Origin: Clostridia bacterium | GTDB taxonomy: Bacteria; Bacillota; Clostridia; Peptostreptococcales; JAAYPU01 | Direction of reading: 5' to 3' | DNA length: 64,000 bases | Assembly: GCA_016278615.1 (NCBI GenBank) | Contig: JADQBM010000037.1 | Span: forward strand, 12,939 to 76,938 | Shown here: positions 1 through 64,000 of the stretch, piece after piece | How the letters are laid out: every line of letters begins with the position of its first letter | Numbering within the stretch: position 1 is the stretch's first letter | The notes under the pieces: generated by a model | Databases searched by the model: none | Told to the model about the DNA's origin: nothing | What the model saw: the letters and a program-made list of their open reading frames with translations, nothing else | Position numbers and translations under genes: made by a program

Positions 1-1126
1 CCATTTGATGAAGGTCCAAACCACTAGCCTTAAAAGAAGCTGCGCAGGAATTTAAATACAATCGCCACATGCGCACAAATCTTTTTCCATATTTTTTTGT
101 AATATAATCTATATTTTTTTCAAAGTTCTCTGCCCAGTAATCTAAAGTTTTTGCATAATGAAGTCTTAAGCTTTCTACGTCCATTAAATGAAACCCATAA
201 TCCGGCAACAACCAAACCAATTCGCGAATTGATGGAATATATCCTCCTGGAAAAATGTATTTTCTAATCCACTTGTTTGGCGAAACCTCTTTATGATTGG
301 TAATGCAATGCAATACGGATAACCCCCCAGGATTAAGGAGGTCTCTTACTGCTTTCATATACAACGGCAAGTTTGCCTTTCCAACGTGTTCAACCATCCC
401 AACACTAACAACTTTATCAAATTTCTCCTCACTTCCTGCAAGCTTTCTATAATCCATTAATTTTACCTCAACCTGTTCTGTCAAATTAAGCTCTTTAATT
501 CTTTGATTCGATTTTACAAATTGCTCTTCACTTAGAGTGATCCCCAAAGCTTTAACACCATATTGCTGAGCGGCACGGATTATTAACCAGCCCCATCCGC
601 TTCCAATGTCCAAAAGCTTCTCACCTTTCTTAAGCTGGAGCTTTTTAAGAACATAATCGATTTTTTTTAACTGAGCTTCCTGCAAGGAATCTGCCTCTGA
701 GCAAAAATAGGCACAAGAGTAACTCATGGTATCATCCAGCCATAATTCATAAAAATCATTTCCTAAATCATAGTGATGATGGATGTCTTTTTGCTGTTTC
801 GATAAAGAGGTTCCAGTATAATCTCTAGCAAGTAATCTACGCACTCCAGTAAGTCTTTTCTTAGAAAAGGGACGGTTACATTTGTAAAAAGTTTCGATTA
901 CATCTTGCATATTTCCTTCAAGATCAATGACTTCATTCATATAAGCCTCTCCGAAAGCCATGGCTGGGTCTTTCAGAATTTCCTTCTCAGGAATTTTTTC
1001 TTTGAAAATAATCTTGAATTTAGGACTTTCATTACCATAACGCTTTCTTGTACCATCCCAATAGTCAATAATAAAAGAACTCTCATTGCTTTGTTGGAAA
1101 AACTTATCAACTAGTATTCGTTCCAT
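1..1126 (-). CDS. cfa: Cyclopropane-fatty-acyl-phospholipid synthase (3' end beyond window edge; absent from ORF track)
   Basis: Manual translation from ATG at 1126 (RBS AAGGAGG upstream): MERILVDKFF... with HHYDLGNDFYELWLDDTMSYSCAYF, SAM motif LLDIGSGWG and FDKVVSVGMVEHVG. Confidence 0.93.
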   Translation of the reverse strand, partial: MERILVDKFFQQSNESSFIIDYWDGTRKRYGNESPKFKIIFKEKIPEKEILKDPAMAFGEAYMNEVIDLEGNMQDVIETFYKCNRPFSKKRLTGVRRLLARDYTGTSLSKQQKDIHHHYDLGNDFYELWLDDTMSYSCAYFCSEADSLQEAQLKKIDYVLKKLQLKKGEKLLDIGSGWGWLIIRAAQQYGVKALGITLSEEQFVKSNQRIKELNLTEQVEVKLMDYRKLAGSEEKFDKVVSVGMVEHVGKANLPLYMKAVRDLLNPGGLSVLHCITNHKEVSPNKWIRKYIFPGGYIPSIRELVWLLPDYGFHLMDVESLRLHYAKTLDYWAENFEKNIDYITKKYGKRFVRMWRLYLNSCAASFKASGLDLHQM

Positions 1127-1247
1127 ACTAATTCCTCCTTTACATTTTCTTAAGCTTTCCATCTATATTATTGTATCATAGGCAAGCTAGTACCTTCTAT
1201 TATGTCCCCAATATTTGATTTCAATCAAAAACAAAAAGAAACAGCAG

Positions 1248-1320
1248 AAACAATAGGGACGGTTCTTTTTGTTTACACTTCGCTGATAAAAGTAAACAAA
1301 AAGAACCGTCCCTATTGTTT
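1248..1320. repeat. 29-bp perfect inverted repeat, REP/REPIN-like (GGGACGGTTC...GAACCGTCCC)
   Basis: Arms 1248-1276 AAACAATAGGGACGGTTCTTTTTGTTTAC and 1292-1320 are exact reverse complements, 15-nt loop; may also act as a terminator. Confidence 0.85.
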
Positions 1321-1321
1321 T

Positions 1322-1891
1322 TTAGATAATAATAACTCCAATAATACCTCCTATAACCGTAAGAAGAATCGGCCCTATTTTAAATCGATAGGATAAAAAT
1401 AGTATTAATGCAAAAATAAAAAGAGAAGGGACACTGATATATTTTAAAGGATTTTCCATCATTTCAAAACTATAAAAGCCTTCATTGAAAATGGAAGTTT
1501 CGGATAAAAAAATTACAGCTGAGCCCAAAAGCCCGATGGTAGCAGGACGGATACCTAACAATACCCCTTGTACCATTTGATTCTCCTTAAACTTATTCAA
1601 AAATCTTGCAATCATAATAATAATGAGAAAAGAAGGCAATGAAACCCCTATAGTTGCAAAGATGGCCCCTAATATGCCTGCATATTTATCCCCAACATAG
1701 GTGGCTGCATTTACTGCAATGGGACCTGGTGTCATCTGAGATAAAGCTACGAGATTCGAAAATTCCTGAGTCGGCATGATATTAAAAGCCTGTATCTCTT
1801 GAAAAATCAAGGGAAGCATGACAAGTCCACCACCGAAACTAAAAAGACCTATTTTGAAGAAAATGTAAAAAAGTTCGAAATACTGCTGCAT
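1322..1891 (-). CDS. chrA: Chromate transporter, short-chain CHR family, subunit 2
   Basis: FFKIGLFSFGGG and SQMTPGP motifs; hydrophobic. Confidence 0.9.
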   Translation of the reverse strand: MQQYFELFYIFFKIGLFSFGGGLVMLPLIFQEIQAFNIMPTQEFSNLVALSQMTPGPIAVNAATYVGDKYAGILGAIFATIGVSLPSFLIIIMIARFLNKFKENQMVQGVLLGIRPATIGLLGSAVIFLSETSIFNEGFYSFEMMENPLKYISVPSLFIFALILFLSYRFKIGPILLTVIGGIIGVIII

Positions 1892-2446
1892 TTATCCTTT
1901 TCTCCTTTTTGAAAAAAAATACACTAAAAAACCTACAACTCCACCCGTTAAAATTGCCCAAGCAGCGCTAATATTAAATATTACAATAATAACAAATGCC
2001 GTAACAGCAATTAAATATGCTACTTTCCCTTTCAAAATGATTTTTCCCATTTTGATTGCTGTAATCAATACCAATGCTACGGTTGCCGCTCTAATGCCAC
2101 TGAAGATCTTCTCAACATAAACATTATTCTCTAAGCCAGATAGAAATGCTAATATAAGTAAAATGGATACTACTGCAGGCAGGGTGACTCCCAAAACAGC
2201 AAAAAATGCACCGCTAATCCCAGAAACTTTGTTGCCCACAAAAATAGATGAATTTATTGCCACCACTCCAGGCACTGATTGTGCGATGGCCAGATATTCT
2301 ATCATCTCTTCTTCTTTTGCCCATTTTTTATGGTCAACAACTTCTCTTTGAATAAGAGGAATCATAGCGATACCACCACCAAAGGTTGAACACCCTATTT
2401 TGAAAAAAACAGAAAATAGCCGCCAATAATTTAATAAGTTCTTCAT
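1892..2446 (-). CDS. chrA: Chromate transporter, short-chain CHR family, subunit 1
   Basis: FKIGCSTFGGG and AQSVPG motifs; start set at ATG 2446 after GGAGG. Confidence 0.88.
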   Translation of the reverse strand: MKNLLNYWRLFSVFFKIGCSTFGGGIAMIPLIQREVVDHKKWAKEEEMIEYLAIAQSVPGVVAINSSIFVGNKVSGISGAFFAVLGVTLPAVVSILLILAFLSGLENNVYVEKIFSGIRAATVALVLITAIKMGKIILKGKVAYLIAVTAFVIIVIFNISAAWAILTGGVVGFLVYFFSKRRKG

Positions 2447-2558
2447 TCCTGCCTCCACTATACTCAATAATTTGCTCAATGATATCGTCATTCATTCTCT
2501 GAAAAATTTTTTTGATTAAATCCAATAATTATGAATGGTTAACATCATTTATAAGGTT

Positions 2559-2585
2559 AAAAAGCCGAGAGAATTCTCTCGGCTT
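2559..2585 (-). terminator. Intrinsic terminator
   Basis: AAGCCGAGAG-AATT-CTCTCGGCTT palindrome with a T run on the minus strand, downstream of 2613..3611. Confidence 0.75.
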
Positions 2586-2612
2586 GAATAATTGATTATT
2601 AAAAATCTTACT

Positions 2613-3611
2613 TTAATAATAAGTAAACTCGATGCTACTCCCAGATTCATATAATTTAACTAATTTCCTGTCTGCATCCGTATCATAAAAGTATCCATCA
2701 ATATCTGCGTCATCAAATACATCTTTAATAAAATCATAGACCTCTTCCAAGAAATCCTCTATGTCACCATCATCTAAGTCATCCCATTCATCATCATAAT
2801 CGCCCAAATCAATCTCGATATTGAATACAATATCATCCTCATCCCCGTCGACTACAATGTCCAAATCATCCAAGTCGATATCAACTAATTCTCCAAAATC
2901 CTCATCATCCAATGCATCATTTAAGTCATCTTCCAAGTCACCGATGTCGCCGCCTAAACCTTCTATCTCCACGTCTTCGTCATATTCACACTCGAATTCA
3001 ACAAATTTATTGGAACCATCTTTAATATACCCACTAATGTCTACATCGTCAAATTCATCAAAAATGTCATCACATACATCTTGTAGGAAATCCTCTTGGT
3101 CACCTGAGTCCAAATCATCCCAATCATCTTCATCTGAAGAAATTTTTACAATAATCTCGTCATCATCCTTTGAAAGCTGAAATTCAAAATCCACATCTTC
3201 ATATGTTTCATAATCATCATTTAAATTGTCTTCAAGGGCATCTAAATCTCCGCCTTCTAACCGCTTTGTGAGTTCTAAAATCTCAGCATTTTTTATTGCC
3301 AGCTGTGTCTTAAGATCATTTTCTTCACCTGTATCTGTAATATGTACGGTCTTGGTCGCGTCAAGCCATTGTATACTCTTGCCAAAGAGATTGGCTGCAT
3401 TCCTTAAAGGAATATATGTCGTACCATTTATTACAACGGTATTCAGTTCTTTTGTAACATCGTTATTGTTATAAGAAATCTTATTAGATCCAATCCAAAC
3501 CTCCAGATTTTGCTTTATTCCCAATTGTACTTCCTGTCCAATGGAAACAACTGTCATTAAAACAAGAATGATTACTATTATTGGTATTATCATCTTAGAC
3601 TGTTTTTTCAT
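2613..3611 (-). CDS. Secreted stalk (copper amine oxidase N-terminal-like) domain protein with very acidic duplicated C-terminal domain
   Basis: N-terminal hydrophobic segment; INGTTYIPLR...GKSIQW stalk motif; two D/E-rich repeats (WDDLD.GD.EDFL..V.D.I.D.FDD.DI.GY). Confidence 0.75.
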   Translation of the reverse strand: MKKQSKMIIPIIVIILVLMTVVSIGQEVQLGIKQNLEVWIGSNKISYNNNDVTKELNTVVINGTTYIPLRNAANLFGKSIQWLDATKTVHITDTGEENDLKTQLAIKNAEILELTKRLEGGDLDALEDNLNDDYETYEDVDFEFQLSKDDDEIIVKISSDEDDWDDLDSGDQEDFLQDVCDDIFDEFDDVDISGYIKDGSNKFVEFECEYDEDVEIEGLGGDIGDLEDDLNDALDDEDFGELVDIDLDDLDIVVDGDEDDIVFNIEIDLGDYDDEWDDLDDGDIEDFLEEVYDFIKDVFDDADIDGYFYDTDADRKLVKLYESGSSIEFTYY

Positions 3612-3757
3612 AAATTCTTCTCCCCTTTTTTATACATATTGTAACCTAAGAACTCTCTTAGATATTTCTTTACTTATACAAATAATACTATCATAAAAAC
3701 TGTCATGAATTCAACTCAAGTTGTTATCTTTTGTCAAAAAAACGGAACTTTAGGCTA

Positions 3758-5488
3758 TTATTTGATTTTAATATATATTCTTGATTCTAAATAACCCAAC
3801 GTCATTGTATCTGTGCCTTTTATGTTTTCCCCATTCAAATTGTAGAACATAAAGGTGATGGATACTTTCTCATTGCCATCCATTATCATAATATCTTCTA
3901 TTTTTTCAGGTTGTTTCCCTTGTCTCATAAGATGATATTGTCCCGCCAAATCTTCCATATTGACCTCATAGACCTTCTCATCCTTTAGTAAAATTTCGAA
4001 TTCTTTAGATACCTCTGAATAGAGCACATGCATATCACCACTTCGAGAATCAATGCCTCTTTCCAAATCAGCAACATAATCATATTCAGAAATATCAAAC
4101 AGTGAAGCTCTTTCACTGAAGTAGTAATTAATATACTCCATATCCCTTATATAATTCACGTATTCAAAACCGAAAACATCTTTCATCTGTTCTAAATCAA
4201 AATCCTGAGGCAATACCCTTATATCTTTAAGCTCATGATTATATTCAAAATAGCGTAATATCTCACTAATCGCTTTTTCTTCCTCTTCTGAAAGCTTTTG
4301 ACTGGGCTTAATAATCTCATCACCATTTAACATACCATATTCTTCTAAAAGTGATTCGAATCTATTATTTTGACTCCATATAGAAACAGAAATCCCACTC
4401 AAAGGGCCGTAAGCTGAAATAAGCAATATAACTGTAGCTGAAATCACAACGATAATAGATTTATAATGCTTCGAAAAAATACCATAAACCATATTCCCCA
4501 AAATCCATAATCCAGAAATGATAACACCATACCTAGGGATTGTAATGCCATACTCATTTACCCGAATGGCAATGGCAAAAAACATAATACCTAAAGGAAT
4601 TAGTATGACCATAGGGAAATACTTTGAGAAATGCTTAGCCCATTTATTTTCATCTCCGAGTGAACGCACAAAGAATAATGAAATGGTGCTAATGATACCA
4701 TACCAAAGAACAAGGTTACCAACCAACCCTCTGGGCCACTCCCACGTCAGAATCATTTTTGCAAAATAGGCATATAAAATTACTGTATATATTGAAATAA
4801 GCGGTAAGATAATATATAAAAAAAGCGTACGAAGTACCTTTGGATAATTTATAATTTTCATGTCTTCATCATAAGTTGGAATGTTGCCTAAAAAATATGG
4901 AACTGCAAATAAACCCGCAACCAAAATAAAAATATCCATATATATTTTACTGCTTATTGTTAGATCAAAGAGTTGTTCAACTGTAAATATCGTTGCGATA
5001 ATCCCTAAGAATAATACCAACGAATATAGACAGGTAATAAAAAACCTTGTGATCAGATTCATCACATACAGAGAATAGTTCTTTCTCTTAAGAAAATATG
5101 GCACCAAGGTAAAAACTAAGTACAAACTTGCGCTCAGAGTGAGATATCTGAACATGAAGACTTGGTCAGGTTCTTTTGGAATAAAAAGATAATAGACCAA
5201 AAGAAAGCCTAAAACAGCGATATCCACTACATACCTTCTGGAGATTTTGTTCTTGAATCGCTCAAAGTACAGCTTAATGGTAGCAAATAATGGTAATCCT
5301 AATGCAAGGCTCAAAAGAACTTTATATAAAATGTCTTCCAATTCACTGTTAATAGACTCCATATGGTTCAACAAAATTGCAATGATAACAATGGATACAG
5401 AAACCATTAGAGTCTCCGGAAACCGCTTTGCACTATCCCTTAGCTTTAATAATATGACTCCAATAATGGTTTCTAATTTTTTAATCAA
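3758..5488 (-). CDS. DUF4153-like polytopic membrane protein
   Basis: Many TM segments; RFP, YPKVL..LFLYI..P, RVNEYGIT..RY and GPLS..S..SQ..R patterns. Confidence 0.75.
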   Translation of the reverse strand: MIKKLETIIGVILLKLRDSAKRFPETLMVSVSIVIIAILLNHMESINSELEDILYKVLLSLALGLPLFATIKLYFERFKNKISRRYVVDIAVLGFLLVYYLFIPKEPDQVFMFRYLTLSASLYLVFTLVPYFLKRKNYSLYVMNLITRFFITCLYSLVLFLGIIATIFTVEQLFDLTISSKIYMDIFILVAGLFAVPYFLGNIPTYDEDMKIINYPKVLRTLFLYIILPLISIYTVILYAYFAKMILTWEWPRGLVGNLVLWYGIISTISLFFVRSLGDENKWAKHFSKYFPMVILIPLGIMFFAIAIRVNEYGITIPRYGVIISGLWILGNMVYGIFSKHYKSIIVVISATVILLISAYGPLSGISVSIWSQNNRFESLLEEYGMLNGDEIIKPSQKLSEEEEKAISEILRYFEYNHELKDIRVLPQDFDLEQMKDVFGFEYVNYIRDMEYINYYFSERASLFDISEYDYVADLERGIDSRSGDMHVLYSEVSKEFEILLKDEKVYEVNMEDLAGQYHLMRQGKQPEKIEDIMIMDGNEKVSITFMFYNLNGENIKGTDTMTLGYLESRIYIKIK

Positions 5489-5574
5489 TCTAATCCCTCA
5501 CTTCTTTCTGCAAATCTTACTACTATTTAATATTACCAAAATTATGGAATACTTACTATAAATATTCTAAAGAA

Positions 5575-6036
5575 TTATTCTGAGTCATTTTGTATTATGG
5601 GTTCACCTTCTGTGATTTCTATAGGCTGTACGCTATGGATTCTAAGGACAACATAAGGATAAGTGATAACTTGTAAAGTCATGCTCTCCTTATTTGGCTT
5701 TGTTTCATTATATAAAATAGATATGCTGCCTTCTACATCTTTAACATGATCAATATGAATGCCATAACCTCCTGTATTCCTTTCACCAAGACCGATAAAA
5801 ACGTACTGAGAATTTTCGAATAAAATAACCTGAGCATTTCCCTCTGTCATCTCTTTCTCTATAATGCTCGCCATCTCTTCCGGAATGTCTTCATCTTCGA
5901 CAATAGAATACGTTATATCATTCCCTATAACACCATCATCCTTCCCTTCCGCTTCAGCACAGCCTGTACCGAACACCCCTAAACTCATTAAAAGGATAAA
6001 TAGTAACATTCTATTTTTCATAATCATAACCCCCAT
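5575..6036 (-). CDS. PrcB C-terminal domain lipoprotein
   Basis: Lipobox-like GTGC; LGERNTGGYGI and QVITYPYVV motifs. Confidence 0.8.
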   Translation of the reverse strand: MGVMIMKNRMLLFILLMSLGVFGTGCAEAEGKDDGVIGNDITYSIVEDEDIPEEMASIIEKEMTEGNAQVILFENSQYVFIGLGERNTGGYGIHIDHVKDVEGSISILYNETKPNKESMTLQVITYPYVVLRIHSVQPIEITEGEPIIQNDSE

Positions 6037-6175
6037 TTTACATTTTTCTCCTTTGACGCCCCAAATACATTTTTGTTCCCTTCTTGCTTTTGTTCATCCC
6101 CTTTATCTTGCTCCCTTGTTTGAATAAAAAAATAACCTAAACAATATTCTGTTTAAGCTATTTTATATATACTTC

Positions 6176-6904
6176 TTAACGGCATTCCACTACGATGCCT
6201 TCTAAAAGTGGCTCTCCACGAATATCTCTTCTAACGTTCATGGGTGCAATGTTGACTGTATTCTCTGGCATATCAAATGGATTTATCTCAACGACTCTTG
6301 TTCCAGCCCAAGTCGGTTCTTGCTCATAAGGTGCTGTCCGACTGAGTATAGCAGAATACCTTTCTTCACCCATCAGTAGCGTTCCCACATAAGCATCAAA
6401 ATCTCCAATATTTTGAGGCGTTGGCAGCCCTAAAGCAGCAAAGGTTATCGCATAATTCCCATCGCCTGCTGGATGAATATATACAACCCCTCCTGTTATT
6501 TCAGGAAATGCCGTTGGGGTATCTGAAGTTCGATTGAGTACAATGGCACATCCTTTGTATCGCTCATCCGCTGCAGGAATACAGATGCGCTGCCCAACGA
6601 ATAATATATTTGGATTCGTAATTTGTGGGTTGACAAACAATATCTGAGCAAGAGGCACTCTAAATTTTTGAGCAATGATATTTAAATTCTCACCACTTTT
6701 AATGGTATAAAACTCACCACTGCATCTAATGGGCACACAAATTTGCTGCCCGATATATAAAATGTTTGGATTCGAAATCTGTGGATTTGCCAATATTAAG
6801 TCTTGTATTGAAACATTATATTGAGCTGCTATACCATAAAAAGTATCCCCAGCTTTAATAAAATAAGTAACACCTTGACATTCCCTCTGTAAATAATGAA
6901 CCAT
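6176..6904 (-). CDS. Two-LysM protein, SafA/ExsA-like spore assembly protein
   Basis: Two LysM repeats with ANPQISNPNILYIGQQICVP-type ends. Confidence 0.8.
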   Translation of the reverse strand: MVHYLQRECQGVTYFIKAGDTFYGIAAQYNVSIQDLILANPQISNPNILYIGQQICVPIRCSGEFYTIKSGENLNIIAQKFRVPLAQILFVNPQITNPNILFVGQRICIPAADERYKGCAIVLNRTSDTPTAFPEITGGVVYIHPAGDGNYAITFAALGLPTPQNIGDFDAYVGTLLMGEERYSAILSRTAPYEQEPTWAGTRVVEINPFDMPENTVNIAPMNVRRDIRGEPLLEGIVVECR

Positions 6905-6972
6905 CTTTCCATCTCCTTAAAAAAAATTCCTGCTAATAGCATGATATTCAAATTAGTAAGATAGTGATACAG

Positions 6973-7028
6973 GAGATTAGAGATTAGAGATTAGGTGGCA
7001 GGGGACAGGGGACTGAAAGCTGAAATAT
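6973..7028. repeat. Degenerate 7-bp tandem array
   Basis: GAGATTA x3, GGTGGCA, GGGGACA, GGGGACT, GAAAGCT, GAAATAT in one 7-nt register. Confidence 0.6.
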
Positions 7029-7176
7029 TAAGGATAAGTGTAAGTTAAATACTATGTGTTAAATAATAAGTATTGAGTGAGTGAAAATCTAATGAAAACC
7101 TGTTTTAAAGAACTTATTATTTATTTTTTAATATTCAACTTACACTACTCTGAAAGAGTTTATTTACACTTAATAC

Positions 7177-8301
7177 TTAGAGCGTAATTTTATTTAAGTC
7201 TGTAAGATACTCTACAACCTCTTGGGGTTTTCCTCTAAAAACAATTTTCTCTACGTTTTTTTGTATCTGGTATTCATACATAGGGTCATAATACTCTTTT
7301 AAGAGCATGTCTATCCATTTTTCGTGAGAAACAGAATTTCCGAAAATCATTTGTTGGTTATAGGCAAATTCAAATAAATTCACGAGGCGTTTGTAACGTT
7401 CTCCACCCAGACGCTTTTTCAGCTTACTCATACTACTGCTTATATACGCATACCACTCTGATAGGCCCTGTTCTTCTCCAAATGTTGTAACATATTCCTT
7501 CTGAGATTGAATCACATATTCATTCATGGTGTTTTGTACACGCTGATCAAAAGGCAATTCCAATAATACCAATTCTCCAAGATTAAAATACTGATATAAT
7601 GGTTCTGGAATACGGCACTTGCCTATATTGGTCCCTTCATCTTCTAATATCATATACTTATACGCTTCTTGTTCATGCTGAATCAAGGCATAAGCCAAAT
7701 CATTTTCAAAGCTGATTTGAGTCGGTTGGGGTGTAAGTTGCCCACCGAAAGAAGATCCTCGGTGATTGGAAATACCTTCCAAATCAATAGAATTATTAAG
7801 ACTTTTTAATAATTGAGTTTTGCCAGAACCAGTGTATCCCCCTAATAAAACAGGGATACTCTTTTGCATGTCAGGGTTTAGAGCGTTAAGAAGAAAATTT
7901 CTAAAAGCTTTATACCCCCCCTCCAGTCTCATCACTTTCTTCCCAGTTGCCTCAAAAATCCATCTTTGACTTATTTGTGACCGTAGGCCGCCTCTAAAAC
8001 AATAAAGCATACCCTCTGGGTTTTGGGTAATAAAAGAAACCCAAGCTTCAATTCTTTCTTGCCTCTTTTCCCCTGTTACCAATTCATGTCCCAACTTAAC
8101 AGCTTCGTCACTTCCTTTTTTTGCATAGCAAGTACCTACCAAATGTCTCTCTTCATCATTCATAAGAGGTAAATTGACAGCATTAATAAAAGCACCCTGC
8201 TTGAATTCCAAGGGTGCACGCACATCTATAAGGGGGATTTCCCCGGTAACAATTCCTTTAAAATCTCTATTAGTATGGGTTATCATATTAAACACTTCCA
8301 T
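7177..8301 (-). CDS. selU: tRNA 2-selenouridine synthase
   Basis: Rhodanese domain IDVRAP.EF and YCFRGGLRS; P-loop GYTGSGKT; HRGSSFG; YYDPMY; TAATG overlap with selD. Confidence 0.95.
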   Translation of the reverse strand: MEVFNMITHTNRDFKGIVTGEIPLIDVRAPLEFKQGAFINAVNLPLMNDEERHLVGTCYAKKGSDEAVKLGHELVTGEKRQERIEAWVSFITQNPEGMLYCFRGGLRSQISQRWIFEATGKKVMRLEGGYKAFRNFLLNALNPDMQKSIPVLLGGYTGSGKTQLLKSLNNSIDLEGISNHRGSSFGGQLTPQPTQISFENDLAYALIQHEQEAYKYMILEDEGTNIGKCRIPEPLYQYFNLGELVLLELPFDQRVQNTMNEYVIQSQKEYVTTFGEEQGLSEWYAYISSSMSKLKKRLGGERYKRLVNLFEFAYNQQMIFGNSVSHEKWIDMLLKEYYDPMYEYQIQKNVEKIVFRGKPQEVVEYLTDLNKITL

Positions 8302-9332
8302 TATTTTACTGTAATGAGCTTCTCATTTCTTTCACAGGTTTGTCCGATGCTACTAAGGGATAAACCTGCTGCAGTAGTTACATTTATAAATTCCGGAACA
8401 CTTTCCTTTCGAACAATCACCAAAAGCCCACCGGAAGTTTGGGCATCACATAAAATCCATTTCTGCTCTTCCGTCATTTCATTGATGGCATGCCCATAGC
8501 TTTTAAAGTTATTCCTTGTCCCTCCTGAAATACAATCCATTTCAAAATATTTTTTTGTATTCGGTAGCAATGGCACTTGGTCATACCAAATAGTAGCAGA
8601 AATTCCGCTGCCTTCACAAATTTCACCCAAATGCCCCAGCAATCCAAACCCTGTCACGTCTGTTAGCGCCACAACGCCATTTATAGTCGAAATCTCCGTG
8701 CCAATTTTATTAAGGGTGCACATGGCTTCAATCGCTACATCTATGTGAGTGGGTTCAATTTTCTTTCTTTTTTGTGCCGTGGTTAAAATACCGATACCAA
8801 GTGGTTTGGTTAAAAATATTTCGCATTCAGGTTCTGCTTTATTGTTTTGCTTTAACTGTTTGTTTTGTACAATGCCAGTTACTGCCAGTCCAAAGATGGG
8901 TTCCGGCGCATCAATGGAATGCCCACCGGCAAGAGGAATCCCTGCATCACCACATGCCGCGCGGCCACCTTCCAAAACTTGTCTCGCCACATCTGTTGAA
9001 AGTAGCTCTAAAGGCCATCCTAAAATTGCAATGGCCATAAGAGGTTTGCCACCCATAGCATAAATATCGCTGATGGCATTGGTAGCAGCAATCTTACCAA
9101 AAGTGAAGGGGTCATCCACGATGGGCATAAAAAAATCCGTCGTACTGAGAATCGAGGTCCCATTTCCCAAATCATAAGCAGCCGCATCATCTTTACTACT
9201 GTTGCCCACCAGTAGGTTTGGATATTTAATAATATCCTTATTTGTTTTTATTATGGTTTCTAATATCTCTGGAGATATTTTACACCCACATCCCGCACCG
9301 TGACTGTATTCAGTTAATTTTATGTTCTTCAT
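8301..9332 (-). CDS. selD: Selenide, water dikinase (Cys-type)
   Basis: [47 protein letters not shown]. Confidence 0.97.
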
Positions 9333-9463
9333 TAATTACATCCTCTTCGCTATTAAATTTGATAATAAATATTATATCATATTCGTATTACTCTATTCTA
9401 TAAACCCATATATAAAATCAACGAACACAAATAGAATTAAAAATCTTATCTATCCTAAAATAG

Positions 9464-9499
9464 AAAAAGAGACGCGTCAGAATTTTGACATGTCTCTTT
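9464..9499 (-). terminator. Intrinsic terminator after the CoA-transferase genes
   Basis: AAAGAGAC.CGTCA...TGACA.GTCTCTTT hairpin with a T run on the minus strand. Confidence 0.7.
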
Positions 9500-9550
9500 G
9501 AACTTAAAAAACAATATATTTTTTTCCATTATGGATTGAGGTATATATAT

Positions 9551-10204
9551 CTACTTTGTCATTTCTTTCAACTTTGAGCTCACCATTATAGTTGCTTCTG
9601 TCGCCTCCATGACCTGGTCAATTGAATAGTCTGAATTTATTTCAGTGAGCACCAGTCCAGATGGTGTAACTTCTATAACACCCATTTCTGTAACAATCAT
9701 ATCTACAACCCTTAATGCTGTATATGGAAGGGTACACTTTTTTAGAATTTTGTGCTTACCCTTATTGGTGTGTTGCATGGCAATGATAACCTTTTTAGCT
9801 CCTACCACAAGATCCATAGCGCCACCCATTCCCGGAAGCATAACACCAGGAATGATCCAATTGGCGAGATTTCCTTCTTCATCTACTTGGAGCGCTCCTA
9901 AAACCGTTATATCAACATGGTGCCCCCTAATAATTCCAAAAGAAGTTGCACTATCAAAAAATGAAGCGCCAGATTTAATGGTTACATATTGGGCGCCTGC
10001 ATTGATTAAATCCACATCTTCTTGGCCCTTTTCAGGAGCAGGACCCAGCCCTAAAAATCCATTCTCGGACTGAAACGTGATATCATAATCATCAGGAATA
10101 TAGTTGGCAACTTTTGTAGGGAGACCAATGCCAAGGTTCACAACATCTCCATCCTTTAACTCTTTTGCCACTCTTTTAGCGATCATTTCCTTTACATCTG
10201 CCAT
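9551..10204 (-). CDS. atoA: Butyrate/acetate:acetoacetate CoA-transferase beta subunit
   Basis: VNLGIGLPT, catalytic [13 protein letters not shown]. Confidence 0.93.
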
Positions 10205-10860
10205 GGTTTCTCGCCTCCTACAATTACATCTACAAATATTCCAGGTGTCATGACATTATTAGGGTCTATTTCTCCAACTTCTACAATCTTTTCTGTCGCA
10301 ACTATAACTGTATCTGCCGCCATTGCCATTAATGGGTTAAAGTTCCTTGTGGATTCGTTGTACCAGACATTCCCTTTTTTATCTGTAACCGATCCCCTAA
10401 TCAATGCAAAATCTGCTTTCAATGGCATTTCTAATAGATACTCTTTTCCTTCTATTGTTATGACTTGTTTGCCCTCGGCTACAATGGTCCCAACTCCTGT
10501 AGGGGTTAAAACGCCACCTAACCCAGTCCCTCCTGCTCTTATCCTTTCAGCAAGTGTTCCTTGTGGCACTAAAATAACTTCCAATTCTCCACGATCCATT
10601 TGTTGTCCTACCTCAGGATTTAAGCCGACATGGGAAGCAATTAAAGTTTTGACCTGTTTATTGGCAATGAGTTTTGCAACGCCTCTTTTAGGATAAGCCC
10701 CATCGTTACAGATGATAACCAAATCCTTTATTCCCTTTAAAACCAGAGCATCCATTAAAATTTCAGGCGTACCTGTTCCCATGAAGCCTCCCACCATAAT
10801 GACAGATCCATCTTTGATAGGAGCTATGGCTTCTTCAAGGGTCTTTATCTTTTTCTGCAT
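10192..10860 (-). CDS. atoD: Butyrate/acetate:acetoacetate CoA-transferase alpha subunit
   Basis: [30 protein letters not shown]. Confidence 0.93.
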
Positions 10861-10955
10861 ACTTTGCTCCCCCCTTTATATTTATAATACTTTAATAATT
10901 GGAAAAACCGTTCAAATAAATTTAATTTCTTTTTTGACATATTATTATACGACAT

Positions 10956-11795
10956 TTATTCGCATTCTCTTTTTCTTAGACTTAGAATTCTTCTTGCTTC
11001 TTCAGGTGTTGCAATATCTCTTTTTAGAATATTAGCTAATTTGACAACTTTCTCCACTAAGGCCCCATTACTTCTGGCTAGTACGCCTTTTTCTAAATAG
11101 AGATTATCCTCAAACCCTACTCTTACATGCCCACCCATCACAATAGCATTTGCAGCCAAATCAAATGCGCCTCTACCTATTCCAGTTGCACACCATGTAG
11201 CATCTTTTGGTAAAGATTCAACCATATAAACAAGATCCCTTGTTGTAGCAGTCATTGCACCGTTTACTCCAAGTACGATATTAAAATGCAAAGGCCCATC
11301 AATAAGACCCTTTTTATATAGTCTGAGTGCATTATCAATCATTCCTTTTTCAAAGCATTCCAGTTCTGGTTTAACCCCCAGTGTTTTCATTTTTTGTGCA
11401 AATGTATGATTCATGGTTTCTGTATTAACAAATATTAAATCGCCTCCGAAATTACATGTGCCACAGTCGAGTGTTGCAATTTCTGGTTTCAGATCAACCG
11501 GTTGTAGCCTCTCCTCTGCCGTCATACCAACAGCACCACCCGTGCTTGGTAAGATGATGACATCTGGACATGCTTTCCTAATAGCATCAATAGCTTCTTT
11601 AAATCTGCCCTTATCTTGGGTAGGGGTACCATCATCCCATCTGACATGCAGGTGTATAACAGCCGCTCCTGCATCATAAGCAGACTTTGCTTCTTTTATG
11701 ATTTCTTCAATTGTATATGGCACCGCTGGGTTCATTTCCTTTGTGACTTCTGCACCACAAATAGCAGTAGTTATAATTAACTTTTCCATCTTCAT
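10956..11795 (-). CDS. kce: 3-keto-5-aminohexanoate cleavage enzyme, copy 1
   Basis: LIITTAICGAE, IHLHVR, STGGAVG, RVGFEDN (BKACE family); adjacent to kal. Confidence 0.92.
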   Translation of the reverse strand: MKMEKLIITTAICGAEVTKEMNPAVPYTIEEIIKEAKSAYDAGAAVIHLHVRWDDGTPTQDKGRFKEAIDAIRKACPDVIILPSTGGAVGMTAEERLQPVDLKPEIATLDCGTCNFGGDLIFVNTETMNHTFAQKMKTLGVKPELECFEKGMIDNALRLYKKGLIDGPLHFNIVLGVNGAMTATTRDLVYMVESLPKDATWCATGIGRGAFDLAANAIVMGGHVRVGFEDNLYLEKGVLARSNGALVEKVVKLANILKRDIATPEEARRILSLRKRECE

Positions 11796-11834
11796 GCCCT
11801 TTCTTTCTCTTAGTCTAAAACGATTAGAAATTTA

Positions 11835-12227
11835 TTATTTTTTCCTTTGCTTATGTTCAGGAGTAACGCATGTTCCTTCTGCAATACATACAACGATTGG
11901 TTCCTCTAGAACATCACAAGCAGATTCACTTATATCTGTTCTTGGAACAATTATCTTTCTTGCTTCAAACTTAATTTTTCTAGATGTTCTTCCTGTTTCA
12001 ATAATTTCTCCGTAAGCTTCTATATAATCTCCCGCAAATACTGGCGCCTTAAATTCAATCATATTATAAGCTTTAAAAAGTCCTTCATCGCCATCCATTC
12101 TTATTAATAACTCTGTGGCTACGTCACCAAATAGCTGAAGCATCCTTGCCCCATCCACAAGACCTCCTCCATAATGTGCATCATGTGCTGACATTCTTAA
12201 TTTAATTAATGAAACTGCTTTTTTCAT
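11835..12227 (-). CDS. kal: 3-aminobutyryl-CoA ammonia-lyase
   Basis: [32 protein letters not shown] hotdog-fold motifs; start at ATG 12227 after GGGAGGA. Confidence 0.93.
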
Positions 12228-12340
12228 CTTTTCAATCCTCCCAATATAGCAATAGCACTTGTAATATATTTTGAAATCACATTTAGGATAATTAGATTCC
12301 TTCACCTTCTGTGCATAATATGTATCACATAATAATCATC

Positions 12341-13645
12341 TTAATCTATGAACATCAATGATAATGCTGGTATATAGGTAATTATCATTAATGCAAATAT
12401 TGACACTATGAAGAATGGTATAATGTATCTCATCATGCTTTCCATTTTTACTTTACCAACAGCCGAACCAACGAATAGATTGCATCCGTAAGGAGGTGTA
12501 CATAGTCCTATTGCAAGGTTAACAGTAATAATAATACCGAAGTGTACGGGATCAACACCATAACCAACAACTGCTGGAAGGAGTATTGGCGACATGACAA
12601 TAATAGCAGGAACCGTATCTAGGAAACAGCCAATTACAAGAAGTACCAAATTAATAAGTAAAAGCATCACATATTTATTGTCTGTACAGTTCATTAGCAT
12701 CTCATAGACCATCCTTGGTATTCCCGCGTGAGACAAATAAGTGGAAAATACTGTAGAATATCCTAAGAGAAATGATGTAATTCCATTTAATACAGCTGCA
12801 GCCAGAAACGTTTGATATAAACCTTTCAGTTTCATATCCTTATAGACAAATAAGCTTACGAAGATAGAATAAACTACAGAAATACATGCGGCTTCAGTAG
12901 GTGTGAATATACCGGAATAAATCCCTCCGAGTATAATAAATGGTGATAAAAGCGCCCAGAATCCATCCTTGAAGGATATTACAACCTCCTTTAGTCTGTT
13001 TAACACAAACTCCTTTAAAGGAACTTCCTTTGATACTTCCTGCTTATCCCCTATATTTAGTTTCTTACACATGAAGTAATTCATAAATAACAGAATGGTT
13101 CCAATAGTAATTCCGGGAACAATTCCTGCTAGGAATAAATCAGATATAGAAGTATTGGTCGTGGCCCCATATAGAACAAATCCTAAACTTGGAGGTATAA
13201 TTATGCCTATGATACCTGCAAAGCAAACCAGGGTAGTACAATAAGCAGCATTATAGCCCTTCTTCTTCATTTCAGGTATCATCATACTTCCAATTGCCGA
13301 TGTAGTAGCCATTCCTGAACCAGACAAAGCCCCGAAAAACATACATGCAAGTACGGATACAGCGCCAAGTCCACCCGTAACAAATCCGATTAACTTGTCA
13401 CAGAAATTAACTATCCTGGCTGCGATACCACCAGTAGACATGATAACGCCTGCCAACATAAAAAACGGTATTGCAAGTACTGTAAAGGAGTCAATTCCTG
13501 CGTAACAATATTGTGCAGTAATTACCATATCTATATTAGTAAAATAGTACAAAATAAGCATCGTAGCGCCACCGATGGCAAAACCTACTGGAACCCCTAA
13601 TAGTATAAATGAAAACAGGACAAAGAATAAAACTAATACTTGCAT
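12341..13645 (-). CDS. dctM: TRAP transporter large permease
   Basis: LAIPFFMLAG, IIIPPS, FTPTEAA, TPPYG motifs. Confidence 0.93.
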   Translation of the reverse strand: MQVLVLFFVLFSFILLGVPVGFAIGGATMLILYYFTNIDMVITAQYCYAGIDSFTVLAIPFFMLAGVIMSTGGIAARIVNFCDKLIGFVTGGLGAVSVLACMFFGALSGSGMATTSAIGSMMIPEMKKKGYNAAYCTTLVCFAGIIGIIIPPSLGFVLYGATTNTSISDLFLAGIVPGITIGTILLFMNYFMCKKLNIGDKQEVSKEVPLKEFVLNRLKEVVISFKDGFWALLSPFIILGGIYSGIFTPTEAACISVVYSIFVSLFVYKDMKLKGLYQTFLAAAVLNGITSFLLGYSTVFSTYLSHAGIPRMVYEMLMNCTDNKYVMLLLINLVLLVIGCFLDTVPAIIVMSPILLPAVVGYGVDPVHFGIIITVNLAIGLCTPPYGCNLFVGSAVGKVKMESMMRYIIPFFIVSIFALMIITYIPALSLMFID

Positions 13646-14148
13646 TACATATCCCTCCCTTCTTCAGGCTCACCTGCTTTAAAGTTTTTAATTGATTCCC
13701 AGATATAGCCTAACGATCTTAATGCCATGAGCGAGCATCCGATAGGGATTGCAATATAGCCCCAAGCAAGGCTTATTTGAAGACAAATAAATTTAGAACC
13801 TGCCCAGAATATACTCATATAGATACCGTAATAAATCGTAACAGCACAGATTCCAATAACAATAATTGAGGAAATAATATTTATAACTTGTGCCTTTTTA
13901 TAAGAAAATTTGTCTACGAGCATGGTTATCTTTATATGCTCTCCCCTCTTGGCACCAAGACTAATACCTATCCAAGTAAGCCATTCAAAGAGGAAACGTC
14001 CAAGCTCTTCTGACCAATATAAAGAATTATTAAAAACATACCTCATGATAACCTGAAGAAAAATATCTGCTACCAAAACTGCGAATATCGTTACCAAGAA
14101 TATTTCCTCAAAGTGATTATAAAAGTTTAGCAAGCGATTTTCTTTCAT
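13645..14148 (-). CDS. dctQ: TRAP transporter small permease
   Basis: QVIMRYVFN..LYWSEEL.R and HI motifs; 4 TM. Confidence 0.9.
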   Translation of the reverse strand: MKENRLLNFYNHFEEIFLVTIFAVLVADIFLQVIMRYVFNNSLYWSEELGRFLFEWLTWIGISLGAKRGEHIKITMLVDKFSYKKAQVINIISSIIVIGICAVTIYYGIYMSIFWAGSKFICLQISLAWGYIAIPIGCSLMALRSLGYIWESIKNFKAGEPEEGRDM

Positions 14149-14230
14149 CACTATCTCCAATTCTGATTTTATATCTAAAACATACGAATAATTGCCTTAA
14201 TAATACCATTATTTAGAAATATAAGAATAC

Positions 14231-14261
14231 ATCTGGGTCGAACTAAAGGTCCAACCCAGAT
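14231..14261 (-). promoter_or_regulatory. Intercistronic hairpin after dctP (stabilizer or partial terminator)
   Basis: ATCTGGGT...ACCCAGAT inverted repeat, no long U tract. Confidence 0.5.
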
Positions 14262-14316
14262 AGAATATTACAGATTGTTTTATTAATACATGACAAATGT
14301 TATTCAATACTTACAC

Positions 14317-15357
14317 TTATTTTCCTGCAGTCGCTAAGAAAGCATCAAATATTTCTGCACCTGTTCTTTCTCTTTGCATTTCATATACGCTTTCACATTC
14401 CATGTACAAAGCATCTTTTTCTTCTTTTGTTAATTCATAGACAGTTGCGCCAGCATCTAAGAAATTCTGAACATATACCTCTTCCAATGCTCTTTCATCT
14501 GCTCTTTGCATTTCACAAGTTTGCTTAATACCTTCTAAGAAAATGGGTTTGATATCTTCAGGCAGTGAGTCCATGAATTTTGTTGATGTCATAACAGTAT
14601 AAGGTGAACTTTGATGCTCTGTTAGTGTTACATATTGGGCATTTTCATAAAATTTGAAATCATTGAAGACACCTAATGAATGATCAAGTCCATCAATTGT
14701 GCCTTGTACAAGTGAAGTATAAACCTCGCCCCATGCCATAGGCGTTGGATTAGCACCAAGAGCCTTCCATATAGCAAGATTCATATCTGTTGGAGTAATA
14801 CGAAGCTTGTATCCTTTTAAGTCATCTGTATTATGATATACTTTTTCTGTGCTGATCAAAGACTTCATCCCATTGTACATGAAATCAAGGCAGTAATATC
14901 CGGAGTCTTCTAAAAGCTCGTTATAAAGATCAAGGCCACCTTTTTCAAAGCTACCAGTTACCCAATCATCATATGAATCATAGAGAAACGGTAGATCTAC
15001 AACGTCCAGCCTGTTACCAATGATAGATCCAGGCACGCCTGAAAGCCCAAAATAAATTTCAACTGTTCCAAGTAAAAGTCCCTTACACGCTTCTGGATCA
15101 TCCCCAAGTTGACCATCAGGGTAAACTTCAACTACAACTCTTCCGTCTGTCTGTTCTGCCATGTACTCTTTGAACCATTGGCAAGCAACATTTGTTGATC
15201 TACTACTTGTGTCTGTATTGCTGATTTTAATAACAATTGGCTCTTGGTTCTCAGAATCTGTGTTAGCGTCTTCGCCTCTTCCACTTGCACACCCCACTAC
15301 TGTTACTAAAAGTAGGGCAACAACCAGGATAATGGCCATTACTTTCTTGATTTTCAT
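14317..15357 (-). CDS. dctP: TRAP substrate-binding lipoprotein
   Basis: Lipobox VVGC; VYPDGQLG, DLKGYKLR, LGANPTPMAWGEVYTSLVQGTIDG. Confidence 0.92.
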   Translation of the reverse strand: MKIKKVMAIILVVALLLVTVVGCASGRGEDANTDSENQEPIVIKISNTDTSSRSTNVACQWFKEYMAEQTDGRVVVEVYPDGQLGDDPEACKGLLLGTVEIYFGLSGVPGSIIGNRLDVVDLPFLYDSYDDWVTGSFEKGGLDLYNELLEDSGYYCLDFMYNGMKSLISTEKVYHNTDDLKGYKLRITPTDMNLAIWKALGANPTPMAWGEVYTSLVQGTIDGLDHSLGVFNDFKFYENAQYVTLTEHQSSPYTVMTSTKFMDSLPEDIKPIFLEGIKQTCEMQRADERALEEVYVQNFLDAGATVYELTKEEKDALYMECESVYEMQRERTGAEIFDAFLATAGK

Positions 15358-15452
15358 ACTTTCTCCTCCTTTAAACTTTTAAATGTCAATAGCCTTTAAT
15401 ATCAGGCTTTTATATAAACATTCAGGGAGTGACCTTCACACCTTGATGTCTA

Positions 15453-16493
15453 CTACGGTTTACAATATCGGTTTATAAAATATTCTCTCAGCTTTTGATT
15501 ATTTCTAATAATATCAAAAGTAATCTCTGCATGACCCGGATAGTAGCCATTTCCAATAATCATCGAAACGTATTTTTTTATTCCCTCAGCTCCTAATGAA
15601 GCTTTCACAAAATCTGTGCTCATACTAAAAAAATAAATCTTTCCAATATCCTTAGTTACCAGGATAGTTGAGAGTTCAGTATCGGGAACATTAACGGTAC
15701 TTACAGTAAAATCTGCCAGACGTCCGTCCATTGCCTCCATATATCTGTTATAAGTATCTATAGGTTCCTGCCCATTCACCTGCAACACGACATCTGCAAT
15801 TTCCAGCTCCCTTACAATGTCACACTGCACTTTAGAATGTTCTAGACAAACAACTTTTCCATTTGGTGCTACTCGTTTCTTTGCTTCTGCCAGACAAAGT
15901 AGCCCAGCCTTACCAGCACCTATTATGACAACCACATCCCCAGGCTTTGCATTCATAGCCACCTGCGCAGGAGCGCCAGCTACATCCATAATGGCCAAAC
16001 TTAAGTTTTGACCTAAATCTTCAGGAATTTTTGTATAGATTCCGCTTTCAAACAAAATAGCATTTGCTTTGCAAAACACCTGCTCAGTATCCACATCAAT
16101 ATGATGAATTTCAGAAATTCTCAATGGCGTAAGGGATAATGAAACCAATGTTGCAATCTTATCTCCTGGCTGGATATCTATCTTGCCTTTTAAATCTTCA
16201 CCAATTTCTTTTACGATGCCAATAAGCATACCTCCCGACTTTGTTACCGGGTCCTGGAATTTGCCTCTTTCTTCAACAATTTCTAATATGGCTTGTTTGA
16301 TTTTGTCTATGTTTCTACCGCATTCATTCTTAATCCGCCCAAACGCAGTAGAGGTAGGTTGAAGTGCAATAACATCAATTAGTATTTCATTTGAAAAAAT
16401 TTTAGGATCATTGTTAATCTTTTCTGCAGCCTGTGGTAGTAAACCTTTAGGTGTAATGACACGATGGCTGCCGTACTGATTACCTTTCATCAC
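15453..16493 (-). CDS. kdd: L-erythro-3,5-diaminohexanoate dehydrogenase-like enzyme (divergent)
   Basis: YGSHRVI.P.G.LPQ, SGGMLIG, ATLVSLSLTPL, DVAGAPAQV, YFFSM, LGAEG, IGNGY. Confidence 0.88.
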   Translation of the reverse strand: MMKGNQYGSHRVITPKGLLPQAAEKINNDPKIFSNEILIDVIALQPTSTAFGRIKNECGRNIDKIKQAILEIVEERGKFQDPVTKSGGMLIGIVKEIGEDLKGKIDIQPGDKIATLVSLSLTPLRISEIHHIDVDTEQVFCKANAILFESGIYTKIPEDLGQNLSLAIMDVAGAPAQVAMNAKPGDVVVIIGAGKAGLLCLAEAKKRVAPNGKVVCLEHSKVQCDIVRELEIADVVLQVNGQEPIDTYNRYMEAMDGRLADFTVSTVNVPDTELSTILVTKDIGKIYFFSMSTDFVKASLGAEGIKKYVSMIIGNGYYPGHAEITFDIIRNNQKLREYFINRYCKP

Positions 16494-16531
16494 TGTCCTC
16501 CTTTATAGGAATTTCTACTATAAACAAATGG

Positions 16532-16548
16532 AGCAAGTAATGTGCCAA
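16532..16548 (-). promoter_or_regulatory. Sigma54 (-24/-12) promoter of the kdd-TRAP-kal-kce operon
   Basis: Minus strand TTGGCACATTACTTGCT matches TGGCAC-N5-TTGC, about 40 nt upstream of kdd. Confidence 0.92.
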
Positions 16549-16786
16549 GCAGCTGTTTTATTTTGTTCTACAACACTCTTATTATATTTAATCTCATTTC
16601 TTTTCTTAGTTTTGATTGCATATTGTACACTTCCCTTTCTCTTCTTTGTTATATTGCAACAAAAAACGAAAATTCTTTTTATTATAAGAATTTTCGTTAC
16701 ATATTTTAATACTTTAGCTCTGCGGTCCAAGATTTCTATTTTTTCGAATTGTATCATGTCTATATTAAATAATTATTACTATTTTT

Positions 16787-16822
16787 TGTATCGATTTTGA
16801 CTCATGACGCAATAACGACTCA
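16787..16822. promoter_or_regulatory. Two tandem candidate enhancer (UAS) boxes
   Basis: TGTATC-N6-GACTCA (16787-16804) and TGACGC-N6-GACTCA (16805-16822), imperfect versions of TGAGTC-N6-GACTCA. Confidence 0.65.
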
Positions 16823-16957
16823 TGCCCGATTATTTAAGCAATAATCTAACTTCTTAGAACTACTGGTTTCAATCCTTTATAGATCAAATACCATTATCTG
16901 ATCCCTCATAAAACACATTCTCTGTTTTTTGCATTTCTACTTTTATTACCAATAACC

Positions 16958-16975
16958 TGAAGCATTATCGACTCA
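16958..16975. promoter_or_regulatory. Third candidate enhancer box
   Basis: TGAAGC-ATTATC-GACTCA, same spacing as the other two. Confidence 0.6.
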
Positions 16976-16976
16976 A

Positions 16977-19049
16977 TTATAAACCAAACTTATTCAACCT
17001 TCTGGCTATGCTAGATTGCGTCATCCCCAAGGCACTTGCCATTTTTCTTGTTGTTTTATACTTTCTTTTGTATTGTATTAGAACCTCTTTTTCTATTCTC
17101 TGCATTGCATCTGTTAAACTTTCACCTTCAACAATACTTATTTCTTTTTGCTGCAATCCTAATTCTTTTTGATTGGAATGAAAACAACTTCTCAATGCCC
17201 TTACATCTTCAATCTTAACAATATTGTTATCGGTTGAAATCAGCAATCCCTGAATAAAATTTTGTAATTCTCTGATGTTTCCCATCCATTCATACTCTTT
17301 TAGATGTTCTACGGCCATAGGTTCTATGGTTTTAGATATATTAAATTTATGATTATATTCATCAATAAAAACTTTAATCAACAAACCTATATCTTCATAC
17401 CTTTCACTCAAAGCAGGTATAAAGATTGGAAAAACATTCAGCCGGTAATACAAATCTTCTCTAAAATCACCACATTTGACCATTTTTGCTAAATCTTTAT
17501 TTGTTGCTGCAATGATTCGAACATCGGTTTTAATGGGTGTTATCCCCCCAATTCTATATATTTCATTTTCCTGCAATACCCGTAATAGTTTTGATTGCAA
17601 TAATATTGGCAACTCACTTATTTCATCAAGAAACAGAATGCCCTTTTGTGCAATTTCCCAAATTCCTTTTTTCCCTTTAGGATCCGCTCCTGTAAAGGCA
17701 CCTTTTTCATAGCCAAATAACTCTGACTCCAATAAATGATCTGGTATCGATGCACAATTGATTTTAACAAATGGAGAATTATTTCTTTTACTATTATTGT
17801 ATATTATTTGTGCAATAATTTCTTTTCCAGTACCTGATTCTCCGTATATCATAACTGTACATTCATATTTTGCCACCTTAAGAGCATTTTGTAGCACTTT
17901 TCTCATGGCCGCACTTTCAAAAACAAGATTTATCCCATTATGCTTTTTTGTATAATCTAAAAAGTGTTCAATTGATTTTTTATCGCTATTTTTATAGTTA
18001 TTTAAAAATACGCCCCGATTATCAAGGCCTTCTTGTAATAACTCCCGCAATTTATCATATTTTCGTAATAATTGTAGAGTTAATTCAGCATGTCCTTCTA
18101 CATACCCTTTATAAGGAATAATGGTGATATCTTTACCTATTGATTCTGCTGAAAGACCAGCTACATTGCTGTCGCTCCTTAAGCTTGCGAAAAAGACTGT
18201 CCCCTTATTTTTTACTAAAAATAGGGGTGTTATTTCTGCATATGCTTCTTCGGAACAATTAATTACAATATCAAATAAATTATTTTCTTCGAAATACCTA
18301 TTATAAAAATCTAACGTGTTCCTGATATCGTAGCACAATATTTCATCAAATACATCGCTTTCCTCTGCCTTTTCTCTTCCTTCTTCAGAATTAATTACAC
18401 CTACGATTTTACCCTTTTTTCCCATCTTTTCTCTGGCTGCAAAACCACACAGTAATCCCAACTTGGTCCATGCACCTAAAATAATCACTTTATCTTCAGG
18501 TTCTACTATCCGAGTGGTTTCTGCTGGGGCTCCAGCTTCATCCCAAGCACTTATTAGCACTTTCAAAGGTAAATCATCTGGTTTTTGTGAAATAAGCGAG
18601 GACTCAAACATAATAGCTTGTCCTTTAATAGAAATTTGGGCGAACCCAATATCTATTCCTATAATTCTTTCAATCTTCAACGGGGTGGTTGAAAGGGAAA
18701 CCAAGGATATAATTTCATCTCCAATTTGCAACCCATGCTTATTGGTGTATGCTTTCCCCATTTCTTTTACTCTACCATAAAGCATCCCCCCGGTTCCTGT
18801 TATGGGATTATGTAATTTTCCTCTGCTATTTACAATCTCAAGGATCCTATCTGCTATTTTTTTCTTTTCTCCATTGGTCTCCTCAAGTATCTGTGCAAAA
18901 CTTACAAAATTAATGTTTAGTATTTCAACGTCAACTAATAATTCATTTTCATTAATTTCCATGGTATTATCTAACTTCCATGCTGTTTGCAGAAAAGAAT
19001 TTTTGGGTTCCAATACTCTATTAAATCCATACTTGTCAAATCTCTTCAA
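16977..19049 (-). CDS. Sigma54-dependent activator with N-terminal Kdd-like domain
   Basis: About aa 1-340 parallel Kdd (GKLHNPITGTGGML, LVSLSTTPL, DEAGAP, LSAE.IGKD); then GESGTGKE, GAFTGA, LFLDEI, FREDLYYRL and a C-terminal HTH. Confidence 0.92.
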   Translation of the reverse strand: MKRFDKYGFNRVLEPKNSFLQTAWKLDNTMEINENELLVDVEILNINFVSFAQILEETNGEKKKIADRILEIVNSRGKLHNPITGTGGMLYGRVKEMGKAYTNKHGLQIGDEIISLVSLSTTPLKIERIIGIDIGFAQISIKGQAIMFESSLISQKPDDLPLKVLISAWDEAGAPAETTRIVEPEDKVIILGAWTKLGLLCGFAAREKMGKKGKIVGVINSEEGREKAEESDVFDEILCYDIRNTLDFYNRYFEENNLFDIVINCSEEAYAEITPLFLVKNKGTVFFASLRSDSNVAGLSAESIGKDITIIPYKGYVEGHAELTLQLLRKYDKLRELLQEGLDNRGVFLNNYKNSDKKSIEHFLDYTKKHNGINLVFESAAMRKVLQNALKVAKYECTVMIYGESGTGKEIIAQIIYNNSKRNNSPFVKINCASIPDHLLESELFGYEKGAFTGADPKGKKGIWEIAQKGILFLDEISELPILLQSKLLRVLQENEIYRIGGITPIKTDVRIIAATNKDLAKMVKCGDFREDLYYRLNVFPIFIPALSERYEDIGLLIKVFIDEYNHKFNISKTIEPMAVEHLKEYEWMGNIRELQNFIQGLLISTDNNIVKIEDVRALRSCFHSNQKELGLQQKEISIVEGESLTDAMQRIEKEVLIQYKRKYKTTRKMASALGMTQSSIARRLNKFGL

Positions 19050-19061
19050 AGTAAAGTCCTC

Positions 19062-20435
19062 CTAATCCAGCAATCCTGGCGCCACTTCCCCAATAACCGG
19101 TTTCATTTCAATCAAAGATTCCTCTATGGCTATGACTGCAAAATCAATATCATTTTCAGTCATAGCAGTGGACATACAATACATGCCACGTTGGGCACAC
19201 AATACCCCTTTATCAAGTAAGCTTAAGAATAACAAGGAATTCAGGCCTTCGAATGATGTAGCAACGCCTCTATATTCTTCAATCTTTTTATTACTGAAAA
19301 TAATATTATAAATGGACCCAATGCCATAAAGTTGAATATTTAACCCGATTCTTTCAAACATCTTCGTAACATCATTTTTAAATTTTGTTCCCAATTTATT
19401 AACGTAATCAATTTTCTCTTGATTGTAGTCCTTCATGGCGGCTGCTCCAGCGGACATAGAAATCGCATTTCCATTAAAAGTGCCTGAATGATACATGATT
19501 TTATTGTTAGGATTAAAAATATCCATTATTTCCCTTTTGCCACCAAATCCTCCAATAGGGAGTCCTCCCCCTATTATTTTCCCAAATGAAGTTAAATCCG
19601 GTTCAATATTAAATTGTTTTTGTCCCCCACCATAGGAGAGCCTCGCGGTGACCACCTCATCAAAAATAAGGATAATTTTATAATGCTTTGTAATTTCCCT
19701 AACAAATTCTAAATATTCATTGGTTGCAACAATTTGACCGGCAGAGCTCATAATAGGTTCAATAATAAAAGCTGCAATTTGTTCATGATTTTTCTCTATA
19801 ACTTTTTTTGTTGCTTCAATATTATTAAAGGATACCACCAAAACATCCTTTAAAGAATTCTTTGAAACCCCTTTGCTATCTGCAATGGCCTTTATATTAT
19901 GGATGCTTCCTGATTTTTTTAGGTCTGGATCTACATTCGCATCAAAAACATCCGTGGTTCCATGATACCCACCTTCAACTTTTACTATTTTTTGTCTATT
20001 TGTATAAGCGCGTGCACCTCTGAGGGCGTGCATATTGGCTTCCGTTCCAGAATTAGCGAAGCGCACTAAGTCTACCGATTTAAACCTATTCACTAATATC
20101 TCAGCAAGTTCTATTTGCTGCTTTACCGGTGCCGTATAGGCACTTCCAACTTGAATCTGCTCACATACTGCTTTTGCAGTTGGTTTGTGTCCATGTCCGT
20201 GAATGAGAGAAGTATAGTTGTTATCAAAGTCTACGAGCTTATTATTGTCTGCATCAAATAAATAAGCACCTTCTCCTTTTACTATAAAGTGAGGGTAAGG
20301 TTTAAAAAAAGTAAATGTTCGGGTATCTCCACCTGGCATAACATGGCAGGCTCTCTCATGTAATTTTTTTGACTCCTTTCTCTTGCTTTCATATTTATCA
20401 GTAATCATTTTTATGTACTTGTCTTTTTCCTTCAT
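19062..20435 (-). CDS. Class III PLP aminotransferase, HemL-like; candidate 3-aminobutyryl-CoA aminotransferase (Kat-like)
   Basis: RFANSGTEA, GGYHG, IFDEV, FGKIIGGGLPIG (PLP lysine), HSGTFNGN; context next to kce. Confidence 0.8.
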   Translation of the reverse strand: MKEKDKYIKMITDKYESKRKESKKLHERACHVMPGGDTRTFTFFKPYPHFIVKGEGAYLFDADNNKLVDFDNNYTSLIHGHGHKPTAKAVCEQIQVGSAYTAPVKQQIELAEILVNRFKSVDLVRFANSGTEANMHALRGARAYTNRQKIVKVEGGYHGTTDVFDANVDPDLKKSGSIHNIKAIADSKGVSKNSLKDVLVVSFNNIEATKKVIEKNHEQIAAFIIEPIMSSAGQIVATNEYLEFVREITKHYKIILIFDEVVTARLSYGGGQKQFNIEPDLTSFGKIIGGGLPIGGFGGKREIMDIFNPNNKIMYHSGTFNGNAISMSAGAAAMKDYNQEKIDYVNKLGTKFKNDVTKMFERIGLNIQLYGIGSIYNIIFSNKKIEEYRGVATSFEGLNSLLFLSLLDKGVLCAQRGMYCMSTAMTENDIDFAVIAIEESLIEMKPVIGEVAPGLLD

Positions 20436-20449
20436 CCATATGCCCCCAT

Positions 20450-21280
20450 CTATTTTTGTTTTTCCAACCTTAGGATTCTTCTTGCCTCTTCAGGTGTTGC
20501 AATATCCCTCTTCAAAATACCAGCTAACTTCACAACCTTTTCTACTAAAACCCCATTGCTTTTCGCCAATACACCTTTTTCTAAATAAAGATTATCCTCA
20601 AAGCCTACTCTTACATGTCCACCCATGACCATAGCAACAGCAGCAATATCAAATTCACTTTTTCCTATTCCAGTTGCGCACCATGTAGCCTCTTTCGGTA
20701 GAGACCCAACCATATAAACAAGGTCTCTTATGGTCGCAGCCATGGCACCATTTACCCCAAGAACAATGTTAAAGTGTAAAGGGTCCTCTAAAAGACCTTT
20801 TTTATATGATTTAAGTGCATTATCAATCATACCTTTTTCAAAACATTCAAGTTCTGGTTTAACACCTAAATCTTTCATTTTCTTTGCAAATGTATGAATC
20901 ATGTCCTCTGTATTGACAAATATTGAATCCCCAAAATTACATGTTCCGCAATCAAGGGAAGCTATTTCAGGTTTCAACTCAATGGGCTGTAGCCTTTCTT
21001 CAGCTGTCATTCCAATGGCCCCTCCTGTACTAGGTAAAATAATAACATCTGGACATGCTTCCTTAATGGCATCAAAAGCTTCTTTAAACCTACCTTTATC
21101 TTGAGTAGGCGTACCATCGTCCCATCTCACATGTAGGTGTATGACAGCGGCTCCTGCATCATAGGCAGATTTTGCTTCTTTAGCTATTTCTTCAATGGTA
21201 TAAGGCACCGAAGGATTCATTTCCTTTGTGACCTCTGCACCTGAAATCGCCGCCGTAATAATTAATTTTTCCATTCCCAT
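20450..21280 (-). CDS. kce: 3-keto-5-aminohexanoate cleavage enzyme, copy 2
   Basis: Colinear and highly similar to 10956..11795. Confidence 0.92.
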   Translation of the reverse strand: MGMEKLIITAAISGAEVTKEMNPSVPYTIEEIAKEAKSAYDAGAAVIHLHVRWDDGTPTQDKGRFKEAFDAIKEACPDVIILPSTGGAIGMTAEERLQPIELKPEIASLDCGTCNFGDSIFVNTEDMIHTFAKKMKDLGVKPELECFEKGMIDNALKSYKKGLLEDPLHFNIVLGVNGAMAATIRDLVYMVGSLPKEATWCATGIGKSEFDIAAVAMVMGGHVRVGFEDNLYLEKGVLAKSNGVLVEKVVKLAGILKRDIATPEEARRILRLEKQK

Positions 21281-21554
21281 GTCCTCTCTTTCCTTTATTT
21301 AGATTCACATGTTCCTAATAATACACATGACAATAATTCGTTGATAAAAAACATTCTCTAAACATATCTTATAGTCATTTTTTAGACTTAACAATATCAT
21401 ATAACAATTTTTCTAAAATTGGTAGAATCTAAGAAAAGCTGTAAGAGCGTTTTTATTGGTAACACTCACTTTTTATCTTTCATATATTAGTCTTGTGAAA
21501 GATATTTTCTATTCGCTAAATTGAATAAATGATAAAGAGGAGGATATCAAAAGA

Positions 21555-23705
21555 ATGGGTCTTACAAACCAATCTACTGGTGTTAACGTATTGGATAACG
21601 AACTAAAAATTCAACGCACCTCACCCTATGATAAAATAATTGCTCTTACTGGTAATCCAAATGTGGGAAAAAGTACCGTTTTTAATAGTCTAACAGGATT
21701 GAACCAGCATACAGGAAACTGGCCGGGAAAAACGGTAACCAATGCACAAGGAAAATATAAACATAAAGAAACAGATTTTATTATGGTAGACATACCGGGT
21801 ACTTATTCACTTATGGCGAACTCCGTTGAGGAAGAAGTCGCAAGAGATTTTGTCTGCTTTGGAAACCCTGATGCAACGATTATTGTTACGGATGCTACTT
21901 GTTTAGAAAGAAATATGAATTTAGTACTGCAAACCTTGGAAATTACACCAAACGTGGTTGTTTGCGTGAATCTTATAGATGAAGCCAAAAGAAAAAAAAT
22001 TAATATTGACTTAAAAGAACTTTCTGCGAACCTTGGTGTCCCTGTTATTGGTACCAATGCGCGAAAGGGTCAAGGCTTGAAAGATCTAATGGATGCTGTC
22101 TATTTTATGACAAATGATACAATAGCACCTTCACCCTTAACCATTCATTATGAGGAACCCATTGAAAAAGCCATTCATATTTTAGAACCATCCCTACAAG
22201 CGCTTCTCAATGATAAACTGAACAGCCGCTGGGTAGCTCTTAAATTGCTGGATGAAGATGAAACACTGTTGAAGGCTTTCCGAAAATATCTTGATTTTGA
22301 TTTGATGGAGAACCAGATGGTAAATGAACAATTAAAAGAAGCAAGAAAAGTATTAGATAAAGCGGATATTAAACAGGACCAACTCAGAGATAAGATTGTC
22401 TCTCATATTGTATGTACCGCCGAAAATATTTGCTGTGAAGTGATAACTATTGAAAAAGAACATTATAACCTGATGGATCGAAGAATTGACAGTGTTTTGA
22501 CCTCTCGGATTTTTGGAATACCCATTATGATTGGGCTTTTAGGTATTATATTCTGGTTAACCATCACAGGGGCCAACTATCCTTCAGCGATGCTTGCCAA
22601 TCTTCTCTTTGGTGTTGAAGAGCGATTAACAGGTTTTTTTCTATGGGCAGGCACTCCAACCTGGGTTCATGGATTATTAGTTCTTGGTGTTTACAGAACA
22701 TTGGCTTGGGTTATATCGGTTATGCTCCCACCAATGGCCATTTTTTTCCCACTTTTCACATTGCTTGAGGACTTAGGGTATTTACCTCGAGTCGCTTTTA
22801 ACTTGGATAATTTCTTTAGAAAAGCGTGTGCCCATGGGAAACAGGCATTGACTATGTGTATGGGTTTTGGCTGCAACGCAGCAGGTATTATTGGATGCAG
22901 GATCATCGACTCCCCAAGAGAACGACTAATCGCAATCATTACAAATAACTTTGTGCCTTGTAATGGACGTTTCCCCACTCTCATCGCAATTATTACCATG
23001 TTTTTTACAGGTGTCGTGGCAGGACCCTATCAATCCATCTTTTCTACACTGCTCCTGACAGGAGTGATTGTTTTAGGTGTTGTAATGACTCTACTCATTT
23101 CAAAAATTTTATCTAGAACAATCCTAAAAGGCCTGCCTTCATCTTTCACTCTGGAGTTGCCTCCATATCGGAAGCCCCAAGTAGGAAGAGTTATTGTGCG
23201 CTCCATATTTGACCGGACATTGTTCGTTTTAGGCCGTGCAACTGTTGTGGCAGCACCAGCTGGTGCGATTATATGGATATTAGCCAATATATTTGTTGGG
23301 GACTTGAGCCTTTTGGCACATTGTGCTACATTTCTTGATCCCTTTGCTTGGTTACTGGGTTTGGACGGATATATCTTAATGGCATTTATTCTTGGATTTC
23401 CTGCAAATGAAATTGTAGTTCCTATTATTATCATGAGTTATATGGCTACGGGGAGTATGCTTGAGCTGGATAGCCTGAATCAATTAAGAGAGCTCCTTGT
23501 TTCTCATGGATGGACTTGGTTAACAGCCATTAGCGTTATGTTGTTTTCGCTGATGCATTGGCCTTGTGGCACCACATGCATGACCATAAAAAAAGAAACT
23601 CAAAGCATAAAATGGGCTTTGGTTTCATTTTTAATACCGACCATAACAGGCATTGTAATCTGCTTTGCCGTAGCAAATACTGTTAGACTACTGGGCCTAA
23701 TCTAA
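21555..23705 (+). CDS. feoB: Ferrous iron transporter B
   Basis: GNPNVGKS, GNWPGKTV, DIPGTYS, MGFGCNA, PCNGR gate motifs. Confidence 0.95.
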   Translation: MGLTNQSTGVNVLDNELKIQRTSPYDKIIALTGNPNVGKSTVFNSLTGLNQHTGNWPGKTVTNAQGKYKHKETDFIMVDIPGTYSLMANSVEEEVARDFVCFGNPDATIIVTDATCLERNMNLVLQTLEITPNVVVCVNLIDEAKRKKINIDLKELSANLGVPVIGTNARKGQGLKDLMDAVYFMTNDTIAPSPLTIHYEEPIEKAIHILEPSLQALLNDKLNSRWVALKLLDEDETLLKAFRKYLDFDLMENQMVNEQLKEARKVLDKADIKQDQLRDKIVSHIVCTAENICCEVITIEKEHYNLMDRRIDSVLTSRIFGIPIMIGLLGIIFWLTITGANYPSAMLANLLFGVEERLTGFFLWAGTPTWVHGLLVLGVYRTLAWVISVMLPPMAIFFPLFTLLEDLGYLPRVAFNLDNFFRKACAHGKQALTMCMGFGCNAAGIIGCRIIDSPRERLIAIITNNFVPCNGRFPTLIAIITMFFTGVVAGPYQSIFSTLLLTGVIVLGVVMTLLISKILSRTILKGLPSSFTLELPPYRKPQVGRVIVRSIFDRTLFVLGRATVVAAPAGAIIWILANIFVGDLSLLAHCATFLDPFAWLLGLDGYILMAFILGFPANEIVVPIIIMSYMATGSMLELDSLNQLRELLVSHGWTWLTAISVMLFSLMHWPCGTTCMTIKKETQSIKWALVSFLIPTITGIVICFAVANTVRLLGLI

Positions 23706-23716
23706 AAAACAAACAA

Positions 23717-23757
23717 AACAAGGGGACAATAAAAGTGAACCGTCTCCTTGTTCTTTT
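23717..23757. terminator. Bidirectional hairpin between convergent genes; decayed REP-like copy
   Basis: AACAAGGGGAC...GAACCGTCTCCTTGTT flanked by A and T runs; shares GAACCGTC with the 1248-1320 element. Confidence 0.6.
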
Positions 23758-24129
23758 TTACATGTTTTCTACAAATTGTATGCTGATACCGTTAGGATCC
23801 TTTACAAAAAAGAACTTTACGTGGGGATTCGGTTGAAAAGGTCCATTTTCTACTTCAAGTCCTTTATCCGTTATGAACTTAATCATTTCGTCAACAGACT
23901 CTACTTCAAAGCCTAAAGAGATTCCCTCAATATTACCTGGTGATTTTTGTTTTGGATCGTAGATAAGTTCAACCTCTGCTCCTTCTTTGCCTTCTTCACC
24001 TAAAAAAGAAATTTCTATTTCCGGGCCTGCTTTAAAACTTCTATTTAAAGATAGCCCTACAACCTCCTGATAAAACTTTAAAGACTCCTCCATGTTATTA
24101 ACTGTGATGGTGCACCAACAAAATTTCAT
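23758..24129 (-). CDS. VOC (glyoxalase-like) family protein
   Basis: TITVNNMEESLKFYQEVVGL; FFFVKDPNG. Confidence 0.85.
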   Translation of the reverse strand: MKFCWCTITVNNMEESLKFYQEVVGLSLNRSFKAGPEIEISFLGEEGKEGAEVELIYDPKQKSPGNIEGISLGFEVESVDEMIKFITDKGLEVENGPFQPNPHVKFFFVKDPNGISIQFVENM

Positions 24130-24307
24130 AATCTCACGCCTCCTATATGTATAATAAGTATTATCTTAATGACTCTATCTTATCACATTATGCCCAGCAT
24201 CCACCATTACAAACCACAAAAGAACCTCCTAGTATCGTCTTGAAGGTTCTTCTATGATGGGAGAGAATGAAAAAAATGCTTCTAAAGCTATATCGTTAGT
24301 TTTTTTA

Positions 24308-24958
24308 TTATTTAGGCGTCACTTGTCCGTATTTATTAAATTTTTCGGCCATTAATGCCATTTCATCATCGGGGAGAATGAATGGTTCTCCTACGCATTT
24401 GGCTCTGTAATACATTTCTGCACAAAACTCAATCTCTTCAGCTGTGTTGAAAGCATTGGGTAAGTCTGTTGAAACTGCTAACAATCCATGATTTCCTAAT
24501 AGGACTGCATTTCTATCTTTCATGGCTTCAAAAGCATTTTCCGCAAGTTCTTGCGTTCCAAAGGTAGCGTACTTGGCACATCTTACATCCTTACCTGCAA
24601 GAGCAATCATGTAGTGACTGGCAGGTATTGTCCAATGCAAACAAGCCAGCACGCCTGAAAACATAGAGTGACAATGAACAACAGAATTGCAATCATCACG
24701 CCTTAAATAGAATATCCTATGTAAATTATATTCACTGGATGGCTTTCTACTACCCTCTACCCTATTACCTTCTAAATCTAGTACCACTACATCTTCAGGC
24801 TTTGTCTTATAATAATCCAATCCACTTGGACTAATTGCCATTATTTTTTCTTGCCTATTAAATATACTTATATTACCTCCGGTACCTTTTGTTAATCCAT
24901 GCTCAATCAATTTAATGGAATATTCAACAATGGCTTCTCTTTCATCTTGCATTAACAT
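24308..24958 (-). CDS. fucA: Class II aldolase, L-fuculose-phosphate aldolase-like
   Basis: GTGGNIS, PSSE..LH, VVHCHS, LLGNHG. Confidence 0.85.
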
Positions 24959-26627
24959 AAATGACACGCTCCTTTATTTTTTTAAGCTTTTTCATTACTG
25001 TATTTTCACCTCTACCAAAGTAATCGTGTAATTTTTTATACTCTTCATAAAGGCTTTCGTATGTCTGAACATTTTCCTTGATGGGAGTATAATATAATTC
25101 TTTAACTTTTCCCATATTTTTTGCTGCCGTGTATATATCGTCATATCCCCCTTTGTTCTTTCCCGCTGCTACAGCCGCATATATGGCTGAACCCAACGCA
25201 GGGGTTTGGGGTGAGGCTGCAATCTTTATATCCATATTGGTTACGTCGGAGTATATCTGCATCATAAGCTGATTTTTCTCAGCGATTCCACCAGCAGCGT
25301 ACAATTCTTTTACAGGAACGCCGTATTCTTTAAAAGTTTCTACAATCATTTTTGTTCCAAATGCAGTGGCTTCTATTAAAGCTCTATATATTTCTTCTGG
25401 TTTGGTCATTAGAGTCATACCCAATATCAATCCTGTCAGGTCTACATCTACCAATACAGATCGATTACCATTCCACCAATCCAGCGCCAAAAGCCCAGAT
25501 TCACCGGGTTTCAATTTTTTAGCTTTCTCACTAAGTAATGTAAATATATTTATGCCTCTCTCTTTTGCTTCCTTTTCATAGGCTTCAGGCACACAGTTTT
25601 CTGTGAACCACTGAAAATGATCCCCTACACAAGATTGCCCTGCCTCATAACCATAATACCCTGAGATAATGCCATCTTCTACCACCCCACACATGCCTGG
25701 AACAATGGCCTCTTTTTCTCCTAACATCATATGACATGTTGAAGTCCCCATGATCATGAGCATTTTTCCCGGCTCTGTTATGCCTACTGCCGGTACCGCT
25801 GCATGGGCATCCCCTATTCCTACAGCCACGATGGTGCCTTCTTTAAGACCTGTTAGTTCTGCGGCCTCTTTTGTCACCTGACCTGCTACGCTTCCCAAAG
25901 GATATACCACATTATTAAACTTTTCCTCTATGATATTCTCTAAATCCGGATGCAACTCTTTAAAGAAAGATTTAGAAGGAAATCCTTCTCTTTTATGCCA
26001 AATGGCTTTATAGCCTGCGGTACAGCTGTTTTTTCTTTCAAAACCTGTAAGCTGCATGGTTGCCCAATCCGCCAACTCCATAAATTTCGCCGTATTATGA
26101 TAAAGGTCTGGATCTTCATCAAGTATTTGCCATATTTTAGGGAACATCCATTCTGAAGAAATCTTGCCACCATATCTCTTTAAAAAAGCCTCTCCTCTTT
26201 TTTTAGCAATCTCATTTAATTTGTTGGCTTCGTCTTGAGCGGCATGATGTTTCCATAGCTTCACATAGCTATGAGGGTTTGCTTTGTATTTTTTTTGGAA
26301 ACAAAGAGGGTCTCCTTTTTCATCTACAGGGAGCATACTACATTCCGTGAAGTCATTGCATATTCCGATGACATCTTCGTTGCTCAAACCTGTTTTTCTG
26401 AATATTTCAGATACAGTGTATTCCAATGCATCTATGTAATCCTGTGGATGCTGAAGTGCAAAGTCGGGCATTAATTTTGTTTTACGATCCGGCAAATAGG
26501 TGTCCATAACCCCATGAGGGTATTCATAAAGAGCAGTTGCTACTTCCTCTCCTGTGTGGACATCTACCAATAGTGCTCGAGCTGATAAGGTTCCGTAATC
26601 GATACCTATTGTATATTTTGCACCCAT
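24942..26627 (-). CDS. araB: Ribulokinase
   Basis: [37 protein letters not shown]. Confidence 0.9.
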
Positions 26628-26628
26628 C

Positions 26629-27672
26629 TTATCTCTCCTTTACATGGTAATTCTTATTAATAAGGTTTTTTACTTCTCTACCGTCGATAAACGATTTTAG
26701 ATCCTCTGCCATTATTTCAGCAGATATTTGGGCTGCATTTCTCGAAGATCCTGCGATATGATTGGTTAATGTGACATTTTCCATTTTTAACAATGGGTTA
26801 TCCTGTTCAATAGGTTCCACTTCAAAAGTATCAAGGGCTGCCCTGGATATAATGCCTTTTTCCAATGCTTTATATAAATCCCTGTAATTCACAAGGGGTC
26901 CTCTTGCTGTATTAACCAAAATGGCTGTATTTTTCATTTTTCGAAACATATCCATATTGACCATACCTGTTGTTTCAGGGGTTACCCGCATGTGCAAGGA
27001 GATAATGTCTGATTCAGCTAATAAAGTATTTAAATCTACCAATTGGGCATTGGTACTGTTAATTTCTTTTATATAAGGATCGCAAACCAATATGCGACAT
27101 CCAAAACCACTTAAATATTGGCATACTTTGGCCCCAATATTTCCATAGCCCATAAGCCCTATGACTTTGCTGGAAAGCTCAAATTCACTTTTCTCATAAA
27201 TGTAATAATCCTCTACCCATTTTCCTTGTCTTACTGCTTCGTAGCTTCTGGCAATATTTCTGGTTTCAGCTATAAACAGTCCTATGGTAAATTCAGCGAC
27301 TGCTGTAGAATTTCTTCCAGGGGTGTTAAAAACAGGAATATTCAACTCACTTGCAGCTTCTATATTAACATTTACAGCACCACCTCTTGTAACGGAAATG
27401 GATTTCAATTTTTTACCTTGTTCTATGACTCTTTTTGTTATGGGGGATGTATGAACCACTAAATGATCCACCTCTGCTATTCTATCTATTATATCATCTT
27501 CACTTCCCACGTACTCTGTTACCTCTCCATCACTGTATTGAAGGGGCGTGATAGGAAAGTTTACGGCATAATTATCTATTCTGAGGTCTTCAATATGCCC
27601 TAATTTCTCTCTGATGGCATCTTCAACCACTTCTTTTTTTATAAATAAATCGGTTATGGTTAATATCTTCAT
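26629..27672 (-). CDS. D-isomer-specific 2-hydroxyacid dehydrogenase family protein
   Basis: [30 protein letters not shown]. Confidence 0.88.
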
Positions 27673-27687
27673 TTTTTAACTCCTTAT

Positions 27688-28398
27688 TTACTGCCCATAT
27701 GTAGCATTTTTACCATGTTTTCTAAGGTAATGCTTATCCATTAGCACCTCTTGTATCTGCGTAATATCTTTGTTTATTGCAATGGTTAAAGATGCCATTT
27801 TAGCGAGTTCTTCTAAAACAACGCTGTTATGTACCGCCTCATGTGCATCTTTTCCCCAAGTAAAAGGGCCATGATTGGCTACTAAAATTCCTGGCACAGA
27901 AATGTAATCTTTATCCCTCATGGTTCTTACAATTACTCTTCCTGTGTTGGATTCATAGTCCCCTCCAATTTCTTCAGGTGTGAGTTCCGGTGTACAAGGT
28001 ATTTCATTATAAAAATAATCACTATGAGTCGTTCCATAACAATCAATTTTTCTTTTTGCTTGAGCCCAAGCTGTCGCATAGGTTGAATGGGTGTGGACCA
28101 CTCCACCAATATTTTCAAATTCTCTGTAGAGTTCTAAATGGGTGGGTGTATCTGAAGAGGGATTGTAGTTACCTTCAATAATATTGCCTTCTAAATCTAA
28201 AACCACCATCATTTCAGGTTTTAATTTATCATAAGGAACCCCACTGGGTTTAATAACCACGAGATCTGCCTCTCTATCTATGCCACTAACATTTCCCCAT
28301 GTATAGATGACCAATTTTTTTGCTACTAATTCAAGATTGGCTTCACATATTTCTTCCTTAAGTTTTTGCACCCTTTTTTCATCTAAAACTTTTAACAT
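27688..28398 (-). CDS. araD: L-ribulose-5-phosphate 4-epimerase
   Basis: TWGNVSG, IKPSGV, PSSDTPTH, HTHS, DKHYLRKHG. Confidence 0.93.
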   Translation of the reverse strand: MLKVLDEKRVQKLKEEICEANLELVAKKLVIYTWGNVSGIDREADLVVIKPSGVPYDKLKPEMMVVLDLEGNIIEGNYNPSSDTPTHLELYREFENIGGVVHTHSTYATAWAQAKRKIDCYGTTHSDYFYNEIPCTPELTPEEIGGDYESNTGRVIVRTMRDKDYISVPGILVANHGPFTWGKDAHEAVHNSVVLEELAKMASLTIAINKDITQIQEVLMDKHYLRKHGKNATYGQ

Positions 28399-28413
28399 AA
28401 TTAATCACCCCTT

Positions 28414-29772
28414 TCATTTACATGTCTCCATTTTTTCTACTACCTTTTCAGCGACTTCTTCCAAACATCCTAAATATTCAGCTATTTCTAAGATCGTATA
28501 TTTATTTCTTACTTCTTTTGCATAAAGAATGGCTTCTTTCAATGCTTCTTTTGATAAACCCAACTCGGCAGGTGATGAGGGGGCTCCCATACTTTTTAAT
28601 ACTTCTACAATCCTATTTGAATCGGGAATCTTTGGTTGTATTTCTTTTTTGATTTGAGTCATGCTACCTTTCACTTTGTTTCCATGAGCTATCCATTTAT
28701 CTTTATCAAAAATTTTATTTTCATTTTCTTTGAAAATCTGACTTGCACTGTCTTGATAGATTTCTTTTATTTTTACTTCATATTCTTCTTTATTTAGAGA
28801 TTTTTCAAAAGCAGCTTCTACATTAACGCTTTGAAAATCTTGAGATAGTATCTCTTTATAAACTTCAATAATAACCAAAGTCATGACAGCGACTTCTATC
28901 CCATGAAGATGGGTATGTTTATGATCCATCATAGCTTTCATCCCTATAAAGTGAGCGAGATGATGCTCTGCGCCAGCGGCAGGTCTTGATTTGCCTACCC
29001 AGTGCATAGAGAGTCCTGAAATCATAAGTCCCTCTGCTAAGGTTTTTATAGCTTCTTCATCTCTTTGAGATATTTTCAATGCATTTTCAATTGTTTTTTC
29101 TACTACCTCATTGACCACATCTACTGTATTTTGGCAATAACTTTCACCATTTATAAGGTTAGAAATTCTCCAGTCAAATGCCGCAGTTTTTTTGCATATC
29201 AAGTCTCCAAATCCTGCTGCTACTAACGAAGCTGGTGCATTTTTTAATATATCTATATCTGCATAGATTGCCATTGGATAGGTGGCTGAAATGGTCTTTT
29301 TTATGCCATTTAAAACCAGCAATGAGACTTCTGCTGAGTAACCATCCATTGAAGCTGCAGTAGGTATAGAAATATAAGGAATGTGACACCTGGAACTAAT
29401 AAATCTGGCTAAATCGTTGATAGCACCTGATCCCACAGCGATTAAAAAGTCTATTGTCTCATCCATATCTACCATTATTTTGACAATGGATGCTTCATCG
29501 GGTAGCACTTGAGGGGTATCAAATAAGCATAACTTATAGGCCACATTTCCTTCTTGCAAAGCAGCTTTTATGTTATCTCCTATGAGACTATAAATCATGC
29601 TATCTATTATGATGAGTCCTTTATTATAGCGACTTCCTAAATCTTCCCTTACTTTCCCTATTTTTTTAAGTGCACCTTTATAAATTGCTATCTCCTTTAT
29701 GGGTTGGCTATGTCTCATGCCACAAAGACACTCAAAATCATGGGCTTGCCAAATATTATTGGGTCTTATCAT
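28414..29772 (-). CDS. sn-glycerol-1-phosphate dehydrogenase-like protein (AraM/EgsA family)
   Basis: C.CG..H N-terminus, GSGAIND, TAASMDGY, AGFGD, AEHHLAH, LHG. Confidence 0.85.
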   Translation of the reverse strand: MIRPNNIWQAHDFECLCGMRHSQPIKEIAIYKGALKKIGKVREDLGSRYNKGLIIIDSMIYSLIGDNIKAALQEGNVAYKLCLFDTPQVLPDEASIVKIMVDMDETIDFLIAVGSGAINDLARFISSRCHIPYISIPTAASMDGYSAEVSLLVLNGIKKTISATYPMAIYADIDILKNAPASLVAAGFGDLICKKTAAFDWRISNLINGESYCQNTVDVVNEVVEKTIENALKISQRDEEAIKTLAEGLMISGLSMHWVGKSRPAAGAEHHLAHFIGMKAMMDHKHTHLHGIEVAVMTLVIIEVYKEILSQDFQSVNVEAAFEKSLNKEEYEVKIKEIYQDSASQIFKENENKIFDKDKWIAHGNKVKGSMTQIKKEIQPKIPDSNRIVEVLKSMGAPSSPAELGLSKEALKEAILYAKEVRNKYTILEIAEYLGCLEEVAEKVVEKMETCK

Positions 29773-29774
29773 TT

Positions 29775-31304
29775 CTATACACCTTCTTTTATATGAGCTA
29801 AATTATATAGATCGTTTTTTGTATTTTTGTATAGACTAATATAAATCTCATACATCTCATTGTAGATTTTATTCCAAGCTTCATCAGGCTCTACAATCTG
29901 TTTAATTTTTGTTACTTCTTTTGCAAACTTGCCAGGATTTTTATAAATACCTAAACCAGCTCCAGCTATAATGGCATCTCCAAAAGGTGCCCCTGTTGAT
30001 ATATCCGGTACGATGATGGGCATATTTAGAACAGAGGATTTGATTTTCAACCATATATCACTCTTGCTTCCACCCCCTACAGATCTTAGCTCCCTTATAT
30101 TGACACCTATTTTTTTAGCTTCATCAATATTATGTCTGAGCCCATAAGCAGACCCTTCCAATATAGCCCTTATCATTTCTTCTCTCTTTGTATCTAAATG
30201 CAGACCAAAAAACACACCTCTTGCATAGCTATCCCATATAGGGGATCTTTCTCCTGCCATATAGGGCAAAAATATCAACCTATTGGAACCAACTTTTGCT
30301 CTGCTGGCTTTTTGGTTCATATGCTCAAAAGAACTGACTTGTTCTGGCTGTTTATGCTCTTCCTCTTTATATAAATTATCTCTATACCATTTTAAGCTGG
30401 CACCAGTGGTACTCATGGCCCCACAAATCATCATGATATCTTTTAAAGCGTGATACATTTCAAATAACAGCCCTGGATCTCGCCACCTATCGGTACAGAT
30501 ATTTAAAACGGTAGATGTTCCGCTCATTTCAACAGCATCCCCGATATCTACTGCTCCCGCTTCAAGTGTAGCAGCAGAGCCATCCACTGTTCCACAAACA
30601 ACTGCTGTAGATGAACTAAGCCCAGTAAGCTTTGCTACTTTCTCACAAACTGTCCCTATAACATGGGTGGTCTCATAGACTTGAGGGAATAAATCCCTAT
30701 CATAACCTATAAGGTCAGCGAGCTCTTTGGACCACTGATTCTTTTTAATATCATATACGCCCATTAAACTGGCGTGAGAGATATCTGTTGTCATAACCCC
30801 TGTGAGCATATAATTGATATAGCCGTTTATCTGAAGAATCTTATGGGTCTTTTTGTAAAGCTCTGGCTCATTATTCTTGTACCACAATAACTTTGATGAT
30901 AAATAGTAAGGATCTATTCGGTTCCCAGTAATACCTTTTACCTTTAGACTACCTATCTCTCTTTCCAAAAAATCGGTTTCAGGTTGGGATCTTCTATCCA
31001 TCCATATCAAAGCGTTTCTTAAGACCTTTCCCTCTTTGTCCATAGCAACTAAGGTAGGTGCCTGAGAGCTAACACCAATACCTGCTATATCTTTTCTATC
31101 TACTTTACTATCCTTTATAACTTTAATAATGGTTTTAACAGTAGCCTCCCACCACTCTTGAGGACTCTGTTCTACCCATCCTGATTTAATAAAATATGTG
31201 GGATATTCAATACTATGTTCCGCCATTTTTGTTCCATCTTCATTAAATAAAACTGATTTTACATTGGTCGTTCCGATATCTATTCCCATTAAAAATTTTG
31301 ACAT
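29775..31304 (-). CDS. FGGY carbohydrate kinase, xylulokinase-like
   Basis: GIDIGTTNVK, LIWMDRR, PYMAGERSP, GGGSKS. Confidence 0.88.
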   Translation of the reverse strand: MSKFLMGIDIGTTNVKSVLFNEDGTKMAEHSIEYPTYFIKSGWVEQSPQEWWEATVKTIIKVIKDSKVDRKDIAGIGVSSQAPTLVAMDKEGKVLRNALIWMDRRSQPETDFLEREIGSLKVKGITGNRIDPYYLSSKLLWYKNNEPELYKKTHKILQINGYINYMLTGVMTTDISHASLMGVYDIKKNQWSKELADLIGYDRDLFPQVYETTHVIGTVCEKVAKLTGLSSSTAVVCGTVDGSAATLEAGAVDIGDAVEMSGTSTVLNICTDRWRDPGLLFEMYHALKDIMMICGAMSTTGASLKWYRDNLYKEEEHKQPEQVSSFEHMNQKASRAKVGSNRLIFLPYMAGERSPIWDSYARGVFFGLHLDTKREEMIRAILEGSAYGLRHNIDEAKKIGVNIRELRSVGGGSKSDIWLKIKSSVLNMPIIVPDISTGAPFGDAIIAGAGLGIYKNPGKFAKEVTKIKQIVEPDEAWNKIYNEMYEIYISLYKNTKNDLYNLAHIKEGV

Positions 31305-31361
31305 TTATTCCCACTCCAATTACAAACTGAGTTCTCCACTCTGGATGGAGTTTTAGAATTC

Positions 31362-32003
31362 TTAGTCATGGGATAAAAGCTCTTTTATGGTTTTTCCCAT
31401 GGCTTGTAGTAATAAAAAACAGGATGTTGCCCCTGCATCTAAAACACCTCTGGAGCGTTCTCCCAATCTACTTGCTCTTCCAATTTTAGCCACAAGATTT
31501 ATGGTCGAATCTTTACCTTTTTCCGCTGATTCAATCATTCTATCTATGGCAGTTGAAAAATCAGAGTCTATTGCATCCTTAAAAGCCCTTTCAGCTGGAA
31601 TTAAGGTGTCCAGTATTGTTTTATCTCCTAATTTCGCTTCTCCTAAGCTTTGTATCCCCGCTACTGCTTTGCTTAGCATTTCGGCAAACACTTCACTGTT
31701 GATATCTTCTTTTCCCTCTGTTGTTTTGGACATTTCAAAGAACATAGTTCCATAGAGCGGACCCATAGATCCTCCTATTTCCATCATCAAAATCATGGCA
31801 AGTTCTTTTAAGCCATCCGTTAGATTAAGCGGTTTCCCCGCGATTCTTTCTTCACATATTGTAAAACCTTTGTTCATATTAATCCCATGGTCCCCGTCAC
31901 CGATTTCACCATCAATTTTACTAAGATAATCTTTGTTTTGCTGTATGGTTTTTATTAAGCCTTCCAAAATTACTTTTCCATCTTTGTTTTTAAAACTATT
32001 CAT
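31362..32003 (-). CDS. dhaL: Dihydroxyacetone/erythrulose kinase L subunit
   Basis: DGEIGDGDHG.NM, GGSMGPLYG, GDKTILD, GRASRLGERS, DAGA. Confidence 0.9.
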   Translation of the reverse strand: MNSFKNKDGKVILEGLIKTIQQNKDYLSKIDGEIGDGDHGINMNKGFTICEERIAGKPLNLTDGLKELAMILMMEIGGSMGPLYGTMFFEMSKTTEGKEDINSEVFAEMLSKAVAGIQSLGEAKLGDKTILDTLIPAERAFKDAIDSDFSTAIDRMIESAEKGKDSTINLVAKIGRASRLGERSRGVLDAGATSCFLLLQAMGKTIKELLSHD

Positions 32004-32060
32004 ATTGATTCTCCTCGTAAAAAAATTTCAAGAAATGGATTGGCTACTCAATTAACGCTT

Positions 32061-33542
32061 TCAATCTTTAATCTTATTTTTTATTCTATTTCTCTCAAGC
32101 CAATGCTTCTCATAGTCATATCTAAGGCTTTTAAATAGCTTAAATATGTGTTGATACTTTGTGTATTGATCCTCATGGGGCTTAAATTCTTTATCTACTA
32201 AAATCTTGGTGTAATCCTTCTCAAGTCCCAATCCGACTTTAACAGTAGATACAATTCCTTTGATTCCCAGTTCTTTTACGATGACCCTAATAATCCCTTT
32301 TCCCAGGCAATCCGCTGACATCTGGCAGAGTGTATCATTCTTTGCGGCTCCCCCAGAAATAAACACCTTATCACTTGTATGAGGCAAAGATTCAAAGCAG
32401 TCATAAAGAGACATGACAAGTCCTTCAAAGGCAGCTCTCATTAAATCTTCTTTATTATGAGTGGATTTAAGTCCAAAAAAACTTCCAGTAGCAAAAGAAT
32501 TTCTAAAGGGTGCTCTTTCACCTTTTAAATAAGGATGATAGATGATGCCATTACTCCCTACGGGGACCCCCTTGATTATTTTTTCTATATCCCCATAAGT
32601 TACATCAGGATATAGCAACTTTTTTACCCAATCAATAGCAGCCGCACCACTAAGAGTTGGCATGATGCATATATAGCTGTCTTTCAATATATGTGACAGT
32701 ATAAGTCCTTTATTAAAATCTATATCCGATTCTTTTACGAGGGTCTGGTTTGCTAATGTGGTGCCCACGATGGTGCAAGTATCTCCTACATGGATAACAC
32801 CTAGTCCAACTGCAACAGCAGCTACATCTATAGCCCCCGCGATAACTGGTATGCCTTGACTTAACCCTGTTAATTGACTTGCCTCTTTGGTTAAACATCC
32901 TATGATTTTAGAAGAAGCACTGGGCAAAACAAACAGTTCCCGATACTCTGATAGATCCATTGCATCTAATATTTCTTGGGAAAACTCTTTACTCTTTAAG
33001 TTCATAAGCGCAGTGGTCATATCTGTATAATCGCTGGAAACAACACCTGTTAGCTTAAAATTAAGCCAATCCTTGCAGTGAAAAATTTTATGCATTTTTT
33101 CCAATGTATTTGGCTCATTTTCTTTAATCCACCGTAGTATATGGATATTTGAACCCGCATAAAGAGGGTTTGCATTATTCTGGATGCATATTTTGTCTAT
33201 TTCGTCTCTATTTTTAAGCTTTAGATGCTTCGTTCTTGTATCATTCCATAGGATGGCATTACCAGCTGGGTTTCCTTCTTGGTCTATTGCCCATAATCCG
33301 TCCCCTTGTCCTGTTATGCCGATTCCTTTTATGTCCTTCCAAATTGGGAGATTATTTTTTTTAAGATTCATAAGGATATGGCAAAGACTTTCCCAAAGCT
33401 TCACCATATCCAGTTCACAAGCATCTTCTGAAGGCATAATCAAACTAACATCTTCCGAGGATGTATCAATATATTCTCCATCCTCCGTTACAATTGCTGC
33501 TTTTATACAAGTAGTCCCAGCATCAATGCCAATAAACACCAT
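32061..33542 (-). CDS. FGGY kinase, erythritol/L-xylulose kinase-like
   Basis: GIDAGTT, ITGQGDG, ILWND.R, KDWL, HPYL.GERAPF. Confidence 0.85.
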   Translation of the reverse strand: MVFIGIDAGTTCIKAAIVTEDGEYIDTSSEDVSLIMPSEDACELDMVKLWESLCHILMNLKKNNLPIWKDIKGIGITGQGDGLWAIDQEGNPAGNAILWNDTRTKHLKLKNRDEIDKICIQNNANPLYAGSNIHILRWIKENEPNTLEKMHKIFHCKDWLNFKLTGVVSSDYTDMTTALMNLKSKEFSQEILDAMDLSEYRELFVLPSASSKIIGCLTKEASQLTGLSQGIPVIAGAIDVAAVAVGLGVIHVGDTCTIVGTTLANQTLVKESDIDFNKGLILSHILKDSYICIMPTLSGAAAIDWVKKLLYPDVTYGDIEKIIKGVPVGSNGIIYHPYLKGERAPFRNSFATGSFFGLKSTHNKEDLMRAAFEGLVMSLYDCFESLPHTSDKVFISGGAAKNDTLCQMSADCLGKGIIRVIVKELGIKGIVSTVKVGLGLEKDYTKILVDKEFKPHEDQYTKYQHIFKLFKSLRYDYEKHWLERNRIKNKIKD

Positions 33543-33560
33543 ATTACGCCTCCTAAGAAA

Positions 33561-34571
33561 CTATCTTTGAAATTGTTTCAAGCCCATTGTATCAACTTCC
33601 ACATCCATGAGTTCCTTAAGCTCATCATCGAGTTTCATAAGCGTTAGGGTAATCCCCATCATTTCCAATGATGTAAAGTAATTTCCTACATATGATCTAT
33701 AAACCTTTATGCCTTTTTCAGATAGTATTTCTTCTACTTTGTTATAAACAATGTACTGTTCCATAACAGGTGTCGCCCCCAAGCCCGACAGCAAAACTAC
33801 CACTTCATCGTCTTTTGTAAAGGGCATATCCGGAATAATGATATCCAACATAATTTCTGCCATTTCATCAGCCGTTGCAAGGTCAGAAATTTTTATACCG
33901 GGCTCTCCGTGATGGCCGATTCCAACCTCCATGGTGCCTTCTTTTATTTCGAAATTGGCTTTACCTACAGAGGGTATTGTGCAAGGTGTAATCCCAATCC
34001 CTACACTCTTTGTATTATCAATTGCCTTCTGAGCCGCTGCTATAACCTCTTCTAAGCTTCCACCCTTAGATGCTTTTGCACCGCCCACTTTCCACATGAG
34101 TATTTCTCCTGCAACACCTCTTCTCTTTTGAGACTCATCTTTAGGTGCAGAAGCCACATCATCATTGGCTACAACTGTTTTAACTTCAATACCTTCCATT
34201 TCGGCCATCTGCTTTGCCATCTTTACATTCATATTATCACCGGCATAATTGCCATAAAGACAAGCAACGCCTTTTCCAGCATTGGCTGCTTTGAATGCAT
34301 CTAAGAAAGCCTTCGCCGTGGGGGAAGAAAATATTTCTCCTACTGCAACGGCATCCACCATGTTTTTACCCACATATCCGATAAAGGCCGGTTTATGTCC
34401 TGATCCACCACCTGTCACAATACCAACTCGTCCTTCTTGGGGTGCTTTATTATATTTGATTACCCTGGGATTTTCTGTTGCAGAGACAATATCTTGATGA
34501 TTCTTTACAAAACCTTTCAGCATATCTTCAACAACAAAGTCAGGTTTATTGATTATTCTTTGCATGAGCAT
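33561..34571 (-). CDS. dhaK: Dihydroxyacetone/erythrulose kinase K subunit
   Basis: GGGSGHKP, NYAGD.MN, RRGVAG, GHHGEPG, TSLEM.G. Confidence 0.9.
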   Translation of the reverse strand: MLMQRIINKPDFVVEDMLKGFVKNHQDIVSATENPRVIKYNKAPQEGRVGIVTGGGSGHKPAFIGYVGKNMVDAVAVGEIFSSPTAKAFLDAFKAANAGKGVACLYGNYAGDNMNVKMAKQMAEMEGIEVKTVVANDDVASAPKDESQKRRGVAGEILMWKVGGAKASKGGSLEEVIAAAQKAIDNTKSVGIGITPCTIPSVGKANFEIKEGTMEVGIGHHGEPGIKISDLATADEMAEIMLDIIIPDMPFTKDDEVVVLLSGLGATPVMEQYIVYNKVEEILSEKGIKVYRSYVGNYFTSLEMMGITLTLMKLDDELKELMDVEVDTMGLKQFQR

Positions 34572-35029
34572 ACACCTCCTGAAATAAAACCTTTTTCATA
34601 TTCCATTATTTTATCTACCTTAGAAGTAGAACCGCCACCTTGAAATTCTGATTTCATCCAAATTTCTACTAATTGCTTCGCCAGCTCTGCTCCAATAACT
34701 CGTGAACCCATGGTCATAATTTGAGCATTATTGCTCTTCCTTGACCTTTCAGCTGAATAACAATCGTGACAAACTGCTGCTCTAATGCCAGGCACTTTGT
34801 TAGCTGAAATTGCCATACCGATACCTGTGCCGCACAGCAATATTCCCCTGTCATGCTTCCCTTTAGAAACAGCGCTGGCAACCTTTACAGCTGTATCTGG
34901 ATACAAAGATGCATCCTTATTATAAACGCCATAGTCCTCAGTTTCATAACCCAAGCTTTCTAAAAACTCCATAATAATATGTTTTAAATCATAAGCTGCT
35001 TCATCACAGCCTATGGCTATTTTTTTCAT
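34553..35029 (-). CDS. rpiB: RpiB-family sugar-phosphate isomerase (possibly D-erythrulose-4-phosphate isomerase)
   Basis: CGTGIGM.I.ANKVPGIRAA, NNAQ, G.RVIG. Confidence 0.88.
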   Translation of the reverse strand: MKKIAIGCDEAAYDLKHIIMEFLESLGYETEDYGVYNKDASLYPDTAVKVASAVSKGKHDRGILLCGTGIGMAISANKVPGIRAAVCHDCYSAERSRKSNNAQIMTMGSRVIGAELAKQLVEIWMKSEFQGGGSTSKVDKIMEYEKGFISGGVCSCKE

Positions 35030-35062
35030 AATGTCACCCTTCTTTCTCCTTTTCAGGGAAGC

Positions 35063-36142
35063 CTAAGGTACTAATACAACTTTTAAAGTGCCTTCTGCTC
35101 CTGTTTCAGCAACTTTAAAAGCCTCTTCCCATTTCTCCAAAGGGAATTTATGTGTAACAACACCTTTAGTTGGCAATTTTCCTTCTTTTATCCACTCTGC
35201 TACAGGCTCATAGCAATGAGGGCTAAGGTGTGCTCCAAATAAATCTAATTCTTTTCGGTCACTTATGATGCTCCAGTCTACTGCGGTTAAATCACCAAAC
35301 ACGCTGAATTCAACAAATGTGCCCATTTTTCTTATGGCTTCTAAACCCTGTTTTACACTTGAAGGGTGCCCTGTAGCTTCTATATAGATGTCACAGCCGT
35401 ACCCATCTGTCATTTTCTGAATCTCTTCTACAACGTTAACTTCAGCTGGATTCATAACAATATGGGCGCCAAATTCTTTTGCTAAAGCCAATCGGTCTGG
35501 TTTCATGTCTAGTACCACTAATTTTTTAGGGTTTTTCATAGCGATATAGCCTACCATCCCAAGTCCTAAAGTGCCTGCGCCTGATAAAACCACCACATCT
35601 TCATTGGTTATTTTGGCTCTATCCACACAATGCTTAGAACAAGCATAAGGTTCTATTAACACTGCCTCTTCTATGGACAATTCCTCTGGAACGTGATAGT
35701 TTAATGCTTCTTTTGGAAACTTCATGTATTCAGCCATGCCACCATTTACGTTGTTTTGGAATCCATATACATCATGTTTTTGGCACATCCAGTATCTTCC
35801 TGTTTTGCAAAATTTGCATTCCCAACATGGAACGATTTGCTCAGATATAACTCTATCTCCAATCTTGAAATCTCCCTTTGCATTTTCGTCTATTTCAACA
35901 ATTCTACCTATGAATTCATGACCTGGTGTTACAGGCGCTTTTATATACGGAGGATTTCCTTCTCCTCCCCAAAAACTAGGCGCCCCATGGTACGATTTCA
36001 AATCTCCTGCACAAATCCCGCAGGCTTCTACTTTTATAACGATTTCGCCATCTCCTGCTCTGGGAACAGGCACTTCTTCTAATTTGAAACCGCCTGGCTC
36101 ATAAGCAACTACCGCTTTCATTTTTTCTGGTATACGTGACAT
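35063..36142 (-). CDS. Zn-dependent polyol dehydrogenase, erythritol/L-threitol dehydrogenase-like
   Basis: CGICAGD, GHEF, CWECKFC...C, GAGTLG; DWSIISDRKELD and GAHLSP resemble EltD-type enzymes. Confidence 0.8.
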   Translation of the reverse strand: MSRIPEKMKAVVAYEPGGFKLEEVPVPRAGDGEIVIKVEACGICAGDLKSYHGAPSFWGGEGNPPYIKAPVTPGHEFIGRIVEIDENAKGDFKIGDRVISEQIVPCWECKFCKTGRYWMCQKHDVYGFQNNVNGGMAEYMKFPKEALNYHVPEELSIEEAVLIEPYACSKHCVDRAKITNEDVVVLSGAGTLGLGMVGYIAMKNPKKLVVLDMKPDRLALAKEFGAHIVMNPAEVNVVEEIQKMTDGYGCDIYIEATGHPSSVKQGLEAIRKMGTFVEFSVFGDLTAVDWSIISDRKELDLFGAHLSPHCYEPVAEWIKEGKLPTKGVVTHKFPLEKWEEAFKVAETGAEGTLKVVLVP

Positions 36143-36186
36143 TTTTACTTCCCCCTTCATAATAGATTACTTTTGTTTTTAAGATT

Positions 36187-37311
36187 TTACTGGGCTATAA
36201 TTTTCTCCCCTGTTTTTACATCAAATAAGTGGGTTTTTTCTGATTTGACTTCTAACTTTACAATATCCCCTTGTTTATATCGCTTATCATCCGAAGTTAT
36301 TAGGGTTAGAAAACCTTCTCCTACTCTAAAACTTATTTTTCTCTCTTCTCCTAAATTTTCAAATACGGATATACTTACATCCGACCCTTTGCTATCTTCA
36401 CCTACTATAAGTACATCTGTAGGTCTAACACCTAAGCGAACCAGCATGCCATCTTGCACCACAGAATAAAATCTCTGAGGTACAGGTATTAGAATATTCG
36501 CATCCTGAAATTTAAAAAAGAAGCTACTTTCTTTTTTTTGAACTTCTACAGTTAAAATGTTCATTGGGGGCTCCCCAATGAAGCCAGCAACAAATTCATT
36601 TACAGGATTGTCATAGACTTCAAAAGGTGTACCATATTGTTGAAGCTCTCCATCTTTCATTATGGCAAGCTTATCCACCAGTGACATTGCTTCAAGTTGG
36701 TCATGTGTTACGATGATTGTGGTACACATAATTTCATTGTGAAGCCTCTTTATCTCCGTTCTTAAAACCTGCCTCATTTTACCATCTAAGTGTGACATGG
36801 GTTCATCCAGTAAAAGTAATTGAGGTTTTCTAACAATGGCTCTTGCAATGTTAACCCTTTGTTTTTGCCCACCACTAAGTTTGCCTGGTTTCATATGAAG
36901 TAAATCATCTACTTTAAGTAACGGCGCAATTCTATTAATTTCTGCTTTTATGATTTCATTCTTAACATGCTTTGCTCTTAAATTAAAAGCAATATTTTCA
37001 TAAACTGTTAGCGGAGGATAAAGGGCATAATCTTCAAAGGCAAGACCTATCCCCCTATTATGGGGTGCCACATTGTTTACTACAGTATCTCCAATTATGA
37101 TTTCTCCATCTGTTATGTCCTCTAATCCGGCGATCATTCTAAGAGTTGTCGTCTTGCCACAGCCAGAGGGTCCTAAAATGCCAATAAATTCTCCATCTTC
37201 ACATTCTAAAGAGAAATTGTTAACAGCAAAGGCATTTAATGCTTCACCTTTTTTTCTTTTTTTATTTTCGTATCTTTTATATAGGTTTTTTAATAGAAGT
37301 TTTGCCATCAT
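36187..37311 (-). CDS. Sugar ABC transporter ATPase
   Basis: GPSGCGKTT, LSGGQKQR, LLLDEP, THDQ. Confidence 0.93.
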   Translation of the reverse strand: MMAKLLLKNLYKRYENKKRKKGEALNAFAVNNFSLECEDGEFIGILGPSGCGKTTTLRMIAGLEDITDGEIIIGDTVVNNVAPHNRGIGLAFEDYALYPPLTVYENIAFNLRAKHVKNEIIKAEINRIAPLLKVDDLLHMKPGKLSGGQKQRVNIARAIVRKPQLLLLDEPMSHLDGKMRQVLRTEIKRLHNEIMCTTIIVTHDQLEAMSLVDKLAIMKDGELQQYGTPFEVYDNPVNEFVAGFIGEPPMNILTVEVQKKESSFFFKFQDANILIPVPQRFYSVVQDGMLVRLGVRPTDVLIVGEDSKGSDVSISVFENLGEERKISFRVGEGFLTLITSDDKRYKQGDIVKLEVKSEKTHLFDVKTGEKIIAQ

Positions 37312-38435
37312 TCCACCCCTAATAATTCATTTTGATTATGTCTATAGATGTATTTATAATCGTCTCCATCAAAGAACATCGCTTTTTTCATTTTTATCCG
37401 TACAAATATTTCATCATCGATATTTGCTTGCAGGTCATTGGGTGCAATCAATCTTAACAACTGGCCATTGACATCTACAACCAAAATTGTTTTATTGCCT
37501 ATAGGTTCTACACTGTATACTTGGCCTTTTATGTACTCTTCATTTTCTTTATTGAAGCTAAAGGCTATGTCGTTTCCCCTAAGACCAATTCTAATGTTTT
37601 TATGCTCGCCTTCTTTTATGACTTCAGCCACATCTTCTTCAATTGTATAGCTTCGCTCTTGACCTAACATTTTGACTTGCGTTTCATCTTCTAATTCAAT
37701 ATCAAAAATATTGATTTCAGGCTCACCCATAAATTTTGCTACAAACTCGTTAGCTGGCGTTAGGTAGACTTCGTCCCCTGTCCCGATCTGAAGTATTTTT
37801 CCTTCATTGATTATTGCAATCCGATCCCCTAAACTAAGAGCCTCCATGTAGTCATGGGTTACATATATGGTGGTTGTATCAAATTCACTTTGCATTTCCT
37901 TAAGCTCTGCCCTCATGAAATGCCTCAATTTAGCATCTAGATGGGCTATGGGCTCATCCATTAGAAAAACATTAGGATCTCTAACCAAGCATCTTCCTAA
38001 AGCAGTCCTTTGTCTTTGCCCGTTACTGACTTGACTGGGGAGTCTATCCAATAGATGATCTATCTTCATCATGCTAGCAACACGATGTACTTCTTTCTTT
38101 ACTGTTTCTTCATCCTGCTTATGCAGAGGACTTCTCATAGGGGACGCGATATTATCGTAAACCGTCAAATGAGGATACAACGCATAATTTTCAAATACCA
38201 TGGAGATATCTCTCTTAGCTGGCTCTACCATGTTAACGTTTTTATCGTTTATTCTCACTTCACCCTTGTCAGGAAATTCTATTCCCGCAATGGTCTTTAG
38301 AATAGTAGTTTTACCTGCTCCAGCTGGCCCAAATAGTACGAAAAATTCCTTATCCTGAACTTCAAAATTAATATTATCCAGAGCAGTGATATTTCCAAAT
38401 TTTTTTGTTATATTATAAAGCTCAATTTTCGCCAT
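37308..38435 (-). CDS. Sugar ABC transporter ATPase (second, degenerate signature)
   Basis: GPAGAGKTT, VSNGQRQR, LMDEP. Confidence 0.92.
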   Translation of the reverse strand: MAKIELYNITKKFGNITALDNINFEVQDKEFFVLFGPAGAGKTTILKTIAGIEFPDKGEVRINDKNVNMVEPAKRDISMVFENYALYPHLTVYDNIASPMRSPLHKQDEETVKKEVHRVASMMKIDHLLDRLPSQVSNGQRQRTALGRCLVRDPNVFLMDEPIAHLDAKLRHFMRAELKEMQSEFDTTTIYVTHDYMEALSLGDRIAIINEGKILQIGTGDEVYLTPANEFVAKFMGEPEINIFDIELEDETQVKMLGQERSYTIEEDVAEVIKEGEHKNIRIGLRGNDIAFSFNKENEEYIKGQVYSVEPIGNKTILVVDVNGQLLRLIAPNDLQANIDDEIFVRIKMKKAMFFDGDDYKYIYRHNQNELLGVE

Positions 38436-38448
38436 TTCTCACCTCTCC

Positions 38449-39282
38449 TTATCCTTTAACTGCTCCAAAACTCAATCCTCTTACAAGATGTTTTTGAATA
38501 ATAAGAGCTAGCACTACTTCAGGAAGTGCCGCTACTGCAGCTGCTACTGCCATCTGTCCATAATGTACCGTATCAGATCCTATATATCTAAGTGCCGCTA
38601 CTGTAACTGTTTCTATTTGAAATCCACTGAGCAATAGTGGAAAAGTAAAACTGTTCCAAGCAAAAATAAATGCCAGTAGCGAGGAAGCTACCAGACCCGG
38701 TTTAATAAGGGGCACAAGTATTTTCCAAAACACGCTATACCAAGGGTATCCATCTAAGTTCGCCGCTTGCTCTACTTCAACAGATATTTCCTCGAAGTAT
38801 CCTCTAAGAACCCAAATTAAAAGGGGTAATGTTATCAATTGATAAACCCAAATAAGCCCAAAATAAGTGTCATACAGACCTATTTTTTGATAAATCATAA
38901 ATAGAGGTAATATGACCAATATTTCCGGTGCAAATTTAAATGAAAGTATTGTAAAGGCTAAATCTTCTTTCTTTGCAAAATTATATCTTGCAAAAGCATA
39001 TGCTGCAGGGACTCCTACAAGCAACGATAAAAGTACTGCCCCACCACTTACAATAATATTATTGATAAAAGCCTGTATATAGTCCGCCCCTTCAAATAAT
39101 ACGATTTTATAATTGTCAAGTGTGGGTGTGAAGATGAAGGTTGTGTTATACATTTGCGTGTCGCTTTTAAATGATATAATCACCAGCCATATTAAAGGGA
39201 AAATGGCAAATATGCTGTACAGACAAATAACTGTATAGGCGGATACGTTTTTAAGCAAATCCATTAATCTATTTTTCATCAT
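38449..39282 (-). CDS. Carbohydrate ABC permease (MalG-like)
   Basis: EQAANLDG EAA-like loop; GLSFGAVKG C-terminus. Confidence 0.9.
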   Translation of the reverse strand: MMKNRLMDLLKNVSAYTVICLYSIFAIFPLIWLVIISFKSDTQMYNTTFIFTPTLDNYKIVLFEGADYIQAFINNIIVSGGAVLLSLLVGVPAAYAFARYNFAKKEDLAFTILSFKFAPEILVILPLFMIYQKIGLYDTYFGLIWVYQLITLPLLIWVLRGYFEEISVEVEQAANLDGYPWYSVFWKILVPLIKPGLVASSLLAFIFAWNSFTFPLLLSGFQIETVTVAALRYIGSDTVHYGQMAVAAAVAALPEVVLALIIQKHLVRGLSFGAVKG

Positions 39283-39292
39283 CATTACCTCC

Positions 39293-40243
39293 TTAATTTC
39301 CTTGTGCATTTTGCTGTCCTTTTAACCATGCACCAATGAGTTTTTTACTAATAAAGAATATTGCAGCCCATAACACCAATAAGTAAGGTAATGCTTTTCC
39401 TAAGCTTGAAAATGCAAAGCCCATATTATATCCGGTTAAGGATAAATTCATGAGAGTACTTCCAGGGCCACCCTTTGTCAAGGCGAATATGATACCGTAC
39501 TCTTGCATGGATGCCATGAGTCTAAATACGAGAGCAATAAAAATAAAGGGTTTAAGAAGTGGTAATGTTAGTGTTCTAAAGGTAAACCATGGTGAACCCC
39601 CATCAATTTTTGCAGATTCATAGGGTGACTTTGGCAATGATTGAAGCCCTGCCAACATAAGGAGCATAACAAAAGGTGTATAGACCCAAAAGTCTATCAT
39701 GGCTGCTGTAAGCAAAGCCGTTGAAGCTGATGACGCCCATGGAAAGTTAAATACGCCAAATAAATTTAAAAATTTTTCTACAATACCAACGGAATTATTT
39801 AGCATGAGTTGCCAAATAAGTGTAGCAATAACAGGTGCAATCATAAGGGGGAATATTAAAATGATTCTCAATGTTTTTGTGAATCTACTCTCTCTTACTA
39901 ATAAAAGTGCTATGCCTAACCCTGCAACCATTTCTGTCCCCGTAGTCGCTAAGGTATACTGAACCGTTACCAAACAGGCATGCCAAAAGTTTTTAGACTG
40001 AAACATGCTAATCCAATTCTTAAGTCCTATAAACTTATAATCTATGGATCTGAAAGAGAAGTCGGTTAGTGAATAATAGATTGCAGTTGCAAATGGATAT
40101 AGAATCCCTATGGTTAATAAAAGTGCTGGAAGAATAATAAGATACGGCCTTGCCTTCACTAAAAAAGGAATTTTATTATCTTCTTGTTTTATGTTCTTTT
40201 GATTTTTTGTTGTCTTTTTCATCATATTTGCTGATGTGGCCAA
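39293..40243 (-). CDS. Carbohydrate ABC permease (MalF-like)
   Basis: AGLQSLP..PYESAKIDG; LTKGGPG. Confidence 0.9.
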   Translation of the reverse strand: MATSANMMKKTTKNQKNIKQEDNKIPFLVKARPYLIILPALLLTIGILYPFATAIYYSLTDFSFRSIDYKFIGLKNWISMFQSKNFWHACLVTVQYTLATTGTEMVAGLGIALLLVRESRFTKTLRIILIFPLMIAPVIATLIWQLMLNNSVGIVEKFLNLFGVFNFPWASSASTALLTAAMIDFWVYTPFVMLLMLAGLQSLPKSPYESAKIDGGSPWFTFRTLTLPLLKPFIFIALVFRLMASMQEYGIIFALTKGGPGSTLMNLSLTGYNMGFAFSSLGKALPYLLVLWAAIFFISKKLIGAWLKGQQNAQGN

Positions 40244-40408
40244 TTAATCCATCCTCCCCTTCGATTAGTCTCAGGAGAATACCCTCCTGACATATATTTA
40301 CTAATATAAGAGCCAAAACTCTTAACAGAGTTAATTTTCATCATTACATTTTTTTCTTAATGCGTATTTTTTTACTTTAAATATTAAAAAAAAACTTATT
40401 TTTATAAA

Positions 40409-40440
40409 GATTAGGGGGAGAGAGACCCCCACCTAATCTA
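40409..40440 (-). promoter_or_regulatory. Intercistronic hairpin after the binding-protein gene
   Basis: GATTAGGGGG...CCCCACCTAATC inverted repeat. Confidence 0.55.
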
Positions 40441-40448
40441 TTTGTTTT

Positions 40449-41867
40449 TTATTCAGCCTCTACATCTGCAACAATTTCATCCATTGTCTTCTTCAATTGA
40501 TCCATACCTTCTTGAACTGAGTCATAATTACCAGCAACGATATCTTGAAGTGTCGCCGCCCATTCAGTAGTTGTTTGGAAAAAATGAGGTTGTGGAGTAA
40601 ACTGTATAGTTGTTCCAGGTACAGTAGCATTAAATGCTTCTATGTAGCCCGTATTTGTTGCCAATACATCTTGAACTTCTTGGCTCTCGAATACAGACTT
40701 TCTAGGTGGATCTACACAATTTCCTTCTGTGATAGACCATTTTTGGTAATCTGCACTGGTAAAGTATTGTAAGAATAACCAAGCAGCAGTCTTATTTTTA
40801 GAAGCTTCATTCATTGCCATAGACCATGTCCAAAGGTTAGAATTGATTTCTGTTTTTCCTTCTGGAAGTGGAGGTGCAACCCAAGCAAGGTTTCCTGCTT
40901 CTTCAGAAGCACCTTCTGGGTTTTGGAAATATCCATTACAAGTTGCATCAAATAACATAGCTGCTTTACCTGCACCAAAGTCAGCACCTGCTTGATACCA
41001 AGTATAGCTTGACCATGATGGCGCTCCACCGACTTCTATAAGATCAACCCACATTTCAGTCATCTCTACAGCTTCTGGTGAATTAACTTGAGATATAAGT
41101 TTCCCGTCTTCTATGGTAAAATCAACTGCACCATAGTTGGAATATGTGGTCATATATCCAGGATGGATGGTTCCCCAGTTTCTTGCACCACGAATGGCTA
41201 GTGGATAAGTTCCTGGTCCCCCAAATTCCTTTAATTCTTCACATACAGCCAAAAGTTCTTGCATTGTAGTCGGAACTTCTAAATCCATCTCATCAAAGAC
41301 TCTCTTATTGTAAGCCAATACATTGGATTCGAAACCTAAAGGCAGTGCCCATAATGGACCTGTACCAATTTTATGTCCGGCTTTGAGATCCCATCTGAGT
41401 CCTCCGATGATCCCTTCGTAAAAATCATCTACATCATAGCTGGGGTCTACCATGTTTGGATCATTTAAGAATTGATCCAAATCCGCTGTATATCCAGCTG
41501 GAGCGTACTCCCATATTTGATAAGCGCCTGTCATAAATAGATCAGGATCTCCAGAACGAGAATTTAAGGCGATTGTTAATTTATCAAAGTAATTTTCTTC
41601 TGGAGTCAGTGAATACTCAACCTCGATCCCTGTTTCTTCTGTAAATTCAGGAATCTTTTTAATAATTGCTTCTGCATAAGGATGTTGATTAAACATAACC
41701 TTGATAGTTGATCCACTTGCCATATCCCAGCTAAAACCTTCTACAGCAGCTGCATCACCTTCGGTATCTGTTTCACCTGCTGGTGTTGAACATGCCATCA
41801 TGTTCATAGATAAAACCAGTATGACTAAAACCGATACAAAAATTTTGATACTTTTAGATTTCTTCAT
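40449..41867 (-). CDS. Sugar/polyol ABC substrate-binding lipoprotein
   Basis: Lipobox MMAC; family-1 SBP motifs (FTEETGIEV, AAWLFLQY); start ATG 41867 after AAGGAGGGG. Confidence 0.9.
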   Translation of the reverse strand: MKKSKSIKIFVSVLVILVLSMNMMACSTPAGETDTEGDAAAVEGFSWDMASGSTIKVMFNQHPYAEAIIKKIPEFTEETGIEVEYSLTPEENYFDKLTIALNSRSGDPDLFMTGAYQIWEYAPAGYTADLDQFLNDPNMVDPSYDVDDFYEGIIGGLRWDLKAGHKIGTGPLWALPLGFESNVLAYNKRVFDEMDLEVPTTMQELLAVCEELKEFGGPGTYPLAIRGARNWGTIHPGYMTTYSNYGAVDFTIEDGKLISQVNSPEAVEMTEMWVDLIEVGGAPSWSSYTWYQAGADFGAGKAAMLFDATCNGYFQNPEGASEEAGNLAWVAPPLPEGKTEINSNLWTWSMAMNEASKNKTAAWLFLQYFTSADYQKWSITEGNCVDPPRKSVFESQEVQDVLATNTGYIEAFNATVPGTTIQFTPQPHFFQTTTEWAATLQDIVAGNYDSVQEGMDQLKKTMDEIVADVEAE

Positions 41868-42234
41868 GTTTCCCCTCCTTATAAAACGTACAGATTGAGA
41901 ATTATTATCCATTGGGACAACATTCCCTCATGCCTATTATATCTTGAGCCTTGACGGAATTGAATGAAATATATTACTAAATTTAGTACTTTCCTTTGTC
42001 AAATATTTGTCTATCTTTTTAAAAATCACAATATTTTAATGGTTTTTAGAATATTTTTAATATTTAGACAGATGGTATGGTACATTCATATATGCTATAA
42101 TATTGATGTTGATATTTCGCATTAATATGATATTTTTCTACAAATCCTTTAATTACATGTCATTATTTTCATTTTTTAAAATATAGTATGTTACTTTTTT
42201 TATATAATGCAATTGGCAGCGAGGTGTTAAGAAT

Positions 42235-43956
42235 ATGAATTTTTTTAGTATTCGAAATAAAATATTTCTATTTTATGCTTGTACCATTCTAATCTTCCTG
42301 TCGTTGGTCGCATATATTCTTTACTCTTTGTTCTTTAATACGCTCAAGGAACATCAAATAAACTACTCCATAGAACTGGCTAATAAAACACAATATAATT
42401 TAGAGTTCTTTTTGAATTCTGTCAATAACACAGCTGCTCTTATTTCCAAGAATTCCAGTATACTAGACGAGTTGTCTTCAATGGATGGGTTAAATAAAAC
42501 AGATATAAATACAATTCTTGAGAATACCGTGAGTGCCCACGAATATTTGAAGGGCATTTATATCATAGGACAAAATGGTACTGTCTATGTTAGTGACTGG
42601 GGAGTAAATTCAGAAGCCTTAATCGAATCATTTCAAGATTTTATGGATTTAGATTCTCCAGATGAAGTTTTTAAAGACTCTTACACTTATAAGTATCACA
42701 GTTCTTTGTCTGCCCGTACGCTCACCTATACAAAGCATATTTATGATTATAAAAATAATGTTGACTATGGCCTCTTAATCATTGCCATCAATTATGATAT
42801 TCTTCGAGAACTCATTACAACGACGTCTGTAACCCTTGAAAATAAAATGCTCGTTGTAGACACTCATGGCGAAACTCTATTTACCTTTCCATTTAACGCT
42901 TATTTAGATGAAGTCATATTTAAACATCCCGAGATATTGTCACAAAACAAACTTAGATTTACAGATAAAGTCTTCGGTGCTGAAAGTATCATTGTTTCCG
43001 ATACTGTTAAGTACAGCGATTGGAAAATCGTTAGTATTCATCCTTTAAATAACATACTTGCAGATATTCAAAAACTTTTTGTTGAGATGCTAAAGATGAT
43101 GGGTATTTTTTCTATCATTACAGCTCTTTTTGCTTATGCGTTTTCCTATAGCATAACAAAGCCCATCATGATTCTTTCCAGCAATATGAAGGAAGTAGAA
43201 AAAGGAAATTTATCTGTAAATGTTAAAGTCAAAAACAATGATGAACTTGGAGAGCTGACAACTGTTTTCAATAAAATGGTTAGAAGAATTAATCAGTTAA
43301 TCAGTAAGACGAAAGAGAACGAAAAACAAAAATCTGAAATGGAATTTAAAATTTTACAAGCACAAATTAATCCTCACTTTTTATACAACACCTTAGATTC
43401 AATAAGGTGGATGGCGGCCTTACAAAATGCGCCGGTAATAAGCACTATGGTGTCTTCTATAATCAATTTGCTAAAATATAACTTCTCAAGAAAAGATACT
43501 TTAGTATCTCTAAGCGAGGAGATAGAAAGTGTTAAAAACTATATCGCTATACAAAAGTTCAGATATGGCGATATGTTTGATATCAAATATGATATTCCTG
43601 ACACTATTTTAGAATACAAAACAATCAAGTTCATCATGCAACCTATCGTTGAAAATGCAATATTTCATGGTTTTGAGAATATAGAACATATCGGTCTTAT
43701 TGAAATATCTGCTTATGTTAAAAAGGATTTTGTGTACATAAGCATTACTGACAACGGTGCTGGTATGACTGAAGAAGAGTTGCAAAATATAACAAACAGA
43801 AAACCAAGCAATAAAAAATACCTAGAAATAGGTATCAAAAATGTAGATGATCGAATCAAGTTTTATTGTGGCGAAGCATGTGGTTTGTCTTTAAAGAGTA
43901 TCAAAAACAAAGGCACCACCGCTACCTTCAAGCTCCCTGTTGATATTAAACTTTAG
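42235..43956 (+). CDS. YesM/LytS-type sensor histidine kinase
   Basis: 2 TM, extracellular domain, HAMP (DELGEL), LQAQINPHFLYNTL, QPIVENAIFHG, DNGAG. Confidence 0.93.
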   Translation: MNFFSIRNKIFLFYACTILIFLSLVAYILYSLFFNTLKEHQINYSIELANKTQYNLEFFLNSVNNTAALISKNSSILDELSSMDGLNKTDINTILENTVSAHEYLKGIYIIGQNGTVYVSDWGVNSEALIESFQDFMDLDSPDEVFKDSYTYKYHSSLSARTLTYTKHIYDYKNNVDYGLLIIAINYDILRELITTTSVTLENKMLVVDTHGETLFTFPFNAYLDEVIFKHPEILSQNKLRFTDKVFGAESIIVSDTVKYSDWKIVSIHPLNNILADIQKLFVEMLKMMGIFSIITALFAYAFSYSITKPIMILSSNMKEVEKGNLSVNVKVKNNDELGELTTVFNKMVRRINQLISKTKENEKQKSEMEFKILQAQINPHFLYNTLDSIRWMAALQNAPVISTMVSSIINLLKYNFSRKDTLVSLSEEIESVKNYIAIQKFRYGDMFDIKYDIPDTILEYKTIKFIMQPIVENAIFHGFENIEHIGLIEISAYVKKDFVYISITDNGAGMTEEELQNITNRKPSNKKYLEIGIKNVDDRIKFYCGEACGLSLKSIKNKGTTATFKLPVDIKL

Positions 43957-43984
43957 TACAATGAGAATTTCCTCATCACAGGTA

Positions 43985-45556
43985 TTATCTAAAATGTTTC
44001 TTTTGATATTCTTTACAGGATATGCCTACTTTTTCTTTAAATACTTTGCTAAAATAATAGGGATTGTCAAACCCTACTTTTTCTGCTATTTCATAGATCT
44101 TATAGTGGGATTCCTTCAGATATTCTTTACATTTCTCAATTCTATGATTGGTTAAAAAAATAGAAAAGTTAATCCCTGTTTCTTGTTTGAAAAGCAAACT
44201 TAAATAGCTTTTGCTTATCTGAGAGTACTCCGCAACCTCATCTAATGAAATATTTCTTTCATAGTTTTCTTTAATAAATTGAATGCTTCTCTTAATATAA
44301 TAGGAATAGTCTTTTTCTTCATTTATCATAGTTATAAAATGATACACATCTTTAACATAGACTTTAATGGCATTAAAATCCGAGAGTTTTTCAAAGTAAA
44401 GATATCTAAATTTTGCATCATTTACTATTTCTTCTTCAGGAAATCTTTCTTGATAGATAATCTTAGCCAAACTGATAAAATCGATAAAAAGCTTTCTAAC
44501 TCCCATTTTATTGTAGGTGGTATAGATTTTATCGAATCGATTATCTATATACGCATATAATTTTTCCATATCTGAACTCTCTACATAACCCCTTATAACA
44601 TCGGGTTTTATCTTAATATTGTCATCCACTATTTTTTCTAAATTTTGATCATAATGAATGACTTTGTTTTCACTGAAAAAACACCTTTCACACGCCGTTT
44701 TTCCCTCTATAACAAGTTTTGGGATGTCTAATAGTTCATGGCTAACAGAACTCACCCCAAAATAAATATCCAAGTCAAAGAATTGCTTTATATTTCTTTT
44801 CAACATATCTATAATTTCTTCTAGCTCATTTTTATGGTCATTGGTTTTAAAATTTATATTATATAAGTAAATCAAATGATTATCTACCATCATCATAGCT
44901 TGTCTCACATGATTCTTACTAATAAAAATATTAGAAATATTCTTAAAAAAATCATTATGACTCATGTCGTAATCAGCATCGCCATTATAGCATATCTTGC
45001 CATATGCCACATAGAAATGCTCAAAAAATTGGACATCCATATCTACATTCATTAATTCTGTATAATTTACTTTTGAAATATTGGATAGAATCGCTTTTTC
45101 CAGTGCGTAATACAGAAAATCCGTTTTCATTGAACTTCTTATGTTGTTTTGTTTGGGAGGCTCCATTTCTTTAGATAATTTTTTTAATATCAATAACAAG
45201 TTATCTGCCGATAAATTATTTTTCAATATAAATTCCGATGCCCCTAATTTTATCGCCTTTTGTGCGTATGAAAATTCATCATAATGCGTCAGTATGATAG
45301 ATTTTAAATCTTTCTTTTTTTCCTTAAGCCTTCTAATAACTTCTAATCCATCTACAACCGGCATTCTTATATCTGTAATAATAATATCCGCATCAAATTT
45401 ATCAAAAAGTTCAACCGCCTCTTTGCCATTTTTAGCTTCTCCCACAATAGTGAATCCATTCTTCTCCCAATCTATAGTCGTTCTTAATCCAATTCTTACT
45501 AAAAGCTCATCATCAGCTATTAAAACTTTTATCAATTTTATCAGCTCCACTTTCAA
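43985..45556 (-). CDS. YesN-type response regulator (receiver plus AraC HTH)
   Basis: VLIADDE, TDIRMP..DG, C-terminal YEIAEKVGFDNPYYFSKVFK; true start may be TTG 45535. Confidence 0.93.
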   Translation of the reverse strand: MKVELIKLIKVLIADDELLVRIGLRTTIDWEKNGFTIVGEAKNGKEAVELFDKFDADIIITDIRMPVVDGLEVIRRLKEKKKDLKSIILTHYDEFSYAQKAIKLGASEFILKNNLSADNLLLILKKLSKEMEPPKQNNIRSSMKTDFLYYALEKAILSNISKVNYTELMNVDMDVQFFEHFYVAYGKICYNGDADYDMSHNDFFKNISNIFISKNHVRQAMMMVDNHLIYLYNINFKTNDHKNELEEIIDMLKRNIKQFFDLDIYFGVSSVSHELLDIPKLVIEGKTACERCFFSENKVIHYDQNLEKIVDDNIKIKPDVIRGYVESSDMEKLYAYIDNRFDKIYTTYNKMGVRKLFIDFISLAKIIYQERFPEEEIVNDAKFRYLYFEKLSDFNAIKVYVKDVYHFITMINEEKDYSYYIKRSIQFIKENYERNISLDEVAEYSQISKSYLSLLFKQETGINFSIFLTNHRIEKCKEYLKESHYKIYEIAEKVGFDNPYYFSKVFKEKVGISCKEYQKKHFR

Positions 45557-45652
45557 ATTGTATTTAAGATTTATGTATTAATATTATATCATCAATTTTT
45601 ACAGAATAAAATAATATTAAATATGGCTTTCACTTGAAAAAAATGTAATGGA

Positions 45653-45684
45653 AAAATAATAAAATAATAAAATAATAAAATAAT
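45653..45684. repeat. 8-bp tandem repeat (AAAATAAT)x4
   Basis: Read directly, upstream of the response regulator. Confidence 0.75.
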
Positions 45685-45722
45685 ATAAATCAATCAAAAA
45701 TTTATAATATCAATTAAATATT

Positions 45723-45761
45723 AAAGCCCAAATACTGGTTGTTCATCAGTGTTTGGGCCTT
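45723..45761 (-). terminator. Intrinsic terminator
   Basis: GCCCAAATACTG...CAGTGTTTGGGC hairpin after the deacetylase gene. Confidence 0.65.
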
Positions 45762-45783
45762 CATCTTGAGCTGATTTTTCTAA

Positions 45784-46887
45784 TCAAGGGTTTAATACCT
45801 CTGTTACGGTTCCAAAAGAATACCCCTGATTCCGTAATCTGTCAATAATTGGTTGGAGCGCCTGGGGCGTTTGGCTTGCAGCCTGATGCATGAGAATGAT
45901 TGCACCAGGTTCAATATTATCTACTATTCTATTTATTATGAAATCTACACCTGGACTCTGCCAATCTAAGGAATCCACGGTCCACATAATCGTCAAATAT
46001 CCCAACCGTGCTACCGTATTGAGTATGCTTTGATCATATTCACCAAAAGGGGGTCTAAAAAGATAGGGTCTTCTTCCAATGGTATTTGTAATTATTGATC
46101 CTGCACTGACTAATTGATTGGCCACTTCACTTAGAGATATCTGTGGAAGGTGGGGGTGGGTATAAGTGTGATTTCCTATCTCATGCCCTGCATTGGCTAT
46201 ATTTCGTACAAGTTGCGGGAAGTTTTCAACCCATATACCCGATAAAAAGAATGTGGCTTTTATATTGTTTCTCCTCAAAATATCTAATAAAGTAGCAGTC
46301 TGATTATCCCCATATGTGGCATCAAAGGTCAAGGCAACCATTCTCTTAGATGGATTTCCTTTATAAATCGCTTTCGCATTCTGAGGCAAAGGAATCACAA
46401 ACACCTGCCCCACCCTTATAAGTGAAGGATTTTGAATATTGTTGATCCTTGCCAACTCTGCTACGGTGGTCCCAAACCTTCTTGCAATGGAATAAAGTGT
46501 ATCTTTAGGCTGTACCGTATACCTTGCTACTCCATTTCCAAAAGGATCTACGGCATCCTCAGGAAGAAGTAGTTTTTTCCCTGGGAAAATAAGATTGGCG
46601 TTTTGAATATTATTCAGTTCAACAATGCTCTCAACAGAGACTTGAAATAAACGAGCGATACTGGATAATGTATCTCCTTGTTGTACCGTATAGATACTTC
46701 CTCCCGGTGGTGGTCCCCCAGGGGGTTCCATGACATCCACTGGAATAATGATCCTTGTGCCAGGATAAATCAAATTTGGATTTGTTATATAATTTGCACT
46801 TACAATTGCTTGAACAGTAGTTCCATACAAACGCGCAATACTCAAAAGAGTATCCCCAGGCTTTATGGTGTATGCTATTTCAGGCAT
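45784..46887 (-). CDS. Three-LysM plus NodB polysaccharide deacetylase
   Basis: 3 LysM repeats; ALTFDA, ATFF, GNHTYTHP, FRPPFG, DSLDW, ILMH. Confidence 0.92.
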   Translation of the reverse strand: MPEIAYTIKPGDTLLSIARLYGTTVQAIVSANYITNPNLIYPGTRIIIPVDVMEPPGGPPPGGSIYTVQQGDTLSSIARLFQVSVESIVELNNIQNANLIFPGKKLLLPEDAVDPFGNGVARYTVQPKDTLYSIARRFGTTVAELARINNIQNPSLIRVGQVFVIPLPQNAKAIYKGNPSKRMVALTFDATYGDNQTATLLDILRRNNIKATFFLSGIWVENFPQLVRNIANAGHEIGNHTYTHPHLPQISLSEVANQLVSAGSIITNTIGRRPYLFRPPFGEYDQSILNTVARLGYLTIMWTVDSLDWQSPGVDFIINRIVDNIEPGAIILMHQAASQTPQALQPIIDRLRNQGYSFGTVTEVLNP

Positions 46888-46949
46888 AAAAAAACACCTC
46901 CTGTTTTATGATATTCAAGAGGCATCCCTTTAGACTGCATTATTTAAGG

Positions 46950-46981
46950 AAACCTCCGAAAATATTATTCGGAGGTTTTTT
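46950..46981. terminator. Terminator after opuAC
   Basis: AAACCTCCGAA...TTCGGAGGTTT hairpin. Confidence 0.7.
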
Positions 46982-46997
46982 GTTTGTTAATATAGTA

Positions 46998-47897
46998 TTA
47001 TTCTTCTGGTAACCAGCTATTTACTAATTCTTCATGATTCTCCATCCACTCTCTAGCAGTGTCGATTGGGTCAACATCTTCATTATCTGCAATAGCACCC
47101 ATTAAATCTCCTAATTGCTGTCCGTCTAAATAAAAGTCTGTCAAGAACTGAGCGACTTCAGGCATGTCTTCACTAAGCCCTTTACGTGTTACTGTATGAA
47201 TGTTTTCTACGCCTCCATAAGTGCCTTTGGGGTCTTCAAGAAATTTAAGGTCCCAACGAGCAAACTTCCAGTGGGGTGCCCATCCGGTTACGGCAACAGC
47301 CTCATTACTATCAATGGCCTTTTTCAATGAAGCCGTCATTGTTGGACCACTACCTGGAATCAGTTCATATTCCAATCCATACTCTTCAATGGTTGCATCT
47401 GTTGCTTTCATAATCCCAGCACCAGAGTCAATTCCAATAAGCCTTTCTTGAAATTCTTCCTTTTTATCATTCAACTCTTCAATGCTGTTGATATCTACAT
47501 ATGCAGGAACCACCAAACCAATTCGTGCTCCTTCAAAGTTGTATCCTAAATCATCTAAATCTTCTCCATATTCTTCCATGTAACTTTCATGTGTAACTGG
47601 AAGCCAAGCATCCAAAAATGCATCTGAATCGCCACTGGCAAGAGAAGTAAATATTGGCGCTACATCAGCCATAGTTGTTTCAACTTCATATCCCATCTTA
47701 TCTTCTAATATTGCTTGTGCCAGGTGTGTCATGGCCACACCTTCTGCCCAATTCACATATGCCAACTTTACGGTTCCTTTTTCTTCAGCAACGTCTGCTT
47801 GTTCTGTATCTCCTTGATCTTGAGTACAACCAAAGAGCGTACCGCTCATAATTACCACCATCAATAAAATCATGGACTTAAATAAAAACTTTTTCAT
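46998..47897 (-). CDS. opuAC: Glycine betaine ABC substrate-binding lipoprotein
   Basis: Lipobox LFGC; W.EG, AWLP.TH, GIDSGAG, GWAPHW, LEDPK. Confidence 0.92.
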   Translation of the reverse strand: MKKFLFKSMILLMVVIMSGTLFGCTQDQGDTEQADVAEEKGTVKLAYVNWAEGVAMTHLAQAILEDKMGYEVETTMADVAPIFTSLASGDSDAFLDAWLPVTHESYMEEYGEDLDDLGYNFEGARIGLVVPAYVDINSIEELNDKKEEFQERLIGIDSGAGIMKATDATIEEYGLEYELIPGSGPTMTASLKKAIDSNEAVAVTGWAPHWKFARWDLKFLEDPKGTYGGVENIHTVTRKGLSEDMPEVAQFLTDFYLDGQQLGDLMGAIADNEDVDPIDTAREWMENHEELVNSWLPEE

Positions 47898-47947
47898 AAA
47901 ACTCTCTCTCCTTCTTTCTTGTAAAAATTATATATAAGCCACAGGAA

Positions 47948-48784
47948 TTAACCTGTACGAGCTTTCTTAGAATTACCTAAAGCTTGTGTCACGCGGTCCA
48001 ATACCATTGCTAAGATAACAACGGCAATACCACCTTCAAACCCTTTACCTATTTGCATCTGGGTGACGCCTTTTAATACTTCTTCCCCCAAGCCCCTTGC
48101 ACCAATCATTGCAGAAATGACGACCATGGAAAGGGCAAGCATAATGGTCTGGTTAACACCAGCAAGTATTGTAGGTGTCGCTAAGGGCAGTTGGACCTTC
48201 ATTAACATTTGTTTACTTGTAGAACCGAAGGACTTCGCAGCCTCAATAACATCTTCCGGTACTTGTCGAATGCCTAAATTAGTCAATCTCACCACAGGTG
48301 GCATAGCAAAAATAATGGTTGCTACAGCACCGGGTACTTTTCCTAAATCGAAGAAAATGACTGCTGGTATCAAATATACAAACGCTGGCATGGTCTGCAT
48401 GAAATCTAATACAGGTTTTACGATTCGGTCCACCAAATCATTTCTCGCCATCCATATTCCTAATGGGATACCAATTACTAAAGCAATCACTGTAGCTGTA
48501 AACACTAGTGCCAGGGTTTCCATTGTTTCATCCCAAAGCTGTATATTCTCTATTATTAATAGCCCTACAGCACTGAAAATTGCTACTTTTCTGCCTGCTA
48601 CTTTCCAGGCTAATAATGCAATGATTGCAATAAATACCAATGTAGGTATAAATAATAGCGTCATTTCAAACCCACTAATTAATCCTAAGATAGCCGCTTT
48701 CATGCCATCAAATACAGGTTCAAAATTTTCAGTTAACCAATCAATAAATGCTTCAAAATATTTTCCAATGGGAATTTTAGACAT
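47948..48784 (-). CDS. opuAB: Glycine betaine ABC permease
   Basis: [30 protein letters not shown]; start ATG 48784. Confidence 0.93.
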
Positions 48785-49970
48785 CTGAATTCTCCTCTCC
48801 CATAATTCCTGTAAGCACAGATACCCTAACAATAATACCGACCATCTTATTTTCTTCATCTGTCACGACAATTGGATATTTTGTATTAACCGCTATAGGT
48901 AACAAATCTATAATCGGTGTATCTGGGGAAGTCTTATGGATGTCTTTATTAATAATGCTGTCAATACTATTACCGCCTTCTTTCAATAGATTTAAAGCAT
49001 CATCTATGGTTATAATTCCTTGAATATGCCTTTCTTTATTTACAACAAAAATGCTTGATATTGCTGATTCTTTCATTTTTCTTACGGCTACACGGACACC
49101 ATCTTTTGATGAAACAATTGCATCCGGTTTTTTCATAATCGCAGCAGCTGTAACCACCTTAACTCGATTAACATCCTGTAAAAACTCTCTGACATAATCA
49201 TCAGCAGGGTTATTTAATATTTCTTCCGGTGTGCCAATTTGTACAATGACCCCATCTTTCATAATTGCGATACGATCGCCTATCTTCAATGCTTCATCAA
49301 GGTCATGGGTAATAAATACAATGGTCTTTTTCATTCGCGCCTGTAAATCTAAAAGCTCATCTTGCATTTCCTTTCGAATAAGAGGATCTAATGCACTAAA
49401 TGCTTCATCCATAAGCAGTATGTCTGCCTCAGTAGCTAAAGCTCTTGCCAGACCTACTCTCTGTTGCATTCCCCCACTTAGTTCTGAAGGCATGGATTCT
49501 TCATAGCCTTTTAATCCTACTGCTTCTAAAGCATTATAAGATTTCTTTTTACGCTCCTCTAATCCTACATCTTGAACCTCTAAACCATAGGCCACATTGT
49601 CCCAAACCGTACGATGAGGAAATAAAGCAAAATGCTGAAATACCATTGCCACTTTTTTTCTTCGTATTTCCAGTAAGGTTTCTTTACTACAGCCTACAAT
49701 GTTCTGTCCATCAATGATCACTTCTCCATCTGTAGGTTCAATCAACCTATTTAAGCACCTTATTAATGTAGATTTTCCACTTCCAGACAAACCCATAACC
49801 ACAAAGGTCTCTCCTTGTTCTACTATAAAACTCGAATTATTGATGCCAATTCCATGTCCTGTTTTTTTCAATAATTCTTCTTTTGACATTCCATTTTTCA
49901 CATGGGAAAGATTTTTTTTAGGATGGCTCCCATAAATTTTATATAAATTTTTAACCTCTACTTTGACCAT
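48777..49970 (-). CDS. opuAA: Glycine betaine ABC ATPase with tandem CBS domains
   Basis: [28 protein letters not shown]; C-terminal CBS pair. Confidence 0.95.
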
Positions 49971-50053
49971 TTCTTTACCACCACCTTCTTTATTGAATAT
50001 CTTTATGATATTTTTTAATAAGACATTAATTTAAAATAATAATGCTTTAATTC

Positions 50054-50092
50054 AAAAAAAAAGAACTCTAACTTTATTTTCATAGAGTTAGA
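50054..50092 (-). terminator. Intrinsic terminator inside the opuA leader
   Basis: RNA UCUAACUCUAU-GAAA-AUAAAGUUAGA followed by GUUC and U9, about 85 nt before the opuAA start. Confidence 0.85.
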
Positions 50093-50187
50093 ATGCCTAA
50101 GCTCGCCTTAAAGACGTTTCATTATACCATCTCAATAAGAATGGTATAGCACATTTCCTTACAGTACCTGTGCAGACCCCAGTTCTA
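50089..50187 (-). ncRNA. Candidate riboswitch/attenuator aptamer in the opuA leader
   Basis: Four hand-folded stems around a junction; the closing stem overlaps the terminator 5' arm; family not recognised. Confidence 0.55.
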
Positions 50188-50306
50188 AAAATCATTTTTC
50201 AACTATAGTTTCGTCTTTTTTCTTAACTTGTCGATACTAAAATCAGCAAAAAAAGATTACTTCCTATACCCTACTTCATGTTTCTTATTTTAAATCATTA
50301 ACTGGA

Positions 50307-50335
50307 ATTATACCGTTCATCATCCTACTTGTCAA
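50307..50335 (-). promoter_or_regulatory. SigmaA promoter of opuA
   Basis: Perfect TTGACA-17 bp-TATAAT on the minus strand. Confidence 0.9.
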
Positions 50336-50404
50336 CCATTCACAATCCAAAACCAGCTCCATAAGGCTCTGTCTTTACTATAAAATCAATGATTGTGATG
50401 ATTG

Positions 50405-50444
50405 AAAAAGAAGCAAACAAAAGATCCATTGTTTGCTCCTTCTT
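50405..50444 (-). terminator. Terminator after the large SLH gene
   Basis: AGCAAACAA...TTGTTTGCT hairpin with a T run on the minus strand. Confidence 0.65.
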
Positions 50445-50485
50445 ATATATATTACTTACTTATTACATATATTACTTATTTTATA

Positions 50486-53400
50486 TTACTTATTATATAT
50501 CCTATAAAGGAATACTGCTGTTTCTGCCCGTGTGGTGTTGCCAAGAGGATTTATTTTATCCCCATCACCTTGTATCAGTCCTTCTTTTACTAAGGAAGCC
50601 ATGCTGTCAACAGCATAGTCTGCTGCAAGGTGCTTATCGGAAAAACCGTCCAGTGTCAATGCTGTATTTTGTTCTTTTATGATTTTCAACATCTTCAAAG
50701 CTCTTTCAGTAAGCACCATCATGTCTTGTCTCGTAATGGACTCATCTGGTTTGAATAGATTGTTTCCGGTTCCATTGGTAATGCCTAGCTTTTTCGCGAT
50801 ACCAATCTCTTCATAATAATAGGCGTTTTCTTGTATGTCTTCAAAGTTTTGGTCAATCTTTGCATCCACCCCAAGAGTTCTTACAAGAAAGTATAGATAA
50901 TCTGCTCTGGTAATGGCTGCTGCTGGCATATATTGATCTTCAAACACTTCTCTCAATATCCCCTTAGAAGCCAGAACATTAATCTGATCTTTAGCCCAAG
51001 GGACGCCTCCTATGTCACTAAAGGTCTTGAATACCTGACCCACTGCATATTCACTAAAGTGAGTGGTGCTAAAAGTAACCCTACCTGTTTCTGGATCATA
51101 TCTTCCTGAAGGCACTTTTACTGCATTGCCTTCACCATCGATATACCATATAACAATATTTTCTGGATTTGCAAGTTCTTCTTCTGTAGGCGTATAAGGA
51201 ATAGATACCTCTACGGGTGCATCTGGATTGTTCCACTCAATTGTTTGGTTTCCTGCTGTAAGTTTTAGTTCAATAATGGGTCGATCGCCTATTAAATCCT
51301 GTACCTCTTCTGGAAGACCTGATGGGTCTCCATTACCTATACTGATACCAATATCTCCAGAGGATTCATGCCCTGTTCCTGTTAGCATATTACTGGGTAG
51401 AGTTATGGTCCCCACCTCACTGGACATCTGAATCATTCTGACTGAATGATCCTGAGAAAGAACCTCTGCAGGCACTTCCAATATATAATCATTGGTGTTT
51501 TCTACTGTCGGCATTTCAATCGTTACAGTCTCTTTGCCATCCTCATCTGCTTCTGATGCTCTAAAGGCACTATTAACTGCATCTGAGCTCAAGCTTATTG
51601 TTGCACTCTCTTTTGATTCATCTATATCGACTTCATAGCTCTCCTTATAATTTCCTGTCTCGATTGTAGCATTAACAGTTGGTTCAGGGGTTGATGGGGT
51701 ACTCCTACGTGAGCTTCCGCCACCACCACTCGTTGATTTTTCATCAATGGTCAGGGTAAATTCACTGCTATCTGTGTTAAGAGCATTGTCAGCCACTTCG
51801 ATGGTAAAACTAAAGGTCCCACTTTCAGTAGGGGTTCCTGATAATTCACCGTTTGGTGTTAAGCTCAACCCAGTAGGAAGATTGCCGTCAGCTAAAGAGA
51901 AACTATAAGGCGGTGTACCTCCTGTAGCAGTGAAGGTATGGCTGTAAGCTTGATCTTCGGTTCCATCAGCCAACAGACCCCTTACAATTTCCAGGTCAGC
52001 AACTATTGGAGGATCTGTTGGTTCTACCAATGCCACCGTGTGGTAAAGACCGGCGGAGATTCCTGCCCAGTCATTGACATCGTCGATCTGCGTTGGGATG
52101 TGCTTATCCGCCATAGTATCGTCACCCAATTGGCCGTACTCGTTATTACCCCAGGCCCAGAGGCTACCATTGGTCTTCAGTGCCATGGAGTGATAGCCAC
52201 CGGCGAATATTTCCGTCCAGTCGTTGGCATCACCAATCTGCGTTGGGCTGGTTCTTGAATCAGTATCATCTGCGCCCATGCCTAACTGACCATCTTCGTT
52301 GCGACCCCAAGCATACAGACTGCCATCCGTCTTCAATGCCACCGTATGATTAACACCTGCAGATATGGAAGTCCATCCGCTTTCGCCGATTTTTGTTGGA
52401 ACACCCCTTACATCAGAAATCGTATCAGTTGTACCATCACCCAGCTGTCCATTCTGGTTATTGCCCCATGACCAGAGGCTGCCGTCCGTCTTCAACGCCA
52501 CCGTGCGTTTGCTACCGGTGGATACTGCCGCCCAGTCATATTCGCTCCCAATCTGCGTCGGGATGTTTCTTGGCTGATTGTCATCCACTCCCATGCCCAA
52601 CTGGCCAAAATCGTTCTGGCCCCAGGCCCACAGACTGCCGTCGGTCTTCAACGCCAAGGAGTGAAAATCACCAGCGGATACCGCTGCCCAATCGTATGTC
52701 TCGCTAATCTTCGTCGGAGTGGGTCTGTTCACATTAGTACCGTCTCCCAACTGAAAAGATCCGTTATAGCCCCAGGCATAGAGGCTACCATCAGTTTTCA
52801 ACGCCAATGAGTGCCTGTATCCGGCAGACACCGCCGCCCAGTTGCTGTGCGTACCAATCTGCTTGGGCGTGCTGCTATTATCAGTACTACCATCACCCAA
52901 CTGTCCACGATTGTTCAAGCCCCAGGCCCAAAGGGTGCCATCCGTTTTAATCGCCAATGTGTGATATTCGCCAGTAGCTACCACCGACCAGTCATCAGCA
53001 TCGCCCATCTGCGTCGGACTGCTTCTATCATTAGTGCTACCATCGCCTAAATGAGAATACAGATTAGAGCCCCAAGTCCAGATTTCTTTCCCAGCTTCTG
53101 CTCCCGCTGGTGTTGCGTCTTGAATGACTAAGTTCTCAATACTTCCCGCTTCAACGTTCAGAACGTACACCGTAATGGTGATGGTCTCTGCCGTGTCGTA
53201 GCTGGCCGTTACGGTGTAGTTACCAGTGACACCGTCTTCCACAACACTCACCAGCGTCAGTGATCCGGTACCGTTTTCGTTGATGTTGAAATCACCCTCA
53301 TCCAAATCGCTGACCGGATTATTCCAAACATCACGAACCTGAGCCGTAAAAGTGAAGTTCTGGTTCTCTTCCGGACTTACGGGGTCGCTCGTTAGTATGC

Positions 53401-54973
53401 TAGATGAGTCAACCATCAGTGTGCCATTGTTAATGGACCAGTCATACAAGTCAGCTCCATCCTTACCATCACCGGTTTTCGCTGTAAAAGTCCCTACAAA
53501 TGGCTCTGTCATTTCATAATTAGCCCAGTTTCCACTTAAAGTACCACTGCTGTCTCCCACTATCCGACCAAAGTTAGTACTTGCTGAACTCGCCATTCTA
53601 AGAATCCCTGTATTTAGAGCATAGCTGTTACTCACAGTTCCCCCCAAAATCTGTCCTACCAGGCCTCCAGTCAGCTGTCCTCCCGTTACGCTCCCTGTAG
53701 CGAAAGATTCCGTTACGACACTACCTGCAAGCTGCATTCCACCTACCAGTCCTCCTACTCTGGAATTAGTAGCACTCACATCGCCCGTAGCATAAGAGTT
53801 CTCGATTATACCTACACTAGTATTCCAACCATTTTCGCCTACCAGACCACCGACCCTATTAGTGCCTTCAACATTACCTTCGGCATATGAACCACTAATT
53901 TCATCAATGTTTCTTCCTACCAATCCTCCGATATACATTCCGGTACCATCAACAGCTCCTGTTGCATAGGAGCCCTCAATGGCTCCACTGTTGTATCCTG
54001 TGAGACCTCCTAAGTACTCAGCACCTTGCACGACACCCTCTGCATATGAATAGCTTATTGTCCCGTTATTGCTTCCTGCTAAACCGCCAATGGATTGAAC
54101 TCCCGACACATCCACCTGAGCATAGGAATCGCTGATTGAACCAAAGTTGCCTCCTGCCAAGCCGCCCACGCCGTTCCAATTTCCAGAAACTGTGCCTGTG
54201 GCGTAACCCTCTGTAATCGTCCCCAAGCTTCTTCCTACCAGAGCTCCAACCGATTCATAGCCTGTTACATTAATATCCGTTAAGCCCAAATCATAGATCT
54301 CAGCTCCAATACCTACATAGCCAAACAAGCCAACATAATATGTATTGGATCTATTGATAAAGAGATTCATAATGGTATATCCTCTACCGTCAAGTGTCCC
54401 GATAAATCTGTCATCAGATGTACCAATGGGCTCCCAGCCTTCTCCCGTGTTATACGGTCCCACATCTAGGTTTATAACAGACCCCAACTCAAAAGCTGCA
54501 CTCAGATGATACCTAACCGCATCCAACTGGTCCCCATTGATAATGACATAAGGATTCCCAGAATCTCCAGTTCCGCTTTCAAAAACAGCATTGACCACAA
54601 TTACATCAGCAAAGCTCGTCAATACCCCACTGTCCAAGGCTGCCACGTCGCCTGCCGTGTAACTGACAGTGACCCCGTCAGTTTTACTAACAGGTGCGCC
54701 ATCGACGGTCAATTTTATTTTTGTAGCGTCACCTTCCTGCAGTGTAATCGCAGAAAAAGAACGAACATCTGTTCCATTGAATTCGACGCTGAACTGATCC
54801 TGTTTATCAGCAGGATCTGCCATATCCTTGTCAAAGTTAAGAATAATCTCTGTACCTTCCCCATTGGTGGTGGCTCGGTTCAGCACTGGGGCGTCAGCTG
54901 CAAAAATAGGCATACTAAATCCTATAGATAAAACCACTATCACCGTTAGAAAAATTATGTGTTTCCATCTCAT
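50486..54973 (-). CDS. Large cell-surface protein: signal peptide, Ig-like, GLUG repeats, RCC1 beta-propeller, Ig, three SLH
   Basis: GGLVG.N...I..SYA.G.V repeats; about seven HT.A.KTDGSLWAWG.N..GQLG repeats; GGTPPY.F/LPTGLSL; SLH motifs ITRAD, ITRQD, TTRAE. Confidence 0.9.
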   Translation of the reverse strand: MRWKHIIFLTVIVVLSIGFSMPIFAADAPVLNRATTNGEGTEIILNFDKDMADPADKQDQFSVEFNGTDVRSFSAITLQEGDATKIKLTVDGAPVSKTDGVTVSYTAGDVAALDSGVLTSFADVIVVNAVFESGTGDSGNPYVIINGDQLDAVRYHLSAAFELGSVINLDVGPYNTGEGWEPIGTSDDRFIGTLDGRGYTIMNLFINRSNTYYVGLFGYVGIGAEIYDLGLTDINVTGYESVGALVGRSLGTITEGYATGTVSGNWNGVGGLAGGNFGSISDSYAQVDVSGVQSIGGLAGSNNGTISYSYAEGVVQGAEYLGGLTGYNSGAIEGSYATGAVDGTGMYIGGLVGRNIDEISGSYAEGNVEGTNRVGGLVGENGWNTSVGIIENSYATGDVSATNSRVGGLVGGMQLAGSVVTESFATGSVTGGQLTGGLVGQILGGTVSNSYALNTGILRMASSASTNFGRIVGDSSGTLSGNWANYEMTEPFVGTFTAKTGDGKDGADLYDWSINNGTLMVDSSSILTSDPVSPEENQNFTFTAQVRDVWNNPVSDLDEGDFNINENGTGSLTLVSVVEDGVTGNYTVTASYDTAETITITVYVLNVEAGSIENLVIQDATPAGAEAGKEIWTWGSNLYSHLGDGSTNDRSSPTQMGDADDWSVVATGEYHTLAIKTDGTLWAWGLNNRGQLGDGSTDNSSTPKQIGTHSNWAAVSAGYRHSLALKTDGSLYAWGYNGSFQLGDGTNVNRPTPTKISETYDWAAVSAGDFHSLALKTDGSLWAWGQNDFGQLGMGVDDNQPRNIPTQIGSEYDWAAVSTGSKRTVALKTDGSLWSWGNNQNGQLGDGTTDTISDVRGVPTKIGESGWTSISAGVNHTVALKTDGSLYAWGRNEDGQLGMGADDTDSRTSPTQIGDANDWTEIFAGGYHSMALKTNGSLWAWGNNEYGQLGDDTMADKHIPTQIDDVNDWAGISAGLYHTVALVEPTDPPIVADLEIVRGLLADGTEDQAYSHTFTATGGTPPYSFSLADGNLPTGLSLTPNGELSGTPTESGTFSFTIEVADNALNTDSSEFTLTIDEKSTSGGGGSSRRSTPSTPEPTVNATIETGNYKESYEVDIDESKESATISLSSDAVNSAFRASEADEDGKETVTIEMPTVENTNDYILEVPAEVLSQDHSVRMIQMSSEVGTITLPSNMLTGTGHESSGDIGISIGNGDPSGLPEEVQDLIGDRPIIELKLTAGNQTIEWNNPDAPVEVSIPYTPTEEELANPENIVIWYIDGEGNAVKVPSGRYDPETGRVTFSTTHFSEYAVGQVFKTFSDIGGVPWAKDQINVLASKGILREVFEDQYMPAAAITRADYLYFLVRTLGVDAKIDQNFEDIQENAYYYEEIGIAKKLGITNGTGNNLFKPDESITRQDMMVLTERALKMLKIIKEQNTALTLDGFSDKHLAADYAVDSMASLVKEGLIQGDGDKINPLGNTTRAETAVFLYRIYNK

Positions 54974-55002
54974 TGAAATTCCTCCTTTTCATGGTTGATT
55001 TG

Positions 55003-55533
55003 TTATTCGTCTCGTGCCGTTGAAAAACTTATGGTCGCTTTATAGTCCTCCTCTTCAGATGGCATAATTGAAATTGTTATGTAAACACCCTCTTTTGAAC
55101 CAGAAATCATATCCATGCCTTCAATGGACATAACTGATTTGGCTTCAGCATCTTTCATGACTTCTTTATAAAAATCAACTGTATCCGCTACTTCTGTTTT
55201 TGTTGCAACCGTAATCCAAAATTCCTTATCATCTACAGCACTCGCTGCTGATGCCATTAGTACAATGCTGTCCTTAATGATTGGAACCAAGTCCTCCGGA
55301 AACCCATCTGGTAAATCCACACCCGTTTCACTGGCTTCAAAAACAGAACTTCCATCTTCATTTTCGATTGTCAATTTACCATCTTCGATGGTCGTGGATC
55401 CATCATCTGTCTGTATCTCTACTTTTCCATCTTCCATTGATATCTCGCCATCTTCTGTTTTTATGGTTTTACCGCATGCTGTTATAGAAAATATCATTAT
55501 AAGGACAAGCCATATAGTAAGCAACTTTTTCAT
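55003..55533 (-). CDS. Lipoprotein with one copy of an unassigned P.G[FY]P.DLVPI domain
   Basis: Lipobox ITAC; LPDGFPEDLVPII...FYKEVM; start ATG 55533 after GAAAGGAAG. Confidence 0.75.
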   Translation of the reverse strand: MKKLLTIWLVLIMIFSITACGKTIKTEDGEISMEDGKVEIQTDDGSTTIEDGKLTIENEDGSSVFEASETGVDLPDGFPEDLVPIIKDSIVLMASAASAVDDKEFWITVATKTEVADTVDFYKEVMKDAEAKSVMSIEGMDMISGSKEGVYITISIMPSEEEDYKATISFSTARDE

Positions 55534-55561
55534 TCTAAATCTTCCTTTCAAGTTAAATTAA

Positions 55562-56464
55562 TTATTGTCCAAGCATCTCCACTGTCATATTATAAAAGGA
55601 TTTATATTTATCGTGGACATCTTCATCCCCTATAACAAGATAAATCTTTGCATTATCTAAGGACCCATTTAGATAGTAGCTGCCAGTACTGAGTGTCCCT
55701 TCTTCTTTATCTTTAGCATTTTCCATTACTTCCTTGTAAAATTTAAGTACTTCCTCTTTCTCTTCCTTTGAATAACATACAAGTACATAAGCTGTATTCC
55801 CGTTATACTCCATTTCATCTGCCTTGTTAATTTCACTTCCTCCAACAATAGGAACTAAATCCTTGTTATAGCCGCTTGGAATTTTATCTTCATTAATTAA
55901 CCCAGTATTGGCTTTACCTATATCAGATGAAGTGCTTGATTTTTCTTTTTCGACAGAATCTATTCCTGATATTTCAATTAATGTTGATGTTGGAAAGCCA
56001 TCTTCGAAGGTTTGTTCTGTGATTTTCATTGCTACTGCCTTACCTTCTAAGGTCCCTTCAAGAAAATAGATGCCTCCAAGTTGTTCATCCTTCATATCAC
56101 TGGCACCACTTAATATATCTCTATAGAAAGCAGCCACTTCCTCTGGTTCGCCAGGTGATAGTAGCTTTACCCATACTGACGCTTTTTCATTATCCAGATT
56201 TTCACTTCCCCCTGCAAAGATTCTACTTCCATCCATTATTGGAACTAGGTCTTCTGGGTATCCTTTAGGAACCGCTCCATCTGTATCTGATGCATCTTCA
56301 TTATTCTCATTTGAGCTGTTGTCTTCCTCATTATTAGAATCCATTGAATCCTCTTCAAAACTATCTTCATTGCTATCTGCAGTATACTCTGCCTCTCCTG
56401 TAGCGCATGCTGCAAACAATAACATAACCATTAAAAATGTTAATAAAACCACGATTTTCTTCAT
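55562..56464 (-). CDS. Lipoprotein with acidic linker and two copies of the same domain
   Basis: Lipobox FAAC; VPKGYPEDLVPI...FYRDIL and IPSGYNKDLVPI...FYKEVM. Confidence 0.78.
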   Translation of the reverse strand: MKKIVVLLTFLMVMLLFAACATGEAEYTADSNEDSFEEDSMDSNNEEDNSSNENNEDASDTDGAVPKGYPEDLVPIMDGSRIFAGGSENLDNEKASVWVKLLSPGEPEEVAAFYRDILSGASDMKDEQLGGIYFLEGTLEGKAVAMKITEQTFEDGFPTSTLIEISGIDSVEKEKSSTSSDIGKANTGLINEDKIPSGYNKDLVPIVGGSEINKADEMEYNGNTAYVLVCYSKEEKEEVLKFYKEVMENAKDKEEGTLSTGSYYLNGSLDNAKIYLVIGDEDVHDKYKSFYNMTVEMLGQ

Positions 56465-56486
56465 CCAATCACTCCTTCTCCACCAT

Positions 56487-56532
56487 AATGATTTAACCTA
56501 ATATTTAAGAATGATTTAACCTAATATTTAAG
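56487..56532. repeat. Perfect 23-bp tandem duplication
   Basis: AATGATTTAACCTAATATTTAAG x2. Confidence 0.9.
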
Positions 56533-56755
56533 TCTCCCCCCTTATGTTAGAATCAATTAAAAAGCTATCATCGCATTATATCAACTAATAAACTTTTATT
56601 GGTTTCACCTGTTGCTTGATGTGTTTCTGTTATTGCTATATAATTGTAAATGTATAAAAAATCATAATCTAAACTGTTCTAAACAAAAATCATTTTCTAT
56701 CTAATAGTGATAAATGGAGGTATGGTTCCATGTGCCTTTTTACGATAAACCAAAA

Positions 56756-56778
56756 CACTGCCACTTTCACTACCACTT
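56756..56778. promoter_or_regulatory. 11-bp direct repeat, candidate operator
   Basis: CACTGCCACTT-T-CACTACCACTT (period 12) in the divergent intergenic region. Confidence 0.5.
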
Positions 56779-56833
56779 CTTTGTTTAATATGATAACAAC
56801 GTGTTTGGAATTCTTAGGTGGTGATCTCAAATA

Positions 56834-58660
56834 ATGACACGAGAGGAACTGCTACTGACACGAAAATCGGAACTAAAACACCTGATAAGTTGGGCAGAAA
56901 ATAAGCAAAGTGCTCCTATGATGTGGTTTTATGGCCATATTGGGACTGGTAAAACTACCATCGTTACGGCTTTACATAAGTTCCTTAAGCTACGGACACA
57001 ATACATTTCTCTCAGCCCGGAGAATAGAAATGAAATATTATTAATATTGAAAAAAGCAACCGTCAATAACTTCCAATTAATCATTATAGATAATTTTGAC
57101 CTGTACTGGAGCCATGAACGCCTATTGGAACTTCGCCTGCTTCCTTTATTAAAAAATGGTGGGCCAAAACTTCTACTAGTAGGCAGAAAGCCTCTTCCAA
57201 AGATAATTTATAATGGGCCTTTATGGACGAATCTATTTGGTTCCCAAGAACTGTTAGACCTTGATAAAACAATTGTAGAAAAACTGTTAGCGTATTGGGA
57301 AATTGCACATTCAGATATAAGAGAAACTATTTGGCAGATGTCTAGGGGACGCCCGCTCCTAATAAAAGAAATTTTTGCAATCTTACCTTCTTATCTCAAC
57401 CTTACAACAGAGCAGGTTTCTTCTTTATGGCAAAATCTATTTCGGGAATTGACCCCTCGTATTGTCCAGGAACATCCAAATATAGATGATTGCTTAACAG
57501 CGGCAGCCTTTGTCCGATACTTTAACCGTGAACTCTTGGAAGATGTAACGGGAAGTTCCAATCCTCATCTGTTCCGCGAGCTTACCGAAACTTCTTTAGT
57601 TCTGCATAATAAAGAAGGTTATCATCTGGAACCTGTGTTACAGAGGGTTTTAATAGAAGCTACTGAGAGGGAGAAAGCAGTTTTCATTAGGACTAAGGTT
57701 GTTGATTACTGGAAAAAAAACCTTGCTTTCCAAAAACATCGCTACACAGGGATATTGAATGTGATTTTCGCCGGAGGAAATAGGATTCTTCAAGAACTTC
57801 TCCTTAAAACCACTTCCGAATACCAGCTTAGACCTGTAGAATTATACCAAGACTGCCTTGCAGGAGCTGAGAAAAAACAAGAATTATCTCTTAAAGACAT
57901 GCCAGAAAGGGTTAGCCTGGGCATCTTTATGGAGGAAGAATGCTGTCTACAATTTAAAAAGGGTGTCTTGGATGGCTATAAGAAAAAATGGAAAGAATTA
58001 CTGAACCCCCCAATCCTTGAGATATCTGGTGATTTAGCTAAACCGTGTTTTTGTATTTATGAAATATCGTTATCTCCCTTAAATAAAACCGAAGGCCTAT
58101 CTGGAATGCTTCACGAAATACTACTTTTGATTAGTAATGAAAAAAGCATTTTAATAATCGACCCTCCGGATGCTTTGGCAGATGTTTTAAAGGAAATGGC
58201 GCTAAATATTTTTCTATCTCGGGACCAGGTTGCTCCAGCATGCTACTGGTTGGATCCCACTTCTGAGGGCATCGTGAAATGGTTAGATAGAATTATATAT
58301 AGCCAATCCAGTTTGAAGTCAAATCAAAGCCCTTTGTCTGCAACAGAATTATCTCAGCTGGTTCGAGAAGCCCTCAACAATCTTGGAAACATTGAGGACT
58401 TAGCCAGTAGTCCACTGGCAGATATCCTCTCGATTGAGAGACATCCTGGAGAAGAGTTGAAACGGAGACTTGAAAAACATCTGGCGGAACTTCAAAAACA
58501 TGATAAACATCTATCAATACTTGTTAAAGCATCTTTACGGCAACAAGGGTTATCAAGAAAAGAACTGGCCAGAAACTTTAATATTTCTGAAAGAACTTTT
58601 TACCGCAGGTTGAACCTTGCCTATTACAAATTAGGGCAATTGCTTATGGAACATGAGTAA
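56834..58660 (+). CDS. STAND-type ATPase transcriptional regulator with C-terminal HTH (A)
   Basis: Walker A GHIGTGKT, Walker B IIIDNFD, LLVGR, GxP motif SRGRPLL, HTH RKELARNFNISERTFYRRL. Confidence 0.75.
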   Translation: MTREELLLTRKSELKHLISWAENKQSAPMMWFYGHIGTGKTTIVTALHKFLKLRTQYISLSPENRNEILLILKKATVNNFQLIIIDNFDLYWSHERLLELRLLPLLKNGGPKLLLVGRKPLPKIIYNGPLWTNLFGSQELLDLDKTIVEKLLAYWEIAHSDIRETIWQMSRGRPLLIKEIFAILPSYLNLTTEQVSSLWQNLFRELTPRIVQEHPNIDDCLTAAAFVRYFNRELLEDVTGSSNPHLFRELTETSLVLHNKEGYHLEPVLQRVLIEATEREKAVFIRTKVVDYWKKNLAFQKHRYTGILNVIFAGGNRILQELLLKTTSEYQLRPVELYQDCLAGAEKKQELSLKDMPERVSLGIFMEEECCLQFKKGVLDGYKKKWKELLNPPILEISGDLAKPCFCIYEISLSPLNKTEGLSGMLHEILLLISNEKSILIIDPPDALADVLKEMALNIFLSRDQVAPACYWLDPTSEGIVKWLDRIIYSQSSLKSNQSPLSATELSQLVREALNNLGNIEDLASSPLADILSIERHPGEELKRRLEKHLAELQKHDKHLSILVKASLRQQGLSRKELARNFNISERTFYRRLNLAYYKLGQLLMEHE

Positions 58661-58679
58661 TTAACGGAGGGTAAAATTA

Positions 58680-60803
58680 ATGGAGTTTATTAAAGAGGTA
58701 AGAAATGCTGTAGATAAGAATAAATTAGTAGGACGAGAGAGAGAACTGATTTCCTTGGGTCCAATATTAGAAACAAAAAGTGACTATTCTCTAACAATTG
58801 TAACAGGGGAAGCTGGTGTCGGTAAAACTACGCTTTTACAGGTGTTTGCTGATTTAGCGAGCAATAGCGGTAGGTTCGAACCTTTTTGGATGGATTGCAG
58901 GAACATGGAGTTTTCAGTAGAGGGATTGACTGATTTATTGGGGAGATTTTTTTTACAGAAGGGCGATTTAAAAACAATTTGTGCTAAGATAGCAATGCTT
59001 CCATCAAAGCCCCTGCTTTTTTTTGATGCCTTTGAACATATTGGGCAGAAAGGGCAAACTGCTTTGGAGGTTCTTTCTTCTCTGGTCTCCCCCTATCTGC
59101 CGGTAATAATCGCTGGAAGACAAACTCCAATACCAGAGAACGTAAATGTAGTGCTTCTACCTTTGAAACCCTTCGGGTCCAAGTTAACTGTTGATTTTTT
59201 ATTAAAAAACAGTATTCCTGTTGAACTGACTGTAGAGGTTTATACTGTCACTCAAGGGAATCCGCTACTGCTAAATTTATTCTCTTGGTACTATCTTAAC
59301 CGTCAATCTGAACAAGCGCTTTATACCTTTAATGAAGGGCAAACTGAATTTATTTATCAGGTTGTTGCTGAGGTGGCTGATACCCAACTTCTACCTCTGA
59401 TTGAAGCTACCTCCCTGGTTTCCTCTTTTTCTAAAGAACTTCTGGAGACCATGTTGGGCAGTAGGATAAACCAAGAGCTTTTCCTTTCCCTATCAGAATT
59501 ATCATTTATTGCAACTTCTCCCAACAGCTTCTGGATGCATGAACTTGTAGCAAAGGCCTTTGCCATAACCTTAAAAAAGGATGCTCCTGAAAAGTATTTA
59601 AGCTACAAAAAGGCAGCTTTCCAGTATTACAGTAATAAAGCGAAACAGTCTAAAAAATGGCAAGCCCAAGAGCTGCGCTTAAAAAGAATGTACCTTTGTG
59701 AAAATGAATTAGCTCGAAGCATAATGTTTGCTCAGATGCATCTGGAAAGTTTTTCAGGTGTATTTCCGACATCAGTTGAAGATATCGCCCAAATACCTGA
59801 GATATGGCTAGCCTGGGTACAAAGCACCGCACTTCTTCCACAAAATTCAGGAGAAGCAATTGAAAAAGGTGTAAAAGACACTGAAAGACTGATGAAGTTG
59901 GACCCAGATTTTTTTCGTGTTATTAAGGATGATATGGGTAAATTGAAAGGATATCATACCACCTTTCCCGCTTGTAAAGAGACCATAGACTATTTACTGC
60001 AGTCTCCAGCCATGGCAGAATACTTTGAACAACTTCCTACAAAAGAGCTGAAAAAGATACAACAACAGTCTCCCAAAGATAGTAAAATCCATGTTATCCG
60101 CCATGTAGTTATTCCAGATCCGGCAGATATGGAAACCAGAAGTATTATTTTACAGGATATTGCAAAGTCCATGCGCAACGGGATACATTATATTACTTCC
60201 ATACCTCAAGATGTATACCAGATACTTGTTGACGGTTTAGGTTTTCGACAAATTAAAGGAATATATGATTATACTTTTCCTGAGCCTATACCTTTAGTAG
60301 AACTTGACTTCCAAACTGAAGATATTGATTTATGGCTGGAAAGAATTAGTCTGGGTTCAGCATTACCCCAGTGGATAACTATTCTGTCTCGGATGTCGCC
60401 CAAGGGATGGGTTGAGGCTGTAAAGGACGCTTTGGAACAATTAGACCAACCTAAACAATTAGCTCAAAATCCCTTTAGCTCCCTTGCTGCAGCCCTTAGT
60501 GGTGGAGAAAGTTCTTATTTGACAAAGGGGCTTGGCGAGGTATTAGTTGATGTACTGTCAGATTTTACTCAAAGGCTGTTGTCCAACAATAACGATCAAA
60601 GAACAAAAGGGCCTACGGACATGATGCTGGGTGAAATATTAATTCACACTTATTTTAAAAGGGTTGGAAGTCGGGAACAGGTGGCTGAATATCTGGGACT
60701 ACCCACTACTACTTATTATCGTTATCTACACCGGGCACAAGATAGGATTGGCGAACTGCTACGACAGGAAGCGGAAAAAATGTTGGTCCAGAGAAAGCAG
60801 TAA
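58680..60803 (+). CDS. STAND-type ATPase transcriptional regulator with C-terminal HTH (B)
   Basis: LVGREREL, GEAGVGKT, LFFDAFE, IIAGR, TQGNPLLL, MHELV, HTH EQVAEYLGLPTTTYYRYL. Confidence 0.82.
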   Translation: MEFIKEVRNAVDKNKLVGRERELISLGPILETKSDYSLTIVTGEAGVGKTTLLQVFADLASNSGRFEPFWMDCRNMEFSVEGLTDLLGRFFLQKGDLKTICAKIAMLPSKPLLFFDAFEHIGQKGQTALEVLSSLVSPYLPVIIAGRQTPIPENVNVVLLPLKPFGSKLTVDFLLKNSIPVELTVEVYTVTQGNPLLLNLFSWYYLNRQSEQALYTFNEGQTEFIYQVVAEVADTQLLPLIEATSLVSSFSKELLETMLGSRINQELFLSLSELSFIATSPNSFWMHELVAKAFAITLKKDAPEKYLSYKKAAFQYYSNKAKQSKKWQAQELRLKRMYLCENELARSIMFAQMHLESFSGVFPTSVEDIAQIPEIWLAWVQSTALLPQNSGEAIEKGVKDTERLMKLDPDFFRVIKDDMGKLKGYHTTFPACKETIDYLLQSPAMAEYFEQLPTKELKKIQQQSPKDSKIHVIRHVVIPDPADMETRSIILQDIAKSMRNGIHYITSIPQDVYQILVDGLGFRQIKGIYDYTFPEPIPLVELDFQTEDIDLWLERISLGSALPQWITILSRMSPKGWVEAVKDALEQLDQPKQLAQNPFSSLAAALSGGESSYLTKGLGEVLVDVLSDFTQRLLSNNNDQRTKGPTDMMLGEILIHTYFKRVGSREQVAEYLGLPTTTYYRYLHRAQDRIGELLRQEAEKMLVQRKQ

Positions 60804-60913
60804 AATCAATCATTTACGTCTGTAGGAATTCCACTATCAATAGTTAATTGATATGTTTTCGTTATTGCTATATACTAATATTGCATATTAAGTTTTACTA
60901 TGGGGTGATTATA

Positions 60914-61792
60914 ATGAAACTTTATTCCTCAGAGCTATTCAAAGAATTTCCTCCCGATATCCCAAAAATCGTAACCTCTTATTCCAGTGATAAAATAACC
61001 ATATTAAAAGCAAGAAATGTGTTTTCAGAACCCAAGGGATTTGGATGCTATAAATTTTTGCTTCCAGCAAAAAACATGCCTTTAGCAGTCGTAGAAAAAA
61101 AACAGTATCATTTAGAACAGAAAAAGATTTTTCCTGTGAATCCCGATCAGGTTCATTTGTTTACTGAGCAAAGATCCGTAGAACCTTTTGTCCCAATTTT
61201 TATTCAAAAAAAATATATGAGAGAATTTTCTCATATGCTTTCAGGAAAAAGTGAAATATTTTATAACAATGGATCCTTTAATTTGGATCCTCATATAACC
61301 GGTCTGGTGTGCCAATTCATGGAAGAGGCTACAAATAAACAAAGCGGCTATGAATTTATTCTCCAGAGCCTAAATACTCATATTATTATTCGTTTGTTAA
61401 GAAATGTAAGCAGTAACCTTTCATATGATTCAAAATCCAAAGAATATTATGATTTAAGAGTCGTCAAACAGACTCAAGAGTATCTTCACAACCATTTATG
61501 TTCTGAATTTTCATTAGAAGATTTAGCTGCTTTTGTAAACTATAGTCCCTATCACTTTATAAGAATTTTTAAAAAACACACTGGGAAGACTCCTTTTGAA
61601 TACCTAACAGAATTGAAAATTGAAAGGGCAAGAGACCTACTGGCATTAAAGACTTACTCCATTAGTGAAATTAGCATTTTATGTGGTTTTAGTAATCGCA
61701 CTCATTTTTCTACTGTGTTTAAAAGAATCGCAGGAACAACACCCTCTCAATATAGAGAAGCGAACTGTAAAACATCTCATTTGATCCTATGA
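60914..61792 (+). CDS. AraC-family transcriptional regulator
   Basis: SLEDLA...YSPYHFIRIFK, CGFSN..HF...FK...G.TP; start ATG 60914 after GGGGTGA. Confidence 0.92.
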   Translation: MKLYSSELFKEFPPDIPKIVTSYSSDKITILKARNVFSEPKGFGCYKFLLPAKNMPLAVVEKKQYHLEQKKIFPVNPDQVHLFTEQRSVEPFVPIFIQKKYMREFSHMLSGKSEIFYNNGSFNLDPHITGLVCQFMEEATNKQSGYEFILQSLNTHIIIRLLRNVSSNLSYDSKSKEYYDLRVVKQTQEYLHNHLCSEFSLEDLAAFVNYSPYHFIRIFKKHTGKTPFEYLTELKIERARDLLALKTYSISEISILCGFSNRTHFSTVFKRIAGTTPSQYREANCKTSHLIL

Positions 61793-61843
61793 AAGTAAGC
61801 TTATCGAATATTTATTATGGCAAAGAAAAAAGCCAAGAAATGT

Positions 61844-61972
61844 TTACTTAGCTTTTTTGCCTTTTCCTTTATTAGTGAACACGCTGGTTTTAGTGGCAAA
61901 ACCTTGTTCTGCGCTTTTCTTATTCTTTTCTTCAATAATCTTTTTCATGATTTCAAGGTTTTTATCGGACAT
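61844..61972 (-). CDS. 42-aa lysine-rich small protein (below the ORF-track size range)
   Basis: AAAGGAGG RBS then MSDKNLEIMKKIIEEKNKKSAEQGFATKTSVFTNKGKGKKAK*; hairpin AAAAAAGC...GCTTTTTT overlaps the 3' end. Confidence 0.75.
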   Translation of the reverse strand: MSDKNLEIMKKIIEEKNKKSAEQGFATKTSVFTNKGKGKKAK

Positions 61973-62094
61973 ATCAATTTTCCTCCTTTTACAAGATATC
62001 CATATGACGCTATCTTCTTATCTAATTATATTCATTTTCGTATCATTTGTAAATACACCACTAATTGAGAACAAATATCTATTAAAATTGTATG

Positions 62095-62898
62095 TTATTT
62101 ACTTTGTTTGCGCTTTACAAATAGGCCGGCGGCTATAAGCAACATAAGTGCACCTACTGCAATGTAGATCCATGAAAGCTCTGGTTTAGATGGTTCCTCA
62201 ATAGAATCAATATCAACCTCTATGCCATCAGAAGCCTCAGAAGTCTGATAAATTTCGGCTTGTTGGCCGTCAATTATTCTTACATTCTCTTCTCCAAAAA
62301 TATCGTAAAGATATTTAGCATTCTCTTCAGTATAGAGTGTAATGCCTATTTCTATATAATCATCAGAGGGACCCGTATGGGTAACTTTGAATCCTTTCTC
62401 TTTGATTTCTTCAGCATGGTCTTCAAAGAGGTAGTGGTCAATTTCCCTTTGTTGTTGTAAAATACCTTCATCAATTTCTCTTGGTTCTTGAGTTGAGTCT
62501 ATCATCCCATGCTCAGGCATATCCAAACCTCCTGACAGGAGCACCGCCTGTCTGCCTTCTACAACTTTTATCTGATCTTCTCCGAATATATCATAGAGAA
62601 TGACTTTAGAATCATAACTGAAAAGAGGCATATTATTCAAACCAAATAATATGAAACCAACATATTTAGTATATAACTTCTTTACATCATCAATTTTCAC
62701 TGAATTAGGATACTGATTTATAAATTTTTCTTGATTCATTGCTCTATCCAATACGTCATCCCATCCAATAACCAATCGCCATCCTTGGCAGACACATTAG
62801 TTGATTCAATTGCCGTGATATCAATATAGTGCCCTATATTAGGCGTTACATATGACCGATAGTTTTTATAAATTTCATAGTCTATGTTTGGGAAAAAT
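62095..62898 (-). pseudogene. Frameshifted, apparently chimeric gene remnant
   Basis: Upstream frame FFPNIDYEIYKNY...SAKDG continues into LVIGWDD only through a frameshift near 62777; the C-terminal half looks unrelated, with a duplicated YDIFGE motif and a TM anchor. Confidence 0.6.
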
Positions 62899-63017
62899 CA
62901 GGGTGTCCGCCACCTCCTAAAATTCCTAAATCATTATCTAATATTCCCTCTCTCAATAATTAATCCCCATTCAAACGAATTAATTAATAAATATACTCAT
63001 ATCTTAATGCCGTACAG

Positions 63018-63057
63018 AAAAAAAACCGCGTAGTATCTTTAAACTACACGGTTTTTT
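63018..63057 (-). terminator. Intrinsic, probably bidirectional terminator
   Basis: AAAAAACCGCGTAGT...ACTACACGGTTTTTT. Confidence 0.8.
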
Positions 63058-63192
63058 AAATTACTTACTCTTAATTTAGGCTTTGAAGAATGAGGCTTGC
63101 CTTAAGGCATAGCGATGACCACCAAATCAGAGATTTGGGCTCCCTGCTAACTCTAGGTGTGCTAGAATTGAGAAATGGAAGTTAGATATGGG

Positions 63193-64000
63193 CTATATCA
63201 AATTCGATTTCTGCAGCAGTCTTTGTACAATTATTGCGACCTCCGCCCTTGTGATATTATCCTTCGGAGCAATCAGATTGCCGTTTTTACCGGAAATTAT
63301 TCCGGTTTTTATGCAAGCCGAAATACTGTTCTTTGCATAGCTTGCTGATTTGTCCACATCCTCAAAACCTGCAAGAAGCTTATCAACTTCTCCTGTTTCG
63401 AATTCTACTTTTAGTCCGGTGATGTTCATAGCTCTTGCTATCATGGTCATTGCCTGCTCACGGGTAATTTTATCAATGGGTCCGAATTTATTGTTACCGT
63501 ATCCGGATATGATTTTGTATTCTGTTGCCGTTTTGACATAATCACAATACCAAGCAATATCACTGACATCCGTATACAGATTGCTGCCGGTTCCGGGTTT
63601 GAGTCCCAAGGCTCTGACTATTATTGCCGCGAATTCGGCACGGGTAATGTCCCTGTCAGGATCAAACATATCATTGCCCACTCCGCCGATAATCATTCTA
63701 GAACCCATATCATTGACAGCTTCTTTTGCCCAATGCTTTGTTACATCTTTGAATTCTATGGGATGCCATATGACAGAATAAGTACTGTTGGTCAGGCTGT
63801 TGATTTGTGCATAATATTTACCGTCAATAACAATTACCTTAGTAGGAACATGTCGTAACGTTCCATCTGAGTCCACAACAATCGCTGTCGTTATCTTTGA
63901 AGGGTCGGCACCGTCGGGTATGGCTACAGTTCTCTCGACATAGCTGTTGAACCGACTGATTTCCACAGTCTTGTCGCCATAGGTGCATTTCACCGAAAAA
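63193..64000 (-). CDS. SLH-domain surface protein, C-terminal part (5' end beyond window edge)
   Basis: Three SLH repeats (F.DV..HWA, ITRAEF, ITREQA, ITRAEV) preceded by RHVPT...INSLTNSTYSV. Confidence 0.9.
   Translation of the reverse strand, partial: FSVKCTYGDKTVEISRFNSYVERTVAIPDGADPSKITTAIVVDSDGTLRHVPTKVIVIDGKYYAQINSLTNSTYSVIWHPIEFKDVTKHWAKEAVNDMGSRMIIGGVGNDMFDPDRDITRAEFAAIIVRALGLKPGTGSNLYTDVSDIAWYCDYVKTATEYKIISGYGNNKFGPIDKITREQAMTMIARAMNITGLKVEFETGEVDKLLAGFEDVDKSASYAKNSISACIKTGIISGKNGNLIAPKDNITRAEVAIIVQRLLQKSNLI

Follow-up and report, generated by a model that had tools for sequence, protein, structure and literature searches.

Fusobacterium nucleatum and Clostridium sticklandii are examples of bacteria that ferment lysine by a route in which 3,5-diaminohexanoate is a mid-pathway intermediate. 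The canonical pathway, as described in PMC3149608, runs through KamA, KamDE, Kdd, Kce, Kal and AtoDA. A stretch of 64,000 nucleotides from a Clostridia bacterium (GCA_016278615.1, JADQBM010000037.1:12939-76938; hereafter the window) carries homologues of Kdd, Kce, Kal and AtoDA together with a TRAP transporter.

The locus spans positions 9551-21280 on the minus strand, in the order kce, a class-III aminotransferase gene, a sigma-54 activator gene, kdd, dctPQM, kal, a second kce and atoDA, and all 11 genes have intact frames and full length for their families. The initial annotation had recognized kdd, two kce genes, kal, atoDA and an aminotransferase, with dctPQM between kdd and kal, and each of these genes is where it had been placed. 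The limits of the locus were also right, with a selD-like gene and a rhodanese-domain gene downstream and feoB, on the opposite strand, upstream. The gene list was nevertheless incomplete, as it omitted the 690-aa activator gene (16977-19049). Four further points go beyond that annotation, namely the Kdd-like domain of the activator, the sigma-54 promoter, the status of the dehydrogenase as a separate paralogue and the 85.6% identity between the two Kce copies, which points to a recent duplicate. Kdd, both Kce copies (kceA, 20450-21280, NF052387 426.8 bits and PF05853 357 bits; kceB, 10956-11795, NF052387 427.5 bits; NF052387 cut-off 382) and Kal, a 3-aminobutyryl-CoA ammonia lyase (11835-12305, NF052388 187.5 bits, cut-off 160), pass curated equivalog models. 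KceB aligns with the solved Kce 2y7d (269 bits) over the HLH and FED motifs, and the only solved relative of Kal is the beta-alanyl-CoA ammonia lyase 4mtu. Of the CoA-transferase subunits, AtoA (subunit B, 9551-10204) passes TIGR02428 (313.7 bits, cut-off 243.55), and AtoD (subunit A, 10192-10860) passes the subfamily model TIGR02429 (249.6 bits, cut-off 128.5) while falling under the equivalog cut-off of NF007394 (290 bits vs 315).

We then asked what the rest of the genome (98.97% complete, 128 contigs) contributes. As the initial annotation had it, kamA and kamDE are absent from the locus, and none of kamA, kamD and kamE lies anywhere on the window's contig. Across the whole genome the answer was divided: kamDE were not found, but kamA is present on another contig (C19, 13 kb; 626 bits, cut-off 525), where it has its own sigma-54 promoter and adjoins two further activators with Kdd domains. 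Downstream of it are CoA-transferase genes, whereas kamDE directly follow kamA in the canonical operon (L020). At 98.97% completeness, KamD gave no match with PF09043 or by tblastn, KamE was not found apart from one weak B12-domain match at 27% identity, and no canonical Kdd was detected. The KamD model search, used as a positive control, matched four of five related genomes; no KamD turned up, either, in a relative of 100% completeness that has both clusters. Lacking KamD, KamE and a canonical Kdd, the known enzymes cannot make the intermediate inside this cell. We judge the chances to be about even that the products of the locus, under sigma-54 control, take up 3,5-diaminohexanoate or a closely related beta-amino acid from outside the cell and oxidize it with NAD for entry into Kce, Kal and AtoDA.

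The dehydrogenase, which we call Kdd2, is a TRAP-linked paralogue of L-erythro-3,5-diaminohexanoate dehydrogenase (15453-16493). It passes the equivalog model NF052381 (230.1 bits, cut-off 200), and its residues 3-344 align with the solved 3,5-diaminohexanoate dehydrogenase 7DL3 (E 1.7e-85), at 290 bits compared with 390 bits for a canonical Kdd. With the Kdd model, the Kdd2 class as a whole scores 219-232 bits and canonical Kdds score 275-286 bits; Kdd2 forms a single clade (10 of 10 rows, support 100/100) on a long stem (0.84). Its cofactor site combines GxGxxG with an invariant Glu after beta-2, a NAD-type motif. Twenty fixed differences separate Kdd2 from the canonical type, among them D47T, N81D, G85K, G306K and Asp to Tyr, Phe or His at 308, positions 306 and 308 lying three and five residues after the Glu equivalent to E310, a site reported to change the scope of the solved enzyme (PMC9902596). 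These changes, some of them near the E310 equivalent, could mean a different substrate, which counts against our reading; as a distinct paralogue, Kdd2 need not act on the canonical (3S,5S) isomer. Canonical Kdd coexists with Kdd2 in six of seven genomes carrying the module, so the two are not redundant, and if the substrate were the (3S,5S) isomer these six genomes would have no obvious need for Kdd2.

Control of the locus appears to involve a relative of the same enzyme. The first 340 residues of the activator are a full-length Kdd homologue (residues 6-340 align with residues 7-348 of 7DL3, E 3.7e-62; NF052381 197.2 bits over residues 8-183) with a degenerate Rossmann motif (GAWTKLG), followed by an AAA+ domain at 376-542 (PF00158 233 bits, Walker A GESGTGKE, GAFTGA) and an HTH at 643-690 (HTH_50). 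The genome encodes RpoN (463 bits, cut-off 277), and a sigma-54 (-24/-12) promoter, TGGCACATTACTTGCT, lies at 16532-16547 on the minus strand, 39 nt upstream of the kdd2 start; no other site in the 64 kb matches TGGCAY-N5-TTGCW exactly, and seven related loci likewise have an exact sigma-54 promoter in front of kdd2 or dctP. The activator gene is followed by a terminator-like 13-bp inverted repeat with a T run (16665-16698, minus strand). Between its stop codon and the promoter, three copies of TGAGTC(A/G) (16798-16975, minus strand), out of 11 in the window, fall within the 483-nt spacer; the motif is likewise clustered in the corresponding spacers of L006, L010, L028, L034, L035 and L038, and these sites are candidates for binding by the activator. 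A fused Kdd-domain activator adjoins the module in eight loci and in G087, and a split pair does so in two loci. PrpR, XylR/DmpR and PrdR are enhancer-binding proteins with small-molecule sensor domains. The GAF domain of NorR is a further such sensor (PMC2941729). The activator shares with all of these an N-terminal sensor, an AAA+ domain with GAFTGA, a C-terminal HTH and a neighbouring -24/-12 promoter, but differs in using as its sensor a complete homologue, 340 residues long, of the dehydrogenase of the pathway itself, with a degenerate nucleotide-binding motif. Literature searches returned no description of a Kdd-sensor, AAA+ and HTH architecture, and database names for it are generic. 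At the 20 columns that discriminate the two Kdd types the sensor has the canonical state at seven, the Kdd2 state at one and neither at 12; the pockets of sensor and enzyme are thus unmatched, which again counts against our reading.

The transporter is encoded by consecutive genes for the solute-binding lipoprotein DctP (14317-15357; PF03480 215 bits; TIGR00787 186 bits, cut-off 175), the small permease DctQ (13645-14160; PF04290 109.8 bits) and the large permease DctM (12341-13645; PF06808 382 bits; TIGR00786 425.8 bits, cut-off 268), with a 14-bp stem-loop after dctP (14230-14262, minus strand). DctP carries a lipobox-like VVGC. The carboxylate-binding triad of DctP-type proteins is given as Arg152, Arg173 and Asn213 in 4P47 numbering (PMC11668362). 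By HMMER alignment to 4P47 and alignment of the orthologues, the salt-bridge, carboxylate-binding arginine (R186) is invariant in six of six orthologues, Arg152 is replaced by Lys or Met and Asn213 by an invariant His, and an extra acidic residue, D86, adjoins the conserved D87. Retention of R186 with replacement of both supporting residues is compatible with an atypical carboxylate ligand. TRAP systems for zwitterionic or unusual solutes include TeaABC (ectoine), DctP7 (pyroglutamate) and IseP (isethionate) (PMC11668362), with which the locus shares a DctP-type binding protein, DctQ, DctM and the conserved salt-bridge arginine; it is set apart from them by the changes at 152 and 213, by D86 and by scores of at most about 133 bits to solved binding proteins, among which no close characterized relative was found. 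The initial annotation knew of no TRAP system for a ligand of this kind, and our literature search likewise found none described. The transporter is best read as bringing in 3,5-diaminohexanoate or a related beta-substituted acid, the ligand itself being a prediction.

Association of the importer with Kdd2 is conserved, as the initial annotation required of its TRAP genes. Of 17 distinct loci, 13 have an orthologous DctP adjoining Kdd2 and none is contrary, the contigs of the remaining four ending too early to tell (identities 54-86% for DctP, 70-85% for Kdd2). That the two adjoin wherever a related locus has sufficient flank argues that the link is more than chance. This DctP subfamily was found only beside kdd2, and in a sample of the class (401 genomes drawn, two of them unscored) only one of 398 other genomes had it, in a string kdd-kal-kce-dctPQM. 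The same gene string includes kce in five loci (the window, L006, L009, L027 and L033) and kal in all of these but L009, in agreement with a 3,5-diamino acid, which would be cleaved to a beta-aminoacyl-CoA; neither gene is nearby in five fully flanked loci (L007, L030, L034, L037 and L038), a point against our reading. Among the seven genomes with the module KamD is present in five, and those with a full canonical operon also carry TRAP and Kdd2 with a separate activator paralogue. A stand-alone pathway, which the initial annotation had proposed, does not hold as the general role: with canonical Kdd in six and KamD in five of the seven, the module in general is an extra input branch.

The aminotransferase (19062-20435; PF00202), which adjoins kceA, is GSAM-like and probably a beta-amino-group transaminase acting on a free acid or CoA ester. 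It is HemL/GSAM-like but scores under both hemL cut-offs, and among solved structures it comes closest to 6k8h, ForI and the beta-transaminases 2yku, 6iz9 and 4ao9. A variant lysine pathway is reported to use a HemL-like 3-aminobutyryl-CoA aminotransferase, Kat (Perret et al., 2011; PMC3149608). Homologues from Bacteroidetes, 36% identical to the window's enzyme, occur in atoD-atoA-aminotransferase-thiolase strings, the context reported for Kat; this comparison with Kat is one of context, the identity is just 36% and, unlike in the Kat variant, kal is also in the locus. The closest orthologues (52-63% identity) have an activator with a Kdd domain and a transporter of the NhaC type next to them rather than a thiolase, and they lack kce nearby, which counts against our reading. 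In Pseudomonas B4, beta-lysine catabolism, studied by the Barker laboratory, reportedly proceeds through an N6-acetyl-beta-lysine transaminase and a 3-keto-6-acetamidohexanoate cleavage enzyme. The kceA-aminotransferase pair matches that logic, in which a beta-amino acid becomes a beta-keto acid and cleavage with acetyl-CoA gives an acyl-CoA and acetoacetate, although organism and substrate differ and the locus showed neither an acetyltransferase nor a deacetylase.

In the scheme we propose, the acid would be imported by DctPQM with its membrane-tethered binding lipoprotein and would bind the Kdd-like sensor domain, whereupon the AAA+ domain would open the sigma-54 promoter before kdd2. Kdd2 would oxidize the 3-amino group with a NAD-type cofactor to give the 3-keto acid; alternatively, the neighbouring beta-transaminase-like enzyme may perform the same step by transamination, or act on 3-aminobutyryl-CoA. 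KceA or KceB would cleave the keto acid with acetyl-CoA to 3-aminobutyryl-CoA and acetoacetate, Kal would convert the former to crotonyl-CoA and AtoDA would activate acetoacetate. From 3,5-diaminohexanoate down this is the chemistry of canonical lysine fermentation, with homologous Kdd, Kce, Kal and AtoDA. The differences are that the genome has no detected KamDE and its kamA lies elsewhere, that the Kdd of the locus is a separate paralogue with a NAD-type motif, that a TRAP importer sits inside the operon under sigma-54 control with a Kdd-derived sensor, and that relatives carry the module alongside a complete canonical operon.

Several features would also suit a different beta-amino acid handled by Kdd2 and the importer, with Kce, Kal and AtoDA processing its product or merely adjoining. 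Candidates are 3-aminobutyrate, which would give acetoacetate in one step, beta-lysine, another stereoisomer and two methanogen osmolytes, N-epsilon-acetyl-beta-lysine and beta-glutamate. The long Kdd2 stem with its fixed charge changes in conserved loops, the canonical Kdd alongside it, the five minimal loci of TRAP and Kdd2 and the loss from DctP of two of three usual carboxylate-binding residues all favour such a substrate, as does a glutamate 2,3-aminomutase in the genome (652.3 bits, cut-off 650). In Desulfobacteraceae, moreover, related aminotransferase-BKACE-TRAP clusters adjoin a gene of the aromatic aminomutase/lyase family, so that the logic of import, beta-amine deamination and BKACE cleavage serves other beta-amino acids. 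However, Kal, Kce and Kdd2 stand in tight strings in L027, L033 and the window, and the beta-aminoacyl-CoA on which Kal depends would not arise from beta-lysine, beta-glutamate or acetyl-beta-lysine. Kdd2 also still passes the curated Kdd model, and the changes at its cofactor site could by themselves account for a separate paralogue. We regard this alternative as possible but rather unlikely.

It is improbable that the transporter imports L-lysine or beta-lysine into an ordinary lysine-fermentation operon whose 5,6-aminomutase is unrecognized or lies in an assembly gap. The presence of kamA, with its own promoter and activators, and the fragmented assembly, in which the kamA contig is so short, would allow it; against it are the failure of both family model and tblastn to find KamD and KamE at this completeness, the same result for KamD in the complete relative, the CoA-transferase genes in place of kamDE after kamA, and the retention of TRAP and Kdd2 with their own activator paralogue beside full canonical operons. 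We give very little credence to a decaying remnant without a current role, left after kamDE and canonical kdd were lost from a once-complete pathway. Relative to L006, with which it is syntenic, the window does lack one kce-atoDA set and canonical kdd, and kamDE are missing, but every gene is intact, the promoter matches the consensus exactly, kce has been duplicated instead of lost and the module is kept across distant Bacillota.

Our preferred reading, uptake of 3,5-diaminohexanoate or a similar compound from outside the cell, is in keeping with several metabolomics papers that report detecting 3,5-diaminohexanoate. Together, our analyses suggest that this bacterium takes up an intermediate of lysine breakdown made by its neighbours.

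The minus strand carries all 11 genes of the 9551-21280 interval, in the transcriptional order kceA (20450-21280), a GSAM-like class-III aminotransferase (AT; 19062-20435), a sigma-54 activator of 690 residues (16977-19049), kdd (15453-16493; hereafter kdd2), dctP (14317-15357), dctQ (13645-14160), dctM (12341-13645), kal (11835-12305), kceB (10956-11795), atoD (10192-10860) and atoA (9551-10204). The two cleavage enzymes, Kdd2 and the ammonia lyase Kal exceeded the cut-offs of their curated NCBIfam equivalog models (KceA 426.8 and KceB 427.5 vs 382; Kdd2 230.1 vs 200; Kal 187.5 vs 160), and the three TRAP subunits and both CoA-transferase subunits passed subfamily models. KceA and KceB are 85.6% identical and hence represent a recent duplication. 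The flanking genes are unrelated to the pathway, with feoB upstream on the opposite strand and selD-like and rhodanese-domain genes downstream. The family models, the intact minus-strand string and these flanks bear out the gene content and coordinates of the initial annotation, which had overlooked the Kdd-domain sigma-54 activator and the -24/-12 promoter preceding kdd2. Compared with the syntenic locus of an Anaerovorax odorimutans metagenome-assembled genome (MAG; locus L006), the window lacks one kce-atoDA set and a canonical kdd. The selD-like gene (AIRS domains) and the rhodanese-domain gene, possibly a selenouridine synthase, occupy 7177-9332 (minus strand) directly 3' of atoA, and the pair is also kept downstream in L006. 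None of 4227 Rfam families, riboswitches included, reached gathering score in the window. The window has a single G+C-rich stretch (0.50 vs about 0.37), which lies elsewhere and coincides with a 1495-residue ORF (50486-54973, minus strand) that carries RCC1-like repeats, GLUG motifs, a He_PIG Ig-like domain and S-layer homology domains.

The association between the transporter and the dehydrogenase was assessed using DctP orthologues (54-86% identity) from species-representative genomes, a class sample and metagenome contigs. In the class sample, 1 of the 398 other genomes scored had DctP (401 drawn, 2 unscorable). We compared 17 distinct loci including the window; L031 and L032, overlapping halves of dctP from one MAG, were counted once, and L011 was left out as its DctP match (29% identity over 181 residues) is not an orthologue. 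A Kdd 70-85% identical to that of the window lies directly beside dctP or dctM in 13 of the 17 loci. The contigs of the remaining four stop within the TRAP genes or immediately past them, and no locus among the 17 with adequate flanks lacks Kdd, so that conservation of the TRAP genes with kdd meets no contrary case. Two loci, L030 (5671-7757) and L037 (9983-12109), carry orthologous dctP and kdd2 without adjacent dctQM, near an AzlC-family gene, a class-III aminotransferase and, about 2 kb upstream, a sigma-54 activator without a Kdd domain. No link between a TRAP transporter and lysine fermentation was found in the literature searched.

Kdd2 proved to be a separate paralogue of the dehydrogenase found in lysine operons. 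In relatives bearing KamD, the canonical operon comprises a Kdd-domain activator, kdd, kamA, two more genes, kamD, kamE and atoDA (locus L020, and L025 with L023), and its Kdd is about 52% identical to Kdd2. The canonical enzyme scores 390 bits against the solved 3,5-diaminohexanoate dehydrogenase (7DL3), compared with 290 bits for Kdd2. In a maximum-likelihood tree of 25 full-length sequences, which omitted Kdd2 copies truncated by the contig end (L008, L027) as well as an intact one (L032), all 10 TRAP-linked Kdds grouped as a single clade (support 100/100; stem length 0.84 changes per site), with four canonical Kdds basal to it and the sensor domains of the activators outside both. The curated Kdd model likewise separates three classes, scoring canonical enzymes at 275-286 bits, TRAP-linked enzymes at 219-232 and sensors at 150-198. 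Canonical and TRAP-linked Kdds are fixed for different residues at 20 alignment columns. All 10 TRAP-linked sequences carry GxGxxG and an invariant Glu ending the second strand, whereas the canonical enzymes carry GxxGxxG and no acid at that position. In Rossmann folds such a difference in motif and acid points to NAD versus NADP preference, and these residues suggest that Kdd2 would prefer NAD and the canonical enzyme NADP. Further fixed changes in Kdd2 alter charge (D47T, N81D, G85K, G306K, and Asp to Tyr, Phe or His at 308). Counted from the Glu aligned with E310 of the solved enzyme, position 306 is the third residue downstream and 308 the fifth; mutation of E310 widens the substrate scope according to the available text of PMC9902596.

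The activator upstream of kdd2 contains a second, divergent copy of the same fold. Residues 8-183 score 197 bits on the Kdd model, just under the cut-off of 200, and residues 6-340 can be aligned over their full extent with residues 7-348 of 7DL3 (E 3.7e-62), which makes the sensor a complete Kdd homologue. An AAA+ domain bearing Walker A and GAFTGA motifs comes next, and then an HTH. The Rossmann motif of the sensor reads GAWTKLG in place of the GxGKxG-type motifs of the enzymes, suggesting that nucleotide binding may be impaired. Fused Kdd-domain activators adjoin the module in eight loci (the window, L006, L010, L028, L033, L034, L035 and L038) and in the related genome G087. Two loci have a split form (L008, 4135-6544; L009, 4969-7384), in which a separate Kdd-like ORF of 351-355 residues that keeps GxG(R)xG precedes a shorter activator of 435-437 residues, whose N-terminus of ~125 residues has no family assignment. 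In the Kdd tree these ORFs group as sister to the enzymes, and may thus represent either a trans-acting sensor or a third paralogue of the enzyme. With the sensor domain as query, a full HMMER search recovered 162 clusters from 1.84 billion representatives at E 1e-30 or better; of the top 150, at least 20 protein clusters (50% identity) are 679-717 residues long, a length that marks them as Kdd-activator fusions. The named members, from two name-bearing clusters, belong to Intestinimonas massiliensis and a Peptoniphilus, and their annotations go no further than sigma-54-interacting or TyrR-like regulator. Kdd-domain activators precede three kinds of operon, namely canonical kamA, TRAP-kdd2 and AT-NhaC. 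We found no description of this architecture in the literature searched, including the available portions of PMC6615313, PMC3162934, PMC12316311 and PMC6069880, and no account there of sigma-54 control of kdd; PMC12316311 mentions lysine 2,3-aminomutase only in listing the genes linked to sigma-54 in Bacilli.

Promoter analysis was in keeping with this type of regulation. The sole exact match to the -24/-12 sigma-54 consensus in the 64 kb window, TGGCACATTACTTGCT at 16532-16547, lies 39 nt 5' of kdd2, and rpoN is encoded in the genome. Exact sigma-54 promoters also occur 5' of kdd or dctP in seven related loci. The consensus scan found no such site upstream of kceA, and the locus is accordingly likely to be divided into two units, kceA-AT-activator, and kdd2-dctPQM-kal-kceB-atoDA transcribed from the sigma-54 promoter, with boundaries that are inferred. 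A terminator-like hairpin lies 3' of the activator gene and a separate stem-loop 3' of dctP. Between activator and promoter, 3 of the window's 11 TGAGTC(A/G) sites fall within 483 nt; this motif, often palindromic, is clustered in the equivalent spacer of L006, L010, L028, L034, L035 and L038, making these sites candidate binding sites. A one-mismatch sigma-54 promoter-like site, TGGCGCCAGGATTGCT (19069-19084, minus strand), lies in the last codons of AT just 5' of the activator start codon. It could reflect autoregulation or chance; sites within one mismatch of the consensus number 11 in the whole window against 5.3 expected.

The initial annotation had proposed that a lower pathway devoid of aminomutases stands alone. 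We searched the whole source genome (3.5 Mb, 128 contigs, 98.97% complete). One lysine 2,3-aminomutase is in fact encoded there (626 bits, cut-off 525), on the 13-kb contig C19, where positions 2258-11891 hold, in this order, two tandem Kdd-domain sigma-54 activators, an exact sigma-54 promoter and kamA. The genes 3' of kamA encode both CoA-transferase subunits (A and B), a thiolase and a PRK06917-like class-III aminotransferase, with no kamDE, and the same arrangement occurs in a 100%-complete relative. Speculatively, this cluster may be a B12-independent beta-lysine route, through transamination, CoA transfer and thiolysis to 4-aminobutyryl-CoA. The second aminomutase was not found: KamD (PF09043) had no match in the genome, and tblastn with the KamD and KamE of a relative returned nothing for KamD and one weak B12-domain match for KamE. 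The PF09043 search was valid, since it gave strong matches in four of five related genomes. KamD was also not found in the 100%-complete relative, which has both clusters, and the source genome has no second free-standing Kdd. With known enzymes, therefore, this organism cannot make 3,5-diaminohexanoate from lysine. A second KamA-like gene, on contig C36 (7050-8303), was considered as a concealed lysine mutase and rejected on two grounds: it exceeds the cut-off of the glutamate 2,3-aminomutase model (652.3 vs 650 bits), and it sits between dnaN and recF. This site, adjoining dnaA, is unusual for such a gene. GSAM chemistry shifts amines at positions adjoining a carbonyl, and not from one unactivated carbon to another; on this ground the GSAM-like AT was rejected as a replacement for KamDE.

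This picture does not hold in general for bearers of the module. The TRAP-Kdd2 module was found in seven genomes, six of which (all but the source genome) also have a canonical-type Kdd; KamD is present in five, the exceptions being the source genome and the A. odorimutans MAG, and KamA in all six tested. Stand-alone operation was thus not borne out in general. Coexistence with canonical Kdd and KamD indicates that the module is generally an accessory input branch beside full lysine fermentation, and it is the sole entry to the lower pathway only in the source genome and, partly, in its relative.

The best solved relatives of AT are 6k8h, ForI and the beta-transaminases 2yku, 6iz9 and 4ao9, all ahead of true GSAMs. 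Bacteroidetes homologues lie in atoD-atoA-AT-thiolase strings, the context reported for Kat, a HemL-like 3-aminobutyryl-CoA aminotransferase, in the available text of PMC3149608, but they are only 36% identical to AT, which could be a Kat. A locus search with the single protein returned just two distant loci, and no orthologue was detected at E 1e-100 in 60 relatives. Among Desulfobacteraceae homologues (41-44% identity), a BKACE gene adjoins AT in 41 of 80 loci examined, 28 of the 41 also having TRAP-gene matches. One of these clusters, L099 (7308-16580), consists in this order of an aromatic amino acid lyase/aminomutase-family gene, a beta-transaminase-like AT, an AsnC regulator, BKACE, a CoA ligase and dctPQM; the type recurs in L086-L130 (Desulfobacula and other Desulfobacteraceae) and looks like an aromatic beta-amino acid route to aroyl-CoA and acetoacetate. 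The closest AT orthologues (52-63% identity, 28 loci) have no kce, kdd or kal within the available flanks of up to 9 kb. In three annotated loci the genes after AT encode an NhaC-type transporter and a bacterial PH-domain protein, and in 12 of the 28 a sigma-54 activator lies 5' of AT, of Kdd-domain type in L062 and L067 (the two compared) and of response-regulator type in L077. The solved relatives and homologue contexts make AT a probable beta-amino-group transaminase, which may act either on the imported acid, parallel to Kdd2, or on 3-aminobutyryl-CoA, parallel to Kal.

DctP has a lipoprotein-type signal, and no solved binding protein scored above 133 bits against it. Aligned to 4P47, in the pocket numbering used in the accessible part of PMC11668362, it keeps the salt-bridge Arg173 as R186, the aromatic lid Y196 as W209 and the acidic D76 as D87, with a second acid at D86; Lys or Met replaces Arg152 and an invariant His replaces Asn213. 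The predicted pocket fits a carboxylate other than a typical hydroxy or keto acid and does not name the ligand. A 3,5-diamino acid is favoured by the genes around the transporter, since kce lies in the same string in five loci, with kal in four of these, and since Kal needs a beta-aminoacyl-CoA, which after Kce cleavage only a 3,5-diamino acid yields. Kdd2, moreover, still passes the Kdd model. The main rival has another beta-amino acid as the ligand. The two Kdd types are non-redundant and the Kdd2 stem is long, Kdd2 has its fixed charge changes, and five loci carry TRAP and Kdd2 alone, all of which argues against the canonical isomer or leaves the question undecided. The sensor has the same bearing, matching the canonical state at 7 of the 20 discriminating columns, the Kdd2 state at 1 and neither at 12. 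We regard the rival as rather unlikely, and place the most likely function, in which external 3,5-diaminohexanoate or a closely similar beta-amino acid is imported and oxidised under regulation, at about an even chance. Import of this compound or a related acid is thus the part of the initial interpretation that survives; its general independence of lysine fermentation does not.

A bolder joint reading is also compatible with our analyses, and we give it somewhat less than an even chance. A family of sigma-54 activators would sense its ligand through a catalytically degenerate copy of 3,5-diaminohexanoate dehydrogenase, different members switching on different beta-amino-acid modules. The module in the window would be an undescribed scavenging system, combining a new TRAP binding-protein subfamily with a neofunctionalised NAD-type Kdd paralogue, by which anaerobes feed on 3,5-diaminohexanoate or another beta-amino acid from neighbouring lysine fermenters, and would be the sole lower-pathway entry in the source genome and its closest relative, both without the B12-dependent mutase. 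The component families are known. The way they are combined is new, and so are the separate Kdd paralogue, the subfamily of the binding protein and the sensor derived from an enzyme.

Among bacteria, lysine fermentation ranks with the main routes to butyrate, and in genomes it is usually scored as all-or-nothing. A conserved branch of importer and dehydrogenase would mean that pathway intermediates pass between cells, and that genomes without the aminomutases could still run the lower, energy-yielding half. It would add a new ligand class for TRAP transporters and a natural NAD-type beta-amino acid dehydrogenase, enzymes of interest for making chiral beta-amino acids (available text of PMC9902596), and the activator would clearly exemplify the reuse of an enzyme fold for sensing in sigma-54 control.

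What the first reader, a model, noticed from the sequence alone, without database searches (positions are those of the whole stretch)
16977..19049. Sigma54 activator that uses a whole Kdd enzyme paralog as its sensor domain
Seen: the N-terminal ~340 aa are colinear with the Kdd encoded next door and are fused to an intact AAA+ (GAFTGA) and HTH. The nucleotide-binding glycine loop looks degenerate (GAWTKLG versus GAGKAG in Kdd) and DVAG has become DEAG. Established: such activators normally carry receiver, PAS, GAF, ACT, V4R or PRD inputs. Inference: a duplicated pathway enzyme repurposed as a pseudoenzyme sensor for its own substrate or NAD(H); I know of no characterised example.
Basis: partly seen in the sequence, partly recalled or inferred. 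Interest (0 to 1): 0.87.

Follow-up and report, generated by a model that had tools for sequence, protein, structure and literature searches.

The report
Sigma-54 activator with Kdd-like sensor
A transcription activator next to a lysine-breakdown gene cluster uses an ancient copy of one of that pathway's own enzymes as its signal-sensing part, a design found in many bacteria but apparently never studied.

Summary
ORF 16977-19049 (-) encodes a 690-aa protein. Residues 5-336 are 38% identical to the neighbouring Kdd (E 3e-68) and are fused to an intact sigma-54 AAA+ module and an HTH. It is not an artefact: 167 protein clusters share the N-domain at fusion length, and this genome has three such genes.

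The genome encodes sigma-54. The window's only perfect -24/-12 element lies about 40 nt upstream of the adjacent kdd-TRAP-kal-kce-CoA-transferase operon. All 7 loop-retaining fusion loci examined have such an element there.

On trees, all 39 fusion N-domains separate from 75 enzymes, so the split is ancient, not a local duplication. DVAG to DEAG is the one clade-wide signature. The glycine loop is not generally degenerate: here only the middle Gly is Thr, most relatives keep it, and one subclade lost it.

Most likely it is a one-component sensor of 3,5-diaminohexanoate or a close beta-amino acid. Ligand and catalytic status are untested. No paper describing it was found. I rate it a new variant of a known kind.

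The parts
16977..19049 (-). Kdd-domain sigma-54 enhancer-binding protein (690 aa)
18030..19049 (-). N-terminal Kdd-fold sensor domain, residues 1-340 (Pfam KDD_N is on record for the identical protein P0004)
18531..18542 (-). DEAG (residues 170-173). E171 is the clade signature of the sensor domains; enzymes have V or I
18456..18476 (-). Dinucleotide loop GAWTKLG (residues 192-198), with the middle Gly replaced by Thr
17925..18029 (-). Linker, residues 341-375. Predicted as part of one long helix 332-369 at low confidence (pLDDT about 60)
17196..17924 (-). Sigma-54 AAA+ core and lid, residues 376-618 (Walker A 403, GAFTGA 450, Walker B 472, R finger 530)
16980..17123 (-). C-terminal HTH_50 DNA-binding domain, residues 643-690
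16963..16974 (-). Candidate enhancer half-site GAGTCGATAATG (motif defined post hoc)
16810..16821 (-). Candidate enhancer half-site GAGTCGTTATTG, inside a block conserved with the 84% orthologue's locus L041
16665..16698 (-). Terminator-like hairpin (13-bp stem plus T tail), probably the end of the kce1-aminotransferase-EBP transcript
16532..16547 (-). Sigma-54 -24/-12 promoter TGGCACATTACTTGCT, about 40 nt upstream of kdd
15453..16493 (-). kdd, L-erythro-3,5-diaminohexanoate dehydrogenase (stand-alone enzyme)
12341..15357 (-). TRAP transporter dctP (14317-15357), dctQ (13645-14160), dctM (12341-13645)
9551..12305 (-). kal (11835-12305), kce2 (10956-11795), CoA-transferase A (10192-10860) and B (9551-10204)
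19062..21280 (-). Upstream genes on the same strand: kce1 (20450-21280) and a HemL-like class III aminotransferase (19062-20435), possibly Kat-type

Best explanation
This is a one-component sigma-54 enhancer-binding protein. Its input module is an ancient, diverged paralogue of the pathway enzyme Kdd.

Shown:
- An intact AAA+/GAFTGA/HTH output.
- rpoN present in the genome.
- A consensus -24/-12 promoter between the regulator and the kdd-dctPQM-kal-kce-ctfAB operon.
- The same arrangement in every loop-retaining relative examined.
- A complete Kdd fold under purifying selection as strong as on the ATPase core.

Inferred:
- The sensor dimer binds the operon's entry metabolite, (3S,5S)-3,5-diaminohexanoate or a very similar beta-amino acid brought in by the TRAP transporter. 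It would do so in the remodelled substrate pocket. NAD(P)(H) is probably dispensable or only auxiliary.
- Ligand-induced closure of the two-lobed dehydrogenase fold is passed through the long helical linker. This releases the AAA+ domains to form a hexamer at upstream GANYCRWTAWTG-type sites, hydrolyse ATP and open the sigma-54 promoter.
- I lean slightly (about 55:45) towards negative control by the unliganded sensor.
For: Architecture and motifs.

Sigma-54: a Sigma54_DBD match of 216.5 bits in the genome.

Promoter: the only 0-mismatch TGGCACN5TTGCW in 64 kb is at 16532-16547 (-). With GGCA[CT]N5[TA]TGC[TA], 8 hits occur in 158,495 nt (both strands) of 7 loci, and 7 of the 8 lie in the 2,418 nt between regulator and kdd.

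Synteny: the regulator is followed by kdd with kal/kce, and by TRAP genes in 4 of 7 loci.

Recurrence: 167 clusters, of which 107 of the 120 listed are 640-780 aa.

Selection: N-domain 84% identical to the orthologue, against 84% for the AAA+ core; dN 0.082 against 0.086; dS saturated.

Fold.

Polar residues R11, E36, K78, T84, S118 and E302 are kept in enzymes and in both sensor types.

Loop erosion in sensors but not in enzymes: the middle Gly is kept in 67/68 enzymes, is replaced in 7/20 loop-type rows, and the loop is lost in the 20-row subclade.

A stand-alone kdd accompanies the fusion in the window, L041, L042, L062, L037, L038, L039 and L099, so the enzyme activity is supplied separately.

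Homodimer model of residues 1-378: ipSAE 0.80 against a best control of 0.00. That mark was reached by 20 of 30 solved homomers and 1 of 23 single chains. Runs share at least 61% of contacts and partner pLDDT is at least 80. The pass may come from likeness to the solved Kdd crystals.
Against: - There are no binding, activity or expression data. No RNA run holds the locus.
- I could not read the paper that names the enzyme's catalytic and substrate-binding residues, and no coordinates were available. 'Pocket remodelled' therefore rests on sequence columns only.
- Most relatives keep the glycine loop and the two NADPH-amide contacts, so cofactor binding or even catalysis is not excluded.
- The enhancer motif was defined from the same regions in which it was then counted.
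- In the window its copies lie 274 and 427 nt upstream of the -24 element, with a terminator-like hairpin in between.
- The genome (98.97% complete) shows no kamD, so the source of 3,5-diaminohexanoate would have to be external. The TRAP substrate is unknown.
- The direction of control (negative or positive) is a guess.
Confidence: 0.6

Rival explanations
1. Trigger enzyme. The N-domain is still an active NAD(P)-dependent dehydrogenase, of 3,5-diaminohexanoate or another beta-amino acid, and catalytic turnover or the bound product gates the ATPase.
For: In 109 fusions the three loop Gly are kept in 109, 97 and 106. The equivalents of E310 and G323, which contact the NADPH amide per the review PMC9902596, are kept in 109 and 107. 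D170 is kept in 12/14 loop-type representatives. The complete fold is predicted with high confidence.
Against: This protein has Thr at the middle Gly. E171 replaces the enzymes' invariant V/I next to D170. G314 becomes Tyr in 14/14 and F289 becomes Ala in 13/14 loop-type representatives. The loop is eroded or lost repeatedly in sensors. A separate kdd is encoded beside the fusion in 8 loci. The protein scores 197.2 against the 200-bit Kdd cut-off.
Confidence: 0.12
2. It senses a small molecule, but a different one from Kdd's substrate: the unknown compound that the TRAP transporter imports, or beta-lysine, lysine or 3-aminobutyrate. The pocket would have been re-specified after the ancient split.
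For: There is only 38% identity to Kdd, with many changed columns. The loop-lost paralogues in the same genome sit before a kamA-like operon rather than kdd. The genome lacks kamD. The closest solved TRAP binding proteins bind varied acids.
Against: In all 7 loop-retaining loci the first regulated gene is kdd itself. This fits induction by Kdd's substrate. Conserved polar residues are shared with the enzymes.
Confidence: 0.15
3. It is a redox or cofactor sensor. The Rossmann lobe reads the NAD(P)H/NAD(P)+ ratio (Rex-like logic, recalled), independent of any pathway intermediate.
For: Retention of the loop and of the nicotinamide-amide contacts in most loop-type members.
Against: The window protein and 6 other of 20 loop-type rows have lost the middle Gly, and the 20-row subclade has no loop at all, yet these remain intact regulators. 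The tight, specific linkage to kdd or kamA operons is also not what a global redox signal predicts.
Confidence: 0.08
4. Partner switching. The sensor domain pairs with the stand-alone Kdd enzyme as a paralogue heterodimer, so the regulator reads the enzyme's abundance or occupancy rather than a free ligand.
For: Kdd-fold proteins are predicted to dimerise, and a kdd gene is almost always adjacent.
Against: The sensor-specific substitutions (288-300, Y313) fall in the predicted homodimer interface 292-307 and 310-318. That looks like insulation from the enzyme, though this is inference. The loop-lost paralogues on contig C19 and in G163 have no adjacent kdd. No heteromer test was run.
Confidence: 0.05

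Closest known systems
L-erythro-3,5-diaminohexanoate dehydrogenase (Kdd; 3,5-DAHDHcca, PDB 7DL0/7DL1/7DL3/7DL7)
   Same: Same fold over the whole N-domain: residues 6-340 against 7-348, E 1.6e-61, and TM 0.81-0.91. The 7-residue loop form GAxGKxG, the E310 and G323 equivalents, and R11/E36/K78/T84 are shared.
   Different: It is fused to an AAA+ and an HTH. It lies on the non-enzyme side of the tree. E171 replaces V/I, Tyr replaces G314, Ala replaces F289, and the middle loop Gly is Thr. It scores just under the NCBIfam cut-off (197.2 against 200).
PrdR and related clostridial sigma-54 activators of amino-acid fermentation
   Same: PrdR is the best NCBIfam match for the output half (321.4 bits over residues 371-660). 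It has the same AAA+ plus C-terminal HTH layout and the same theme of regulating amino-acid fermentation.
   Different: The score is far below the PrdR cut-off (795), and the first 264 model positions, which are PrdR's own input region, are unmatched.
Ligand-sensing bEBPs with PAS, GAF, ACT, V4R or PrpR_N inputs (TyrR, NorR, XylR/DmpR, PrpR; mechanisms recalled)
   Same: One-component logic: an N-terminal small-molecule sensor controls AAA+ assembly.
Regulators with enzyme-derived sensor domains (MocR/GabR aminotransferase fold, ROK, PutA; recalled, not tested here)
   Same: A pathway-type enzyme fold is reused as the effector-binding module of a transcription factor.
   Different: Those act with sigma-70 promoters through HTH domains alone. 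Here the enzyme fold drives an AAA+ motor for sigma-54.
NtrC1/DctD-type activators (recalled)
   Same: A dimeric input domain joined to the AAA+ core by a long helix (helix 332-369 predicted; homodimer supported).
   Different: Their input is a phosphorylated receiver domain. Here the linker helix has low confidence and did not appear in the confident dimer contacts.

Membership tests
Bacterial enhancer-binding proteins (sigma-54 activators) | AAA+ core with Walker A, Walker B, GAFTGA loop and arginine finger | tested here: met
   PF00158 at 233 bits. GESGTGKE at 403, GAFTGA at 450, LFLDE at 472, REDLYYR at 530.
Bacterial enhancer-binding proteins (sigma-54 activators) | DNA-binding HTH at the C terminus | tested here: met
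   HTH_50, residues 643-690, 46.7 bits against a cut-off of 27.
Bacterial enhancer-binding proteins (sigma-54 activators) | Sigma-54 in the genome and a -24/-12 promoter at a plausible target | tested here: met
   rpoN at G000:C31. TGGCACATTACTTGCT at 16532-16547. 7 of 7 related loci have such an element.
Bacterial enhancer-binding proteins (sigma-54 activators) | ATP-dependent activation of the promoter from upstream sites | not testable with these tools
   Only candidate half-sites, defined post hoc.
Kdd enzymes (NCBIfam NF052381 equivalog) | Score above the curated cut-off | tested here: not met
   197.2 bits against a cut-off of 200. The neighbouring Kdd scores 230.1.
Kdd enzymes (NCBIfam NF052381 equivalog) | Kdd fold (both lobes) | tested here: met
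   pLDDT 95.3. TM 0.81-0.91 to the 7dl0/7dl3/7dl7/7dl1 chains; the next best dehydrogenases score about 0.5.
Kdd enzymes (NCBIfam NF052381 equivalog) | Intact dinucleotide-binding glycine loop | tested here: not met
   GAWTKLG: the middle Gly, kept in 67/68 diverse enzymes, is Thr here.
Kdd enzymes (NCBIfam NF052381 equivalog) | Groups with the enzymes on a tree | tested here: not met
   It lies with the other 38 fusion N-domains. The 75 enzyme-length rows form a separate clade with support 100.
Kdd enzymes (NCBIfam NF052381 equivalog) | NAD(P)-dependent oxidative deamination of 3,5-diaminohexanoate | not testable with these tools
   Needs an enzyme assay.
Pfam KDD_N (PF26370) | Domain match on record | tested here: met
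   PF26370.1 is listed for P0004, which is identical to the window protein. My local Pfam copy lacks this model.
PrdR (NCBIfam NF041552 equivalog) | Score above the curated cut-off over the full length | tested here: not met
   321.4 bits against 795. Only model positions 265-547 of 577 are matched.

The most novel reading that the evidence does not exclude
The Kdd-derived domain is a coincidence detector. Its loop-retaining forms would bind both NAD(P)H and 3,5-diaminohexanoate, or slowly turn the substrate over, so that one dehydrogenase active site couples both substrate supply and redox state to a sigma-54 AAA+ motor. The loop-lost paralogues, two of them in tandem in this genome, would have been re-tuned to other beta-amino acids. 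Together these would make a previously unrecognised, evolvable family of metabolite sensors for bEBPs.
Probability: 0.2. Interest if true: 0.8.

Novelty: new variant of a known kind. Interest (0 to 1): 0.62.

Why it matters
Sigma-54 activators are a textbook case of modular signal input, and the list of known input domains is short. A whole medium-chain-dehydrogenase-type enzyme fold used as the input would add a new class.

It would also give a natural example of how a pathway enzyme becomes its own pathway's sensor. The apparent trajectory is enzyme, then loop-retaining sensor, then loop-less sensor.

Finally, it would provide the first regulatory handle on lysine fermentation (butyrate- and ammonia-forming) gene clusters in anaerobes. 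The system is compact and directly testable: one regulator, one promoter and one candidate ligand.

Tried and rejected
Assembly artefact: rejected. There are 167 clusters with the same N-domain at 379-1208 aa and fusion loci in 9 further genomes or MAGs. A 502-nt contig of run X3 covers 17574-18075 across the domain junction with no differences, although it comes from the same study as the possible source.

Recent local duplication of kdd: rejected by the trees.

'Family-wide degenerate glycine loop': rejected for the loop-type members.

Early list of 'fusion-specific' losses (D80N, K84G, Q79H, T46N): withdrawn. With 68 diverse enzymes, N, G and H are the majority enzyme states, and the neighbouring Kdd's own clade is the odd one.

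NAD versus NADP preference from the acidic residue after strand beta-2: inconclusive. The solved NADPH enzyme also lacks that residue.

Riboswitch or other RNA element: no Rfam match at gathering score in the window.

Sigma-54 promoter upstream of kce1 (21281-21554): none within 2 mismatches.

Extra regulon members: the strict half-site occurs 5 times in the genome. The 3 copies outside the locus are not placed before a sigma-54 element in a convincing way.

Expression: no RNA holder listed.

TRAP ligand: the closest solved binding proteins are too distant to name a substrate.

kamD search: PF09043 rang in none of the 14 control genomes, so alone is weak. I added a tblastn with a verified KamD (899 bits to PF09043), which also found nothing in G000.

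Loop-lost loci: L039 and L040 showed no convincing -24/-12 element before the neighbouring operon. The L039 regulator lacks GAFTGA.

Literature: one search failed on syntax. The nine answered searches, plus term look-ups inside PMC6615313, PMC12316311 and PMC3149608, found no description of this architecture. The structural paper on Kdd (PMID 33624917) is not held.
Full report
**What is in the sequence.**

The ORF at 16977..19049 on the minus strand is open for 690 codons. It begins with TTG seven bases after TAGGAGGA, and homologues start at the same residue (MKKFDKYGF...). Residues 5-336 align without large gaps to residues 5-337 of the next gene downstream (15453..16493, minus strand), with 126 of 334 identities and E 3e-68. 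That neighbour is a bona fide Kdd by the curated NCBIfam model (230.1 bits, cut-off 200). It matches the solved 3,5-diaminohexanoate dehydrogenase of Cloacimonas at E 1.8e-85.

The second half of the ORF carries Sigma54_activat (376-542), the AAA+ lid (549-618) and HTH_50 (643-690). It also has Walker A, GAFTGA, Walker B and the arginine finger.

**The regulator has a target.**

The genome, 98.97% complete, encodes sigma-54. In the 64-kb window the only perfect match to TGGCACN5TTGCW is at 16532-16547 on the minus strand, about 40 nt before the kdd start and 430 nt after the regulator's stop.

Downstream on the same strand lie kdd, a TRAP transporter (dctP, dctQ, dctM), kal, kce and a two-subunit CoA-transferase. 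Upstream, ending 12 nt before the regulator, lie a second kce and a HemL-like class III aminotransferase. A 13-bp hairpin with a T tail at 16665-16698 probably ends the upstream transcript.

**The arrangement is conserved.**

I gathered six further loci whose regulator keeps the glycine loop:
- L041, from a MAG titled Anaerovorax odorimutans, 84% identical.
- L042, L062, L038, L037 and L099.

In each, a kdd gene follows the regulator. kal and kce follow in most, and TRAP genes follow in the window, L041, L062 and L038.

With the pattern GGCA[CT]N5[TA]TGC[TA] there are 8 hits in 158,495 nt (both strands) of the seven loci. Seven of the 8 lie in the 2,418 nt between regulator and kdd, on the right strand.

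A shared half-site, GANYCRWTAWTG, often as an inverted pair, lies 85 to 427 nt upstream of the -24 element in 6 of the 7 regions. Eleven of its 12 occurrences in 139.5 kb are there. I defined this motif from those same regions, so it is a candidate enhancer, not a test.

**How common it is, and where it comes from.**

A search restricted to proteins of 379-1208 aa found 167 clusters (at 90% identity) with this N-domain. Of the 120 listed, 107 are 640-780 aa, and nearly all carry KDD_N plus Sigma54_activat, AAA_lid_14 and HTH_50. Sources name hosts in Clostridia, Bacilli and Desulfobacterota. By comparison, at least 7,994 clusters of stand-alone enzymes were found.

In even samples of genomes:
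- 29 of 399 in the class have a Kdd-family gene, and 5 of 399 have a long fused frame.
- 82 of 401 in the phylum have the family, and 3 of 401 have a fused frame.
- Both samples include the window's genome.

The window's genome has three fused genes and one enzyme.

On a 115-row tree, all 39 fusion N-domains plus one 363-aa row lie apart from a clade of 75 enzyme-length rows with support 100. That enzyme clade contains the seven kdd genes that sit beside fusions. The split is therefore old and, on this tree, single. The sensor is not a recent copy of its neighbour. The tree is unrooted, so the direction enzyme to sensor is inferred from the enzymes' far wider spread.

Within the fusions there are two kinds:
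- A grade next to the enzymes that keeps the loop GAxGKxG (20 rows, including the window).
- A long-branched clade of 20 rows, with support 100, that has lost the loop. The two tandem paralogues on contig C19 belong to it.

**What the sensor domain keeps and what it changes.**

The solved, active enzyme has the 7-residue loop GANGKSG. The window's GAWTKLG therefore differs only at the middle Gly. This Thr is seen in 2 of 109 fusions, namely the window's own protein and its 84% orthologue, while their nearest relatives read GAWGKMG.

In those 109 fusions the three loop glycines are kept in 109, 97 and 106. A review (passages read) places two residues at the NADPH carboxamide, E310 and G323. Their equivalents are kept in 109 and 107 (mapping by the alignment).

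At deeper sampling the middle Gly is replaced in 7 of 20 loop-type rows by S, N, E or T. In the loop-lost clade all three are gone, whereas 67 of 68 diverse enzymes keep the middle Gly. Dinucleotide binding is thus under relaxed constraint in sensors, but is not generally abolished.

Only one column separates at least 80% of fusions from at least 90% of enzymes: position 171. It is E in 33 and D in 3 of 39 fusions, against V in 69 and I in 6 of 75 enzymes.

Loop-type sensors also have Tyr for G314 (14/14), Ala for F289 (13/14) and Asn for D47 (12/14). R11, E36, K78, T84, S118 and E302 are shared by enzymes and both sensor kinds.

Against its orthologue in L041, the N-domain is as conserved as the ATPase core: 84% and 84% identity, dN 0.082 and 0.086, with dS saturated.

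**Structure predictions.**

The N-domain model has pLDDT 95.3. Its best solved matches are the seven listed 3,5-DAHDHcca chains, at TM 0.81-0.91, while other dehydrogenases reach about 0.5.

The full-length model has pLDDT 85.9 and pTM 0.68. It joins the last helix of the Kdd fold to the AAA+ core by one long helix, 332-369, at low confidence.

A homodimer of residues 1-378 scored ipSAE 0.80 against a best control of 0.00. That mark was reached by 20 of 30 solved homomers and 1 of 23 single chains. The runs share at least 61% of contacts and partner pLDDT is at least 80. Because Kdd crystals exist, the pass may reflect likeness to them.

The confident interface (292-307, 310-318) is the very stretch where sensor-specific substitutions cluster. 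I read this as possible insulation from the enzyme paralogue, but that is inference.

**Pathway context and likely signal.**

The regulated operon begins at Kdd and contains the later steps (Kce, Kal, CoA-transferase) plus an importer of organic acids. The genome shows no beta-lysine 5,6-aminomutase with two queries. The simplest reading is an uptake-and-catabolism module for 3,5-diaminohexanoate or a near relative, induced by that compound through a domain descended from the enzyme that binds it.

The HemL-like aminotransferase next to kce1 recalls Kat, the 3-aminobutyryl-CoA transaminase of the variant lysine pathway (passages of PMC3149608). I could not compare sequences.

The loop-lost paralogues sit before other operons. 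On C19, TGGCATAAAAGTTGCT lies 61 nt before a kamA-like gene that is followed by CoA-transferase, thiolase and aminotransferase genes. In G421 a -24/-12 element precedes an orthologue of the HemL-like aminotransferase. This suggests that the sensor has been re-tuned.

**Mechanism and rivals.**

I commit to a one-component ligand sensor (confidence 0.6). The architecture, promoter and synteny are shown. The ligand, the signal path and the sign of control are inferred. Four rivals are set out with their tests in the Rival explanations section:
- A still-active trigger enzyme (0.12).
- A different small ligand (0.15).
- A pure redox sensor (0.08).
- Pairing with Kdd (0.05).

**Comparison and novelty.**

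It is a member of the bEBP family on every sequence criterion I could test. It is not a member of the Kdd enzyme equivalog: its score is below the cut-off, its loop is altered and it falls on the other side of the tree.

The survey of 490 clostridial EBPs lists eleven kinds of input domain and no dehydrogenase. Nine answered full-text searches and three in-paper look-ups found no description. Databases do record the domain combination, and NCBI names these proteins generically or, at times, as the enzyme.

I therefore rate it a new variant of a known kind. It is of real but moderate interest, because enzyme-derived sensor domains are known in other regulator families (recalled).

**Caveats.**
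- There is no experimental or expression evidence.
- Residue roles in Kdd are known to me only from one review passage.
- No coordinates were available.
- The trees used the quick method without a mixture model and are unrooted.
- Genome counts are samples.

Noticed in passing
L006 (G000 contig C19) 2258-4339 and 4369-6423; promoter 6552-6567: Two further Kdd-domain sigma-54 activators sit in tandem in the same genome. Both have lost the glycine loop (GNDILSM, GSGMMTS). They are followed by TGGCATAAAAGTTGCT 61 nt before a kamA-like gene, then CoA-transferase, thiolase, class III aminotransferase and PhzF genes. Tandem paralogues might form mixed hexamers.
   Followed up: partly
L039 (G217) 6516-8636: A loop-lost Kdd-domain regulator sits inside a complete classical lysine-fermentation cluster (kal, two kdd, kamA, MutS-like, kamD, kamE, CoA-transferase). 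It lacks GAFTGA (GVERDEENG instead) and has Walker B D to N. No -24/-12 element was found there. It may act without sigma-54, as TyrR does (recalled).
   Followed up: partly
window 19069-19084 (-): A one-mismatch sigma-54-like element, TGGCGCCAGGATTGCT, lies inside the 3' end of the aminotransferase gene, about 20 nt before the regulator's start codon. It is too close for a normal leader and is probably chance, but autoregulation was not excluded.
   Followed up: no
window 20450-21280 and 10956-11795: The cluster contains two kce genes that are 85.6% identical to each other, one on each side of the regulator. A third, 42% identical copy lies on contig C25.
   Followed up: no
G000 whole genome: [quoted passage not shown] The organism may scavenge the intermediate or make it by an unknown route.
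   Followed up: partly
L098 (G421) 6114-7516 (-): An orthologue (54-59% identical) of the window's HemL-like aminotransferase lies directly behind a sigma-54 element and a loop-lost Kdd-domain regulator. It is split into two overlapping ORFs, which may be a frameshift or a sequencing error.
   Followed up: no
L040 (G163) 2728-9617: A distant Kdd-domain regulator (28% identical N-domain) lies next to BREX defence genes (BrxA, BrxC) with no lysine-pathway gene nearby. Its target is unknown.
   Followed up: no
G000 whole genome: There are 33 strict TGGCA[CT]N5TTGC[AT] sites in 3.5 Mb, so sigma-54 seems to be used widely in this organism.
   Followed up: no
window 7177-9332 (-): selD (selenide, water dikinase) and mnmH (tRNA 2-selenouridine synthase) lie directly downstream of the CoA-transferase genes.
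   Followed up: no
window 42001-46000 and 52001-54000: There is an AT-rich stretch (GC 0.29-0.31) and a GC-rich stretch (GC 0.50) against a background of about 0.37. No Rfam family matched anywhere in the window.
   Followed up: no

What the first reader, a model, noticed from the sequence alone, without database searches (positions are those of the whole stretch)
49971..50335. Orphan riboswitch candidate controlling the opuA osmoprotectant transporter
Seen: a perfect sigmaA promoter gives a ~330-nt leader containing a U9 terminator before opuAA. Directly upstream the RNA can form a four-way junction: P1 UAGAA-CUGGG (50187-50178) with CUUAG-GCA-UUCUA (50101-50089), P2 GCACA/UGUGC (50173-50149) around GGUACUGUAAGGAAA, P3 UAUACCAU/AUGGUAUA (50148-50123), P4 CGUCU/AGGCG (50116-50104). 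P1 overlaps the terminator 5' arm, as in a switch. Established: opu genes can be controlled by c-di-AMP and Na+ riboswitches, but I cannot match this to either. Inference: a variant or new osmotic/ion-sensing RNA.
Basis: partly seen in the sequence, partly recalled or inferred. Interest (0 to 1): 0.76.

Follow-up and report, generated by a model that had tools for sequence, protein, structure and literature searches.

The report
New osmoprotectant-gene leader RNA class
The stretch before this betaine-transporter operon encodes a large folded RNA with a built-in stop signal, found before salt-protection genes in several bacterial phyla and matching no catalogued RNA family, so it is probably an undescribed sensor of osmotic stress.

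Summary
The promoter, the ~330-nt leader, the U9 terminator and stems P2, P3 and P4 are all present. The RNA is also larger than described, because a conserved 5' domain starting at GAAGUA precedes the four-way junction.

A covariance model built from four leaders found full-length copies in 30 of 151 genomes of the same order. A sequence pattern found at least 122 more stretches, in Clostridia, Fusobacteriota and Spirochaetota. On a MAFFT alignment of 94 distinct copies, 58 pairs in 10 helices are 93.2% paired, and 51 pairs show changes on both sides. None of 500 shuffles reached these values.

The 3' strand of P1 is also the 5' arm of an intrinsic terminator (at least 90 of 92 copies). The folded RNA should therefore allow read-through, making it an ON switch.

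The first downstream genes are BCCT and OpuA-type betaine transporters, ablA/ablB, glutamine synthetase and amino-acid importers.

Rfam 15 gave no match at the element, in the window or in 40 homologous loci, and ten literature searches found no name. The ligand is unknown. I favour a cation or ionic-strength signal, but this is inference only.

The parts
50307..50335 (-). Promoter: -35 TTGACA 50335-50330, 17-nt spacer, -10 TATAAT 50312-50307
   Evidence: scores it 12 of 12. The same TTGACA/TATAAT is kept in G001 and G005. A promoter-like consensus lies about 20-30 nt upstream of GAAGUA in the alignment of upstream flanks of 94 copies. The transcription start is inferred, not mapped.
50193..50280 (-). 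5' domain, a long irregular hairpin. P0 is CAU 50280-78 / AUG 50195-93. GAAGUA lies at 50277-72 opposite GAAAA at 50200-196. Pa is 50271-64 / 50208-01. AGUA lies at 50261-58 opposite GAAA at 50212-09. The distal part is 50257-50213.
   Evidence: A GAAGUA-type anchor (85 GAAGUA, 9 one- or two-base variants) lies 65-162 nt upstream of the junction in all 94 distinct copies. Helices 1-4 are 86-92% paired and 25 of their 26 pairs change on both sides. The window's distal part is shortened (85 nt against the usual 99-120) and lacks the Pc/Pd hairpin of most copies.
50084..50186 (-). 3' domain, a four-way junction. P1 is AGA 50186-84 / UCU 50086-84, an internal loop, GGG 50180-78 / UUC 50093-91, bulge A50094, then GUCU 50177-74 / AGGC 50098-95. 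P2 is 50173-69 / 50153-49 with a distal loop. P3 is 50148-40 / 50131-23. P4 is 50116-12 / 50108-04.
   Evidence: Model R1 scores this stretch at 114 bits, E 1.8e-27. Helices 5-10 are 94-99.7% paired. The AGA/UCU pairs are nearly invariant, so they are neither supported nor refuted by covariation.
50054..50094 (-). Intrinsic terminator: 5' arm AUUCUAACU 50094-50086, loop, 3' arm AGUUAGAGU 50073-50065, then UC and U9 at 50062-50054
   Evidence: The 5' arm shares 50094-50084 with the 3' strand of P1. An equivalent hairpin plus U-run occurs in 90 of 92 evaluable copies by script. By eye, one of the two misses (L192) also has one.
49978..49988 (-). Shine-Dalgarno region GAAGGUGGUGG before the opuAA start codon
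   Evidence: Read from the sequence. It is not part of the conserved RNA.
48777..49970 (-). opuAA / proV-type ABC ATPase with CBS domains (397 aa)
   Evidence: NCBIfam TIGR01186 proV subfamily scores 451 bits against a cut-off of 326.6.
47948..48859 (-). opuAB permease (303 aa)
   Evidence: Pfam BPD_transp_1, E 2.9e-28
46998..47897 (-). opuAC glycine-betaine-type substrate-binding protein (299 aa)
   Evidence: Pfam OpuAC, E 1.3e-72

Best explanation
The opuA leader carries one member of a widespread and apparently unnamed class of cis-acting leader RNAs, about 190-270 nt long. Each has a 5' rod-like domain with two AGUA/GAA internal loops and a 3' four-way junction.

The 3' strand of the junction's closing helix P1 is also the 5' arm of an intrinsic terminator. 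The folded RNA and the terminator therefore exclude each other. When the fold holds, RNA polymerase reads through into the transporter genes (ON). When it does not hold, transcription stops at the U-run (OFF).

The class controls compatible-solute uptake and synthesis genes. The signal that stabilises the fold should therefore report hyperosmotic stress.

Shown here: conservation, covariation, gene association, and the overlap with the terminator.

Inferred: that the element acts in cis by attenuation, the ON polarity, and direct sensing. My leading guess for the signal is a monovalent cation or ionic strength (K+ or Na+). This is a guess from the regulon and the polarity, not a result.
For: Conservation:
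- R1, built from four leaders, finds full-length matches (model positions 1-108) at E <= 1.7e-6 in 30 of 151 genomes of the order, and at E <= 0.1 in 36 of 151.
- It finds matches in 9 of 151 genomes of the class at E <= 1e-4.
- I gave 79 of those stretches to the model, and all 79 match.

Structure, on a MAFFT alignment not fitted to any structure (A7, 94 distinct sequences):
- 58 pairs are 93.2% paired, against 72.6% in shuffles.
- 51 pairs change on both sides.
- 0 of 500 shuffles reach any measure.
- Controls with the partner slid by 1-3 columns give 35-45% paired.
- The 25 best covarying column pairs of an all-against-all scan are all pairs of this model.

Switch:
- A terminator hairpin plus U-run uses the last 14 nt of the motif in 90 of 92 evaluable copies.
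- In the window, the secondary-structure energy model prefers the terminator fold (-56.4 kcal/mol) over a fold forced to keep P1 (-41.5 kcal/mol). This fits a default-OFF element.

Regulon, counting the first same-strand gene in 96 distinct loci:
- BCCT 36
- ABC ATPase 23, of which all 10 full-length ones carry CBS domains
- OpuAC 3
- ABC permease 3
- KamA-type radical SAM 10
- AblB-type GNAT 4
- PALP or PALP-GNAT 3
- amino-acid permease 2
- SBP_bac_3 4
- glutamine synthetase 3
- no family 5
- One of the five without a family (L192), and one locus first left without an ORF (L132), resolved with longer flanks to an amino-acid permease and an OpuA-type ATPase. A further copy (L263) precedes an OpuAC gene.
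- AblA and AblB calls pass the NCBIfam equivalog cut-offs.
- No ion transporter was seen among these genes.

Not a known family.
Against: - No ligand was tested or can be tested here.
- The window sequence alone folds no better than shuffles (z -1.62).
- 79 of the 100 sequences given to the model were collected with a pattern that fixes the last 22 nt. Invariance of that stretch, including the P1 3' strand, is therefore partly by construction. In the pattern-free order sample, most of the 30 copies still carry CACUCUAACUCU.
- The AGA/UCU pairs and the conserved UAGAAC have no covariation. An alternative pairing of UAGA with UCUA cannot be excluded.
- The window's own copy has a shortened distal 5' domain and a weak distal P2. 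It may work less well than typical members.
- The forced-P1 fold is about 15 kcal/mol less stable than the terminator fold in the energy model. A large stabilisation must therefore come from tertiary contacts or a ligand.
- No RNA-seq run holds the locus, so transcription and termination are not observed.
- The literature library is incomplete, and the supplements of the two main discovery papers could not be read.
Confidence: 0.72

Rival explanations
1. It is a second, structurally unrelated class of c-di-AMP riboswitch.
For: - The regulon overlaps that described for c-di-AMP riboswitches and for tandem Na+/c-di-AMP switches, which include ablA/kamA and osmolyte genes (PMC9337991 and PMC5737381, passages read).
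- Five motif-bearing genomes from records labelled Mollicutes, Planctomycetota, Propionigenium, Spirochaetia and Acetobacterium all encode a DAC domain (5 of 5).
- None of those five has an RF00379 match (0 of 5).
Against: - The P1 3' strand is the terminator's 5' arm, so a ligand that stabilises the fold turns genes ON.
- By established c-di-AMP physiology (recalled, and as described in PMC9337991), c-di-AMP represses osmolyte and K+ uptake, and the known class is an OFF switch.
- The window's own genome has a canonical c-di-AMP riboswitch, before a LysM cell-wall hydrolase. The two RNAs therefore coexist.
- There is no sequence or structure match to RF00379.
Confidence: 0.08
2. The fold is read by a macromolecule, either an RNA-binding antiterminator protein or a tRNA or other RNA, in the manner of T-box or protein-dependent attenuators. 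It is not read by a small ligand.
For: - The architecture is two-domain: a long 5' stem with AGUA/GAA loops, then a 3' antiterminator that overlaps a terminator. This resembles T-box leaders in outline (my recollection of T-box anatomy).
- GA-rich internal loops are common protein-binding sites.
- Long stretches of invariant sequence (UAGAACUGGGG, CACUCUAACUCU) would suit recognition by a conserved partner.
Against: - There is no match to the T-box model, although that model finds a true T-box in locus L107.
- The regulon is osmolyte genes, not aminoacyl-tRNA-related genes.
- No candidate regulator gene was noticed beside the loci, but this was not analysed systematically.
- The class spans at least three phyla by record label, so a protein partner would have to be equally widespread.
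Confidence: 0.13
3. It senses an organic solute directly, such as glutamate or a compatible solute like glycine betaine.
For: - The proX motif was proposed to sense such solutes (PMC8632094, passage read).
- Glutamine synthetase and amino-acid importers are in the regulon.
Against: - ON polarity would make a compatible solute induce its own further uptake and synthesis, which is positive feedback.
- The regulated systems handle chemically different solutes: betaines, N-acetyl-beta-lysine and glutamine. This argues for a common upstream stress signal. Glutamate remains possible.
Confidence: 0.1
4. It is a free-standing small RNA gene that ends at its own terminator. It acts in trans, and its position before osmolyte genes is incidental.
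For: - It has a strong promoter and a strong terminator.
- Weinberg et al. 2017 describe conserved motifs with 3' terminators that are not 5' UTR elements, such as FuFi-1 and drum (PMC5737381, passage read).
Against: - 91 of 96 loci have a same-strand gene of one functional theme starting within about 360 nt downstream.
- The terminator shares its 5' arm with a covarying helix.
- No Rfam match to FuFi-1 or any other family.
Confidence: 0.03

Closest known systems
c-di-AMP riboswitch (ydaO-yuaA, Rfam RF00379)
   Same: It is a leader RNA of Firmicutes and other phyla, tied to osmotic-stress genes and acting through a terminator. The regulon overlaps (osmolyte transport, ablA/kamA).
   Different: No model match. 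The fold differs: a 134-position pseudo-symmetric model against a two-domain RNA with a four-way junction. Polarity is opposite (known OFF switch against inferred ON). Both occur in the window's genome, before different genes.
Na+-I riboswitch (DUF1646 motif, Rfam RF03071)
   Same: It is an ON switch whose aptamer overlaps the terminator, and some members control osmolyte synthesis genes such as ablA (PMC9337991, passages read).
   Different: Na+-I is a 55-position, two-stem motif, mostly before Na+ transporters and Na+-ATP synthase genes. It has no match in the window or in the window's genome. No Na+ transporter was seen among the first downstream genes of the 96 loci here.
T-box leader (Rfam RF00230)
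   Same: The overall plan matches: a long 5' stem with an S-turn-like AGUA/GAA loop, then a 3' antiterminator that competes with a terminator. The total length is about 200-250 nt. The anatomy of T-box is recalled, not tested.
   Different: No model match at the element, while a real T-box is found in L107. No T-box sequence or specifier features were looked for or seen. The regulon is not amino-acid charging.
proX motif (Brewer et al. 2021, PMC8632094) and opuB motif (Narunsky et al. 2024, PMC11109978)
   Same: Both are orphan riboswitch candidates before glycine-betaine/proline-type ABC transporter genes.
   Different: - proX: 17 representatives, Spiribacter and saltwater metagenomes, RBS occlusion.
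- opuB: 205 representatives, mostly Enterobacteriaceae, five stems with the SD inside P1, and a ligand said to relate to shikimate/aromatic metabolism.
- The present class is in Clostridia, Fusobacteriota and Spirochaetota, uses a terminator, and also controls BCCT, abl and glnA genes.
- Their alignments could not be compared directly.
M-box Mg2+ riboswitch (ykoK)
   Same: Works like, by analogy only: a large multi-helix leader whose compaction by cations decides between terminator and antiterminator (recalled).
   Different: No model match. M-box is an OFF switch for Mg2+ transporters. No cation binding has been shown for the present RNA.

Membership tests
c-di-AMP riboswitch (RF00379) | Match to the family covariance model at or near its gathering score | tested here: not met
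   No hit in the window at gathering score. No hit at E up to 10 in 49900-50500. No hit at the element in 40 homologous loci. Positive control: 83.3 bits elsewhere in the same genome.
c-di-AMP riboswitch (RF00379) | OFF-switch arrangement, with the aptamer apart from the terminator | tested here: not met
   The 3' strand of P1 is the 5' arm of the terminator.
Na+-I riboswitch (RF03071) | Match to the 55-position two-stem model | tested here: not met
   No hit in the window or in the whole genome at E <= 0.1.
Li+/Na+-II riboswitches (nhaA-I motif) | Match to the family model in Rfam | tested here: not met
   No hit of any Rfam family on the RNA's strand within the element. That the family is in Rfam 15 is my recollection.
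T-box leader (RF00230) | Match to the family model | tested here: not met
   No hit at the element. Positive control: 129.4 bits for a T-box at L107 333-574.
proX and opuB motifs (Breaker laboratory orphans) | Same consensus sequence and structure | not testable with these tools
   Their alignments are in supplements that could not be read or held no relevant text. The described lineage, size and expression platform differ.
Riboswitch (generic) | Conserved structured domain with covariation | tested here: met
   51 of 58 pairs change on both sides, 93.2% paired, 0 of 500 shuffles.
Riboswitch (generic) | Position in 5' leaders of functionally coherent genes | tested here: met
   91 of 96 loci precede osmolyte-related genes on the same strand.
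Riboswitch (generic) | Expression platform that overlaps the conserved domain | tested here: met
   A terminator uses the last 14 nt of the motif in 90 of 92 copies.
Riboswitch (generic) | Direct, selective ligand binding without protein | not testable with these tools
   Needs in-line probing, ITC or in vitro transcription.

The most novel reading that the evidence does not exclude
This is the first RNA sensor of the primary osmotic signal. The two-domain fold is stabilised by a rise in cytoplasmic K+, or in ionic strength generally. It thereby switches on the second phase of osmoadaptation, meaning compatible-solute import and synthesis, in Clostridia, Fusobacteriota and Spirochaetota. This would be a K+ or ionic-strength riboswitch, a class not reported in the literature searched.
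Probability: 0.25. Interest if true: 0.95.

Novelty: new variant of a known kind. Interest (0 to 1): 0.82.

Why it matters
How bacteria turn a physical change in osmolarity into transcription of compatible-solute genes is known only for a few protein systems and for c-di-AMP. A large, strongly covarying RNA sits before BCCT, OpuA, ablA/ablB and glnA genes in at least three phyla. It offers a directly testable sensor for that step.

The ON polarity and the absence of ion transporters from its regulon point away from c-di-AMP and away from Na+ detoxification. Whatever it senses would be a new input to osmoregulation.

It also gives annotators a marker for osmostress regulons in poorly studied anaerobes. 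Cultured carriers exist for experiments, for example Propionigenium maris DSM 9537, Acetobacterium paludosum DSM 8237 and Maledivibacter halophilus M1 (record titles).

Tried and rejected
- **Rfam 15.** The whole window at gathering score gave 0 hits. Positions 49900-50500 at E <= 10 gave 8 weak hits. None lies on the minus strand inside 50040-50300. The best, SraC/RyeA, is on the plus strand at E 0.095. The minus-strand hits at 50397-50452 lie on the terminator of the upstream gene. Forty homologous loci gave only an unrelated T-box in L107 and a sub-threshold bglG-cis-reg hit in 1 locus (L182, 35.3 bits against a cut-off of 80), which overlaps the terminator. I took that as chance.
- **Exact pattern from the P2 loop.** It gave 90 stretches. 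By my own arithmetic this is about what chance gives for 18 fixed bases in this collection. nhmmer showed that only three genomes carried the whole element. That pattern was too narrow.
- **My first P1 model (UUAGAA/UUCUAA as an outer helix).** It was used in R1, but only 71% of its cells pair and its two end pairs are mostly unpaired. I replaced it.
No covariation.
- **A 32-codon ORF in the window leader.** The frame is not kept in G005 and G001, where a 1-nt indel falls inside it, so I rejected a leader peptide.
- **A pseudoknot or inter-domain pairing.** The all-against-all covariation scan gave nothing beyond the nested helices. That scan is crude.
- **Expression data.** No RNA holder is listed for the locus, and read laying was not used.
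- **Phyletic test against c-di-AMP.** All 5 genomes tested encode a DAC domain, so it does not discriminate.
- **Literature.** Ten searches found no name. One search was noisy, because 'abla' also matches 'ablation'.
- **Supplements.** Those of PMC5737381 and PMC11109978 could not be read. That of PMC8632094 held no relevant term.
- **Earlier findings of this scan.** Nothing relevant.

Full report
**What is in the window**

On the minus strand, a perfect sigma-70-type promoter (TTGACA 50335-50330, 17-nt spacer, TATAAT 50312-50307; 12 of 12) precedes the opuA operon. The opuAA ATG lies at 49970, about 330 nt downstream. The operon encodes a ProV-type ATPase with CBS domains, a permease and an OpuAC binding protein.

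A hairpin (5' arm 50094-50086, 3' arm 50073-50065) followed by UC and nine U (50062-50054) lies about 85 nt before the start codon. The consensus terminator scan missed it because the stem is A+U-rich. The window sequence folded alone is not more stable than its shuffles (z -1.62, 13 of 200 shuffles). The sequence by itself therefore proves nothing.

**Known families**

- Rfam 15 gives no hit at gathering score in the 64-kb window.
- At E up to 10, nothing matches on the RNA's strand within the element.
- The same library finds a canonical c-di-AMP riboswitch elsewhere in this genome. It sits before a LysM cell-wall hydrolase.
- It finds no Na+-I riboswitch in the genome.
- Forty homologous loci searched in the permissive mode gave no family at the element.

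**Relatives**

blastn found the leader in two genomes of the same family, before opuAA orthologues. It also found it in a genome of another family, before a BCCT transporter. That was the first sign of a modular element.

A covariance model of the junction region (R1) found full-length matches as follows:
- 30 of 151 genomes of the order at E <= 1.7e-6, and 36 of 151 at E <= 0.1
- 3 of the 6 genomes held for the family
- 9 of 151 genomes of the class at E <= 1e-4

By record title, the 80 loci fetched with flanks comprise 50 Bacillota/Clostridia, 20 Fusobacteriota, 7 Spirochaetota, one Planctomycetota MAG, one 'Mollicutes bacterium' and one record labelled Lutibacter. I gave 79 of them to the model and all 79 matched.

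**Structure**

A GAAGUA-type anchor lies 65-162 nt upstream of the junction in all 94 distinct copies: 85 read GAAGUA and 9 carry a one- or two-base variant.

A MAFFT alignment of the whole RNA (A7) was folded with RNAalifold in a script. This gave 58 pairs in 10 helices.

5' domain:
- a 3-bp P0
- GAAGUA opposite GAAAA
- an 8-bp Pa
- AGUA opposite GAAA
- Pb, then a Pc/Pd hairpin

3' domain:
- P1, made of AGA/UCU, an internal loop, GGG/CUC, a bulged A, then a 4-bp segment
- P2 with a distal extension
- P3
- P4, flanked by GU..AC and GA/GAA

On this alignment, which was not fitted to any structure:
- 93.2% of cells pair, against 72.6% in shuffles.
- 51 of 58 pairs change on both sides.
- No shuffle of 500 reaches any measure.
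- Sliding the 3' partners by 1-3 columns gives 35-45% paired.

The 25 best covarying column pairs of an all-against-all scan are all pairs of the model.

AGUA/GAA loops look like S-turn (loop E) motifs, and several G-U pairs are conserved. Those labels are my recollection and were not tested.

The window's copy maps cleanly onto the model. Its distal 5' domain is shortened, as in two other copies that lack it altogether.

**Switch**

The last 14 nt of the motif hold the 3' strand of P1. In 90 of 92 evaluable copies they pair with a downstream segment, forming a hairpin followed by a U-run. By eye, one of the two misses also has such a terminator.

The 5' arm (CACUCUAACUCU) is nearly invariant, while the 3' arm varies by A-to-G changes that keep pairing. 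This shows that the 5' arm is constrained by more than the terminator. This invariance is partly by construction for the pattern-derived copies, but most of the 30 pattern-free copies show it too.

P1 and the terminator exclude each other, so the folded RNA is the antiterminator and the element should be an ON switch. In the window, the energy model prefers the terminator fold (-56.4 kcal/mol) to a fold forced to keep P1 (-41.5 kcal/mol). That fits a default-OFF state which needs extra stabilisation. This polarity is inferred from anatomy, not measured.

**Regulon**

The first same-strand gene was tallied in two samples. After removing 11 shared loci, this gives 96 loci:

| First downstream gene | Loci |
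|---|---|
| BCCT | 36 |
| ABC ATPase (the 10 full-length ones all carry CBS) | 23 |
| OpuAC | 3 |
| ABC permease | 3 |
| KamA-type radical SAM | 10 |
| GNAT | 4 |
| PALP or PALP-GNAT | 3 |
| amino-acid permease | 2 |
| SBP_bac_3 | 4 |
| glutamine synthetase | 3 |
| no family | 5 |

Longer flanks resolved one unassigned locus (L192) to an amino-acid permease. They also resolved one locus first left without an ORF (L132) to an OpuA-type ATPase, and added an OpuAC case (L263).

NCBIfam names the GNAT as AblB and the radical SAM enzyme as AblA, both above the equivalog cut-offs.

The theme is uptake or synthesis of compatible solutes: betaines, N-acetyl-beta-lysine, and glutamine or glutamate. No K+ or Na+ transporter was seen. 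Genomes can carry one to three copies.

**What it senses**

This cannot be decided here. ON polarity and a regulon limited to the compatible-solute phase of osmoadaptation fit a signal that rises on hyperosmotic shock. By established physiology (recalled), cytoplasmic K+ with glutamate, or Na+ in marine anaerobes, is such a signal. I hold this as the leading guess at about one in three.

c-di-AMP is made by all five carriers tested, and none of those five has the canonical c-di-AMP riboswitch. That keeps it alive as a rival. But c-di-AMP represses osmolyte uptake wherever it has been studied, and the known class is an OFF switch (PMC9337991, passages read). An ON switch for it would be paradoxical.

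A protein or RNA partner (T-box-like logic) and an organic solute such as glutamate also remain possible.

**Novelty**

Ten full-text searches found no named motif with these properties.

I read passages of five papers:
- PMC11109978: the opuB motif, found in Enterobacteriaceae with the SD inside P1
- PMC8632094: the proX motif, found in Spiribacter with 17 representatives
- PMC9337991 and PMC9646797: Na+-I, Na+-II and Li+ classes
- PMC5737381: FuFi-1, drum and others, which are rarely in 5' UTRs

The supplements of PMC5737381 and PMC11109978 could not be read. Most candidate motifs of those papers are described only there. I rely on Rfam 15 to cover the 2017 set. The claim is therefore 'not found in Rfam 15 nor in the text searched', not 'never described'.

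**Verdict**

This is a real, strongly supported structured leader RNA of a class that I could not find named. It controls osmoprotectant genes by terminator/antiterminator competition. The ligand is open.

Noticed in passing
L106:1632-3005 (+); also L159 and L193: A fusion of a PALP (threonine-synthase/cysteine-synthase-like) domain with a GNAT acetyltransferase domain sits directly behind the RNA in three loci. It passes no NCBIfam equivalog cut-off. It may make an uncharacterised N-acetylated osmolyte.
   Followed up: partly
G000:C90:13344-13483 (-), locus L254: The window's genome has one canonical c-di-AMP riboswitch (83.3 bits). It sits before a LysM plus cell-wall-hydrolase gene, not before an osmolyte transporter.
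   Followed up: yes
G296-G300 (genomes of L156, L187, L170, L132, L134): Five carriers of the new RNA all encode a c-di-AMP synthase domain, but none has an RF00379 match at E <= 0.001.
   Followed up: partly
L197 (JADPRS010000018.1, titled Lutibacter sp. B2) against L107: The element in this record is identical to that of a genome of the window's own order (G077). The Bacteroidota label of the record may be a mislabel or contamination.
   Followed up: no
window 50404-50444 (-) and 50486-54973 (-): The upstream gene encodes a 1495-aa protein. It ends with its own hairpin terminator just before the opuA promoter. The protein was not examined.
   Followed up: no
L107:333-574 (+): A bona fide T-box leader (129.4 bits) lies about 900 nt upstream of the new RNA in this locus. 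It belongs to a separate gene.
   Followed up: no
window 50213-50257 (-): The distal part of the window's 5' domain is about 25-30 nt shorter than in its closest relatives G001 and G005. It lacks the Pc/Pd hairpin. Two other copies (L123, L124) lack this part entirely, so it may be dispensable.
   Followed up: partly
window 49700-50400: DNA runs holding at least half of the sampled words of this stretch are 4 rows from 2 studies, all labelled mine drainage metagenome. Two of them may be the source of the assembly.
   Followed up: no
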